DNA of 64,000 bases from Cenococcum geophilum. Its lineage: Eukaryota. The position numbers and the translations under genes are program-made. Within the stretch, counting starts at the first letter, position 1. Every line of letters starts with the position of its first letter. The stretch is taken from positions 4,526,001 to 4,590,000 of the forward strand of contig CP158635.1 of the NCBI GenBank assembly GCA_050273025.1, written 5' to 3'. The notes below the pieces were generated by a model that was given only the letters and a program-made list of their open reading frames with translations, was not told the DNA's origin and searched no databases. Of the stretch, positions 1-64,000 are shown one piece after another.

Positions 1-1143
1 GACCTCGAGGTAAGGATCTTTGACCAAGTTTATTCATAGTCATTTGCTAAATTATCACAGATAACCCAATACCCCGCCCTGTTCCAATCGAGGAGCTTCC
101 TTGCGATACATCGAAACCATACAACTCCGAAGATACATGCTACCCTCTGGACAAAGCCGCGGAGCCATCGTGGAGTCTTACTGAAGTTTTCGGAAGACCC
201 CTCAAGGGCGCCTGCCCTTTGACTGGTGGGAGCGGCGACGGGTCCGAAACTGTGTGTATTAATGTTCCAATGGAACGCGAGGTGCAGGTGAGCACCTCCA
301 GCACCTATGTCGAAGTTAGGCATGAGGACGGGTTGCTGAGATGTTACAAGCTTCCAAGTAAGTGTATAATGCTTTAAGTTATTGTTAGGGGAGAGACATT
401 CTAACCTTCCGCTAGCTGGAACGGACTTCGACCTTATCCTACCCGAACAAATCCCGACAACTAACCTTGCACTTGAACAACCACCGCTTTATGCGGCGCG
501 CTCCATCAATGGACACGGCCAAGAACGTGGCAGCGTGCAGGCTGTAATTACAAATCCCTCTACAACCTCAGCAGTCCAGCTCGTGTACCTCGAATCTTTG
601 CCCTGGTTCATGAAACCATATCTTCATACGCTTCGGGCATCTATCTCCGGCTCCTCCTCTTCCAACCCAATCGAGGAAACTTACTACCGCCCTGCTGTTG
701 ACCGCCATCGCGGCACGCATCTTGAACTGCTCCTGTCCATACCGTCCGCCTCCACCCTCACTTTAACTTATGACTTCGAAAAAGCAATCCTCAGATACAC
801 AGAATATCCACCCGACGCCAATCGTGGCTTCGATGTCGCTCCCGCAGTCATTCGTCTTTTACCTTCGGATTCCAACTCCAACAATCAACGTGTATATCTG
901 CGTACCACATCATTGCTCCTTCCACTTCCAACACCTGACTTCAGTATGCCATACAACGTGATTATCCTCACGAGTACCGTCATGGCACTGGGATTCGGCC
1001 ACATCTTCAACTTATTAGTCAGGCGGTTTGTTGGCGCAGATGAAGTGGGAAACTGGAAAGCGGGTGGGCTGAGAGGCATGCTCCAGGGTCGAATCGAGCG
1101 GCTCCGCGCGCGATTCTTGGGGAAAGGGAAGAAGGATGAGTAG
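1..1143 (+). CDS. GPI16: GPI transamidase component GPI16/PIG-T, 3' part (5' end outside window)
   Basis: Exons <1-9, 61-357, 416-1143 with GT-AG introns 10-60 and 358-415 (ctaac branch site). Translation has RPRDNPIPRP, YLESLPWFMKPYLHTL, YTEYPPDANRGFDV and LPTPDFSMPYNVIILTSTV plus a C-terminal TM helix and KGKKDE tail, typical of PIG-T. Confidence 0.93.
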
Positions 1144-1278
1144 ACTCATAATATACCAATTAGATCACATATCCACCCACCGCGTCTACCCGTGCAAGCT
1201 AGATCATACAACAGGTTGAATAGTACGTGGTTCTACCCAATCTTCATAAACTGCTATTTCGCAGGTGCAAAAAACTCT

Positions 1279-2210
1279 TCAACAGCTGCTGTCTTCTCTG
1301 TCATCCCTTGCTTGAATAGGAACTCCACCAGCGCTTCTAAGGTCTTCCTGTTCGGCTAACTCCATATGGCCACGGATCTCCGCTAAAGACTTCTTCGATC
1401 TCATCAAATTCATTCGCAAGCCATTGCAACATGAATTGCAAAGCTCCGAGAAACAGCATTCGCTTATATGCAATTTCCTGGCTCTCATTCAAGGCATTGA
1501 AGAGACTCGTCGCAGCGAACCGATGTTTTTCGTAATACTCCCTGCGTAGCACAACAAGATGCATGATAGGGAAAATGCCAAATCGCACCAACATTGCTTC
1601 TCGACCTCCTTAAAATCAGGAAACAGGCGCTTCACATGCGGCGCCTATAGTGGCGTCGATCTCGCCGTCCTCGAGCAGCTGGCTCAGCGACTTGCCGCTC
1701 GAGTTCCGAGCGAGCGAGACCGGTTTCGGCATGGGCAAGGCGCTGGGCTGGCTGTAGGCCTGCGGCGTCTCCATCGCGCCTTTGACCCACTGCACGCGCG
1801 ACAGGTCGACGCCTTGCTGCTCCAGCAGCCCGCAGATTCACACCGCGGCCGTCACGGTGTAGAGCTGCACGCCGATCTTTTTGCCGGCTAGGTCTGCGGG
1901 CTTATGCACCATGCGGTCGTTCACGGCGATGAAGCCGTGGCGGAAGGTCCGCGAGGGGAGGGCAGGGATCGCGATGAAGGTGCGGTCGCCGGCGGCGTGG
2001 CGCGTGATGTACTCGGAGACGGAGAGCTCGGACGCGTCGGGTTCCTAGTTGCCGACCATGCGGTCGAAGATGTCGCGTGGGTGGTGGATCGCGAGGAAGT
2101 CGAGGTCTATTCCTTCTGGCTGTACTTCGCCCGTGTACAGCGCGTTCATACGGTCTGTCAGCCCGCAGACAAAGGTGAGCGGGACTTTGGGTATTTTGTC
2201 GTGAGAATAT
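1279..2210 (-). pseudogene. 4,5-dihydroxyphthalate decarboxylase-like (periplasmic-binding-protein fold) pseudogene
   Basis: Minus-strand reading KVPLTFVCGLTDRMNALYTGEVQPEGIDL..PRDIFDRMVGN*E..SELSVSEY..PSRTFRHGFI..DLAGKKIGVQLYTVTAAV*ICGLL..LLEDGEIDATIGA / PHVKRLFPDF / GIFPIMHLVVLRRE..GDPWPYGV. In-frame stops at 2047-2045 and 1840-1838, frameshifts near 1640, 1590 and 1350. No introns seen. Ends approximate. Confidence 0.8.
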
Positions 2211-3325
2211 GGAGCTAGAGATGGGATTTAGGTAGTAAAGTGTGAAATCAATGATCTTGTGAGCAGTTCTGCATCATTATAGCTCTATCGATGGGAGCTA
2301 GGTGGAATTTATACGCATCCCGAAACCTTGCTTTAAAACGTCGGGATGGCAGGACGTTTTGTGGGCCCCTCTTAAGGCTGATAAGTACCGGACAAGCGGG
2401 GTATAGGTGTATCATTTGGGAAATCTCGCTCTGGCATCTGTCCAATCAACAGAATTTGATGCGTTTTCACTTACGTCTACTAGACGTGTGCTTGCCGATC
2501 GCCATACCCGAGCTGACAGCTAGAATAGGATGGGAATTGTACTATTAAGAGTTTCGGAATGAGTCCTCGCGGTACAGAAGTACACTGACAAAATAAAGCT
2601 GCTCTAATGGGCAACATAAGACCAAAAAAAAATTTTTATGGAATTTTGGCGTTCATACAACAAACAGATATATTTCAGTGCCAAATTTACAGAACTCCCT
2701 ATGCCCCTCCTCCCTATTCTCTCTAATATCAAAAGCTTGATTGATCTACATCTCTTCAGATTTTGGATTGTGAATCACTTATATACGACACGGCAGGCCT
2801 GCCGAAACTGGTTTCTGGTCATATTCGAGACCAACTGTTGGTACTAAACACAAGACTAGAGGTGGAGAATAGAGATTGAGCTACGTAAATTCCTCGTCAC
2901 TCCGGTACTAGGTAATTGGATCAGTAAGTAGCTTGCAGAAGGATCTCGTGCTATGGTGGTAGAATTCTAGCTTCGAATGGTTTAGATGCATGTAAATATG
3001 CGGTATCAAGGCCATTTATTCCAATAATTAAGTTTTCATAAAGAATCCCGAGGGTCGTTTCCATGATTGCATCCAGTCTTTTCTTATATCGATACACTGT
3101 CTCGAGTGATCCCAGACCATCGATGACGGTGTATGTTGGATAATACTGAAGGCTCTCGAGGGCTAGGATCTTATTGTGGTTGATTGTAAGGCGTTGTTTG
3201 AGCGGTTTCGAAACCTGAAAAGAATAAACACCAGCTAGCTAGTCCTGCCTTAAAGGCGGCTGCTATGATAATCGTTTGCTTTTTTCAGCCACCAGAATCG
3301 TCAGCTGGCTAGAAGAAGATAGCTC

Positions 3326-4444
3326 TCATAACCCTTTAGTCTTGCCATAAGCGCCTCCGGCCGCTTTTCTCATTTCGAGGGCCCGTTTGTACGGCGGAGC
3401 AGTTGGAGGTTGAATGGGATCAAGGCTTTGTCTGTCTTTAGGTAAATGATATGATGCATCTGCATCGTAAGCCGAAAGATCTCCGCAGGCCAGGAATGGT
3501 GCAATCCATCGGATATCGTCGCTGGTTTCCTCATCATCAGAGCCCAACTCTAATTCTGTGATGCCGTCCTCTCGTAGCCTTCGATAAGGCTTGGTTCGCT
3601 CGGAACCCACTTGATTACCTGCGGGTAATGTAGCACCAGCTCCAAGCGGATTTTCCAGGCTTGCTTTGAAGCCCTCGGGTGGACAAAAGCCCTCACAGAC
3701 AATAAAAGCCTCAATACTGCTAGCTCTACTGCTACGAGGCTTTGCCACACGCACTCTGTCGAAGACAAGTTTTAGTTGAGCATATAGTAAGTCCACATCC
3801 TTGCCTCTAAAGATTTTGGCGACAAATTTGCCGCCCGGCTTCAATACACAAAGGGCCAGATTGAGGGCTGCCCAGAGGAGTTGGCTCTGAACATAGATGT
3901 CAAGATCATGTAGTCCGGTAACATCTGGTGCACCATCTGAAAGAACGAGGTCAACGGGATGAGATGCAGAAGTTGCTGATAGGTCAAACGTTTCCGGGTC
4001 CAGGGCCTGTAGGAGGAGCGGAATGGTGGAGGGATGAGTGATATCTGCTCTGAGCATCGTGATGCCCTCGAGCGGGCTCATCGGCTGCAAATCAATAGCA
4101 ACAATCTTGACATCTTGTCTGGGGTTCAAACCCTCCCTTTTCTCAGTGACCGGAGGTGCTAGTTTGTCATTGTGCGCTTCCTCTCCAAGCACATACAGTC
4201 GTGCTTTTTCCTGCTTTTCTTCCCATCCGGCCCTCCCGAACTTTTCTCCTTTAATTAGGATGCGAGAGAGAACCTGGCTCCAGCTTCCAGGTGCAGCGCA
4301 GAGGTCCACTACGCGCGTAACTCCCTCAAAAAGGTTGAACTCTTCGTCCAATTGGAGGAGCTTGTAGGCACTCCGGGCACGCCAGCCTTCCTCTTTTGCA
4401 AGCCTGTAATAAGCGTCACGCTTGTCTTTTGATGATTTACCCAT
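3326..4444 (-). CDS. TRM7: tRNA (cytidine32/guanosine34-2'-O)-methyltransferase, FtsJ/RrmJ family
   Basis: Intronless 372 aa with [86 protein letters not shown] and PPTAPPY. Confidence 0.95.
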
Positions 4445-4627
4445 TCTGAAGAGGCGCAGTCGCTTTTCAAGATTGTTGGAGTCGCGGGGTAAATCGAGTA
4501 GAAAGTTGCGGAGTTCTTCGGGTGTTTGATTTTTAGATTTCTAAACGGCAACTTTTCGCGAGGATTTTGAAACCTTCAATACCAAACTTTCTCCATGCGC
4601 ACTTCTCCCTACAGGCAACACGACACC
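4445..4627. promoter_or_regulatory. probable bidirectional promoter between TRM7 and MAK5
   Basis: Divergent start codons only ~150-180 bp apart; inferred from gene layout only. Confidence 0.55.
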
Positions 4628-6967
4628 ATGCCTCAGATAGAGAAAAAACGCAGATTACCTCCGAAAATCGCAGCCATGAAGGTGCGGAAGCGACAAAAGC
4701 TTGACGGCACCACAAACCTTCCTCCGGTCCGAAAGTCGAAGCCCACCAAGCGCGGCCAAAATGTCCGTCTTGATGAGCTCCAATGGAAGGAGGTACCCAT
4801 GCCCGATCGATTGGACGACTTCGAGGGATTTTTTGGATTGGAAGAGATTGAAGATGTGGATGTAATTCGAGACGCTGAGACAGGCAACATGTCGTTTGCG
4901 GCTTTAGGAAATGGCAACAAGAGATCTGGCTCAGTATCTCAGGAACAAGAGATCAGCAATGACAAAGAGGTTGACCCAGAGGAGTACAAAGCTGTGGATT
5001 ATGAGAGTAATGGAGAGGAATGGTTTGGTTTCAGCGATGGAGAGAAGGCTGAAGATCAGGAACCTGTAGATTTGCCTACAAAGACACAAAAAAAGGCTGC
5101 CAAAAAAGATGGAAAAAGGAAGGATGCTGTACAGAAAAATGCCAAAGAGTCACTTAAAATTAGGAGCACAGCTTTTGATGCTCTACAAGAAGAAGCTTTA
5201 GACGATGATGGTGATGCTGGCGAGACGGATATGTCCGCATGGTCCTCTTTGAATCTATCTTCAGAAACATTAGCATCTCTTTCGAAATTGAAATTCTCCC
5301 AGCCGACACCGATACAATCCGCTGTAATACCTGAGATTATTTCTGGGCACGATGTTATAGGCAAAGCATCCACTGGTTCTGGAAAGACTCTAGCTTTCGG
5401 GATACCCATCCTTGAACATTATCTAGCTTCGCTTCCACGAATGGAAAACTCTTCAAAGAAGACCTCTCAGCAGGCCCCCCCTCTTGCTCTAATTCTATCC
5501 CCTACAAGAGAATTGGCACATCAAATTACGTCTCATTTAGAAGCTTTGTGTTCAGGTGCAAGCCTTGAAGGTCCGTCGATTGCGACACTTACAGGAGGCC
5601 TGTCCGTCCAGAAGCAACAACGCCTACTCTCACACGCTGGTATCGTTATCGGTACACCTGGCCGACTATGGGAAGTTATCAGCTCTGGGCACGGGCTGTT
5701 AAAATTATTTAAACAGATTCGATTTCTAGTTGTTGACGAAGCCGATCGACTTCTCAGCGAAGGTCATTTCAAGGAAGTTGAAGAAATCCTCAATGTGCTA
5801 GAGTGCGAAGATGAGGATGAAGACGACTCCTCCGACGCTGCGCCTAAACCCGATAACCAAGAACGTCAAACTCTAGTGTTTTCAGCAACTTTCCACAAGG
5901 GTTTGCAGCAGAAGCTGGCCGGCAAAGGCAAAGCGGGAGGTGAACTGATGGACAAGCAAGAATCCATGGAGTATCTTCTTAAAAAGCTACGATTCAGGGA
6001 AGAGAAGCCAAAATTCATTGATGTTAATCCGGTATCCCAAATGGCTTCTGGCCTAAAGGAGGGACTAATAGAATGCGCCGGCACGGAAAAAGACCTCTAC
6101 CTCTATGCCCTTCTACTCCACCATCCAAACAAGCGCACCCTTATCTTCACCAATTCCATATCCGCCGTCCGTCGCTTGACTCCCTTCCTCCAAAACCTCA
6201 ACCTTCCAGCACTCGCCCTGCATTCGCAGATGCCTCAAAAAGCACGTCTCCGCTCAATCGAGCGTTTCACCGCTCAAGATGGTTCTATACTAGTCGCAAC
6301 TGATGTCGCTGCCCGAGGTCTTGATATCCCCGGCGTACAACTCATCCTGCACTACCATCTTCCTCGTGCTGCCGACACGTACGTTCACCGGTCGGGCCGG
6401 ACTGCGCGCGGCGACTCGTCCGGCTCCAGCATCCTGCTCTGCGCACCTGAAGAGGTGGCAGGCGTAAGACGACTTGTGGCAAAAGTGCACGTTCGATCGA
6501 ACGCCGAGGATAAAAAGAAGGGCACCTACTTCATGCGCTCGCTCGATATCGACAGGCGCGTAGTTTCTAGATTGAAGCCGCGTGCTGTGTTAGCGAAGCA
6601 GCTTGCTGACACGACCATTGCCAAGGAAAAGAAGAATCACGAGGATGACTGGCTGCGGGCCGCAGCTGAGGATCTTGGTGTTGAGTATGATAGCGAGGAG
6701 TTTGAGGCGGAAGTAACTGGGCGGCGTGGAAGAGGCAATGGACGTAAGAAGAAAGAGAGGGAGGCTCGATCGATGAGTAAGGGTGAGGTACAGGCATTAA
6801 GGGCGGAGTTGAAGGAGTTATTGAGCCAGAGAGTCAATATAGGTGTCAGCGAGCGATATCTGACGAGCGGTGGTGTGGATGTGGATGCGTTGCTTAAAGG
6901 ACAAGCCAAGGGAGATTTCCTCGGGACAGTGAAAGGGCTCGGGTTCGAAGATGAGGATTTGGGCTGA
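4595..6967 (+). CDS. MAK5: ATP-dependent DEAD-box RNA helicase MAK5/DDX24 (60S biogenesis)
   Basis: 790-aa ORF (true start may be the ATG at 4628). Q motif PTPIQ, ASTGSGKT, PTRELA, GTPGRLW, DEADRL, SAT, ARGLD and HRSGRTAR, with a MAK5-type N-terminal LDELQWKEV..GFFGLEEI and C-terminal WLRAAAEDLGV. Confidence 0.93.
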   Translation: MRTSPYRQHDTMPQIEKKRRLPPKIAAMKVRKRQKLDGTTNLPPVRKSKPTKRGQNVRLDELQWKEVPMPDRLDDFEGFFGLEEIEDVDVIRDAETGNMSFAALGNGNKRSGSVSQEQEISNDKEVDPEEYKAVDYESNGEEWFGFSDGEKAEDQEPVDLPTKTQKKAAKKDGKRKDAVQKNAKESLKIRSTAFDALQEEALDDDGDAGETDMSAWSSLNLSSETLASLSKLKFSQPTPIQSAVIPEIISGHDVIGKASTGSGKTLAFGIPILEHYLASLPRMENSSKKTSQQAPPLALILSPTRELAHQITSHLEALCSGASLEGPSIATLTGGLSVQKQQRLLSHAGIVIGTPGRLWEVISSGHGLLKLFKQIRFLVVDEADRLLSEGHFKEVEEILNVLECEDEDEDDSSDAAPKPDNQERQTLVFSATFHKGLQQKLAGKGKAGGELMDKQESMEYLLKKLRFREEKPKFIDVNPVSQMASGLKEGLIECAGTEKDLYLYALLLHHPNKRTLIFTNSISAVRRLTPFLQNLNLPALALHSQMPQKARLRSIERFTAQDGSILVATDVAARGLDIPGVQLILHYHLPRAADTYVHRSGRTARGDSSGSSILLCAPEEVAGVRRLVAKVHVRSNAEDKKKGTYFMRSLDIDRRVVSRLKPRAVLAKQLADTTIAKEKKNHEDDWLRAAAEDLGVEYDSEEFEAEVTGRRGRGNGRKKKEREARSMSKGEVQALRAELKELLSQRVNIGVSERYLTSGGVDVDALLKGQAKGDFLGTVKGLGFEDEDLG

Positions 6968-7058
6968 TACTGCCATTGGTCTTCTCGTGTTCAGACGATA
7001 TATAGCTTGTACGGGCTCCGGCGTCCCCCCTGTGTGTGTGTGTGCGGTACACACCTAA

Positions 7059-7937
7059 TTTCGCTACGTCTGCAGCCAAAATAGTATGTAGAGCTAGCAG
7101 GAAGGGGTAGTACGTGCCAGGGCTTGAGCCACGGCCCATCTCGAATTCGGAGCTCGATTTTGAATCTATTCTGAATTCCTCTCCCCACCAAATTGTAACA
7201 TCATCTCCAGATCTTGGTGTTTTACCCCATTGCCTTCCTCAATATGACTCCAAATGGGTGACTGGCAGCACGCCTTCATTGAAATCCTTCTTGCAGCCAG
7301 TGCCAGTAAGCGTGTATGCGCTCGTCAAGCTGGTTGCTCTATTCGGAAGAATATAAGACTACACGGAAAAACGAGGCTCGATCACGAATAAGCCGAGATG
7401 CATACTAAGAAACGAAATGATTGTTCGCTAAGTAGATGGGCGACTAGATGGGCGACCTGCAGAGGCAGCAGAATCACGACTTTTGGTGAGGGAGAGGAGT
7501 TCAGAATACAGGCAAAACTCCTTCATTTGGTATTACGATCTATACGCCCTAATCAAGCCTTTTTTAGTGTAACTAACGATAATATGGCTTTTGACGATAT
7601 CTTTAAGCCCTACCACCAATATCGGTATACCTAGTTGTATGGGAAGGGGTATATCTGGCCCTAGGGAGGGAAATCTATACCCTTTAGGCTTTAAGATCCA
7701 GTTTTTATTAAGGTTTTACCTTAATCACCCTACACGTGACTTTTGATATAACATTGCCATTGGTATTACGATACATTTGGCGCCAAAACCCATATCGTAC
7801 TAAGGAGTTTTGCCTGTAACTTCAAAATCGAGCTCAGAGCTCCGAATTCGAGGTGGGCCGTGGCTTAAGCCCTGGCTACGTACTAAACCCCATCCTGCTA
7901 GCTCTACATACTAATTTTAGCTGCAGACGTAGCGAAC
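7059..7937. mobile_element. MITE-like element with ~110-bp imperfect terminal inverted repeats
   Basis: 7059-7165 (ttcgctacgtctgcagccaaaatagtatgtagagctagcagga...cgaattcggagctcgattttgaa) is the reverse complement of 7821-7937. No convincing coding sequence inside; TSD not resolved. Confidence 0.7.
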
Positions 7938-7989
7938 GCCTCTATTCGCGATCGGCCAGTACCGTGATCGTTGTCAACTGTCGTAGGGT

Positions 7990-8510
7990 TTCCACCCGTA
8001 CGATATCGCCAAATTTCATCGACTTCTCTGCAGAGACGTCTTTAATTTAATTCTCTTAGCCAGCCAAGGCGACTCTCTAGGGCAACCAAAAAGGTCCTTG
8101 CATGCAGCCACAGCCGTTCGCTACAATTACTATGTACAGTTGGTGGCAACCAAGCACATGGCTTCACCCCCCACTTTGGCAAAAGCCTGATTGCCACTAA
8201 CTGTTTATAGCAATTGTAGCGAACGCCTATGCTTGGCTAAGAACTTCAAGCTGTTCGCTCTAGTGTCGTGATATTTATTAAATATCGTGAGGTGTCTACC
8301 GGTACGATATTACCAAATATCATCGACCGGATCCCTGCAGAAGTAGTATTGTTTTAGCGACGGCATGGGCACAGAAGGACGAGAAAAGGAAGTTCAATTG
8401 CTTTAATTCAATTCCCCCGGCCAACCAGAATAATTCCCAGGGCAACTAAAATAGTCCTTGCGTGCAGCCACAAGCGTTCGCTACGGTTGCTATGTATGGT
8501 TAGTGGCGAC
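7990..8510. repeat. cluster of short direct and inverted repeats (TE-end remnants)
   Basis: Direct repeat ~7995-8150 vs ~8300-8510. Inverted pair 8115-8150 / 8190-8226 (cgttcgctacaattactatgtacagttggtggcaa), which shares the ttcgctac end with the 7059-7937 element. Confidence 0.6.
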
Positions 8511-9493
8511 TAGCAAAATCATATGCGAGCGAAATTAACTTTCGTCAAAGGGGGGGTGTGAAACTGGTCATGCACAGAGCTGTAGCCCTGTCGTTAGTTT
8601 ACGTACATTAGGGGGAATGCTCATTCTACGACATTGATTATCTATGCTAATTGCTCGATATAACGGCTTTGCTATATGACCTCAAGGTCTGAACCTATGA
8701 TGTGCAGTGATGTTGCCGAGCATCCATTATATTGGAGCAGAGAGCTGCACTGTCAATGTCAGGCCATATCCCTGTGATGTCCTACGAAAGTTGGATCGTG
8801 CGCAGAACACTAAATACTAGAATCAAAAGTACGCGTATTATCTACATAGATTCAGTTAATATACATTAATTCACCATGCCTTCCAATTATACTTCTAATA
8901 ATAGAGACTTTATCCCACTAACTTAATATTTATATTAAGCAACTTAACTCTAAAGATTAAGTGTATATAGCAATTACATATTACGTAGAATCAATCACGG
9001 AGCCTTGATCCTATTAATTCTATTGGCTGGATCTTTACGAAAAATATCTCTATCAGAACTTTCGTGCGAATCCTCGTCCGCTCGATCCGACATAACTAAT
9101 CATAGCTTAAGACGACTTTTGTCGCACGAATGACTATTTCCGGATCGTCGCGCGTCTCGACGGGTTTCTCGTGAAACATTATTTCTTCCAGCCAGAGGAA
9201 GCTTTGACTTTACATAAACTCCATCTTTTCGCTAAGCTACAAGTTAGATCAAGATAGTAAACATGCCATGCAGTGATGGCATCAGCAGACACCACTAAAC
9301 CTCAGAATCCCCGAGATCCATTACTAACTCGAGCCTAAGCTCATGCTTACGTTGCACACGGTAGATCGGCAGCCTTCTCTCCGCCTCCAAATAAAAGCCC
9401 ATTCCCTCCCCTCTCCCTAAAAATTTCTTCGAGGTCTCTCAAACACTCCTATCCCTCCATCCTTCTCCCAGAACACCACCCCAAGCCCCAAAA

Positions 9494-10276
9494 ATGTCTA
9501 CAATCGACTCCACCCTCCCCAGCCCCCTCCATCCCCCCTTCCCACGCCCCGCAGCACCCATCCCCGAAACCGCGCGCACCGCCTCCGTAATCCGGACCCT
9601 GCAGCTGCAAGAACACATCGAGGGGGGCTACTTCGCCGAAACGGATCGCGACCCGCTGCGCGTTCCGAACCCGTTCCTGGCGTCCGCGCCATCGCAGTCG
9701 CAGCTGCGCACCGCGACACCGCGCGACCCCACCGACGCCACACGCAATGCCAGCACGTCTATCTTCTACCTGCTGACGCCTGGCCGTCCGCTTGGCGCCT
9801 GGCATCGCAATCGCGGCCGCACGGTGCACACGCTGCATTGGGGCCGCGGGCGGTATGTGATTATCCATGCGGATGAAGTTGAGGGGGGAGCGGGGAGGGC
9901 GCGGGTGGAGACGTTTGTGGTGGGGAAGGATGTCGAGCGCGGGGAGCGGCTGCAGTGGGTTGTGGAAGGGGGGAAGTACAAGGCGAGCTTTCTGTTGGAG
10001 GATGAGGAAGGGCGGGGGGTGAGTGAGGGGGGCCTGTTGATTAGTGAGGTTAGTAACTTGCCTTTTTTTTTGGGTTAATGATTTGTAACTTAGGAAGAGA
10101 GGGAGCTGACCGTGTTGAAGACTGTGGTTCCTGGGTTTGAGTACTCAGACCATGATTTCTTGCTCCCGGAGCGGCTGAAGGAGCTGGTGACGCCGGAGCA
10201 GGCAGAGGAGATGGCGTGGATGCTGAGGAGGGGACCGCCGCCCGAAGAGCATGAGTTAGAGTATAAAAGTAAATGA
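9494..10276 (+). CDS. DUF985 (Cupin_5) cupin-superfamily protein, YML079W/Cff1-like
   Basis: Exons 9494-10048 and 10121-10276, intron gttagt...gctgac...aag. Motifs LQEHIEGGYFAETDR, STSIFYLLT, HRNRGRTVHTLHWGRGRY, LQWVVEGGKYKASFL and LISE|TVVPGFEYSDHDF. Confidence 0.88.
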
Positions 10277-11108
10277 ACGATGGGATTCTTCTGTAAGTGG
10301 TATGCGTGGTCGAGACTATAGAAGGGGTTTGAGCAGTCAAACCGGTTCTTAGGAAATAGAACCATTTTCAATTGATAAAGTTTCGGCTACATATCTCTAC
10401 GCAAAAACAGTCCAATATGAAAAGACAAACCTAGTGCCGCTTGTGTTTATGGTCCTTCAAAGCCGGAGCAGGTTCTTCTCTGTACTGGCACTTTAGCGTC
10501 AGGAGGTGAAGGTACTGACACCGTGGGCTTTGGCCGTAAGGTTGGGACCGCGAAATCGATTTATGGAATGAGAAGATGTTATGACTCGTTTGATACTGCT
10601 GTTGAGGATTCCGAATGTCACAGTGGCAAGAGACCTGAGCACGGACAGGCTTCCTTATCCGAATTTTCAACATGAAACTCACCGACATGGCCCCGTGTCG
10701 ATTCATTCGTGAAAAGCGTACACCGCCTCATTAGAAAAACGAAGCTACTGAGGGATTTGAGTGAATGGAAACCAAACACTTGACTTTCTTAGGAAGACTA
10801 ACCAGAGCAGTCATAAAAGGTGGGAATACTAGAATACTAACGCCTCTCTATGACCCCTGAGGTTGCAACTGAAGATCCTGTTTTCAGCCCCTTAGGATAA
10901 TGGCAACCGATATAACAGTATGAAATATGTTGAGCCTCTCGCGGGTTGTGCTTCTGACATTGTGACCGTGCCCTAGAAATGCCCTAAGGATCAAAAAAGC
11001 CGAATGGTGCAAGAAAGTCTGAAAGACAACCGAATTGTTATGCAAATTCATGATTGTGGCATCTTTTTCCACACACAACGATTTTGAAACGCCTTTGTGT
11101 CCATTTTC

Positions 11109-11455
11109 CTATCCTCGATCCTGCTCCTCGCATCGTAGCCCAATTTCGCACTGTTCGAGAAACGACTACGTTTCGTTAGCAGTCTTCTAGAGATGAATGC
11201 AAGCACTTCGATATGAGGTACAAAAACGCTCATTTTTTAACTGGGGTGGACACAACGGACTTCCGAAAGCGGTTCTGGAGTTTCTATGTACCATCTGTTA
11301 CGCCTATACTACAACTTTGTCAGAGAAAAGTCGCAGCATAATGCTAAAAGTTGATTTACCCTGACTCTATACCGATCGATCCCAAATGCCTTCGTAAGAA
11401 GAGTATGGAGCTTTTGATCATCGATATATCGATCGTGGAGGATTTGAGAGTGCAT
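11109..11455 (-). CDS. small 66-aa hypothetical protein, 3 exons (absent from the ORF track)
   Basis: Exons 11455-11360, 11308-11261 and 11165-11109. Phase-0 introns gtaaat..ctgac..tag and gtccgt..gctaac..tag. Protein MHSQILHDRYIDDQKLHTLLTKAFGIDRYRVRYRRNRWYIETPEPLSESFLEQCEIGLRCEEQDRG*. Confidence 0.7.
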
Positions 11456-12277
11456 TGAGACAGCCGTTGATTCAGATTCAACTTCGAATTGGGTCCTGTG
11501 GTTGCGGAGAAGAGCTGCAGCGGGAAAGTCCGCCCGCTGATGCTTATAAAGAAGCTGGGTGGAAATAGATAACTACGAATCCAACGTAAACACAAGGTCT
11601 TCTTAAAGTGGGTCTACGTGTCACGTTGTACACCAGGAGTCTTCGGAATGCTGAAATGCTATATAGATTCGCGTTTCGCGCTTCGTCGAAACTATGCCCT
11701 GCCGTTCGCAAGACGCCGTGAGACCCAGGCGGCAGAAACCGTCGTGCCGGTAAACAGATATGCCTAAGAACCTGCCCAAATAGATTTAGTTAGTGTAACA
11801 AGCGTCTGACGTGGTGGCACGATCATGCTGGTTTGTTCTTGGCTTATGCGAGAAAAGCCTTTTACGTGTATTGCCTTTCTATCTGCAACTAGCCAAAATG
11901 AAAGTGTTATTATCCAAATTTGTTATCTACGTCTCCTACTGTTGTCATTAATTAATAATTAACTTCTTTATCTAGATCAGTAAAATTTTTCCCAAGCTTA
12001 GCATAATTAGAGATAGCGGCCAAGGAGAGAATTTGTCGCAAGGCTGAAATAGGGCTAATTTGCACGTGACTAGTCCGGGCATAGCCTCAGACCGCTCTGC
12101 CTACGAAAATCTTCTCTCCTCCAACACGATGTAAGGCAGCAAAGGCTGTGGAAAGTCCAGGCTAGGCTTTTTTTTCGCTCACCGAAATCTATGAGCGCCC
12201 AGCATATAGGAATTGAACGACCCGACAAGAGAATATCACGCAAGGCGGTGGATTCTCTGCTTCGGCCTCGTTGAACA

Positions 12278-14360
12278 ATGCAGACATCTACATACTTTCA
12301 AAGAACTCTCTTCTACGACCAGAGCCCTGCAACAGAAGAATATTTTCTGCGTGTTTCTGAAAAACTCTTTGAAGATGATGAGAAAGGATCCCGCATGGAG
12401 GCCCGTATATTCGAGCATCACGACGAAGCGTATTCAGATACCCTTCGTGATGCGGTAAAGAATCCTCAACTTTTACAAGAATCTGGCACGTCCATAGAAG
12501 GAGAGAAAAAATATACGTATGTGGAGCAAAAGGCATACGGTACAGAGCCATTGGCATTAAGTCTGGAATCAACACCGGATAATGTTTTCTATGACACCGA
12601 TTCGACCACGGGGCCAGCCCCAGCAATTGACCAACATTCTCCAATTCGGTCAAGCCCTCCCGGATATGTCAGCAGAGCGAGACTGATCTCTCATAATATT
12701 ACCAATCGACATACATTGAGAGATCTAGTGGCTGTAAGATGAGCTTGGACTCCTGCACCGCATTACGACTGGCTAAAATTATCATTTCTAGAGAACCAAG
12801 CACATTTTTCGAGTTTTGTAGGTTGTTTAACCATCATTGTGATCATATCTAATAAACAGTCAATAGTTTCCTCCGTCAGCGGACATCTTACAGCCGCATT
12901 CAAGTTACCAAATCGCTCTTTGACACGCTTCTTACTTGCTGCCACGTATTCCCTAGGTTCAAGGAATTTATGGTTGGATTTGGTGTTAGATATAGTGAGC
13001 AGGAAATTGGTCCACCTCGACTCCAGTTTAGTCCACTATATTCTCGGCAAGATAAGAAATGTCATGGTTTCGGTATGTCGATTTCCTCACTTTACTGCTA
13101 GTCATCAAGCTAAATCTTAGAGAATGTGCATATATTCTAAAATATATGGAGTTCACAAATCGCGGCAGCGGCAAGGAGCCATGGTCTTTCCGGCAGACGG
13201 CAGTATATCATCGTTATAAACCTCCTAAATATAAGAACTGTTCGACGTGGATTCTCGTTGGAGCTTCAAGCAGAGCTGAAGTACGACTTGATAGATACAC
13301 TCGCAGCATTCCAAATATTCAAGACGCCAATCCTTTCGAAATCCACCTGATATTTGTAGATACCGTACTTACAAGCTGGAGGCCGTATATTGCTGACCTC
13401 ACGAAGGATATACAGCAGCAGGTAAGACGAATATTCTTTGTGTAACCCATAGAGGTTGATCCCTAAACTAATGGTCTTTCTTCAAACAGTCAGATAGAGC
13501 GCTTCTTGCTATGGTAGAAGATAATGAGGATTTCAAGTTTCTAGATTATGATCAAGAGCAAGAACTAAAACAGGTGGAGGACCAAATCGTCGACATTCTT
13601 GTCAGTCTGGATTCCACTCTGGACACAATCACTGCGCTACTTAACATATATGAGCACTTCAACAAGACATTCAGACGAGATCTCGAGGGAAGCTCCATTG
13701 ACGATTGGGATGCGATTAAATTAACATTTCGAGAAAAGCAGCAGGATATCATTTACATGAAACAGAAAGTAGAGGCACTATCCTCCAAATTACAGGGCAC
13801 CAAGGCTCTGGTACGTATCGCTGTTAACTTGAAGACTTGGCTTTATATCTAATCAATTTAGGTCTCAACTCTTCTTGACCGAGCTAATGGGCATACTTTG
13901 AAGCTTCTTGGAGAAGAGGCTAATCAGGAGAATATGATAATGCGCCAACTGGCCGAGAAGAGTAATCGTGACTCTTCTGTGGTCAAGACTTTGACAATTA
14001 TTACTTTGATCTATCTTCCCGCGACAGTCGTGTCCGTAAGTACGGGATATTTAAGAACCCTTAGAACAAAAGTGACTTAATGAGCAACAGAATTTCTACT
14101 CCACTCAATTCGTCACTCAGAAGCAAGTTGGAGATTCCTACGCAGTCGTTTACTCTCACAATGCCTGGCTTTTTTTTGCCATCTCCGTTCCGCTTACTAT
14201 TTTTACACTGGTAGTGTGGTATCTGTGGGCGAACTGGTCCCTCCTTCTACGCCGCAAAGAAAAATGGAAGCAGATAAAGTTGGCTACCCTTATTCAGCGG
14301 CCGCCCTACCTACGTCGCCGAGGCTCTCGAAATCAGATCGGAGTTAATATGGGCGTTTGA
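12278..14360 (+). CDS. fungal CorA-like membrane protein (two C-terminal TM helices), 7 exons, ~583 aa
   Basis: Exons 12278-12733, 12792-12817, 12867-13072, 13123-13421, 13490-13810, 13862-14035 and 14091-14360 join in frame without stops (the exon-4 acceptor is a less common GAG). Motifs FLRQRTSYSRIQVT, WSFRQTAVYHRY, NPFEIHLIF, DSSVVKTLTIITLIYLPATVVSNFYSTQF and WLFFAISVPLTIFTLVVWYLW. Confidence 0.82.
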
Positions 14361-14505
14361 TGGACTGGGTCTTATTTTCAATGTAGATCTAGTAATCTTC
14401 GATAATTTTATAATTTAGATTTATAAAATACTTTTATTTAATTTATAGGCTGTTCTAATTTCTAGTTATATATGGATAAAGATCTAGTATATCTTTAAAG
14501 GCCGG

Positions 14506-15420
14506 TGGTAGCGACTTGGGTAATCGAAGCACGAGCACGGGAGGGAGGATTCATGCAAACCTATATAATTGGATTGTCTATCAGCGAGGATCTAAAGCTA
14601 GAGAAAGGAAAGGAGATGAATGGCAACGCCGCTCGAAGTAGGGTTTTTATACGGTCCCCTAGTCACGTAAGAGTCACGTAAGCTCTACGTCTACTATAAC
14701 GTCTACTTTAACTATTAGCGACTTAGTCAATTGAGGCACGAACATAGTAAAAAAGATGCATGCAAGCCTGTATAATTGGATTATCTATTAACGAAGATCC
14801 AAAGCTAGAGAAAGGAAGGAGAAGAACAGCAACGCCGCTCGAAGTAGGATTTTTATACAGTCCCCTAGCCACGTGAGAGTTACATAAGCCCTGCGTCTAC
14901 TATAACGTCTACTATAACTAACTAGCTGCTGTTTTCTACCGTAATCCACTACTTTCTGCCTATGCCGTAATATTACCCCCCCTTTAAAAAAGCCTACCCT
15001 TAGGCTTTATATATCTTTATTATATCTATAGGGCGTTCTTATCTTTATACTCTTCCGGTAGCTTACTATCTTTATTATACTAATACTCTATTTATTTATC
15101 TAGGTACTTTAGAGGTCTAGGTTTATTAGGGTAATAGCTATAAAACTTTTAAAGCTTATAGGGACTACCTATAAAGTTCTATATATAGTACTAAGTAGGG
15201 TCTAGATTATATCCTTTCTAACTAATATAATACTTTTACGTTCTCCTTATAAGTTTCTAGGCTAGTATTTCTAATTTCCTATTTATTATTACTATTTACT
15301 TACGGTAAAGTCGGGCTCGCGCCTATACTTATTCACCTACTATTCTATTAATTTTTAGGCCTTTTAGATTTATACAGGCTACTATCTAGGCTTCTTTTAA
15401 GCGCTTAGCGTATTATTAGG
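14506..15420 (-). mobile_element. 3' end of LTR element family A: LTR 14713-14972, partial second LTR copy 14506-14712, PPT and 3' internal sequence
   Basis: 14565-14712 is a direct repeat of 14772-14920. The LTR ends ...gccgtaata and is followed by ttacccccccttt (PPT on minus strand). The reverse complement matches 29700-29855 and 36723-36993. Inner boundary approximate. Confidence 0.7.
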
Positions 15421-16292
15421 CTTCCTTATAATATAGATTTTGTATATAGTTTAGGGTCCTTTTAGTCTTTTCTAGTCAAAGCTTATATAGGGTAAGTAGC
15501 CTATTTCTATTTAAATAGGGGTAAATTTAGTAGAGTTATAGATTAGAGTCGCTTAGGTATTGTCTATTAAAGGTAATACGTTAGGAAAACGGAGAGTAGT
15601 GTAGAAAATTTAGTTTTGCTAAAAATATTCTCAGGGCCTAGGGCTAGCTTTCCACTATATTAGCTAAACCCTAAAGCTATACGCTATCTTTCCGCTATAT
15701 TAGCCAAACTCTAGACCAATACGCTAGCACTGCATCAGCTAAAAGAGTGTAATACTATGTATGTTATGGCAATAAGCCAGCTTATAGCTATTAAATTAAT
15801 ATTATTACTATTATTGCATTTATTGCTGTTGGCGTATTAGAATCCTAGAGGCCTTTTAGTAGGCTCTTAGTAGGCTTTCTAGCAGGCTCCTAGTAGGACT
15901 TTAATTTTCTTAGTTATTTAAATTGTCCTAATAGTACTATTTTAATATACTCCTAGCCAATAGTGCTATTAGGTCCCCGCTATATTCTTAATAGCCTCTA
16001 TATATACCTTTATATACCCCTTATTTTTAACCCTTTCTTTCTTATATCCTTTCTACTTAAGGAGGTACTAAAACGGTAGCTAGTAGAGGACTATGGCCAG
16101 AACTAGACAACTATGGCTAGAACTAGACGACCGTTATTAGAACTAGATAAACATCGCTAAAATAAGACAACTATAGAACCAGACGATAACCATTTAAATA
16201 ACTAGCTAGCAAATACTATAAACGATTTAATTGATTCATCAAACCTAACCAGAGCCTTAATATTAGCCTGCCACTAAATCGAATCAAATTAA

Positions 16293-16420
16293 CATCAGGA
16301 AAAATTTTTAGACGCGTTGTTGTGGTCGAAAATTGGGGTCTGCGTAACTCGCTCAAGTTGCAATTTGTAGCAATTTGCTACGAACATAAAGGTTACTTAT
16401 GCACGCGCCTACTCTATCTA
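16293..16420 (+). mobile_element. left end of a CATCAGG-TIR family element (older copy; right end not found)
   Basis: catcaggaaaaattttttagacgcgttgttg...aaaattggggtctgc matches the 17486 terminus. 15970-16290 is homologous to 18310-18600. Confidence 0.55.
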
Positions 16421-17688
16421 TGTATTTGTAGCAAATCGCTGCAAATATAGCTTTAGAAAGTTATCCCTTAATATAGTAAGGTTATTTGCTAAGGGCGCTT
16501 ATATTTATAACTAGATTTAATTAAATATTTATATTAACCCAGCTTTTCCAATAAGTTAATTCTGTAAGGGATATTATTATAGTCACCTTAGGTTGCCCTT
16601 AGGACAACCCTTAAACGCCCCTTAGATAGTTACTAGTTATATACTAAGGGTATATACCTGTAGCATATAGTCTTTATAATTATAAAGGCCTTACTTCTTT
16701 AAGGATTTATCTCCTATATAATCTATCTTATTCCTATAATTATACCTTATAGCCCCCTATCTATAAAGTCCTCTTATATTTAAATCCTTTCTACTTCTTT
16801 TTAAAAGGGTAGTCGGCTTTAAGGACTAGATTATTTATTTATATCTATTATTTCTCCCTTAAAACCTTACAACAACTTAAATAGAAACTCTATAGATATC
16901 TAATAAAAAGCCATCGCCTTAAGGTAGGAAGGTCCCTCTAATAGTAAGAGATTATAATAATATAAACCTTTAGGCAAAATAGCTAAATAAGCCCTAATAT
17001 CTAGATGCACTAAAAGCTTAAAGACTCTCGTATACCTATAGTTACTAGCAATATTAAGGGAAATATAAACACGCTCTATAACGGCTATAACGCTACTAAA
17101 AAGTAGCTAAAACCCCTCTAGCTCTACCTAGGCTAATTAAAAGATTAGGCGCTAGAGGCAACTTTAAAAATTTCCCCTAAGCTAGAAATACTAGAGAAAT
17201 ATACTAATATATCTAACTAGGGACCTAACTAAAACCCTCCCAGAAAATCACCAGCCTATAGTTAGTATAGTAGTGGTATATAAACTGCTTACAAGCTAAA
17301 TAGGCTTACTCCTTTAGGTAATTTAACCTAAACACTAATTTAAGACCTAAGGCTTATTAGGAAACCTATTCTAGTTATTAGTATTAATACTACCTTAATA
17401 GCCGAAGCTTCCTCAGGCCTAAGTTTGGAAAGTTAAGAGCCCTATACTAATCTTCTTTAAGATAGATATTAGAAAGCTGTTATAACATCAGGAAATTTTT
17501 TTTTGGGCACGTTGTCGCAAGCGAAAATCGGGGTCTGCAAAACCTGCGTAAGTCGCGATTTTAGCGATTTGCGGCAACTTGCGGCGATTTGCTACAAATA
17601 CATAGGCTACCCATGTAAATCGCCGCAAATTGCGACTTAAGTAGACCCTAATTTTCGGCTGCAACAAAAACGCAACAAAAATACTATA

Positions 17689-18310
17689 AAGCTCTACACG
17701 AAGCTCTACACAAAGCTCTGCACGAAGCTCTGCACGGAGCTCTATACGAAGCTCTGCGTATAGAGGCTCTGTACGAGGCTCTGCACGAAGCTCTACACGA
17801 GGCTCTGCACGAAGCTCTACACGAAGCTCTACACGAAGCTCTACACGAAGCTCTGCACGAAGCTCTACACGAAGCTCTGCACAAAGCTTTGCACGAGGCT
17901 CTACACGAGGCTCTATACGAAGCTCTGCGTACAGAGGCTCTGTACGAGGCTCTGCACGAAGCTCTACACGAGGCTCTGCACGAAGCTCTACACGAAGCTC
18001 TGCACGAAGCTCTACACGAAGCTCTACACAAAGCTCTGCACGAAGCTTTGCGCGAGGCTCTACACGAAGCTCTACACGAAGCTTTGCACAAGGCTCTGCA
18101 TGAGGCTCTACACGAAGCTCTACACGAAGCTCTACACAAGGCTCTACACGAAGCTCTACGTACAGAGGCTCTGCACGAGGCTTTGCGCGAAGCTCTACAT
18201 ACGGAGGCTCTACACGAAGCTCTGCACGAAGCTCTACACGAAGCTCTACGTACAGAGGCTCTGCACGAGGCTTTGCGCGACATACGGAGGCTCTACACGA
18301 AGCTCTGCAT
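17689..18310. repeat. 12-bp minisatellite (gaagctctacac/gaggctctgcac)
   Basis: About 50 degenerate tandem copies; they produce stop-free ALHE/RASC/ELRV pseudo-ORFs. Confidence 0.95.
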
Positions 18311-18624
18311 CGGGTCCCCGCTATATTCCCGATAGCCTCTACACGTGCCTCTGCCAAGTGTACCCCTTATCTATATACCTAGGTAGCCACCTTATTTTTT
18401 ACCCTTCCTTCCTTACATCCTCCCTACCTAGGGAGGCACCAGAACGGCAGCCAGCTGAGGACCGTCGCCAGAACCAGACGACCGTCGACCGTCGCCAGAG
18501 CCAGACGACCACCGTTCGAATATACAGCCAGCGAACGGCCGTAGAGAACGATTCGAATTAATACGATTAATCGATCAATCAAATCAGGCGGAGCCTTCGA
18601 TCGGGCCGACCTTTCCCCCAAATT

Positions 18625-19090
18625 ACAGACAGGTAGGCATAGACAGTAGCACAGATAGGAGGCACAGACGGTAGGTATAGACAGGTAGGCATAGACAGGT
18701 AGCATAGATAGGTAGGTACAGACAGGTAGGCACAGACAGTAGGCACAGACAGGTAGGCACAGATAGTAGGCATAGACAGTAGGCATAGGCAGGTAGGTAT
18801 AGGCAGGTACAGACAGATAGATAGACAGATAGGTAGGCAGGCAGGCAGGCAGGCAGGCACTAGGCCTAGTTAGGAAATCGGTACACAGCCAGCAGATCGT
18901 TAGGAATACCGCCAATTGATGATTTGGAGCCTTTGTAAAGGGTATCCCCCTTATCTTAATTGCTTAATAAATAGCTCTATATTTTATATAGTTATATAGA
19001 AATATAAAATATACAAAATATAAAATATATAAAATGTGTAAAATATGCAAAATATATAAAATATATAAAATATATAAAACGTGTAAAATA
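18625..19090. repeat. compound microsatellites (acag/gtag/gcag and 9-bp atataaaat)
   Basis: Tandem agacaggtaggcat, (ggca)n and (atataaaat)n runs. Confidence 0.85.
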
Positions 19091-21309
19091 CACAGGCTCT
19101 ACGCGTTTGCTGCGAGTTGCTATAAAATGCGCAGGCTCTGTGCAGTTTGCTGCAAGTTGCTATAAAATACGCAGGCTCTGTGCAGTTTGCCGCAAAATGC
19201 GCAAACCGCACAAGACTATATACGACTGCCGCGACCGTACAGTTTGCCGTAAATTGCCGCAAACTGCAACAACGAGCCCGAAAAAAAATTTCCTGATGAA
19301 GGCTCTTAAAAGCTATATGGGAGGAAGCTGCTAATAAATATATTAGAATTATCTAAGGGCAAATCTAGATTTAGTAGGGTTTAATCTAGGCTAGATAAAT
19401 TCTTTTATAACTTAGCTAAGGCTAAAGGTATTATAAAAGCTACCTAGTATTTACCTAAGGAGGTATAAAAGACTTAAAGAGGTATTTATATAATAAACGG
19501 AAAAAGAATATAAACTAACTAGTTAAGGCCTTTAGTAGTTTAGAACTCCGTTATAAACCTAGTGCCCAATATTTAGATAATTAGGTTTATAAGGTAGATA
19601 ACTTCTTTAAGATGCTAATAATATAAAATAATACTAAAGAATGTATATAGTGGATTATTAATAAGCTTAAAGATTAATTACTAAACTAGATTGCGCTTAA
19701 TTAACTTAATAAAGAGTAAATTACTATGTGGTTATATCTATAGACTTTCTAAAGGGTTAAACCTAAGATCCATATATTATATAATATAGTAATATAGAAT
19801 AATTCTAAAATAGTATATAGTTAGACCGTTAAGACTTCTACTAGTTTATAAACTTTATAAAAACTTATACTTAATAGATAGGTTTATAGCCCTTTAAAAA
19901 TAAGAATAGCAGTATTTATAAGAAGAAAAAAATAGATTTATCTAAGCTAGAATTAAGCTAACAATTTATAATAAAATAAAGTACATAGGAGCCCTACTGT
20001 AAATTACTGTATATACTAATTTTAAATAAGTGGTTCTAAACGCTAAAAATATAGTAAGGAACTAAACCTCTTTTAGTAAAAAGCTAGGGGATAACTAAAA
20101 GTATAAGCACTTTAATAGTAACGTAGGGTAGACCTAAGCTTTAAAGAAACTATTCTTAAGGAGAACTTTAGAAGGGTTAAAGTTAGGGGCCCTAAGTATA
20201 GAAAAGACTTCTAGGGCCAACCTAATACCTATTTAGCACCCTTATAGAAACACCCTAAGAAGCTAAAAGGAAATTTCCCTAAAGGTAAATCTTATTAGAA
20301 GAATAAGTAGGGCAAATATACTAATAATCTAAAAAAAAAGAAGCTCTAATTATGGATATCTCCTAGCTATAACTAGGGCAAAATACGGAAGGTGTAATAG
20401 AATCCCCTAGAAGGTATATATTAGATAAAACAATAGAAGGTTTTATCTATATTCTATCTACGTCCTAAAAGACATAGTTAGACAGATAAAAAGCGAAGGG
20501 TTTTACTAGCGTCTTAGAAGGATTATATAGGGAGCTAGTTCTCCTCTAGAGAAGAACTAATAATTAGTCTCTAAATAAAAGAGGCTAAAAAGCATTTGTC
20601 CTTTATATATAAAAATCGTTCTACCTTAACTTATCTTCTACTTACCTATAACTCTTATTTTACACTATTAATTAGATAATTATACGTTCTGGTTATATTG
20701 GCCTCTTATAATTCTAATTGCTTATAATCCTTTATGAAAAAAACGTACAGCTATTAATTAACGATAACGGGCTATACCTTCTTACCTCCTAAAACAACGC
20801 CCCTACTATAAGAGGCTTAAAGAGTTTCCCTAGAGGAGTATATTCCCTTTTCCTATAAAGAAGCCACGGCTAGTCCATCTAACCTTATAAGACCCTTAGG
20901 AACGATTACTACTAGGGAGTTATTAAAGCGGTCGCTATATAAGACCCTATAAAAAATAAAGGAGTTAAAGATATAATTAAGATAAGTATATTAAAACTAC
21001 TAAGAATAATTATAAGAATAATTAGGGGAAGTATAGACACCCTAAACACAAAGCGGACTTAAAGGGGCAACGCTATACTATACTATAATATTAGAAAAAC
21101 CTAAATTCCGTATAAAGGAACCTAATAAGTATTATAGTAATAGTCTCTAAAACTATAATTATTTTATCTATTAATGCGAAACTAAGTTTCGGCTAAATTT
21201 AAAACGTTACTCTAATAAGTATAATTAGACACTAATTGCTTCTACTTTCCTACGTAGCACTGTTAAGAGTTTATAAACACGCTATAAGAAAAAACTTACT
21301 ATACCCCTT

Positions 21310-24300
21310 TGTCACGGCACTGACCTAACGCATACTGTTTTATACTATCTCGTACTATTTCCTACTATTAGCTAGCCCACCACTAGCGACTTGGCAGCCG
21401 GCCCTACTATTTATATATAATACCCCCTTTCTACCTTCTTCTCCTCTTTATACTATAACGTAGTTATTTAGTCTACTTTATTACAGCACTATAATAGTTT
21501 ATGGTATCTTTAATTTACGTCCTATTATAATTACTAATTCCTTATACCCTAGCCAATTAACCTCCGCCTTAGAGCAATCGCGACCTATATACGCCTCTGC
21601 TAAAACTAATACGTCCCTAGTACAGTCCTAGAATAATTCTTAGTTTTTACCTAGCGCCTAAATAGGCGACACTAATAATACCAAAATGGCTAAAACCTAG
21701 AACCCCTATAACGTTTTCGCAGACCTCTTTATAGAGATATACCCTAATATCGCGTAAATAATCTACCGCTCCCTACTATACCCTAAGATCTTTAAGCCTA
21801 GCAAAGCTTACCTTACCCTTATTAACTATACTAACGAGTTCCTTAATAATATTAAAGTAGGACTATAGTATATATATAACACAAATACCGCTAATAAGAA
21901 AGCTAATAAAAACCTTAGTGCCCTTATTGCTTCCTAAATAGGAACTATTAACTCCTAGATAGAAACTATTACCGTTTTAAAATAATTAACCCCTATAACA
22001 ATGGTAGTAACCTAGTAGAAAAAATAGAGATCTAAAGACCTGCTAATATTTAGCGGAAAAGGCACCCTACTAAAATAATAAGCTAATTTCGAGACCTAGT
22101 ATATTAAAATTAAGGGAGTCTTTAACCGGGACTAGGATTACTTTAATATAGTTTAGTCCTAGATCCTTTATATCTTAGATATGCTAAAGGATAAGACCTA
22201 TAAGTTTATTAAGTAGGGCCTAGAGCTTATATATAAGAACCCAAATAATATATCTACGTAAAAATGGCCTACTAAGGAAGATATACTTAAAGACCTTACT
22301 ACCTACTATAAGGTCTTTAATATAACCTAGGTTATAAAAAACAAGCTTAACCATTTCCCCTAGGGCGAGTATAATTACTAGTCCTAAAAGGGAGAGCTTA
22401 ATAAGCTAATAGTCCGCGCTAAGAAGACAGATAAATAGAAGGTGGACCTATTTTAAAAGTTTATTTCTCTAAAGATAGAAGAGCTAGTACTTAGACTTAC
22501 CTATAAAATTAATAACAGCGACTATATAGGTTAGAGTAAGCAGATAGATATATTTACTAAAAACCTTATAAACTATATACACTAAGCCAACCTTAAGAAG
22601 AACGCTAACTACAGCCTACCTACCTAAGCCCCTGCCCCTATATTAACCCTAACCCTAGTAATAACTAGAGAACCTATAGACCTTAATAAAATCTTAAATA
22701 TAGAGTATAAGCGCTGTATTAATAATAGACTATACCTTGTTTATAGCCTGCCTAGCTACTAAAAGGATACCTATAACCCTATTAAGACAGCAAACCTAAT
22801 CCTAATGCCACCCTATTAAATAACGTAAACTAATAACCGCGGACGTGGTAACTATAGAGTTTATTATAAACGTAGTAACCGCGGAGCCTATTATAGCCGC
22901 AGTAGATAATCCCCCCCTTTAACCCTATAGCTTAGTTACTCTAAACTATACCCTATATAGGAGCCCAACCTATTAATAATGCCTAGTATTAGCGACTTTA
23001 CGCTAGCAAATACGAATACGGCCACGTTGTTAGTAAGGTATTATCTTCCTATACCCTAACCGAAACTAAGACTAATACCGCCAGCTAGATAGACACTAGA
23101 CCGCCCTACTAAGATAGTCTTATACCCTAGTTGTTAAAAGGTAAACCCTTAAACTAAGTTACGTCTAAGGGTTTAAACTATATAAGGAGGAAGATAAGAA
23201 GATTAGGTCCCTGTTACTAGATTAATTAGTCCTTTCTATTAGTAAACTGCCACTTAATCTTAGATTAGTAAATAGTAATAAGAAATTAATCCTTATTTAA
23301 ACCTAACTCTCCTTATTACGTAACCTATACCCCTAAGTTTATATTAATATAGTAAGCCTAGTAGACTCCGGTAGTACTATAATAGCATTTACTAATATAA
23401 AGTCTATTATAAGAAAGTATAACGTTATAATTAAAAAGCTGCTAGCACCTAGGCCACTATACCTTATAAATAGCATCCTAACTTTACTTATTACGGACTA
23501 CTTTACTACCTAAATATTAATTGGCCTCTATACTAAAGCTATGCTCTTTTTTATTACTAAACTCTCACCTACTACCCTAATTATCTTAGGTATGCCCTAG
23601 CTTTAGAAGCATAAGCCCTGTCCTAGCTTTAGGAAACTTAAGATTTACTTTAACTTAGACTACTGCTCTAGGCACTACCTCCTATAGGGGATAACCGACG
23701 TTAGTAAGGACGCCCTATATAGATATTTAGCACTATTAAGCCTAGTGCCTAAGACTATATATAAAGCCTTAATAGTAGAAGACGTTCCTAATAAAGGGGA
23801 GCCCGTATAGCTATAAAGAAACGAGATAGTAGAAGACTGGACTACCCTAGTACTTAAGACTAAAATAACGGGCTAGCCAGCCCTACTAAGACTAAGGAAG
23901 AAGGTCTGCTTTGCGCCGCTACTACTAAAAATCTAACCCCAACTTAGGTACTATTTAAACCCTAGCTGCTTAGCCTAATACCTAGAACTAAGCTATATAC
24001 TATATACGCATACTATAGCTCGCGTTATAGTAAGGACTAGCTATAAAACTACTAAGACCCAGATAATAGAAACCGCGCCACTATAACGCCTAACCTTATA
24101 CCTATCTCCCGCGCGTACTATATAGGGCCGCCGCCTTATTCCCGCCCCCTTAGGCTAATTAAGCCGTATTAGCCTAGCTATAGCACTAGAGAACTAGATA
24201 TGCCCTAACCTAGACAATATTAAATCCACTTATACTATTAATTTTACCTAGTTTTATAAATAAAAAGACGTAAAGGTAATAAGGATCTATATAGCGGAGC

Positions 24301-27300
24301 TAGTAGAACTAGTTAAATAAGATAAGCACTAATAGCTGCTTAAAGAGCTGCTTATAGGCCTAATAGAAGTATTAAACCTATTAAAAAGGTCTTTCTACTG
24401 GCTAGTAGAAGGCGACTATATAATAAAGGAAGCCCGTAAAGTGCTTCCCCCCTATTTCTATAACTTCCTTAAAATAAATCTAAAAACTAAACCTAAGCTT
24501 TTATATTAGAAGATAGTCAACACTAATATTAAAAAATTCCTAAAAGGCAAACTAGGATTAACCCGCGAAGATATTCTGCAACGCCTATTAAAGGAGTTTA
24601 GTAAATATATTAAGCACTTCCTCCCTAAAAACGTAGATAAGCTGCCCCCTTACTAACTAGAGGACTATAAAATTAAGATTACCCCCAGAAACTAGGCCCT
24701 ATACTATAAAAATAGACTACTTTTACCTGCTAAACTTAGGTATATAAAGAAGTGGATTAATAAAATACTAGATAAGGTTTTTATCCGCGAATTAACCTTA
24801 CTAGCTACTATACTACTCCTCCTTATTGCTAAGCCTGATGGCAGTATATAAGTCTACTATAACTACTAAGGCCTAAATATAGTTACTATTAAGAATTAAT
24901 ACCCACTGCTACTAATCCGCAAGATACTTGACGTACTTTATAGTGCTAAGTACTTTACTAAACTTAATATAATTACTACGTTTAACTAGATCTGGATTAT
25001 AGAGGGCTATAAGTAGCTTATAGCATTTATTACCCAGTTTAGACTCTATAAGATGCTAGTTATACTATTTAGCCTCTATAACGCACCTACTATATTTTAA
25101 AACTATATTAACTATATTCTATATAACGCCCTTAATAACTACTATACTACCTACTTTAATAACGTCCTTGTCTTTTCTAAAATACGCGCTAAGTATACTA
25201 AGTATGTAAATAAAGTTATCTAAGGACTCGGCAATGCTAGACTTTAAATTAATATTAATAAGTTTAAGTTCTATTCTACTAAAACAAAATACCTTAGCTT
25301 AATTATCTTAATTAATAGCATAACTATAAACCCTAAAAAGGTATAGGCCTTATAGGAATAAAAGGACCCAACATTAATTAAAGAACTATAATAATTTCTT
25401 AGCTTCGCGAATTTCTACTAATAATTTATCTAAGGCTACTCTGCTATCGCTATACCTATAATAAAACTCCTAAAGAAGGATATTAGATGGCTATAGGGAC
25501 TAAAATAAGCTAAATTGTTTAAAGCCCTTAAGGGAGCCTTTACTTTAGCACTAGTACTAGTATACTATAACTATATAAAGAAAACAGTGGTAGAGACGGA
25601 CGTATTAAATTAGGCTTTTAGTAGAGTCCTTTCTTAGTATAATAACAACGGAAAATTAAAACTGGTTATATTCTTCTCTATAAAGCACTCTACGCTAGAG
25701 TATAACTATAAGATCTATAATAAAGAACTTTTAACTATTATTAAGGCTTTAAAGAAATGGTGTCCTAAGCTATAAGGGACTAAGGAGCTGTTTAAAATTA
25801 TTACCGACTATAAAAACCTATAGATATTTATAACTACTAAGCAGCTAAACTAGCGCTAAGTCTAGTAGGCAGAGTTCCTTTTATAGTTTAACTTTATAAT
25901 TATATATAGACCTAGTAGTAAAGCTACGCTCCCTAATACCCTAAGCCGGCTACTAGGAATAAGGCCTAAGGACGCTAATAATAAACACCTCCGCTACTAA
26001 GCCTAAGTCGTTATACTACCTTAGAAAATTAACCCTATAATCTTAGAAGAATTACTATATAAGTTCTATAACTCTAACAACGTAAAGTTTATAGCCGCTT
26101 TAGACTCTAAAATAGCTAAAAAGTTACTAGATAAGTTAATCTAGCTAGAATACTAGGAGAACAAACTTATAAGAGATATAGTAGCAGCCCTATATAATTA
26201 GAAAGCTCGCCATTAGCTAAAGAAGATTAGAAAATTACTTTATTGCGATAAGTTAGAATATAGTATTATTAACGGATAGATCTACTTCTACTAATATCTC
26301 TTTATCCCTAACGCCCTAGACCTCCGCCTAGAAGTTACCTATTACTCTTATAGTAGCGGCCCCGCTAGTTACCCTAGCTAGGTTAAAACTCTTAACCTCT
26401 TAAACTAAATATACTGGTAGCTAGAAATCTCCTAGTTTATAGCTACCTTTATTAAAGACTATACCCTATACTTTTATACTAAAACCCCCTATTCTGCCCT
26501 ACCTGGTTTTTTAAAGCTACTAAAATTACCTACCCGCCCGTAGACTAATATCTTAATTAACTATATTATAACGCTGCCGGTATACTAACGCTATAGTAAA
26601 GTATATAAATATATTCTTATTATTATAGACCGCCTAATTAAAATATAATACCTTATTCTAGTGATAGGACTCTTAATAAAGGAGCTAGTTAATAGCTTTA
26701 TTAATAATGTATATAAGCTCTATAGTGTACTAATTACGATTATCTCTAATTACGGCATATAATTTATTAGCGACTTCTAGCAATAATTAAGTAAACGCCT
26801 TAAGACAACCTTATAACTAAGCTTAGCTTAATACTTAAAAACAGACAGCTAAACTAAAATTATTAACGCTGCTGTAAATAAATACCTCTAAGCTTTTATT
26901 AGCTTTATATAGGATAACTAGGTTAACTACCTACCGCTTACTAAGTTTGCTATAAATAACTAAGTTAACGAGAGTATAGGCATCTCCCCATTTTTTATAA
27001 ACTATAGCTTTAACCCTTGCCTTGGAATTAAGCCTACTAGCCCCTACCTACTAATACTATTAGCATAAGCAAAGAAGGAGTTCTTCTATATAGACTTTAT
27101 AGCCAACTACTTTAAGCGGATATTAATATAGCTTAAGGCCCTAGCCTAGATTTTATAGTAACGCTATAAAGATAATACTAATACCCGTAGGGATAAGAGT
27201 GCGTTATTCTATAAAGGCGATATAGTTATAGTTAGCTTAGAAAATATAAAAATAAACAGACCTAAGAAGAAATAGGATAATAAATAGGACGGCCTGTACC

Positions 27301-28480
27301 CCATACTTGCAGTATACTAAGGGGTAGTTATAGTAAACCTCCTAGACCATATCTAAGTAAATAAATCCTTTTATACATCTAAGGTCCGCCTTTAGGTTGC
27401 TAAAGAGATCCCTAGCTAAGTAAATATTAATATTATAAAGTGCTGTAATATATAAGGACGAGTAATAGAGAAAGATAATAACGGCAATATAGAAGATAAA
27501 TAGGAGTTTAAGAAAATCCTTAATGTATATAACGAAGACCCCTAGGGCCTAACTTATAAGATTAAATAGAAATTGTTCGTACTAACTTAATAGCACGAGT
27601 GAGTCGTATCCCGGGGCACGAAATACGTGTAGTATCGTATGCTCTTTAGGATGGTGGTGACTGTCTCTTGTATTGAAGCGGACTACGTGGTCTATATACT
27701 GATGCGTCCTTCCCCCCTAATTAGTTAGTGCTTATGCACCAGACGCGTAAGCGGGTGGTTGGTGCGCCAAACGCGTACCGAACGCGTAGGCACGCGGTTG
27801 GTATGATAGGTGCTGTAATTATATAGAAATATTATAAGGATATAACTTAGCAGCTAAAGGAAAACCTAAAGGGTTGTAAATAAGCTATATAGCGCTTTTA
27901 TAAGCAATACCTTAAGAAGCTAGGACCCCTAGATTAGGTATAAGATAAGAAAAAGTTACGCTAAGGTCGTGGCCGACTACCGTATTAAAATTTGTGGTAG
28001 TTAAGATGTTATAGAACTTTAACTAGCGGTTAAAGTTATCTAATTAGCCAAATTCTCGCTAAGAAACGCCACGCGGATTAATTTAGGTGGTGGTATAGAG
28101 TTCTGCTAACCTTACTTACTAAACTAACTAATTAGGATTTTCTATGCCTAGTATAGAAAATCACTATTAGCTTAGTTAAGGGCGGTAAGCAGAATTAATA
28201 TCTTTGCGGTAAAAAATAGGCAACCCTATATACTGCCTATTTTTAAGTTATCTATTTAGTTTAGGGACTAAACTATTTAGGGGAGAGGAGTATTATTACG
28301 GCACTAACCTAACGTATACTATTTTATACTATCTTATACTATTTCCTACTATTAGCTAGCCCACTACTAGCAACTTAGCGGCCGGCCCTACTATTTATAT
28401 ATAATACCCCCTTTCTACCTTCTTCCCCTCTTTATACTATAACGTAGTTATTTAGTCTACTTTATTATAGCACTGCAATA
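21310..28480 (+). mobile_element. full-length Ty3/gypsy chromovirus LTR retrotransposon (RIP-inactivated)
   Basis: 187-bp LTRs 21310-21496 and 28294-28480, 5-bp TSD CCCTT, PPT aggggagaggag before the 3' LTR. Gag from ~21686, protease LVDSG ~23360, RT ~24650-25330 (RIP'd YLDD ~25150), RNase H VVETD ~25590, integrase ~26300-27050, chromodomain ~27490-27910. Confidence 0.92.
27574..27825. mobile_element. solo LTR inserted into the chromodomain coding sequence
   Basis: 252 bp, tgttcg...atata (RIP'd TG..CA), 5-bp TSD GAAAT. Removing it restores the chromodomain frame, Y.IK(W)K..KD.T(W)Q..E with RIP stops at the Trp codons. More GC-rich than the host. Confidence 0.8.
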
Positions 28481-29639
28481 CCCTTAAATTTAGCAAACTT
28501 AAGTCCTAATTGGTTAATTAGGTCTAAGACTCTACTAATTAAGGGATAGATTATAACTAGTAATACCATAACGCTAAATAGTAAGAAGGCTAGAGTGTAG
28601 TCTAGTTTATAAACCACTTAGAAGAACTAAAAGATAATATACCCTACTTAGACCTATAAGATAATACTATATAACTTTACTAGCTACTTACTAAGCTATA
28701 ACCTAAAATTTAACAGGCCGCCTTAGGCTATACTACGGTTACTAATAGTATAGTTTATAGACGTAAAAGCCAATACTATATTATATGCGCGGAGCCGCTC
28801 TTTAAACTACCTAGCAGAAGTATTATAGGACTTTAAAAGATCGTGTAGATATTCTAGCAGAGGCTAGAATAGAGGGAGGTTTATATTACCGTGCTTGTAG
28901 TAGGCTTTAAACTATAGACTGCTAGGCTATAATATACTAATACGCTAATTAATCTAATATAAGGCGGTGTAGAAGTTATAGGTAATATCTGTAAGACTAA
29001 AATCTAGCTGCTCCGTAATAGGGCGGATAGTAATAGAACTATAATCTAGCTGCTCCGCAATAGGGTAGACAGTAAAAGGTCGCGGCTAGATTAATACTGG
29101 TGGCCGCGGCTAAATTGGTATAGGGGGTCGCGGCTAGATCGATATAGGTAGTATAAGGGGAGAAGCAGCGGTAGAAGTAGTAGCGGCTACAATCTAGTTT
29201 ATAGGCTGTAAAAGGTCCGCTAAAGGCCGTTAACGGGACCGTCCTTTTCTTTTCTCCTATATATAGAGTTAGAAAGGTAGTAGGTTAAAAAAGAGTAAGT
29301 AAAGGATTAACCCTAAAGTTAGTAGAAGAGCGATACTACTTATAGGAAGTACAAAATACATAATTGGAAGGCATTTAGGTGGTAGATAGAGAGTAGTAAC
29401 TAGGGTAGAAGATATTTAAGCAGTAGGGGGTAGATTTAAGGTCGCGAGGTTAGGAATTTAATAGAGTAGCATATAAGAAGCACGTTCCTTTATTAAGTAA
29501 CCCAGACCAGTTTTTAATAAAACTTAACTCTTGCTTAAAGATATTTCAGTATATATAAGATAGATAGATAGGGAGTACTAAATAATATATATATATAGGC
29601 TTATATAAAAATATAGCGAGACTAAAGGGAGTAAAAATA

Positions 29640-32600
29640 TATAATATAGTATTGGTGCCCTTTAGGCTTAGTGCCTCCAGGCGGAATAAACTTTATTATT
29701 ATTATTATCTAAAGTACCTAAATAAGTGGATAAAGTACTAGTATAGTAAAGACGATAAGCTACTAGAAAAATTTAAGGATAAGAACGCCCTATAGGAGTA
29801 ATATAGATATATAAAGCCTAAGGATAGGCTTTACTAAAGGGGGGGGGGGTAATATTGTGGTGGGGTAAAATGGGCCACTACTTAGTGCCTTAGCATTTTC
29901 CTGTATATATTAAGCCTTCGGCTTCTCTCCTTCTCTTAACCATGACCTACCAGAATACATTCTTTCCTTTCTTCTTACTAACTGCTTTCCTATTAATTGA
30001 TTATGACTAATGACTGACCGACCGACCGACCGACAGACAGATAGATAGCATTGTGACTTCCTATCTGAGAGGGACCGCGTCTACCACTATATATGGCATT
30101 CCACGTGGGGATGACGGCAAGCTCTTTGGATTAGAAGTCTGGCATTTTATATATAACTATATATATAGGAGGTACGCAAGAATATACTATAACTATAGAA
30201 GAACCGCTAGCTGCAGAAGAACCGCTAGCCAGACAGATAAGATAGTAGAAGTAGAGAATTATAGTATCGGATAGTAAGGGGAACCAGGTAGTCCCGGAAA
30301 AGACAGGATAGCTAGACTCAACGCACAGGCTAAAGAGAGGCAAAAAGGGGTAGTAAAGGTCTCGGAAAGTTACGTGTAAGGATATTAAGCGAACTAGTGA
30401 GCTAATTAGACAACGTTAACCGGCGGTTAGAGTTACCTAATATTTCTACTACCCGCGCACAGATATAGCTAGAGCTTTATTGAAGATATAGAGATAATAA
30501 GCTAAGGGCTAATTAATTAGAAGGAAATAAGATCTAAGGTATCTAGCGGTAGAGGAAGTTAGCGCTGCCCTTTAAGAACAAAGGACGTAATATTAAGTAA
30601 GGTTATAAGTATACGAGATTGGATTTATCCTTAAAAGCTTTCTATTCTAACTTAGCTTTATCTTTTTTTAAGTTATCCGGATTATGTTAGCGGCGGCTAT
30701 AGAGGCGTTCTATAAAGAAGTAGATATAGGTAGAAGTATAAGGCTTAGTAGCACCCTACCGCGCGGAGTAACAATAGGCTAAAACAGACGGACATATCGA
30801 GACCCAGTAGTAGTAGAAGATGGCGATTCTATACTCTCCTAGGAAGACTAACCTCTAGGCGTTAAGAAGTAGCTAAAAGGAATTAAAGCCTATACCTCTT
30901 TTACTAAGTATAAACTAATACTAGGATAGCCGTCTAGGATATAATTACCTTAGGCGGCAATGTAAGCAGACCTACTATAGTATTTACCTGTAATACCTAG
31001 GACTGATAGCCCTTAGTAGATAAAGGATAAGAACCGTAAGGACCACCTATAAGCTCCTAAGGAAGCTCTAGGTGCGCCCTATAGCTAGTAGTTAACGACT
31101 TAAAATAGGATCTACGTTATAACCTAGCCTATGCCAGCCCTAGGAACTGTTAGATCTCCGTACTTTATAGGATAAGACATATTATAATTTATTAAGCAGT
31201 ATGAAAGACTATGCGCCCGATATTACGTTACGAGCAAGGAAAAGCACTAGGGTTTTCTGGAATACTGCGATTACTAAATAGGAATGTGGATCCGAAGTCT
31301 GCCTAAATTTATAGCCGGTAATTGGACGGAGCTTATAAGGAAGCTTAGGGCAGAATACTAAGGAAGTAACCGCTTTCGTAAAATAGAGACGGTAGAATTC
31401 TTAGAGGCCTACGTACTATAGTATAGGAGCAGCCCACCTAGCGTGCGTAAGTACTGTAGGCAGTTTACACTAATCTCCTAAAAGGCTACTAAAGTAGGCA
31501 ACCTAGAGAACGGTTAGCAAGGATACTGGTTTATAAAAGGACTTCCGCTTAAATATTAAAGATACGCTATAGCTAAAACGGGAGCTAATCTAGATAGACA
31601 AAAGTCCTTTAACTTCTATTAGTTACTAAGAGCTATAAAAGACAGACTTAGTTTAGATAAGGGCGCAGATTATTTATTAAAAATGGACTCTAAGGACTAG
31701 AGCCTTCGTTAGCTAGTTAAGCAGTTCTATAATTAGCAGCTAGCCATAAGCAAAGATACTACTATTTAACCACCTACAATCTTTTAGCCAAGTAAGACAG
31801 CTAACGCCCGTTAAGCCAATTAGGAAACGGGCCTAGAACTTAAGGAGCTTAACCGCTAAAGGAAAGGAAGACGTTAGGACCTAGCTAGGCTAGGTATATA
31901 TAGAGGAGCCCTAACGCGGTAGCAGTTACCCACTACAGATTAGGAAATGGACGAAATGGTAGGGCAGCTAAGGAGTCTAAAATTGACTAAGACGGAGCTT
32001 ACGGCAGCTGCACGGTTAATGCCGTTCCTTAATTAAATACAAAAGGACCTAAAGAAGCTTATAACGCATTTGAATTAAGCCGCAGCTTAAGGCCTAGCAT
32101 AAGGATATGGCCTAGTACTAGGATATAAAGACTGGCAAAACAGCACCTGAGCTCCCTTTGCTCCGCAAGACTTTTAATATCCGCACGATTTTTAATATCT
32201 GTAAGACTGTCGACCTTTATAAAGCTCTTAATATCCACAAGATTCTACTACCTTTAAACGGCCGCAGTAGGACGTACGGGGTCAGTAAGGCACGTAAGGA
32301 CAAGGCCGATGGACCTATTTTAGATATAGAGGAAGTTACTATTTTACTAAGTACGAATGCTAAGGGCTAAAGGATCTTATTTAGTAAGGATTTATATATC
32401 TATCTAATTAAGGAAGACTAGTAGCTAGAACGCGCAAACGACCTAGACCTAAACTTCTATGGCTTAGCAATAAAGGATAATTAAAGGGTATTAAGAACTG
32501 GCTTTATATATACTAAGGAATAGACCTAGATAGACAGGTATATTAGAAAATAGAAGGATAAGGATAGATATAGAAATAGGCCCCTATAGGATAAATAGAT

Positions 32601-35600
32601 TTTACTACTTTCTATAACGGAGTAGTGCTAAAAAATAGTGATAAAACACGTATAAACTAGGAGGACTACTATTAAGTATAACCCATAGACTTAGTAGTAA
32701 CACCTAGCCAGCAATATCCGCAGACCCTTAGAGATAACCGTATAATTAGGATAGCTATTAAGCCGTAGGCTCTGCAGTAAGTGGCGTAGGCTCCGCCATA
32801 AGAGAAGTATATACGACTAGGAGATTACATCCAGATTGGGTTATAGTCTATAGATAAGACAGCTAAAGCTAAGAAGAAGAATAAATTATCTAATCCTTAG
32901 AGACGGTCTTAAAGATAGATGCTTGACCAGTAGGCTTTATAGTAGGCTCTATAGTAGGTGTAGAATATTTAACTAGGGGACAGTTAAGTTCTAAGGTGGG
33001 GGAGGGGATATAAGTAACAGCCGTATAAAAGATTTCTATTTTATCTACTTAGTTATAATATTTCCTAAAGCTCCTTTTCTTATTTATTTTCTTAATTATA
33101 ATATATTAAGACGTATTAGTCGCGATAACCTACTACAGAGATATTAGCTCAGCTTACCGCCTATTACTAAGCTAATAGCGATTTTCTATACCCGGTGCGG
33201 AAAATCCTAATTGGCCTATTTAGCAGTAAAAGACGGTAGAATTCTATACCGCCCCTGAAATTCAATGATGCAGTTGCGCGATAAGAATGATACCGAGAGC
33301 CTTAATTGATTGCACAGATATAGAGCCGATTATACGATGTAGAGCTAGATGTAGAGCTGCACGTAGAGCCTTAATCGATTAATAGCACGGAAGCCTTAAT
33401 TAAATCGAGTGACTATATAGAAGCCCCGACTGGTTAAGGAATCGAATCAAGCCAGAGCCTTAATATCAGCATATCGCCGTCACTAAATCAAATCAGTCAA
33501 ATGTCGTTAAATTAGAGCCTTCGTCCAGGCCGACGTTATTCCTTAATTAAACGACAGCTGATTATAGCACGACTGTTACTGCTATCCGAATTTAGTACTG
33601 CGCCAGCTGCACGACAAGGACGGATACTGCAGTAAGGAAGGGACCTATATAAAGGTAATAGCACGATATTAGTAACAAAGCACTGCGGAAATGGTAGAAT
33701 AGTATACAAAGATGCTCTGCAAGAGATTATATATAGGGTATAGCTAACTACAATAAACCTAAGCTATCCTTATACGACTAAAGACAGAACTAAGCTATAT
33801 TTAGCTAAGCTAGTAAAGGACCTTATTAAGGATTATAAGGGAAATAGGAATTAGACGTACAGAAGCTAGCGCTTTTCCTTAGAGGTTGTTTTAACGAAGG
33901 ACTGTATTATAGATATAAGAGTAAAGGATATGCGATAGAGGTAGTTATAATAGCCGAGAAGCTGCTACTAGATGGTTTTAAAGGACGACCTAGATAAAGC
34001 GCGGAGTTAGTAGGATAATAATAAAGAGAATGGAAGTAGAAGATAGTCCCTAGAAGGCTCTTAAGCTAAAAGAAGATTAAGGATATATAAGCGTACTGCT
34101 AGTAGTGAGGGTAAAGAAGCAGCTGTAAAGGCCTAAGATGCGCCAAGGAAGCTAAGTATAAAGACGGCCTAAAAAGAGAAGGAAGTAGCTATTAAGGACG
34201 TCCTAGAAAAGCACTAGGCCTATTATAGTGGTTTAGAGAAAGCTACCGTTAGTGCTTATAAAGGAGGAAGTCTTAAGACAGGTCTCTAGATTGGATATTT
34301 AGAGAATACCAAAAGCCTTAATTATATAATGCGGAGCCTTAATTAATTATATAGATATAGAGCTTTAACCGAATAACTATACAGCTAGAGTCTTAATTGA
34401 TTGCCTATAAATGCAAAGCCTATAGATATAGAGCCTAGGTTATACATATAGTAGAAGACGCCTTAAGTTAAGCCAGAGCCTCTATTAAATCCTAATTAGT
34501 TAAACGCTGCCTCTATAGTTAAGTCGTTAAATTAGAGCCTTCGGTCGGGCCGACCTAATACCCTATTTAAACGTTAGATAATTATACGCTATCGCAGCCA
34601 AATTAAGTTAGTTACCCGTCGCCAGCCAACCAGACATTTTTAACCGCTAGTAAAAGATACCAGATATTAGCGTAGGCAGCAGAGTAGGCTTAATTAGGAA
34701 ACTAGTATATAGCTAATAAAATATTAGAAACACGGCTAATTAACGTCTTAGAGCCTCTGCAAGAGCCTCTCCCTTTAACCCCTTAATTAATTAATTGCCG
34801 CACGTCTTAACGCCTATAGATTTATACTAGAACGATCTTTCCTATAAATATAGATACGGAGCTTTACCTAAAGTCTTACACGGAGTTATATATAGAGTTA
34901 TACACGGAGTTATATACAGAGTCTACGGATATAGAGCATATGGGTATAGAGCCTTAATTAGACAGCAGTACGGCAGCTTAACTAAACGCCTATATATACA
35001 AAGCCTTAATTAAACAATAAATGCGGAGTATTAACCGACCGTACGTCTACACGGAAGTTTTAATTAATTGCCTATAGATATAGAGCCTTAGTTATATATA
35101 CAGTAAAAGACACCTTAAGTCAAGCTAGGGCCTCATTAAATCTTAATTAGTTAAACGCTGTCTCCGCATTTAAGTTATAGTTAGAGCCTTTAACCGGGCC
35201 GACTTCCTACCTTAATCGAATAACCAAACGATTAGTTGCACGTCGTCGCCGACTAATTAGATGGTCTTTATCCGGCAATTAAAGCAGGCATACAGACACG
35301 TATAGACACTATGCCTATATAGGAAACCAGTACACGGTTAATAGATCGTTAAAAGCATTACTAGTCGATATTTTAGAACTACAGATGTAAATACGGACGT
35401 AGAATATACAATACAGAGCTACTAATATATAGCCAGATATACTACCCAACGCACAGTTAGACTTATAGTTAGACGCATAGTCAGCTGCAGAGCTATACGG
35501 ACGTAAAGCTTAATAATATAGGGCCTAATACAACGCCACGGATAGAGCCTTAATTGAGAGCCGTATATAATATAGACCGATGCAGAGCTAGGTACAGAGC

Positions 35601-36993
35601 CTTGATATTAAACGACTAGCCGAACCATCGAGTCGGGCCGTAGTCTCTGCCATTTTAATTGACTGGCCTGCCGTCGCCGCTGCTGCTGCCGCTATTCCGT
35701 TTGGCTATTTTATCCCTACCGTCTTGACTAACTGCTCTGTCTCTACCGTTCTAAATCTATACCACTGCTAGATCTATCTTACTACTAGATCTGCTGGATC
35801 TACTAGACTAACCAACCTGTTCCGTTCTGCTGTTTCCGCCGACCGCTATTCCAACCAACCGCCGCCGACCAACTGTTCTACTACTACTGCTACTGCTACT
35901 GCTACTGTTACTATTACTGCTATTCTAACTAGCTATTCTACTACTGCTGTTCCACCGTTCTGTTCCACCAATTTAACTATTTTACCGCTACTATTCTAAC
36001 TAACTGCCGCCGACCAGCTGCTACTGACTAACTGCTACCGACCGACTGCTACTGACCGTCCTACTACTAAGTGTTCTGCTATTAAAAGTTCTGCTGCTAG
36101 ATATCCTACTGCCTATTACACGGACCGAGCTCTTCTACCAATTGTTCTATTACTGACTGTTCTACCACTAACTGTTTTGCTTTATCTTACCACGCCAACT
36201 GTCTGCTTTTATTACTATTTCTATTACCGTTACTATTACTGCTATTGCTACTATTACTACTATTATTATTGTTTCTAGTTTACTGCTGTCCTAGTTACTA
36301 GGTTAGATCTTAGCTATAAGTAATAAAGGGGCACTGTAGAACAGTTCTATAGGAGAGCTAAGGATAGGGTTATCTGAGTTCTTTTAGGGGTGTGCTTTCC
36401 TTTTTCTATTCTGCTTTTACTTTACTTTTGTTTGGCTATTCTTCTATAGTATAGAACGTTAGGGGACAACGTTCTTAGTGGGGGAGGTATATAGTGGGGT
36501 AAAATGGGCCACTACTTAGTGCCTTGGCATTTTCCTATATATATTAAGCCTTCGGCTTCTCTTCTTCTCTTGACCACGACCTACCAAAATACATTCTTTC
36601 CTTTCTTCTTACTGACTGCTTTCCTACTGATTGATTACAACTAACGACCGACTAACCCACCGACAGACAGATAGACAGCATTGTGACTTCCTATCTAAGA
36701 GGGACCGCGTCCACCACCACAATATTACGGCACTGGTAGAAAATGGCAGAACTTAGTTAGTAGGACTTAGCAGAACTTGGTAAAACTTTATAGTCCTCTA
36801 TACTAGTAAGTTGCTATAAATTGCCGTATATTGCAGTTATGTAACGTAAAGATCTTATAAAATATTAAGCGGCGCTACTCTTCTTCTCCTTTTCTTTCTT
36901 TAGCTTTAGATCCTTGTTTATAGACAATCCAATTATATAGGCTTATGCGTCCCTCTTACTATACCTGTACCTTAATTAACTAAGTCAATAATA
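29640..36993 (+). mobile_element. 3' end of a second family-A LTR element (internal 3' end + PPT to 29855; LTR ~36723-36993), split by the 29856-36721 insertion
   Basis: aaagggggggggggtaatat | atattacggc reconstitutes the PPT-LTR junction seen in reverse at 14960-14985. LTR 36865-36993 matches the reverse complement of 14713-14840. Confidence 0.72.
29856..36721 (+). mobile_element. non-autonomous (gag-only, pol-less) LTR retrotransposon related to the 37071-47711 element
   Basis: LTRs 29856-30091 and 36490-36721 (tgtggtgggg...ccaccaca), 4-bp TSD ATAT, PBS-like tggcattccacgtgggg and PPT gggggagg. Gag remnant (MPA.GT..SPYF.G.D...FI.QYE.LC at ~31130, CCHC-like knuckle ~32310). No RT/IN recognisable; repeat-rich 3' half. 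Confidence 0.85.
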
Positions 36994-37070
36994 TATAATT
37001 GGTGTTCTAGTAGCTTATTGGCTTTCTTTTATAAAAATACCTCTAGGCGTTTATAATACTCTACTAGTAC

Positions 37071-40000
37071 TATGGGAGGGTACGACCTCTCTAAGATAGG
37101 AAAGTCACAGTGCTGTTAGTCAGTCTGTCAGTTAGTCTGTTAGTCGGTCTGTCAGTCGGTCACAATTAGTTAGAATTAAGTAGTAAGAAGAGAAAGAAAA
37201 GAGTGTATTTAAGGAAAGTTGTGTGTCTATTGGTATCGCCTAAGTTGTTAAAGACTCTAAGGGCTCTAGACCGATCTATATAACTTATAAAAGGCCTAGG
37301 CTCTCCCAAAGCTATGCCTAATCTAAATATTAAATTTAGGGGCTAAATTACACTACTATATACCTCCCCTACCTAAGTTGTTGTCCCCTAACAACTTCTA
37401 AAACTCTAAAACTCCTTATCTTTAAAATGAAGACGCGGTAGGTAATCGCATGCGTTCCTTGCCCTTACTACGAACTTAAGATAGTAAACAAGGAGACTCC
37501 GTTCTGGTTGAATGAGACTGTTTTTGTCTACTTGGCTGAGTAGTAAAAGAGACCTTAGACTAGCGGCTTTTAGATAACATAGCTCTTTTACGCCCTTCTA
37601 TTTGCTTAGTTCTGTCCCATAATTCTTTAGGCAACTCTATATAACTCTATCCTTCTACAATAATTAGGGGCACTCTACTTAGATCTACTATAATAGCTAA
37701 AGGATTAATTCTATTATTGATATAGTAGAAGTAAGAGCGGCTATTAAAGCGTTCTATCTTAGTTATACGCATTAGCCTAAATGCATCTTTATAATTCTTA
37801 ACGGCCCTAAGATAGTAGGAATGCATCTATTTCCTAACTTTGTTCCCGTTACTATTAAGAAGAAGGTTATAATCTTAAATTACCGCTAGAGAATCCTATT
37901 ATCGTTTACTAAGAAGGGCGTTAGATAGAGCGCTGGCAGCTATAAGCTTAACTGCTATAGGGAAGCGATATAGAATTATACCGTAGAGATTAGTATATCC
38001 AGATGGCGTACGGGGCGGCGCTCTTAAGTCTTAGTGCGCATCTGCCAACTCTGCCTAAGTACCTCCTTTAGTAACCTTAAGGTTATTATAATTGTCCTAA
38101 ATACTAACGAACTATAGTAGTATTGTTCGCTGGGTTTTAGTTGAAGGTCCTTTCGCTCTATAAGGAAGGTGAGGTATAGTTATACGTATATCTCCTTTCT
38201 TATATGGCTGAGCTACCTAGTTGGTTGTATACTTTTTTATGTCTTTAGTGGTCTAGTTTTAGTTAGAGATCTTATAAACGAATCCGTTACCCTTAGTCGA
38301 TTCTTATGCCTTAAGATCCTCCTACTATAATTCTAGGTGGTGATGCATACCGGGTAGGATAATTATGTAGTTATCCTTAGTCTTATTATCTAGAGAAACG
38401 CTCCCTTAGATTATATTAGTACTGTATCCACTTTTAAGGAGCGAGGGAATATTAACGTTAATATGATGGAAAGCTGTAGAGTCTCCTTTAACCGCGAATT
38501 TCGCATAATAAGGGTAGGAAATGAGTTGCCACTAGCTGTTAGGCCTAAGAGCGTAATAGAGACGATAATACTAAGGGTTTTGTCTTATTAGCTGTTGGTA
38601 GAGACTATAGACCATCGTTCTTAATTAGCTATAATTTAGCCGCCCATTAATTAGACGCTAATGGTGGCGGTATATATGCATTTCCTTATTAATTATTGCT
38701 AAGATACCAGAATCCCACCACCATCTAAATATATTCAAAATTACAGATTCTTCTCGCTGCCACACTTCTTAGTTTTTTAGTGATATTATCCAATTAAGCA
38801 AAGCCTCTCTGTTATATAAAAACCTTAGTACTAAGTTATAAATAAACTTATACGGTTTTAAGGAATTGGATAAAACTAGAGGTCTATAAGCTTTTCTAAA
38901 CTAAGAGTACGTAGTAGGATCGGTTTTTATAGTGCTAAGGTGGTTATAAGCGTGATATATTAAACGGAGTCTGTAATATAGTGCGGTATAGTTTAGACCC
39001 TTTATCGCCAAACCTATACGTCCTCTTATAGCTTGCGTATACATCTAGCAGACCTTATATATCTCTGGATTAGAACCAGCTGCCCTATACCAACTACATA
39101 AGAGCTTTATAACCTTAGTTAGTTTGATTTTAGTGGTTCGGTTTAGGGACGCCTTAAGATAAGCGGGCACGTTATCCTTGTAGTTATACCCTCGTTTTGT
39201 ATAGAGTACCGCTATAGTATCTACAGCCTCCTTAATATACTCCTTATCATCTCCCGGCTTAATAATGTTCTTATTAAACATTAATGCCACCCCTAGCCCT
39301 CCTACTTCTAGGTAAGTAATCGTTAGCCCTCTTCTTAGATTCCTCCTAGACAAAGATACTGGCAGCTATGGGGGTAAGCTAATAGGCGTTCTAGCCGTAA
39401 GAATGCTCTCGTTTATAGATAACAATGGCGAGTTAACTAATATAGGTGATTCTTATTAGGACAGGCTTGGCATAATACTAACGCCTCCTTCTTAAATAGG
39501 TGTTGATAGCTAAAAAGCTAAGGGATTTATTACGTTAGAAGCATGTTATAAATGTGTTTGCAGTATAAAAGCTAAGCTCTTTTCTGCTTATCTAATTTTG
39601 ATATCAGTGACCTCTAGTCCCACGGTAGTTAGTCTCCTACTTCTTGGCGGTAGGTCTTTATTTGGAATAAGGAAACTAGTTAAGTGTCTTCCTAAGCCAT
39701 AATTATTTACCACCTAGTCTAATACCGCCCTTCCTAGCATCTTTAGCGCGAGCGCGAAATCGGTTGGCTATAGTTAAGTAGTGTTCTTAATGCCGCGCCC
39801 TAGATATTCGAGCCTGTTAATTAGGGCCTTATTAACTCGTGCCGTTACTTTATAAAGTGGGTAAATAGTGAGCTTTCGGGCGGTAAAAAGGAAGTGGTAG
39901 GAGACCGCGTGTTTAAGTGGACCGTTAAGAACACCTTATCCTCAGGACTTTCGGATAGTTTCTCTAGCTTTATTATACTAATTTCTTTAATCTTTTGCCA

Positions 40001-43000
40001 TCTTACTAACGTTAGAGATGTCCTTAAAAATTAATAAAAACGTGTCCCTTCTTAAAGATGCTTATAGCCCGTTATCCTGGTTAACGAAATTAACTACTAC
40101 ACTAGCAGCATCTGCGTAGTTTTCTTAAGAGAGTAGAATTTCGTTACAGATTTAGAGGAGCACTACCCGACGCCGATTGACTATAAAGCCTCTGACTTCT
40201 ACAAGGACGTCACTAATCTATTACTTAGCTCCTTTATATAGTACTAAAGGTCTACTAAATAAAGATATAATAAACGTACTATTGTTAATTCTGTTTAATT
40301 TGTGACTTTAACTAATTATAGCTGTGTTTAAGGTTTATTAAGGGTAAAAAGGTAAAGTTCTAAATAGGGTTTCCTAATCTAAATGGTCTACCGAATCTAG
40401 GTAGTGGTATAGAGTTCTACTGGCTCTAATCGTTAAATAGACCAATTATAATTTTCCATCCCTAGGATGGAAAATCACTATTAGCTTAGTAAAGGCGGTA
40501 AGCGGAACTAATATCTTTACAGTGAACAATACTAGATAGTTATACGTAAACATTTTTCTGTCCTTACCTTACTGCCACTACGTATTAGATTCCTATAACT
40601 AAAAAAAGTAAATAAGAAAGCGTAATAGAAAGAGCTTTAGGAAATATAGTAAATAAACGGATGGATTGCACGGCTATTATCTATATCCCCTCCCCTACCT
40701 TAGAACTTAACTGTCCCCTAGTTAAATATTTCGTACTTAGTTCTATCAAACGATCTTTCTAGAACGCGCACTTCTTAAACTACACGGCGTTGCAATACTA
40801 GTGGATTTTATATAACATCCTTCTTAGGTTCTAGCTCTGCTGTTATTTCTTATAGCATAGTTCCGCCTAACTAGTTAAGCTAGTCTTCCTAGTGGACCTT
40901 AAATATCCGTTGTTAATAGAACTTCTTTAATTTATTCCCTGGAGTTTAATCACGGAATGGCATGCCGTTAAGATCCTTAATTAAGTACTATCCTTTATAA
41001 GGGTAACTCTTATATACGCGGAACAGGCTTAGCCATTTTAGATTTAACTTACAACTACTAGAATAGTCTTACTTAAGCTGCGTGTTATAAAGCATAACTA
41101 TATTTCTAACCTTAAATCCGTCCTAGCGAATATGGTAGGTGTTATTAAAGTACTCCTTATTTGCTACTCTTAGTCGTTTTATACGCGTAATAGCCTCTTT
41201 TATATCTGCATCCCTTTAGTCAAACTACTTTACACAAAGTGCTAGTAGCTCTACAGTGGTCCGGACTGTTTGCTAAGGCAGCGTCTACTAAGTGGGTATA
41301 TAGAGTTTAATAGGAAGGATATGCTTATATCCGCATATAACTCTTGCTAGTGTTATTCCTATAAGCCGCTTAATAGTTATCCTATCTGCCTATAAAATAG
41401 TATAAAGATTATCTAGCTATAAGCCATCTATCTTCGCTAAAGTATCTATTATAGGTCTATAGCCTCGCTCTATAAAGCCTTACGCCTAAGCGTAGTAAGT
41501 AAAAGCTATAACCCTCTTAATATTATAGAGCTCTATAAGCGCAGCGGTAACGTTAGTATTCTCTCTTCCACTATCTATAGAGAGCTGTCTGAATGCTCCC
41601 TATTAGTAGATAATATCTTTATAGAGGAACTTCGCTATACTTTTTATATCCTTATTTTAAAGGGCCCAAGCCTCTACCTATCTAGATATATATTCTTAAG
41701 TAATAGCTAGGTACTGGAATCCGAGATAGCTTAAAGGCATAAACGTAATATCCACTACTACTTATTACTATAAGGTGGACTCCTATATAGGGTATATTAC
41801 TTCTTCTTCCTATCCCGGCTATTGCTCCTAGTATTATAGACACAACTTAATATGCTATGATATCTAATCCCATAGCCCTAGCCACCAATATTAATTTAAG
41901 ACCCTCTAATATATTCCCTTTTGTCCGTAATATCCGCTTTAATTATAAAGGCTTTTAATAATCTCCTACTAAGCGTCCTTATTATTAACTACCCTTTATA
42001 TTAGTATATTTTTCAACTACTGGCGAAAGAGCTGTTAATTACGCACTAGGAACTTTAGCGTATATCGTTTAAACTTTTTAAACTCTTTAGTATTTATCTC
42101 TTCCGGACGTTATAAGGTTACTAGCCACTTTGTAATCTTTTAAGATTTCTCTAAATATAAGTCTTTTAATGGTAGACCCGCTTCCATTTTAAGAGGGGCA
42201 GCTATATATTTTAAGGCACTTAGTTTATAGTTAATAAACTCTTTAATATCCTTAGTTAGCTTATTAGGTTGTTTACCATTAGGTAGTCGTCACAAAAGTC
42301 CATTAGCTAGGCTATTCTTCTTCCCCGGCATATATCTGATATTAAAGTCCTATAGCTAGATCCATGCTAGCTATCTTGTTATTAAGGCTCCGGGTAAATT
42401 AGTGGCGGCATAATTTAATTATGCGACTAGGGTATTTGCGTCCGTCTCTACTATAAAGTGAACACCGTATAGGTATACGCGACACTTCTTTAATATATAT
42501 ACTAATGCCCGATATTTAAGCTTTCCTAAGTTATATTTCTGCTCCGCCTAAGACTAGATGCCGCTTTTATATTAACACAGGTAATAATAACCTTGCACGT
42601 CTAGTTGTATAAGGCCGCACCCCTATCTATTCTTACATCTATTAACGGCGAGAATAATTAGCCTAGCCCCTTTACTATAATCTAGCTAAACTAATACGGG
42701 TGTAGTAGTGACTATATACTTTAGAGTCTTTATAGCGGCTATCTGCTCTATACCCTATACAAACAGAACGTTCACTTATAGTAGTCGGAAGATTGGCTCT
42801 GCCTTAATTATAAAGTCTTCTACCTATATTTAGTAATATACGACAACTCCTAAGAACGCTTAGGCCGATGTAACGTCTTTATAGTCTTTCTAGTAAATGA
42901 TCTTTACGACCTTTAACTCTTCCGGATATTATCCTTTTCTATTATAGCGGTAACCAACCACTATAATCTCGTCTTTATAGAAATGAGACTTTGCGCCTAA

Positions 43001-46000
43001 GATCGTATACCTAGCTCATTCCAAATCTATAAGCACCCCGTCTAGCTATATAATATATTCCAGAATGTATCTACATACACCTAAAAGGCTCTCCTCCCTA
43101 TTATATACTGTCTGTGGGCCTTTTACTATAATATTATCTAGAAATGGCAGGGCATGGTGTGGGATGTGTCATTCTAAGATCTTAGTAATCATCCGCACGA
43201 ACTAGGCTACGGAATTTATGCCTCCCATAGGTACCGTCATTTATTATAGAAGTCCCAAAGGTGTTGCAAAAGCCGTTAGGTTCCGGCTTTCTACATTTAG
43301 CTCCAATTAGTTATAGCCCAAAAAGAAGTCCACTAGAGACATAACCTTATACCCCATAAACTCCTTGGAAAATTCATTAGCATATAGCGGCAGATTTGCG
43401 TCCCTAACAGTTACTCGGTTAATATTTATTGCCGCGTTAATTAATTGGTACTTATTGCGTTCCTTCTTACTTATAAGAAACCATAGATTCCTATATAGGC
43501 TTTTGCAATATTCTAGAGTCCCTTAAGCTAGTCATTCTCGTAACATATTTATTACTTCTCCTCATAGGGCCCTAGGTACTAGAAAGTTCGGTACTTACTA
43601 TACTTCATACGGCACGGTTTTAATCTTCAGTAGTAGAGTTACGTCTTTGCTGACGCGACCTATCTTAGAGAACTCCTATACTAGAGCCTCTTCTTGGTTA
43701 AACAACATGGCCTTAAGGATCTCTCGTTCTCTTAGCTAAATATCTCCTATAATTATGCGCTCTAATTATTCTGGCTTTAGTTGTACACCGCAGGCTAGCT
43801 TAGTGTATTGCGGCTTAAGAAAATAATTATATAGTTTAAGAGGCAATCCTTAGATGGACGCCTTCTGTTAACGTAAGGCCACCTCTTGCTATTTCACTAT
43901 ACCTCCTATAACTGTTCCATCTAGTGCTAATAAATTAACTAGGTGGACCTTATCTGCCTTCCGTTTATATACGGTTGCTATATTTATGGCACTTAGTTAG
44001 GCCTTACTCCGGCAGCTTTTTATTTACATTATAAATAGATCCGTTGTCTTTAACATTTAATATATAAGGGATTTAGCTTTTGCTTTAAATACTAGCTTCC
44101 AATTCTTTCTTAAGTATTTCTTTAGGACTTTCTTTAACGTTTTACTGTCAAGCTCTCTCTATCTAATATTATGCTCCTCTCCCTACCAATGGCTCTGTTT
44201 AGCGGATATCTAAAACGGTATACGTCCGTGTTGGAGCCATACCTTATTTCCCTTCTCTTTATTCTTAATATCCTCCTTATCCTAATGCGCTGGGTTATAA
44301 GTAACCCCGGATACAATCCTAGTGGTTATACTAGCTATACATTTCCTAAACTGTTTTCCATACTAATACCTTTATCTAGTTTAAAGAACATCGCATCTTT
44401 ATAGGACGTTAAGAACCTTATTTCGACTCTGCTATCTTCTAATTAAATAATATAAGATACCTAACCTGTTGCGGTTTGTTTTGTTACTAGTCTAGCCCTT
44501 ACTAACTATAGCTTACTAAGTATTACCTTATATGACATTTCCCCTACAGCAATAAACGTTATAGATATTAAGACGTTACCTATCACTATAGGGACTGTAT
44601 ATACTAGCCCAATGAACTTAGACTAAGTTCCATTTGTAGATGTTAGACGCGCGCCTTGTAACTATAAAGGCAGACTTAATATTAGTAGGCTATGTCGTAG
44701 GGCTACGCTTTCCTTAATTAGGTTAAGCTCAGCTCTAGAGTTAATTAGGCATTTAGCCCTTCCGTCTCCTATCTGCGCTTCTACCTTTAGGTATTACCTT
44801 TAAAACCGGACAAATCCTACTTCTTGTTCGATCTGGTCTACTTCGGTAGTTATTAGGCCGGCTTAATTAGTATAGAACGTTAGGTGTGCTAATAACACGG
44901 ATGCCTTAACGTCCTCCTACTTCTATTAGTAAGGCTCCGTAAGGGGTAGCGAGAGAGGCTTAAAGAATAGCCTTATAACTTTAGGTATATACACAAGACA
45001 GTCACCAATAATAACTTTAATGGTTTTTGACAAGATCTTATCCGCCATTACAGTTAGGCTTAGGACGTTTCCTTTTAGTATGTCTATTATCCTAACTGGC
45101 TTTAGTTATAATGCTTTAACTATCGTTATTATATCCACTATTTGCTCCGTCTGTCCTAGCTATTCGGTGTAATTTATTTTATTACCCCTATTACTGCTTA
45201 ACGGTAGTAGAGGAGCCTACTGCTAGGGCTATAGTGCAATTTAGATATGTCCTCCTAATTATATATTTTAAACCGTTGCTAGTCGCGGACCAGATGGTTT
45301 TAGAGGCTGTTTTGTTACCCTTACTTCCCCTTACGGTCTCCTAAGATTATATACCCACGGCGTAGGCTATAACTAGGTTGCGGCCCCTACCGAATTAATG
45401 TATATCGACTCTACTTGGTATATATCTTCCCAGGACTTACCAAGTTCCTCTTTGCTTTTAGCGTCACTACCCTCTATAAGCTCTACGGAAGTTGCCTTTA
45501 GTTAGACACCTGTCGCTAGCGTATTAGGATTAATATTCGCGTTCTACCTTAGCTAGTCTTTAAGGAACTAAATCTAATTGTCGCTCGGTAAATACGGAAT
45601 TGTATTTCCTAGGCGCTTACGTATTTTAGCGTATATTTGGTTGTTTTTGTTTATATATAGGAAACCATAATAAACTAACTCTTTAAGCTCTGGACACTGA
45701 TTAATAAAATGATAGGCACCCCCGCATCCATAATACGTCTGATTTTGTGTCTAGTATGCGCTAAAGTTCCTTAGCCCTCTATACCTTCCTAGGCCCGGCT
45801 TATATTATTCTTATAGCGCTCCCTTATAGGGCGGCTGCGGTTTATTGTTACCTAGTGCCGGTTATAGGTCCATTTATTCTTAACGCATTAACGCCCTATT
45901 TAGGAGCTATATGTACCATATTAGATCTTAGCAAATCCTATCTAGAAACGGCATTAAAGATATAACGCCTGCTAATTTAACCGTCCTAAGATTAAGCTTC

Positions 46001-47711
46001 CGGAGTTAATTAGTAAGTTTCTCTAGTTTGGGGTCTGTTTCCTAAGTTGTTTAACGGGTATTTGCTAACTTGCTTGGCTAAGAGACTATAGGTAGTTAAA
46101 GGGCAGTATCTCTTTGGTTTATTATAGCTGGTTGCTAATTATGGAATTGTTTAACTAGCTAATAAAGGCCTTATTCCTTAGGATTTATTATTAATAACTA
46201 ATTAGCGCCTTTATGTGAATTAAGCCTGTCTTCTACAGCTCTCCTCAGCAGGTGGAAGTTAAAAGACTCTTGCCTATTAGGGTCGGCTTCTGTTTTAGTT
46301 ATTATATATCTTTAGTATTTAAATAGGAGTCCTCTTGCGAACTAGTACCCTTATTTACGGTTTTCTAAATTACCAGCCTTAGTAACCTTTTGGGAGATTA
46401 ACGTGAACTGCCTATAGTATTCGCGTATACTGCTAGGTGGAGTATTCCTATACTGCAGTATATAAGCTTTTAAGAATTCTACCGTTTTAACTTATTAAAA
46501 ATAGTTACTTCCTTAGTAGTCTGTCCTAAGCTTTCCTATAAGTTCCATCTAGTTACTAATAGCAAACTTAGGCAGATTTCTAATCTATGTCCCTATCTAA
46601 TAGTCGTAATACTCTGGAAGTCCTTAATACTTTTTGTTATCTATAATACAGTGCTAGATACATAGCCGCTTATACTGCTTAATAAATTGCAACACGTTTT
46701 ATCCCGTAAAGTAAGGGGTCCTAGGGGTTCCCAGAGCCGGCATAGGCTGGGCTATAATATATACCTTATCTCGTTCTATTAGTAGTCTAGTAGAAGGTAG
46801 CGGACCTATAGTTTTTTTAGGGACAGGCAGGTGGACCTTGTAACCCCTATCCTCTGTCTGTTAAGGGTTATCGGTCCCTAACATTATAGGAGTTAGGGTT
46901 GGTATCGCATGCCCTAGTTTAGGAGAGCTTCGCGGTTTAATAGGCTGCTTACTTTCCTCTCCCTTTTTAGCGCCCTTACCGTTATTATAGAATAGGCCTA
47001 ATATTCCTAATAATCCCTTTACTAGTACTATCGCCATTATTATAAATTTAAAGGTAGCTCCGATAAATACGAGAATAATAGTATAGACTGTTGTAAATAT
47101 AGTAAATAAAATGTAAAAGATTTTTCTCTGCCGTTCCTGGTGTGCCATAGTTCTTCCTTTTATCCTTTGTCTTACTATGCTATATACCCACCTTTTTATT
47201 ACTGCTTGCCGACCACTATTCCCGTATAGAAAACTCAGCAAGTGTCGTCGGTTTATTCTTTGTAGTGGTGGCTGCGCATAGGTCGCTAATATGCCCGTGC
47301 TTCTTAGTCTTAGTCATTCTATCACAGTTTTAGATCGTTCCTATGCGTCTCCTGTATATAGAGCACCAGACTTTTAATCTAAAGAGCTTGCTGTCGTCCT
47401 TATATGGAATGCTATAAAATATATAGGAGGGTACGACCTCTCTAAGATAGGAAAGTCACAGTGCTGTTAGTTAGTCTGTTAGTTAGTCTGTCGGTCAGTC
47501 TGTCGGTCGGTTACAATTAGTCAGAATTAAGCAGTAAGAAGAGAAAGAAAAGAGTGTATTTAAGGAAAGTTGTGTGTCTATTGGTGTTGCCTAAGTTATT
47601 AAAGACTCTAAGGGCTCTAGACCGATCTATATAACTTGTGGAAGGCCTAGGCTCTCCCGAAGCTATGCCTAATCTAGATGTTAAATCTAGGGGCCAAATT
47701 ACACCACCACA
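37071..47711 (-). mobile_element. full-length 10.6-kb Ylt1-like Ty3/gypsy LTR retrotransposon with an extra ORF
   Basis: 290-bp LTRs 47422-47711 (5') and 37071-37360 (3'), 4-bp TSD GTAC, PPT aggggagg. Gag (~47150-45000, CxxCxxxxHxxxxC-like ~45720), protease CLI(D)SGAELN ~44740, RT with PMGG.NSV and LPFL(DD)I.VKGP ~43130, RNase H ~42650, integrase ~41950-41300; pol ends ~40740. Confidence 0.92.
37422..40319 (-). pseudogene. retrotransposon ORF3, putative PhyH-like 2OG-Fe(II) dioxygenase-fold protein (RIP-damaged, ~966 codons)
   Basis: One continuous reading frame with no frameshift; stops fall at plausible Gln/Trp/Arg positions. Contains LISYPYYAKFAVKGDSTAFHHI(D)VNIP..I(Q)GSVSLD..IILPGMHHHL..KKGD.RIT.PHLP(HG)AKGPST..RT.L(PW)FV. 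Start inferred from RIP'd ATG>ATA at 40319. Confidence 0.72.
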
Positions 47712-47715
47712 GTAC

Positions 47716-50327
47716 CTTTATAGTAGGGTTAATATACTTTTTTAGTACTAAGACTTTCTTAATATCGGCTATTATAACAGCAAAGATTGTATATTTAGGT
47801 CTTTTAGCAAGTTAAGCTAGTAGGGTAGCTTTAATTATGCAGATATTTAGGGCGTTAAGCTTACTTAGGTTATCTATAGTTTCGTATATAGTTTTTTTAT
47901 TTAGCTTTAGGTTTAGTATTAGGTACGGAGTTAGTATTAGATTTAGATTTAGGTTCTTTAAGTATACTCTTTATAGTAGAGTATTAGTCTTTCTAGTATA
48001 TTTATATAGTAAGCTTAAGCTTTTACTTAATATGGAGTGATATAGTTCTTAGGGTCTATTTATAGGGATTAGTAGAACTTTTAGATCCTTAATAGATATT
48101 GGTAGAAGTCTTATATTAGTGGAATTTAGTAGAATTCTTAGGCTAGTAGAATTAGGTAGACTTCTTAAGTATAGGGTAGATCTTAATAGATTTTTAGATT
48201 TTAGTTTTAGGTCTAAGTAGTAAGTTATAAGGCACTTTTGCTTATAACGGAAGGCGGTAAATAGAAGCTTAAGGTTGTCTTAATTAACAGTTACCTTATA
48301 TAGCTTTATTTAAAGTTATTTAAGAATTACTAAGTAACTTAGGGTAGTAATAAAAAGCCTAATTAGTTCTTTATAGTTTAGGTATTAGAGTCTTAGGTAT
48401 ACTACGTAAGTAATTTAGCCTAAGACTACGCGTTTACTATTAAATCTAAATATATTAATATGCTGGTTAAGAGGGGTTAGGGTAAAACTATTATCTTATA
48501 TAAAGATCTTATTAATAAATTCTATGCTACTAGCTCCTATATTAATTAGAACTTAAGTATTAGCCTATTAATTTTTCTGCTAAAAATAATAGTTAACGGT
48601 TATACTATAATCCTAAGAGTTAGAGTTTATAATATCTAAAGTATTTAATAAGATCCTAAGGTAGAGCCGTCCTAGAGAGTAACTTAGCTTTAAAACTTTC
48701 CTTTTAGAGGCGATTAGGGCGGAGTTCTTATAGCGTATTAGTTATAGCTTCGTCCTTATAAGTGGTGCTTATTAAATAACACGCTAGAGCTGGATAATAA
48801 TTAGGATTAGTAGATAGGGCTTAGTTAAGGCGATTAGTTACTTATACTAGTTGTCTCTTTTATATATTTAAAACAATAGAACACTCCTATACTAGTTGTT
48901 TATATATATATATTTAGGGTAGTAGGATAGAGCAATAGCTTAAGATATAAGCATTGCTTCCGCATTTAAAATAAAGGCCGTATTTAATACGTTATTTATA
49001 TTTAGTAGATCCTTTTAGGGTACAAGAGAGGGTTCTAGCGTTAATATCTATGGCGTCTAGGTTCTTACGAGTCCTAGGCGGCTAAGGGGTAAAGTATTAA
49101 GGTATATGTTTTAGAGCGAGGCGTAGTATATTATTATATAAGCTATTAATAATATTAGCGTAGGTAGTAACAGTTTCTAGTAGTATAACTCCTATAGGGG
49201 ATGCTTTTAATTTAGTGTTTAAAGATTCTATTAGGCGGTTAATTAAGGTAGATTTATTCTATTTAGTTTCTTTAATATAGTAATAAAACTTAGCGAAGTA
49301 TAACGGGAAGCTCTTAGAGCCCTATGCTATCCTATTTAGTTTCCTTTATATAGTAGCAGTTTAGTTAGGGTCGCTATAAGAGGCTTCTAGTATAGCAACT
49401 AGCTCTTTTATAGTATTTAGTTAAAATAGGTATATAGTTTTTATATCGCCTTTTATTAAGTAGCTTATAGTATAATATAACTAGCTATTAAAAGTAGGGT
49501 AGTGATTAATATTACCGTTTAGCTTGTTCTTAAGTTAGTTAAAGAAGGAACATAGTTTACTCCTTTTACCTAAATAGGCGGGAGGATTAGGGAGACGTTT
49601 AGTTAGCTTTTTTTACTAGGCCACTAGTTAGTAAATTTAGGGTTAAGGAGCTAGTTTTAGATATATTTCTTCTATCTAGTACTTATAGGTTAATACTAGT
49701 GGAAATAGGTGGGGGCGACAGTATAGTAAACGGTGGGTTATAGTAGATCTCTTTAATTTCCTTTCTTAAGGATCTAATTATCTCTTAGCGTTAAGCCTTT
49801 TATTATATAAGAGCGTCTATAAAGGCCTATTATAGGCCCTTTATTTATTTAGTAAACATATTATATAAGTCAGTTATAGATATAGGGGCTTTTAAGTTGT
49901 TCTATATATTAGACGGAGTAAGGTAGTATAGGTTTAATATAATATAGTATTACAGCGTAAGTATAAGCGGCGATAATATATAGCGGAGTAGATACTATTA
50001 AGCTATATATATAAACTATATAATAAAGTTAAAATATTATATAAGAAAAGAAGGTAGGAAAATGGGAAGAAAGGGTATATATTATAGACTTAGTTGCTTA
50101 GTTAATATATATATAAAGCAGAATAGGATTTAGGTGGTAGTCCTAGTAGAACTTAGTAAGATTTAGTAGAACTTAGTAAAACTTAGTAGAATATAGTAGA
50201 TTGCGGTAGATTGCCATTAGATTGCCGTAGATTGCTATTAGATTGCCTTCTTATATTCGGTCTCTAGTTGCTAAGTTAGTAGAAATAGGTAGATATATAT
50301 AAGGTTTTACGAGAGTATCCCATAACA
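47716..50327 (-). mobile_element. truncated gypsy-type element: 5' LTR (ends 50327), gag and protease
   Basis: LTR terminus tgttatggga on the minus strand. Gag RLPNPPAY.GKRS.L.SFFNQL.NKL.GN ~49590, protease VLI(D)(T)GASS ~48545. No RT visible. It hosts the 37071-47711 insertion. Confidence 0.65.
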
Positions 50328-51850
50328 TTATTAAATCTTTAGGTGCATTATATCTATTATTACTAATTTTATTTATAGCCCGATTTAATCACTTTTCTAA
50401 GTCTATATAGGTTTCTACCTTCTATTTATAGGAAAAATCCCTAGTAAGGGAAAAACCTAAGTATAACCTTTTAGCTAGTCTTATGCGCTTTACATTTACC
50501 TAGTATTAGACCTTACGCTACTAATACGGCATGCCTAGGCTAGAGAGCTTATAAGGTATTCTAACTGACGGTCCGTCTAGTCGCGGGACACTACTACTAT
50601 CTTTTTAGTTTATATAGTTAAATGGGTTAGGCTTAGGTATAATACCTAGCCTATTCACCTTATAATATATCTACCTTTTATACTATACTTTTAAGGTATC
50701 TTAAAAGGTCCAGGGGCTAGTAAAAGGGTTTTAGTAATTCGCCTATATATCGCCTTTAGCTTAGTGGGGGTATTTAGTCCCTAAGGGGCTAGAATAGGGC
50801 GTATCCTCTTATATCTTTCTATTGGGTTTGATATACTATCTAGAACTACTAAAAAACTTCTTAACCTATAAGCCATTTTATTACTATATATAGGCCCTTA
50901 CTTATAAAAAGTATTTAGGTAATATTATTTATACCCACTCTAGCAAATAGCTAGTCTTTTACTATATACTAGTTGTAGAAAAGTATTATATAGTGTACTA
51001 ACTATATAGGCCATCCGTATATATTATATCTATATATATCTCTCCTATAATAGAGTCTATTTCGCTTATTATCTAAATTTTATACACCCTAGAACCCTTT
51101 TAATTTAGGGTTCTATAGCTAATAGCTTACGCTATATTTAGCATCCTTATAAATTTAATATACGTTATTATAGTCAAACGTAAAGTGCTTAATTAAACAC
51201 TTTTTATTCCTTATAGTATACTAGTATCTTCTTATACGTTTATATTTTAAGTGCCTTTTACCATATAGTTACTCTAATTACCTTTATAGTCTTTAGCAAA
51301 ATAACCTTATTTTCTATAATTTATATAAGCTCCTTTAAATTACTTATTCTACTATAGAGTCCGCCTAAACATCTCCTGCTATTAAGATCCCTAGTTTAGC
51401 CTTTACTCCTTAGTTCTATAAGTACTTAATTCTTAACCTTTAGGTTTCTATAGTTTCTTATTTCCTCTTTAGGTTTCTTTAATACCGCTTAAATCTATTA
51501 GCTTTACACTATACTATAATTTAAACACCTACTAATATATCTTTTTTATATGCGTTAGTCCTATTATCCCTTAATTAACTTATTGCTTTAGTATAGCTAG
51601 TTATCTATTTTAATAGCTTGCTCAATTATTTCACTTATATTGCTTATATCGTCTACTAGTATTATTATATTTTAGACTTTAGCTTTTAGTCCTTATTAAT
51701 GTTACGCTATTAGCGCCCCTTAATTCTATTTAGTTTATACTGCTAAGGCCTAAAACTACGTTATATTCTATTACTAATCCCTTTTATATATATTAGTAGA
51801 TCTTTCCTTTTACCTTTACTATTAATTATAGGTCTCTATATATCTGCATA
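50328..51850 (-). mobile_element. unclassified RIP-degenerate repeat with possible minus-strand ORF remnant
   Basis: RIP-type composition and a protein-like minus frame around 50820-51120; no recognisable domain. Confidence 0.3.
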
Positions 51851-51859
51851 AGATCAATT

Positions 51860-54800
51860 TAAAAATAGGCAAAAAAAGGAGCTCTTGCTGCACCCGGCCT
51901 AAAAAGACTAAAACCAACCAAAAAGAATCCTAAAAAACACCTAGAGAATCCCCCTAAGATATATACATCGCAGGGGAGGCACACGTTAACTAACGGTGGC
52001 TTATACTCGCGCGTAACCGCCAGATCTACGCCTAACAACGGCCCTCTATAATAAAGACGGGCGAATACTATACTATAAAGCGGAAACACCTCTATTAAGA
52101 AGGCATCTAATAAAATATAAAGCCTATTGGACGCGTCTAGTATCTAGAATTATAGGAAAGTAACTATTAGCTATAACGAACTAATATAGCTAGTAGAATG
52201 GCTCCGCTAGTCTAGTAAACCTTAGGCGCCCCTCTAGTAAACCCTTAATTAAATCCTCTAATATAAGGTGAGGATGTGGATAGGGAGTCTAATAATAGAA
52301 CAATGGGTATATTGTATAGACAGAGACGAATCCTTAAGGGAAAAGGAGGAGTCCGTATGCGAGGTAGGAAGGGTTTTCCCTAGGCACGTATAGAGCACGT
52401 ACCTTACAGGCGAGTCACCCCTAGGTTGCCCCAGAGTCGCCTATACCTTGCGGCTATATAACTATCTACTTAGGTTTCACCTAATAATGCCCCCCCCTTT
52501 AAAAAGGGTCGTCCCCAATCCTTTATATACTTAAGCCTTAATAAAACCCCATAAAAAACCTTAGTAAGGAAAAAATTTGGTGGGGAAAGAGCGTCTTGAT
52601 TTTGCGTATAGAGAGATAGGTAGTATACGTGCGCGGCGCGAAGATATTAAGGAACTTTAACCGGCGGTTAAAGTTGTCTAATTAGTTAGATTTGCCTTAC
52701 TAAGACTCCCCCGTATTTAACCGAGCTAGTAGCTATTTTATATACCCGGCATAGAAAATCCTAATTAGTCTATTTAATAGGTAGAGCTAGTGGAGCTCAA
52801 TACCGTCGCCTAAATTTAGTAGACCAGAAATATTCCAAAAGCCCGCTTACGTAGGTAGGTCGCTAGTACCTCGCGGGTTAGTTATAAATTATTCGCATAT
52901 AGCCAGATTCATAAACGGTAAGACTATATGCCTATTAAATCCGCCATTAACCCTGCTTTGGCCTTACGCTATACTAACATAGCGCCGTATATACTTCGCG
53001 GGTAGGTTATAGATTACTTATATATAGCCAGGTTTAGGACGGTAAGGCTATATACCTATTAAATCCGCCGCTAACCTATGCTTTTGCCTTACGCGTTATC
53101 TATATAGTATATGCATAGAATAGTATAAGTTATCGGTATAGGTTACTACTAGTGGGTTACTAGTAGGTTATAGACCCTAGTTAGATGGACCCTAGTTATA
53201 ACTAGGCCTATTCTCTAATATATAAACAATCTGCTTAGCTGGTATAGAGTAACAGACTAGGTCTAGGAAGGGTACTTTCTAAATTAAGGCTACAGTTCTT
53301 ACAGCAATCATTACTTATTCTTTAATCCCTTAGGACGTCCTCTGCTCCGCTTTAATACAGGTTATATTTTAACAGCGGCGCTTGCTTTTCGCCTGCGCTT
53401 TAGCTATAAGGCTAGGGTGTTTCGCTTACGGTACTCGTTTAACAGTTATTAACAATTTTTAAGTTCTATCTTGTATTTCCATTTATTATACTCGTTTAGC
53501 CATCCTAGCTATTTAATAAGGTACTATGGTTATCTAGTATAATTCTAGTAGGTGACAATTACTTCTACTTTCTAGCTGCCTTCCTTAAGCTCTTTTACTG
53601 CCAGGGGTTAAAACCTAGGGCGTAACCTATAAGGCTTTAGTAGGGAAATATAAAAGACTGAGTAGAGCCGTACTATAGCAGGTAGGAGCTCTAATTTATA
53701 TACTTGCTGCCCTATACGCTCTAGGATCTAAAACAGTCCTATAAACTTATAGTTAAGCTTTTTATAGGGACGTTTCGTACAGATGTTCTTAGAGGAGAGT
53801 AGGACTCATTTACTGACGGCGAAGTGTTTAGCTAGGCGGTAACGATTATAGTATTTTGCCTAAAGCTTTTAGGCGTGCATTATTAACGCCGCCGCTGCCT
53901 TATATATAAGGCGCAGGCGTTATAGATGCGTCTCTACGAGTTAGACATTCGTTAACTTAAACCCCTCCCTACCTTACTAGGCGTCTTAGACGCTATCTAG
54001 GACTTTATCCAGGACGTTTAGTAGCTAGCTATAGGTAAGCTCAATAGGGGAACGCTTTATTATAGTATAGACCTTAGAGTTATAGGTAAAGGCTGCTTCT
54101 TTAAGTAGGGAGGCCCAATTAGACTGTTCCCAGTTTATAAATATACGCAGGTATACCTTAAGCTCCTAGTTCTAACGCTCCGTCTAACTATCTATCTATA
54201 AGTAAAATATAGTACTAAGTTTATATTAAACGCGGAGATAGTAGCACATAGTACTCTAGTACTCGCTTATAAATACACTACCCCTATTAGAGACAATATT
54301 ATCTAGAGGCCCTATTTATATAAAGACTCTAAATAAGAGTTCTGCGAGTTATGTAGCATTAATTATCTTATACACTGGATAGTAGCGCACTAGCTTTATA
54401 AAACGGTCTATAAGGATAAAGATGGAGTTATACTCTACGCTATTAGGAGTCTTAGACTCTAGAAGATCTATAATAAAGTTAAGTAAATAATGCTGCTAGG
54501 CTCGGGTAAGGGCCTAGAGAGGCTACAGCTTACTATAAAGTTTATAGCGGCGCGATTTAGAGCATTAGTAGGCATTACAATTATCTAGGTATTTATAGAG
54601 ATCCTAGGTAAGGCCGTTCCAAGTATACTTTCGCGTAATTACCTTAAAAGTACGGTTAAAACCATAGTAGCCGCCCATAAGATCGTCATAATTCCGCTTA
54701 AGGATCTCCTATCGCAGTAGTATGCAATTCGGCACCCAGACCTTATTATTTTACCTTAGGAGTCCTTAATTATCAAGGGTATAGTCCTTATTACTAGCAG

Positions 54801-57800
54801 GAACTCGTTTCTAGGTTAACTAATCACATATAAAGCGTGTAAAGGCGTCTCTTTTTTATACTCTATAAATAAAATTAACCAGTAACTCGGGGGGTTATTC
54901 CATAAACGCCGTTTCGGCTAAAGCAGCTACTACTACTTCTTACTATGGCACGAGACTCTATGCAAAGTCGGTGCTAGCGAAGTAATATATAATATATAGG
55001 TGACTCGCCGGGTCATTACGGGGGACCGTAGCCTAGGCCAAGGGGTCTTCCCTAGGGTCAAGCACTATCAGGTTAGTTAGAGTAGTCTTAAAGAGAATAG
55101 TAGGACGCTCTAATCCGCCGGCGCCAAGTTCATAAGGGTCACTCGTATACTACACGTATGCTACTTGCTAGTTTAGTATAGTAGCACCAGGGCCACCTAT
55201 AAGGCCTATAACCCGCAACTTTTGCTATAATATAGGCAGCATAGCATTAAGGATTGTCCTCTTACTACTATCTTTAAAGCCTTTGGCATAATCCGGGCGC
55301 CGGGATAGTATATTAGCAAGATTTATCTTGCCTAGCTTATATTTAATCTTAAAATTAAACTTAGCTAGTTCCTTAATATACCGGGCCTAGCAAGTAAATA
55401 AGCTCTTAGTGGTTATAAAATACCTAAGATTATTATAATTATAGAGCACGCGCGTTATATACGCGGCGTATTTAAGGTAATAGCGCCATATCTTAAAGTA
55501 TTGCACTATAGCGAGTAGTTCTTTATTATACGTATTATACCGTACTTCTAGGCTAGTAAGCTTTTAACTATAATAAGCGATTGAGTACTAATAGAGTTAA
55601 TCTCCCTACCCTAAAGGCTGTAGAAGTATACCGCCATAGGCATAATTAGAAGCGTTAGTAATCACTATTAGGGGTAGATTAGGGTTAAAGTGGTAAAGTA
55701 GAGGAGCCTATATAAACGTAGCGCGTAGCTTATAAAACGCCTATTACGCGTTATTAGGCTAGGACCAGGGTTAATACCATTTAGTAGGCCCTTTTGACTT
55801 GCGCTTCTTCTTCTTCTCCCCATCTAACGTTAGGTTACGATGCGCCTATGCAAAATATGCGTGTAGGGGGTATGCGGTATCTAAGTAGTTCCAGATAAAT
55901 CGCCTATAGAAGTTAGTAAAGCTAAGGAAGACCTAGATATCCCTATAGGACTTAGGCTTAGGCCATTCCTTAATAGCTTTTACGCGGTTAGGGTCTATTA
56001 TAATACCCCTAGGGGTAATAATAAAGCCTAGGAACTTAACGTTCTTAGTATAAAAGATATATTTTAATAGTTTAGCGTATAGGCCTTAAGCGCGGAGCTG
56101 TCGCAGTACCTGCTTAACGTGCTCGACGTGCTTATCCTCTTTATTTAAGTAGATAAGAATATTATTTAGGTAGACTATATAGATAGTATCTACTAGGGTT
56201 CCTAGAGCTTTATAAATGTAGCTTTAGAACGTTGTAGGGGCGTTAGTAAGACTAAAGGGCATTACTAGATACTCAAAGTGACTATAGCGTGTCTTAAATG
56301 CGGTCTTCTATACGTCTCCCTTTTTAATGCGAATCCTATAGTACGCATTATAAAGATCTAGCTTTATAAATATCTTCGCATAGCTAAACCTATTAAAGAG
56401 TTCGCCAACTAGCGGTAGGGGGTACCGATTTTTAATCGTAATCTTGTTTAGGCGTCTATAGTCAATATATAGCCGCATTATACCGTCTACTTTCGGCATA
56501 AAGAGGATAGGCGCTTTAGTAGGCGACTTGCTAGGCCTAATCCAGCCCTTCTCAAGAGCACTGTCTAGGTACTCCTATAAGATCTACAACTCTTTCTATA
56601 AGAGGTTATAGAGGGGCATTTACGGTGGCGTCTTACCTTCTTTTAAGTCGATCGCATAGTTGTACTTAGAGTTCTATAGTAGTATACTTGCTAGCTCGTT
56701 AGAGAAGACATTAATTTCCTCCTTATATATATCTGGTAGGCTAGGGGCCATAAAGGTTAAAGCGACTATTATATAGTAGTATACTTCTGGGAGCCAGTAA
56801 AGAAAAGGGTGCGGCTAATATGCGTTTCGTAAATATGCTCGCATAGAGAGTGTATATAGCTCTACTATAGTATACTTAATAGTTTTAGGGTTTCGATTAC
56901 CTCCCCTTTACGTATAGGTAATCTACGCCGGCACTAGAGGGTCTCTATAGGTACTCGCTGCTAGTAACGGCAGGTCCTCTACTATATTTATAACCGGTAT
57001 CTTTACGTCTAGAGGGTCTATACAGGTACTCGCTGCCAGTAATAACAGGTCCTCTATTATGTTCACAACTGGCGTAAAAAAGAAGTCTTCTAGCTATAGT
57101 GAATAGACTATTTCGCTAGCCTTAATGTCTACTAGGAGAGCGTTAAGGGTGACTATTTAGAGGCATCTAAGGTCTGAAGTACCCTAGACAAACTGTCTAA
57201 AACGGAAGCTAATTAATAGATCTGCTTCCGCGAGCCAATCCTATCTAAGAACTATATTATAACTATTAAATAAGCCGCCCTAAAAGGTCTGCGGGCCAAT
57301 AGTGCGAAAGGTACCTTAGGAGTCGCTAGTAGTAACTATTAGATTATAAGCATCCCAGATTATTATCTGGTTGCTATTAAGAAAACGTATAATAGGTTTA
57401 CGTAAACGTAGCGCGTAGTGTATAGGTAGGTTAAACCTATAGATAACATCTTAATTAATAAGGTTAATTTAGTACCTATTATTATATAAAGCATGTAGGC
57501 GGACTTTGCCCTAGGGCATATCTATCGCAATATATACCACAATACGTTTCTTCTCTCCCTCTATATTAGGCCCTAGTTGCAGTTAAGAGAGATACACTAC
57601 TAGGGCTTTAGGTTTTCCAAAGCCCGCGCTAACTTCTCTTTAGCCTACTTCTAGTATTCCTTATAATGGCCGCCTATAGTCCTTTAACTTACCTACGTAG
57701 TATTAGCGTCCGGGGGGTCCCTTAAGCTATCTAGCTTTTAGGTAGTCTCCCTAGGAGTTTACTTAAAAAAGCGTCGCCCTTTTTAGGTTTTGTTCCCTAA

Positions 57801-60800
57801 GCCTAACTCTATAGAGCCTATACTGCGACCGCGCTTTATACGCGATAATTTACCGCTACCACTTACGCGATCTTCTGCGAGCTTTATAGTATTAAGCAAT
57901 TGCTCTATACGGCGGATTTCGTTAAAGAGGTCTTCAGCGGTTTTTACCTATTAGGTAAAGTTTTAGCAAAAAAGCTCTACTTATAGGTAGGCTAGAAGAT
58001 ATAAGAACTAAAAGTCTACCTATTATTTAGGATTGATAAAAGGGGTATATAAGAAGAGGTCCTCTAAGCTATGTATATAGGCTAGGAAGACGTCAAACCT
58101 CTAGTTCTCCTTTATAATAGCTATATAGTATATTATAGCGTTATTAAAGCGTCTTACTATAGGGTTCCTAATCTAGTCTTAGACTATAGTCTTAAATTCG
58201 TCCTATAGTAAAGGACCCTTATCCTTAGTACCTAACCGGTAATATACTAGTTAGGTAATTATCTTCTCTTTTATAAGACCTTTAATGGCCTAGCGCGTGC
58301 GTCGCTTATAGTCGTAGTTAGCGTCATTAACCTTAAATCGGTTCTTAACTACGGCAATCCACCGGTCGAAATGCTATTAAGTAGTACCGCTAATATTAGG
58401 TGGTAACTTCTTAACTAGGGCGTTAAGATTTGTTCGGCGTATACGTTCGCTATATAACTTATACTCTTTACTAAAGAGGCGACAGGAGGGCTTTATTAAA
58501 TTAATAATGCTCTATAAGTTAGCTATTTTCTTAGCCAGCTTATCTAGCTCCTTTATATTAGCGGTATTAGGTAGGACGCTAGTAACCTTACTAAGCTCCT
58601 ATTAAGCCCAGGTATATAAGTCAAACTAGTCTTTAGCGTTCGTAGATATCTAATCGTTTTAAGATTTAGAAAATGGCTTAGATGCTACTAGTGTACTTCT
58701 AGCGGTTTTGTCTGCACTAGATCCTAAGGCATTCTGCAGTTGCATCGCTAGCGTATTACCGTTAGATATAGGCGTTAGTTTTCTTTTCAGAGGCATTATA
58801 GAAAAATTAAACTGGCTATCCTCCTAAGGGGATTAGGAAAGATTTAAATATAAGGTAAGGATATAGATAGGGAGTCCAATAATAGAACAATGGGTATATT
58901 GTATAGACAGAGACGAATCCTTAAGGGAAAAGGAGGAGTCCGTGTGCGAGGTAGGAAGGGTTTTCCCTAGGCACGTATAGAGCACGTACCTCACGGGCGA
59001 GTTACCCCTAGGTTGCCCCAGGGTCGCCCGTACCTTACGGCTATATAATTATCTATTTAGGTTTTACCTAACATCTAATAGCTAAGCAAAATTAAAAATA
59101 AATAAAACCCCCCTTTACCGGCGAACCGCACCTAGGCCGCTATAGCCGCGCTTCTATAGTATAGGGAACCTACCTCCCTTAAGATAATAACTGGGTATAT
59201 AATTATAATATAACCAAATATAGAAAAAGCCAAGGGGCTTAGGGGATAATTAGAAACAGAAGTCCTTATAAAGATTTATAAAGAGGTCTATAATGTAGTT
59301 ATAGTCTAACACCTTAGGAGCGGAGATATTAAAGTTACTCTAAAGGACTAATAGGCAAAGGAACAAGCTATAAGGGTAGAGGATAGGCTAGGAGAACGTA
59401 TTAGCATAAAAGTGCTCCGTAAAGACTACCTAGTTAAAGTCCTAGTGGTTCCTATAAGCCTTAGGGTAGAAAAGGGACGCTAGGCGGATAATATAGTAAC
59501 TTTATAAGAGATAGTAAAACATATAGAACGCCTTATACTAGGCCTTAAGATTACCTAAATCTAATAGCTTTAATAGGAAAATGTAAACTAAGTAAATAAT
59601 AAGAATAATAAGAGGATACGAGGGTCGCTAAAAACTCGCTAGGGAGACACTGGTTAAACGTATAGCTCCCTTATTATTAGTATACATATACTAGGAATAT
59701 AAAAACTCCTTATCTAAAAAGGAATAATTATAAATGGCCTTATATATAACGTAAGGCTCTATAACTATAGACTACGCCTAGAATAATACTACCGCTATAT
59801 ATAATAGGGATATACCCAATCCATATACGTAGTATAGGTGTGCTACGGCTATTATACAGGCCCTTACAATATAAGACACTGCTTAAATTAAGACTAAATA
59901 AAATACGTAAACTGCTATTAAAGTACATATAAGGCGTAGGAGAGAGAAGACTATATTAAATGTAGGAGGTAAAAGGTAAGGGCTTAATAGCTATAGGAAT
60001 AACTGTACGCTAGGTTATATAAATGGAAATAATAGGCAATAAGCTAGGGGGACGCAGGTACCTTCCTAGTATTTCCTACCTTTAGTATTAGGGGGCTAGG
60101 CTAGCTATCCTAAGCCTTAATAGGCTAGAAGCGGCGCTATATAATATTACTAAACTATATAGGGATATAAGGGTTACAGGGGATATAAGGGAGAGGACGC
60201 CCTATAGAAAGACCCCTATAGACAGTTATAGTAAGCTTAAAACTAAGATAATTAAGAATTAGATTTAACGCGGTAAATATAACATTTATAGCTAACCTAT
60301 AAAGGGTATATAGCTAGCTAGTAAGAATAGGGAAGGAATCGGAGATAATAACAGATTTAGATATAGAAGCGCTAGTAAAAACATAAGATACAGGAATAAA
60401 AAACCCATATAAAATAAGTAGTAACTATAGTATAGATATAAGAGACAGAAGTTCTAAATATCTTAAAGAAAGTAGAAATAGAAAGTAAGGAATAAAAGAG
60501 GGGCAAAGGACCCTCGCTGGGGGTCCGCCACCTATCTATTATATAGTATAACTGCGGTAATATAAACCACCGTCTTGTAAGGCCTTTACTAGATAGTCTA
60601 GACCTAGAGAAATACTATATCCTTGCTATATAAGAGCCGTACTTTAATACCTATATATAATTAATATACTACCCCTAAGGATTTTAGCTCCTATATAAAC
60701 TAAAGGCAGCTATACGCGTATACTTTATAATTAGTAAGGCTATTAGCCTATCCTTATAGTTATAGCAGGCAGTTAACCTAGATATTATAGTTATAATAAT

Positions 60801-63800
60801 TTAGATATATAGGGGACTGGTATAAATTATTAATATATATAACCCTAGGGTTAAAGGGGTCCTATAAATAAAGAATATTATATTAGTAATAAGCTTACTA
60901 GAAACTAAAGGTATAAAGTTTATCCTACTAGAAGATATAAACCTCTACTACCTATAGTAAGGGGGTATCTATATTACTGCTAATTAATAGGTAGAGTGCC
61001 TATTAAGAGCTATAGACACCTAGGGCCTTAAGTTAATTACCCCCCTAAGAGCAACTATATAGTAATAAGGAACCTCCAAAAGTATAATTAACCTTATATT
61101 TATAGACAAAGGCCTATACTAGAGACTTAAAAGGTATAACCCTAAAAAAAATAGGCACTTACCTTAGACTATATCCCTATCTAAATATAGCTAGATTTAG
61201 ATATTAAAGCGTAACTAAATAGTAAAAGATACGCAATAAGGAAGCTTAAAATAGACAGTTTCCTTAATATAGTTAAACAATAACTCTAAGACCTAGAAGA
61301 AATCTACCTAATTCTAAATAAGTAAGGCTTATTAGCTACCCCTAAGGAAATTAACTAAAGACTAGAAAGGATCTAGGCAGTAATTAAAAATAGGCTAGAA
61401 GAGTACTACCCGGTCTTAAAAGCGGGCCCCTATACGCAATATGTATAGTCCGTATAATACGCGGTTTTTATTACTAGCTAATAATAAGCAAGAAGGAAAT
61501 ATATAAGTAGCTATAACCCTAAAGACGAGAGATAATATAAAGATATAAGAAACTAGTTAAAGAATACCCTAAAGAAAGAAGTAAGGAATAACTAGAGACG
61601 GTTTATAAATAAGTATACTTTTAACTTAAGCCTCCCCTATAATAAGGGCCTTTAGGCTATAGCAAAATGGGTAAAAAAAAAAGGCAGGGTAATTAGTAGA
61701 AGACTTATACCTACCGCCCCTATAAAGAGTAGGGGAATTATAGGCTACTAATAACAACGATAAGAAGGCAAAAATCCTTATAGAAAGGTTCTTCCCTTAA
61801 CTAGCTTTAGTAGACCTTAGTAATATTACGGGTAAAACACCAGTAACTCGCCTAAGGGTTAACAGCAATATAATAATAGAGGAAATAGCTAGAACTATTA
61901 GCCGCCTTTTAAATAATATAGTATTAGAACTAAATAGGATTCTAAATAAGGCCTTAAAAACTTATAGACCACTTATAGCACCTTAGCTTATAGATATAGC
62001 CAGGGCACACTTTGCCGTAGGCTACTACCCGCGACTTAGAAGATCTATAACGACGGTTATTCTACGTAAAGAAGATAAAGTAGATTACTTAATCCTAGGA
62101 AGCTACCGCCCTATTACCTTAAAAAACACCCTTAGTAAGATTTTAAAAAAGGTAATAGTGGACTATATAGTAGATACGGCTAAGAAATATAACCTATTAC
62201 TATAAAGCTAAATAGGGGCAAGAAAGAACCGCTTAACACTATTAACACTTACGCTACTCGCTACTACTATTAAATCCGCATAGGCGATATAAAGGGACTT
62301 TATAGTATTAATACTTAGCCTAAATATTAGCGGCGCTTACAATAATATACCCTATAAGCGTCTCCTATATATTATTAGGGCAAAAGGCTTCCTAAAATAG
62401 ATTATATAATTTATTTAAGGGTTTATAGGTTAAAAAGAAATATTATTAGTCTTTAGCGGATATCAGAGCCCCTATATTATAGTTACAACAGGAATACTAT
62501 AAGGATTACCCCTCTTACCTATACTCTTCCTTTTCTTTATAAGTAACCTACTTAACTTCTTTAAAAAAGGGGCGACCTAGGGGATAGGCTTTATTAATAA
62601 TATAAACCTAATTATATACGGGCTAATAGCCGCAAAGAATTATAGAATACAAAAAAAGCTTATAATACCTATATAAAATAGGTAAGACAATATAGAGTCT
62701 AATTCTCACTAGAGATATACTAGCTAATTTACTTTATAAGAAAATATAACTAATCTATAGATCTCTAGCATATAATTTATATCTAAGGCTTTAGGGGTTA
62801 ACCAGTTTAGGGCCTAAGGGTATTAGGAGTATAGGTAGATAATAAGCTCTAGTAGAGCGCTTATACGGCGCAAGCGGCCTATAAGGGCTAAGTATAGTAT
62901 ATCGCATTATCTAGGATTATTAATTCTATATAGGGTCTATGCTTTTAGAGGTTACGCCTACTATATATAGCAGTTGTCTAGCCAACCATAATATATAGGT
63001 CCAGTATTTAGGCCATAGGAGAATCTAAGAAAGGCCCCCTTAAATCGCTCCTTAAACTACTCTAAAAGGTTAAAATAGCCTACTTTTAGAGTATAATAGG
63101 CGGATATAAGCGAACGGCTACAGTACTGCTTAAAAAGGAAGCTAATATTCCCCCCCTATATCTATATATTAAAGCCGCTGTAATATAAAAGGCGTAAAAT
63201 AAATATAACTTTAATATTATAAAGTATATTAAGACACGCCTAAATAAACTATAGAGGGACCTTAGGGCGCCCTATAGGAGAATAAACTAATAACCCTAAA
63301 GTAGGGAAAATATATTAGAGAAATAGGTAAAGAAAGTAGAAGAAGAATAGTGCTACTTTAGGGCCTAGGCCTATATAGAGGAGAAAGGGAGACGCGTAAG
63401 AGGCTAGTAAAGATAATAGTAAGAGAGAGAAAGGAGCTAAAGTAGAGTATAAAAGAATGCTAGGAAACTATCTACCGTAATATAATACTGGCTAAACTAA
63501 CGCTAGAGAGGTGTATAGGAGTTAAAGGTATAGAGGCTAACTAAGGTAAGAGGAATCTAAGCTATAGCATAGTTAACGCTATAGGGGGTAAATACTTTAG
63601 GGCTCCGAGAAGGCCTAATAAAGGCAGAAAATATAATAGTAATACTCTTAAGAATAGGAATAATAGGACTAAAAAACTAGCTCTACTAGGTGGGTATTCT
63701 AGTAAGTAGCCTAAGATGTAAATATAGCTGGCTAAGATAGATACCAAAATATATAATACTATTATACCCCTTACACACTAACTAAGAAGTAATACTCTTA

Positions 63801-63950
63801 GTAGCTAGTATAGAGAACTATAATACACTACTCTTAATATAAAAAGGCCTTAAGGCGGTTACCTAGTAGCTTATTAGCTAAAATATATTAAGCTAGTTTT
63901 GGGTTATAAAGAAAATAGTAATAGAGGGTGGGGGGGTAAGTAATAGGCGC
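51860..63950 (+). mobile_element. Tad1-like LINE retrotransposon interrupted by an LTR element
   Basis: ORF1 remnant from ~52100 resumes at 59074 (zinc-knuckle region ~59800-59990). ORF2 has an APE endonuclease II(Q)YNCGN ~60535, RT with GSYRPI.L.NTL.K ~62100, QGSPLSPILFLFF-like ~62500 and GF.(DD) ~62590, and a C-terminal C.C...Q..KH motif ~63720. Ends approximate. Confidence 0.85.
52262..59073 (-). mobile_element. full-length Ty3/gypsy chromovirus LTR retrotransposon (RIP-inactivated)
   Basis: 225-bp LTRs 52262-52486 and 58849-59073, 5-bp TSD TCTAA, PPT at 52489-52500. Gag from ~58797, RT ORF remnant 56308-56499 (LYIDYRRLNKITIKNRYPLP), RNase H ~55660, integrase ~54700-54000, chromodomain YLIK(W)LGW ~53520. 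Confidence 0.92.
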
Positions 63951-64000
63951 CCCCTAATAACTCTATAGTGGTAGAGTAAGGTTTATAATACTAGCGCGTC

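Follow-up and report, generated by a model that had tools for sequence, protein, structure and literature searches.

The minus-strand region at 37416-40268 of the window (the whole 64,000-nt stretch of Cenococcum geophilum DNA analysed here) is probably the third open reading frame (ORF3) of a 10.6-kb Ty3/gypsy LTR retrotransposon, and in this explanation it is a gene for a PhyH-superfamily Fe(II)/2OG oxygenase that the element took up and that purifying selection has kept. No earlier description of a gypsy element with a PhyH-type oxygenase as its third ORF was found in the literature. The element lies on the minus strand in the order gag-PR, RT-RH-IN, ORF3, and its features, given below in that order, are referred to two relatives from metagenomes (L007 and L008) and to a homologous protein (P0002).

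47712-47715, minus: target-site duplication GTAC, 5' side (flank ...GGTAC, then TGTGG); the same GTAC lies past the 3' LTR
47422-47711, minus: 5' LTR, TGTGG...CC(T)ATA, one of a direct-repeat pair; aligns with the L008 LTRs
44338-47506, minus: gag-protease region, RIP-degraded (tblastn with L007 ORF1)
40721-44362, minus: pol (RT, RNase H, integrase), RIP-degraded (tblastn with L007 ORF2, and Pfam)
40269-40720, minus: pol-ORF3 spacer, with the sole small indels relative to L007 between pol and LTR, upstream of the ORF3 start
37416-40268, minus: ORF3, 950 codons and a stop, a dead PhyH-type Fe(II)/2OG oxygenase gene (homology and alignment to L007 ORF3)
39624-40268, minus: predicted N-terminal helical domain, about residues 1-215 (AF2 model of the L007 counterpart, pLDDT 83.2; boundary approximate)
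39039-39188, minus: Cys/His motif CxC...CxxH, putative structural zinc site (conservation among homologues)
37893-38810, minus: predicted double-stranded beta-helix (DSBH) catalytic core, roughly the counterpart of P0002 residues 440-745 (mapped by motif offset, approximate)
38457-38465, minus: H-x-D metal-binding motif, H-I-N in the window, GAC to AAC (homologue and L007 alignment)
38157-38162, minus: distal His-Gly, Y-R in the window, CAT to TAT and GGG to AGA (homologue and L007 alignment)
38127-38132, minus: R-R, 10-11 residues past the distal His, Q-R in the window, CGA to CAG (homologue and L007 alignment)
37361-37390, minus: polypurine tract region directly upstream of the 3' LTR, ...GGGGACAACAACTTAGGTAGGGGAGGTA followed by TATAGTAG; aligns with the L008 tract
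37071-37360, minus: 3' LTR, direct-repeat partner of the 5' LTR, aligned to L008
37067-37070, minus: target-site duplication GTAC, 3' side (flank ...CCCATA, then GTACTAG)

The window element aligns end to end with the gag, pol and ORF3 of L007. By tblastn, residues 1-83 and 86-1059 of L007 ORF1, in which Pfam finds an Asp_protease_2 domain, are matched in the gag-protease region at 58-66% identity, and residues 1-1214 of L007 ORF2 are matched at 67.5% identity in pol, which ends at about 40721. Pfam recognises RVT_1, RT_RNaseH, Integrase_H2C2 and rve in L007 ORF2, and RT_RNaseH and Integrase_H2C2 in the X-masked translation of the window pol. The LTR pair is 91.6% identical over 296 aligned nt, with transitions as the only mismatches, and the LTR terminus is ...CCACA in intact relatives versus CC(T)ATA in the window.

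A sequence-only reading had reported a single sense-strand frame of about 966 codons at 37422-40319, free of frameshifts and broken by stops attributable to transitions. The frame stands, but its limits do not: ORF3 runs from 40268, where the ATG start is now ATA (40268-40266), to its original stop, a TAA at 37418-37416. The reported frame contains 46 stops in 966 codons (23 TAA, 22 TAG, 1 TGA), and each of the remaining five frames over the same interval contains 72-123. When the intact ORF3 of L007 (L007:8638-11595) is aligned to the window frame as the reference for damage, nucleotide identity is 76.9% over 2898 nt, and, read as changes from the intact copy to the window, 530 of the 670 differences are G>A or C>T, 266 of them at TpG/CpA. 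Every one of the 46 stops corresponds to an L007 sense codon (TGG, CAA, CAG, CGA or CGG) from which it differs by C>T/G>A alone, and there is no indel relative to L007 in the alignment over the full ORF; the proteins are 66.5% identical over 951 positions. A RIP signature (TA/AT = 1.5-2.1) extends throughout 14-64 kb of the window. The window copy is a relic: RIP has destroyed its start codon, altered three of the four positions in the catalytic motifs and turned 46 sense codons into stops.

With the X-masked ORF3 translation as query, phmmer retrieved 931 proteins at E<=1e-3, of which 170 reach E<=1e-30, the best at 6.8e-105. ORF3 is a full-length, intronless member of this large family of uncharacterised Pezizomycotina proteins of ~900 aa. 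Pfam has no match for the window translation itself, and the element's own ORF3 protein scores 17-18 bits for PhyH, under the cut-off of 22; PhyH is matched by 27 of 52 homologues at E<=0.1 and by 8 of the 52 over the gathering score. The catalytic domain was examined in an AF2 model of P0002 (pLDDT 85.8), a homologue whose core has ~60% identity with that of the element protein. Foldseek places this model against 147 PDB entries at E<=1e-3, and among the matches listed all are 2OG/PhyH-type oxygenases. In VIA-align, whose matches cover model residues 440-745 and so set the span of the core, the model aligns with YbiU (4rgk; Z 20.9, rmsd 3.1, 274 residues aligned), Gig2 (6akz; Z 20.5) and human PhyH (2a1x; Z 13.8), and with NgTET1 and ALKBH3 at Z 8.8 and 8.5. 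The tier after YbiU and Gig2 consists of small-molecule PhyH-type oxygenases, and all of these together span Z 14-21. To our knowledge, the nearest solved structures, YbiU and Gig2/DUF1479, have no known function. ORF3 resembles YbiU, Gig2 and PhyH in its predicted DSBH fold and in the PhyH-type arrangement of H-x-D, distal His and Arg, but sequence identity is 10-13%, and Pfam DUF1479 has no match among the 71 proteins scanned. ORF3 is also retrotransposon-encoded and two to three times larger; its N-terminal domain, linker, Cys/His motif and C-terminal helices are additional. These results support ORF3 as a gene for a PhyH-like DSBH Fe(II)/2OG oxygenase, which the sequence-only reading had proposed from motifs and which the P0002 model, Pfam PhyH in part of the family and the conserved H-x-D/H/R-R now bear out.

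Intact ORF3 encodes a protein of 950 aa with an N-terminal helical domain, a disordered linker, the Cys/His motif and a PhyH-superfamily oxygenase domain. Neither Foldseek (best match E 1.2) nor VIA (best match Z 4.8) recognises a fold for the N-terminal domain, a DNA- or RNA-binding fold included. Within the Cys/His motif, P0002 residues C320, C322, C359 and H362 show conservation of 90% or more across 80 homologues; the residue at position 424 of the window frame is Cys in 70/70 homologues and that at 427 is His in 68/69, and in the window the motif ends C-x-x-Y (CAC to TAT). The motif probably binds zinc. The oxygenase domain of intact ORF3 has, by motif, a complete H-x-D...H triad and an Arg pair. 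H619 (38465-38463) is His in 136 of 147 aligned homologues. Position 621 (38459-38457) is AAC (N) in the window, GAC (D) in L007 and Asp in 143 of 148 homologues, and position 720 (38162-38160) is TAT (Y) in the window, CAT (H) in L007 and His in 136 of 145, so that the Asp and the distal His, which had earlier been reconstructed from RIP-type changes at these same coordinates, are found where they were placed. R730 is present in 136 of 145 aligned homologues, and L007 has R-R, which we take from the PhyH layout to be the putative binder of the 2OG C5-carboxylate; the metal and 2OG ligands are all putative, being assigned from motif.

L007 and L008 are without RIP mutation and have three open ORFs each; the LTR pair within each element is 100% identical, and distinct flanks place the two at different insertion sites. 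For this one pair of elements, which differ by dS 0.33-0.6, dN/dS is 0.083 in ORF3 (dS 0.33), 0.086 in pol and 0.197 in gag. Because purifying selection on ORF3 is as strong as that on pol, ORF3 is taken to serve the element. Full-length ORF3 proteins from five further intact versions (92.7-99.9% identity) all retain FRHID, PHLPHG and RRT. A pol of the same family lies directly upstream on the same strand at 10 of 80 metagenome loci, and the LTR spacing is 10282-10373 in L037, L053, L060 and L061 versus 10351 in the window. A metatranscriptome contig of 7988 nt, 93% identical, runs from pol through ORF3 to the LTR, and contigs from two further RNA runs also cover ORF3; contigs of this kind are no proof of transcription, and they show no splice joint that would mark a subgenomic ORF3 mRNA. 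The intact copies and the selection on ORF3 support it as a genuine component of the element rather than a one-off capture, and a second gypsy lineage with a family member (below) points the same way.

The observation made in the sequence-only reading is therefore confirmed, and its interpretation is partly supported: homologues, structural matches, intact sisters, dN/dS and other gypsy contexts uphold the identity of the enzyme and its place in the element. Where that reading had named a missing triad, another fold or intron-containing genes captured in a single copy as signs of error, the analysis finds the triad, a DSBH fold in the model, and homologues that lack introns and occur in more than one copy. 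In the explanation we prefer, a gypsy element would have taken up a gene of this family, from a cellular or other-TE source, between the integrase and the polypurine tract, and selection like that on pol would have held it since, presumably to the benefit of the element. With Fe(II), 2OG and O2, the enzyme would hydroxylate or demethylate a substrate important for replication of the element or for its escape from host control. Large non-catalytic domains and analogy to orchid gypsy AlkB and fungal-transposon TET/JBP are the whole basis for a guess, a little short of an even chance, that this substrate may not be a small metabolite but a macromolecular target: a protein, or a mark on nucleic acid or chromatin.

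The best-surviving rival, which we consider doubtful, overlaps the preferred explanation and differs solely in origin: the ~900-aa family would be cargo moving between TE classes (gypsy, Helitron, Plavaka, others), not a host family captured once. L046 represents a second gypsy lineage: its gag-pol, which contains a chromodomain and has 46% identity in pol, is followed by a family member. An integrase C-terminal remnant lies just upstream of family members in L016/17/24 and L069. These gypsy-linked members are not monophyletic: L046, L016 and the window family stand apart on the tree, and forcing them together costs 155.7 lnL (AU p 0.00065), with groups that were named after the tree had been inspected. 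Three paralogues lie within 22.7 kb in L016, and all eight distinct full-length matches in metagenome loci are single uninterrupted ORFs. The family member adjoins a Helitron RepHel gene in both L033 and L036 and is 3.7 kb from a Plavaka transposase in L059; L031 has a hAT domain, and L033, L036 and L059 contain DDE transposases. However, the non-gypsy members are linked with TEs by neighbourhood, which is expected by chance in metagenome contigs of TE-rich fungi, and the neighbours in L041, L027 and L013 are ordinary housekeeping genes. Between L033 and L036, moreover, identity is 95.7% in the Helitron and only 84.5% in the oxygenase gene, and the two have therefore not moved as one unit.

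Known systems provide precedents for oxygenases carried by mobile elements. Phalaenopsis orchid Ty3/gypsy elements are reported to have an additional AlkB-type 2OG oxygenase ORF with m6A demethylase activity in vitro (PMC9289625). Like the window family, these are described there as Ty3/gypsy elements with a fixed extra 2OG/Fe(II) oxygenase ORF from the cellular gene pool, but their hosts are plants rather than Pezizomycotina-type fungi, their enzyme is AlkB rather than the PhyH/DUF1479-like type predicted here (ALKBH3 Z 8.5 to the model), and the giant elements measure 25 kb rather than 10.6 kb. TET/JBP dioxygenases are carried by the fungal DNA transposons KDZ, Plavaka, EnSpm, hAT and Helitron (PMC12730594), which resemble the window family in repeated 2OG oxygenase capture and in non-sister copies in several TE lineages; the carrier is a DNA transposon there and an LTR retrotransposon here. 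The enzymes differ as well, since the P0002 model is nearest to YbiU (Z 20.9) and NgTET1 reaches Z 8.8.

TET acts on 5mC, and the sequence-only reading had proposed that the element counters silencing linked to methylation or RIP by means of its oxygenase, which would oxidise or demethylate 5mC, 6mA/m6A or methylated histones. This proposal is unlikely, and so is a 5mC/6mA/histone-demethylase version of the substrate. It would agree with the precedents, with the Cys/His motif and large extra domains beside the catalytic core, and with strong selection on ORF3. The fold, however, is nearest to YbiU/Gig2 and to small-molecule PhyH types, no Pfam nucleic-acid-oxygenase family is matched among 71 scanned homologues, and the N-terminal domain offers no recognised nucleic-acid-binding fold. 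In addition, RIP has degraded both the window copy and 8 of the 10 metagenome copies of the same family, so that the gene does not protect against RIP for good, and the element-encoded enzyme, whatever its action, fails to prevent it.

It is very improbable that ORF3 is a passenger, a transduced cellular gene without a role in the life cycle of the element. Thirteen of the 26 informative loci (those having >=4 kb of upstream sequence) have no pol upstream, several members, annotated as hypothetical proteins, are found on chromosomal contigs of megabase size from named fungi, and the majority of the family may consist of ordinary cellular genes. A neutral 2.9-kb cargo, though, would be expected to decay or disappear, whereas ORF3 shows the dN/dS of pol between independently inserted elements, keeps its catalytic motifs in all five full-length versions, and belongs to a family that is linked to gypsy integrases in two or more other contexts. 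The reading of the frame as no gene at all, either a stretch that has few stops by chance in AT-rich, RIP-mutated DNA or an unrelated insertion nested here, is rejected: the Pfam blank for the window translation and a stop count not far under the random AT-rich expectation stand against 931 homologues and an indel-free colinear alignment to an intact 950-codon ORF at the same position in sister elements.

ORF3 occupies the position of a retroviral or errantiviral env, between integrase and polypurine tract/3' LTR, but its predicted fold is that of a soluble enzyme and env is a fusion glycoprotein. On the pol side of ORF3, the stretch 40384-40730 of the spacer is similar to short pieces of other elements in the window.

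The direct repeats at 37071-37365 and 47422-47717, which are 91.6% identical and whose mismatches are all transitions, define an LTR element with the anatomy of Ty3/gypsy: paired LTRs of 290 nt, a purine-rich tract before the 3' LTR, and a protease-RT-RNase H-integrase order with the integrase last. This order comes from Pfam matches on L007, an intact sister element found in a metagenome, with which the window is colinear; in X-masked window translations, Pfam detects RT-RNase H as well as the zinc domain of integrase, both on the minus strand and upstream of the third frame. The LTR ends read TGTGG...CCACA in a second intact sister, L008, and ...C(C/T)ATA in the window, and the duplicated target site reads GTAC in the window but CTAC in L008. 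The alignment of the window with L007 runs from end to end.

Coding regions of the focal element aligned with L007, and Pfam domains of L007
47506-44338, minus strand, gag
44362-40721, minus strand, pol
40271-37419, minus strand, ORF3 (66.5% amino acid identity to L007 over 951 positions)
L007 ORF1, Asp_protease_2
L007 ORF2 332-472, RVT_1
L007 ORF2 569-669, RT_RNaseH
L007 ORF2 794-849, Integrase_H2C2
L007 ORF2 866-958, rve

The sequence-only reading had placed a single long frame between the end of pol and the polypurine tract and 3' LTR, and stop counts, the LTR pair and the Pfam matches on pol indicate that this frame is real. Over window:37422-40319 (minus strand) it contains 46 stops in 966 codons, 45 of them TAA or TAG, and the other five frames contain 72-123. 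The damage is that of RIP (C>T/G>A mutation), whose signature is strong over ~14-64 kb of the window (TA/AT 1.5-2.1, (CA+TG)/(AC+GT) 0.23-0.81, GC 30-40%). At the DNA level, window ORF3 is 76.9% identical to that of L007; 530 of the 670 differences are G>A or C>T, mostly at TpG/CpA, and the alignment has no indels within ORF3. All 46 stops derive from codons that are TGG, CAA, CAG, CGA or CGG in L007, and stops sit at the family W columns 473, 565, 665, 736 and 808 or the family Q column 638. The start codon has changed from ATG to ATA at 40268-40266, and the original stop lies at 37418-37416. The two catalytic residues that the earlier reading had reconstructed through presumed RIP changes (GAC to AAC at 38459-38457 and CAT to TAT at 38162-38160) are exactly those present in L007; the triad has thus been destroyed in the window copy, D having become N and H having become Y. 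The X-masked ORF3 translation matches no Pfam family at E<=10, and phmmer against PDB sequences gives one chance match (E 0.4). No second ORF3 copy is found in the rest of the window by blastn and tblastx of the ORF3 region, in which the pol-end/spacer stretch alone matches other elements. The window copy is a RIP relic.

The relic nevertheless belongs to a family with intact members. When JGI metagenome contigs were scanned with the family alignment, 80 loci were recovered, in 10 of which (L007, L008, L030, L037, L045, L052, L053, L060, L061 and L073) the gag-pol of the focal element lies directly upstream on the same strand. The LTR spacing is 10282-10373 in L037, L053, L060 and L061, and 10351 in the window. 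Eight of these ten copies are degraded by RIP like the window (TA/AT 1.5-1.7), with no ORF of at least 200 aa apart from one short one in L030. L007 and L008 are undegraded (GC 0.50-0.51, TA/AT 0.77), and each has three long open frames. The LTR pair is 100% identical within L007 and within L008, and the two differ in their flanks and 4-bp target duplications; consequently, they are independent and apparently young insertions. The L007/L008 pair has been used to estimate selection on each frame by the Nei-Gojobori method.

Open frames of the intact elements and dN/dS between L007 and L008
gag-PR, 1059 aa (L007), dN/dS 0.197
RT-RH-IN, 1214 aa (L007), dN/dS 0.086
ORF3, 950 aa from the ATG (L007/L008), dN/dS 0.083 (dS 0.33, dN 0.028)

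The ratio below 1 that the earlier reading had asked of homologues is found in this one pair, and the constraint on ORF3 along transposing lineages is as strong as that on the polymerase/integrase (0.083 versus 0.086). The 90%-identity cluster of the L007 ORF3 protein has 17 members, five of them full-length (949-1013 aa, 92.7-99.9% identical); the full-length versions lie on contigs of up to 111 kb, and all five keep the FRHID, PHLPHG and RRT motifs. Taken together, these results establish that an intact, selected PhyH-type oxygenase gene is the stable third gene of this gypsy family.

RNA libraries contain contigs, assembled from public runs, that are ~93% identical to L007. One metatranscriptome contig of 7988 nt (X2) runs from pol through ORF3 across the LTR junction, contigs from the same study (X5) tile its span, and a 2267-nt contig from another study, which is RNA only by guess (X3), covers L007 8191-10459. 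These contigs are compatible with transcription of a full-length element RNA that includes ORF3. (It should be noted that the libraries may contain DNA, that contigs give neither strand nor level, and that gaps in the cover of L007 in these runs do not argue for absence.) No canonical joint that would point to a spliced subgenomic ORF3 mRNA is seen in the RNA-library contigs. One skip, 8345 to 8492, was considered as a splice and rejected: its ends are GC..TC, and together with the loose ends it looks like variation among copies. L007 8287-8288 is CA, not AG. In two or three studies, contigs are interrupted within the L007 pol-ORF3 spacer (loose ends at 8289, 8492, 8527, 8574 and 8581), and one RNA-library variant skips 146 nt. 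Of all parts of the element family, this spacer seems to vary most.

An exhaustive phmmer search with the damaged ORF3 translation against 1.84 billion representatives found 931 homologous proteins at E<=1e-3, of which 527 reach E<=1e-10 and 170 reach E<=1e-30; the strongest match has E 6.8e-105 and 35% identity over query residues 422-867. Among the matches listed, the motifs named in the sequence-only reading are the most conserved columns of the query-anchored alignment.

Conserved catalytic positions in the query-anchored alignment (150 listed matches of the 931; 160 rows)
Position 619, family H in 136/147, window H
Position 621, family D in 143/148, window N
Position 720, family H in 136/145, window Y
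Position 721, family G in 134/145, window R
Position 730, family R in 136/145, window Q
Position 731, family R in 125/145, window R

The H-x-D/E...H triad is kept in 93-97% of the 145-148 aligned homologues. A pair of arginines at +10/+11 after the distal His is conserved in 94% and 86%, and from the PhyH layout we take it to be the putative binder of the 2OG C5-carboxylate. The spacing of the motifs (H-x-D, ~99 residues, H, then +10/+11 to R-R) presumably agrees with the same layout. The same conserved motifs emerge when 80 or 19 homologues are aligned with MAFFT, and these alignments also reveal that a CxC...CxxH motif is conserved ahead of the catalytic domain. Neither a profile of the 80 homologues nor the family protein P0035 alone finds anything for the catalytic domain among PDB sequences, so the assignment of the triad residues as predicted metal ligands is made from the motif.

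The family comprises more than 900 sequence clusters. Its named members come from many Pezizomycotina (Rhinocladiella, Venustampulla, Coccidioides, Sclerotinia, Penicillium, Onygenales, Chaetothyriales and lichen fungi) and are annotated as hypothetical throughout, apart from one JGI 'PhyH' label. Scans with the alignment pattern, whose sensitivity is limited, gave 30 pattern matches in prokaryote genomes and 43 in IMG/VR, none of either set confirmed by tblastn. A search with the whole of P0152, another family protein, found that protein alone; a query cut to residues 560-800 gave relatives. All 8 distinct full-length matches in the metagenome loci are single uninterrupted ORFs, which indicates that family members are intronless. 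The ORF3 of the element has the full family architecture of N-domain, linker, Cys/His motif and catalytic domain.

Among the homologues, PhyH (PF05721) is the sole recurrent Pfam match. It is found at E<=0.01 in 2 of 13 homologues, both under the cut-off, and at E<=0.1 in 27 of 52, with 8 of the 52 exceeding the 22-bit gathering score (22.5-36.1 bits). The element's own intact ORF3 versions score 14.4-18.1 bits, below this cut-off. Given these scores, membership of the ORF3 subfamily in the PhyH sequence model is marginal; on the modelled structure, its relationship to the PhyH superfamily at the level of the fold is clear. The AlphaFold2 model, made with the 80-sequence alignment, is of the homologue P0002 rather than of the element's own C-domain, and has a mean pLDDT of 85.8.

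Domains of the AlphaFold2 model of P0002
Residues 31-236, helical N-domain
Residues 237-316, disordered linker
Residues 317-820, large C-domain, pLDDT mostly >95

The P0002 C-domain (pLDDT >90) is modelled as a DSBH, as judged by both Foldseek and VIA-align. Foldseek gives 147 PDB matches at E<=1e-3, and those listed are all 2OG/PhyH-type oxygenases, including DUF1479/YbiU, GriE, SnoN/K, EctD, FtmOx1 and proline hydroxylases. When the model is compared by VIA-align with 48,161 representative chains, the top match is YbiU (4rgk, annotated as phytanoyl-CoA dioxygenase family; Z 20.9, rmsd 3.1, 274 residues aligned), followed by Candida Gig2 (6akz, DUF1479; Z 20.5, rmsd 3.5, 279 aligned); small-molecule PhyH-type enzymes have Z 13-16, with human PhyH (2a1x) at 13.8. 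These DUF1479 proteins are the best structural matches despite the absence of any match to the DUF1479 profile in the 71 proteins scanned at E<=0.01-1. No function assigned to YbiU or DUF1479 was found in the open-access and bioRxiv literature. The proposal of a PhyH-like DSBH 2OG-Fe(II) dioxygenase is therefore supported by the motifs, by the Pfam PhyH matches in homologues and by the fold comparison of P0002. The N-domain was modelled from the element's own L007 sequence (pLDDT 83.2); its best Foldseek match has E 1.2, its best VIA-align match has Z 4.8 (generic helical hairpins), and the ESM Atlas gave no usable match, which does not make the fold new.

Genomic context was counted in the 26 loci whose upstream sequence extends for 4 kb or more. 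A full pol of the same family lies upstream in 9 of the 26; three (L016, L017 and L024, which are one sequence in three assemblies) have just upstream a C-terminal remnant of integrase only; one (L022) has a pol fragment 7.4 kb away; and 13 have no pol. Two more cases come from loci in which the upstream stretch is shorter. In L046, a family member is placed after pol in a different gypsy lineage, which has a single 2168-aa gag-pol with a chromodomain and a pol that is 46% identical. (The ends of the L046 contig, 1-167 and 10054-10220, overlap by 167 nt at 99% identity, giving a unit of 10053 nt with ORF3 split across the ends; this may reflect either a multi-copy element that was assembled as a circle or one element together with a single LTR.) In L069, a family member is preceded, at a distance of 600 nt, by an integrase end. 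For the catalytic region, a maximum-likelihood tree (quick LG+G4 search on 119 rows and 490 columns, with an L016 paralogue row left out for low coverage) places the window family as a clade with 100% support and a long stem, inside a larger group whose context is unknown or lacks pol. L046 falls elsewhere, as sister to the family proteins P0219/P0040 (100%), and L016 occupies a third place. When all gypsy-linked rows are constrained to a single clade, the log-likelihood falls by 155.7 units (AU p 0.00065); the group was set by genomic context, but the test followed inspection of the tree, and the RIP-degraded rows are skewed in composition. The tree placement and the AU test argue that the family became associated with gypsy elements more than once.

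Members outside gypsy elements also have neighbours of transposon type: a Helitron RepHel abutting the gene (L033, L036), Plavaka and DDE transposases (L059), hAT (L031) and Tc5/DDE_1 (L036). Others have ordinary neighbours, namely Hid1, transketolase and NACHT-WD40 (L041), Snf7 (L027) and SNF2 (L013). The RepHel genes (L033 7468-11283, L036 12456-16279) start right after the 3' end of the oxygenase gene and are convergent with it. A single mobile unit of oxygenase gene and Helitron was rejected, because between these loci the Helitron shows 95.7% identity and the gene no more than 84.5%; the adjacency could reflect Helitron target preference or coincidence. An all-against-all ORF comparison of the non-gypsy loci found no conserved partner gene, and a large upstream ORF in L016, considered as a partner, proved to be a paralogue of the oxygenase family. 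L016 1-22685 (also L017 and L024) carries three oxygenase paralogues in 22.7 kb (4998-8129 and 9824-12781 on the plus strand, 21474-22685 on the minus strand), with the gypsy integrase remnant at 8648-9524 between the first two and a fragment of a JmjC-domain ORF at 18525-19106. A DUF6589 protein (E 1.5e-60) lies at L038 13072-14580, just downstream of a family member, and an rva_4 integrase-core ORF at L012 6563-7666, 2 kb upstream of another; these may be further mobile-element contexts.

To our knowledge, extra enzymes are rarely fixed by LTR retrotransposons; the ORF3 oxygenase appears to be linked to more than one gypsy lineage and is under selection of the same strength as that on reverse transcriptase and integrase. 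The ORF3 protein would be catalytically active as an Fe(II)/2OG oxygenase, and this activity would benefit the element. As to its substrate, our preferred guess, offered tentatively and by analogy, is a macromolecular target related to host control. This guess draws on the large non-catalytic parts of the protein and on precedents, since the available text of PMC9289625 describes AlkB carried by orchid gypsy elements and that of PMC12730594 describes TET/JBP carried by fungal DNA transposons. Both precedents point to a fight between transposon and host over nucleic-acid marks; in contrast to them, ORF3 belongs to another branch of the 2OG oxygenases and occupies the env position of a fungal gypsy element. 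Against a macromolecular target, the nearest folds have unknown or small-molecule substrates, and the element is plainly unprotected from RIP. The narrower version in the sequence-only reading, that the enzyme demethylates bases or histones, falls within this guess and is decidedly improbable. A nucleic-acid substrate may be possible, given that the modelled DSBH core is shared with TET/AlkB, but a specific kinship with nucleic-acid oxygenases is not supported: NgTET1 (Z 8.8, 171 aligned, rmsd 3.4), ALKBH3 (Z 8.5) and ALKBH6 (Z 8.5) lie far under the PhyH-type rows and under YbiU at 20.9, and none of the 71 scanned proteins matches the TET/JBP or AlkB Pfam families.

Whereas transposon- or virus-borne 2OG oxygenases are known, the ORF3 arrangement adds a further form: searches of the open-access and bioRxiv literature found no fungal LTR retrotransposon described as carrying a PhyH-type oxygenase. 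The available text of a fungal LTR survey (PMC3248453) and that of a recent TE/RIP genome paper (PMC12910237) likewise contain no such arrangement. In a wider reading, which we hold to be unlikely, a widespread ~900-aa PhyH/DUF1479-like family of Pezizomycotina would be recurrent transposon cargo, taken up by gypsy at least 2-3 times and possibly by Helitron/Plavaka, and would act against silencing on a macromolecular mark. If this were true, the cargo family would be the fungal retrotransposon-side counterpart of the TET/JBP genes of DNA transposons and would open a first route to the function of the YbiU/Gig2-like 2OG oxygenases, an orphan branch. The substrate, if found, would expose a host-TE interaction not yet on the map and give a function to an uncharacterised fungal family; the intact, apparently young copies L007 and L008, and P0153, the intact ORF3 protein from L007, make direct testing possible.

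Several observations concern the surroundings of the element. Three more LTR pairs flank it (21309-28480, 29860-36678 and 52260-59071; LTRs of 188-286 nt, 90-93% identical, spacing 6984, 6634 and 6587), and these look like a cluster of RIP-degraded retrotransposons. The LTRs at 29860-36678 resemble those of the focal element (~71% similarity) in opposite orientation, and the element that they bound has gag-like similarity (38% aa at 30987-32540); at E<=1e-4 it matches neither the pol nor the ORF3 of L007. Parts (100-340 nt, 67-79% identical) of the stretch comprising the 3' end of pol and the pol-ORF3 spacer (40384-40730) also occur, in differing orientations, at 32964-33250, 28080-28218 and 52724-52826; this stretch may be a module common to several elements. 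The non-RIP region of the window is 1-14 kb (GC ~0.5), and near its border with the RIP region lies a tandem array of ~500 nt with a 12-nt period (17727-18223). Finally, the LTRs of the window (~37100-37170 and 47450-47520) and of L008 carry, near their 3' part, a short-period run resembling (GACC/GACT/GACA)n, which is longer in the window than in L008.
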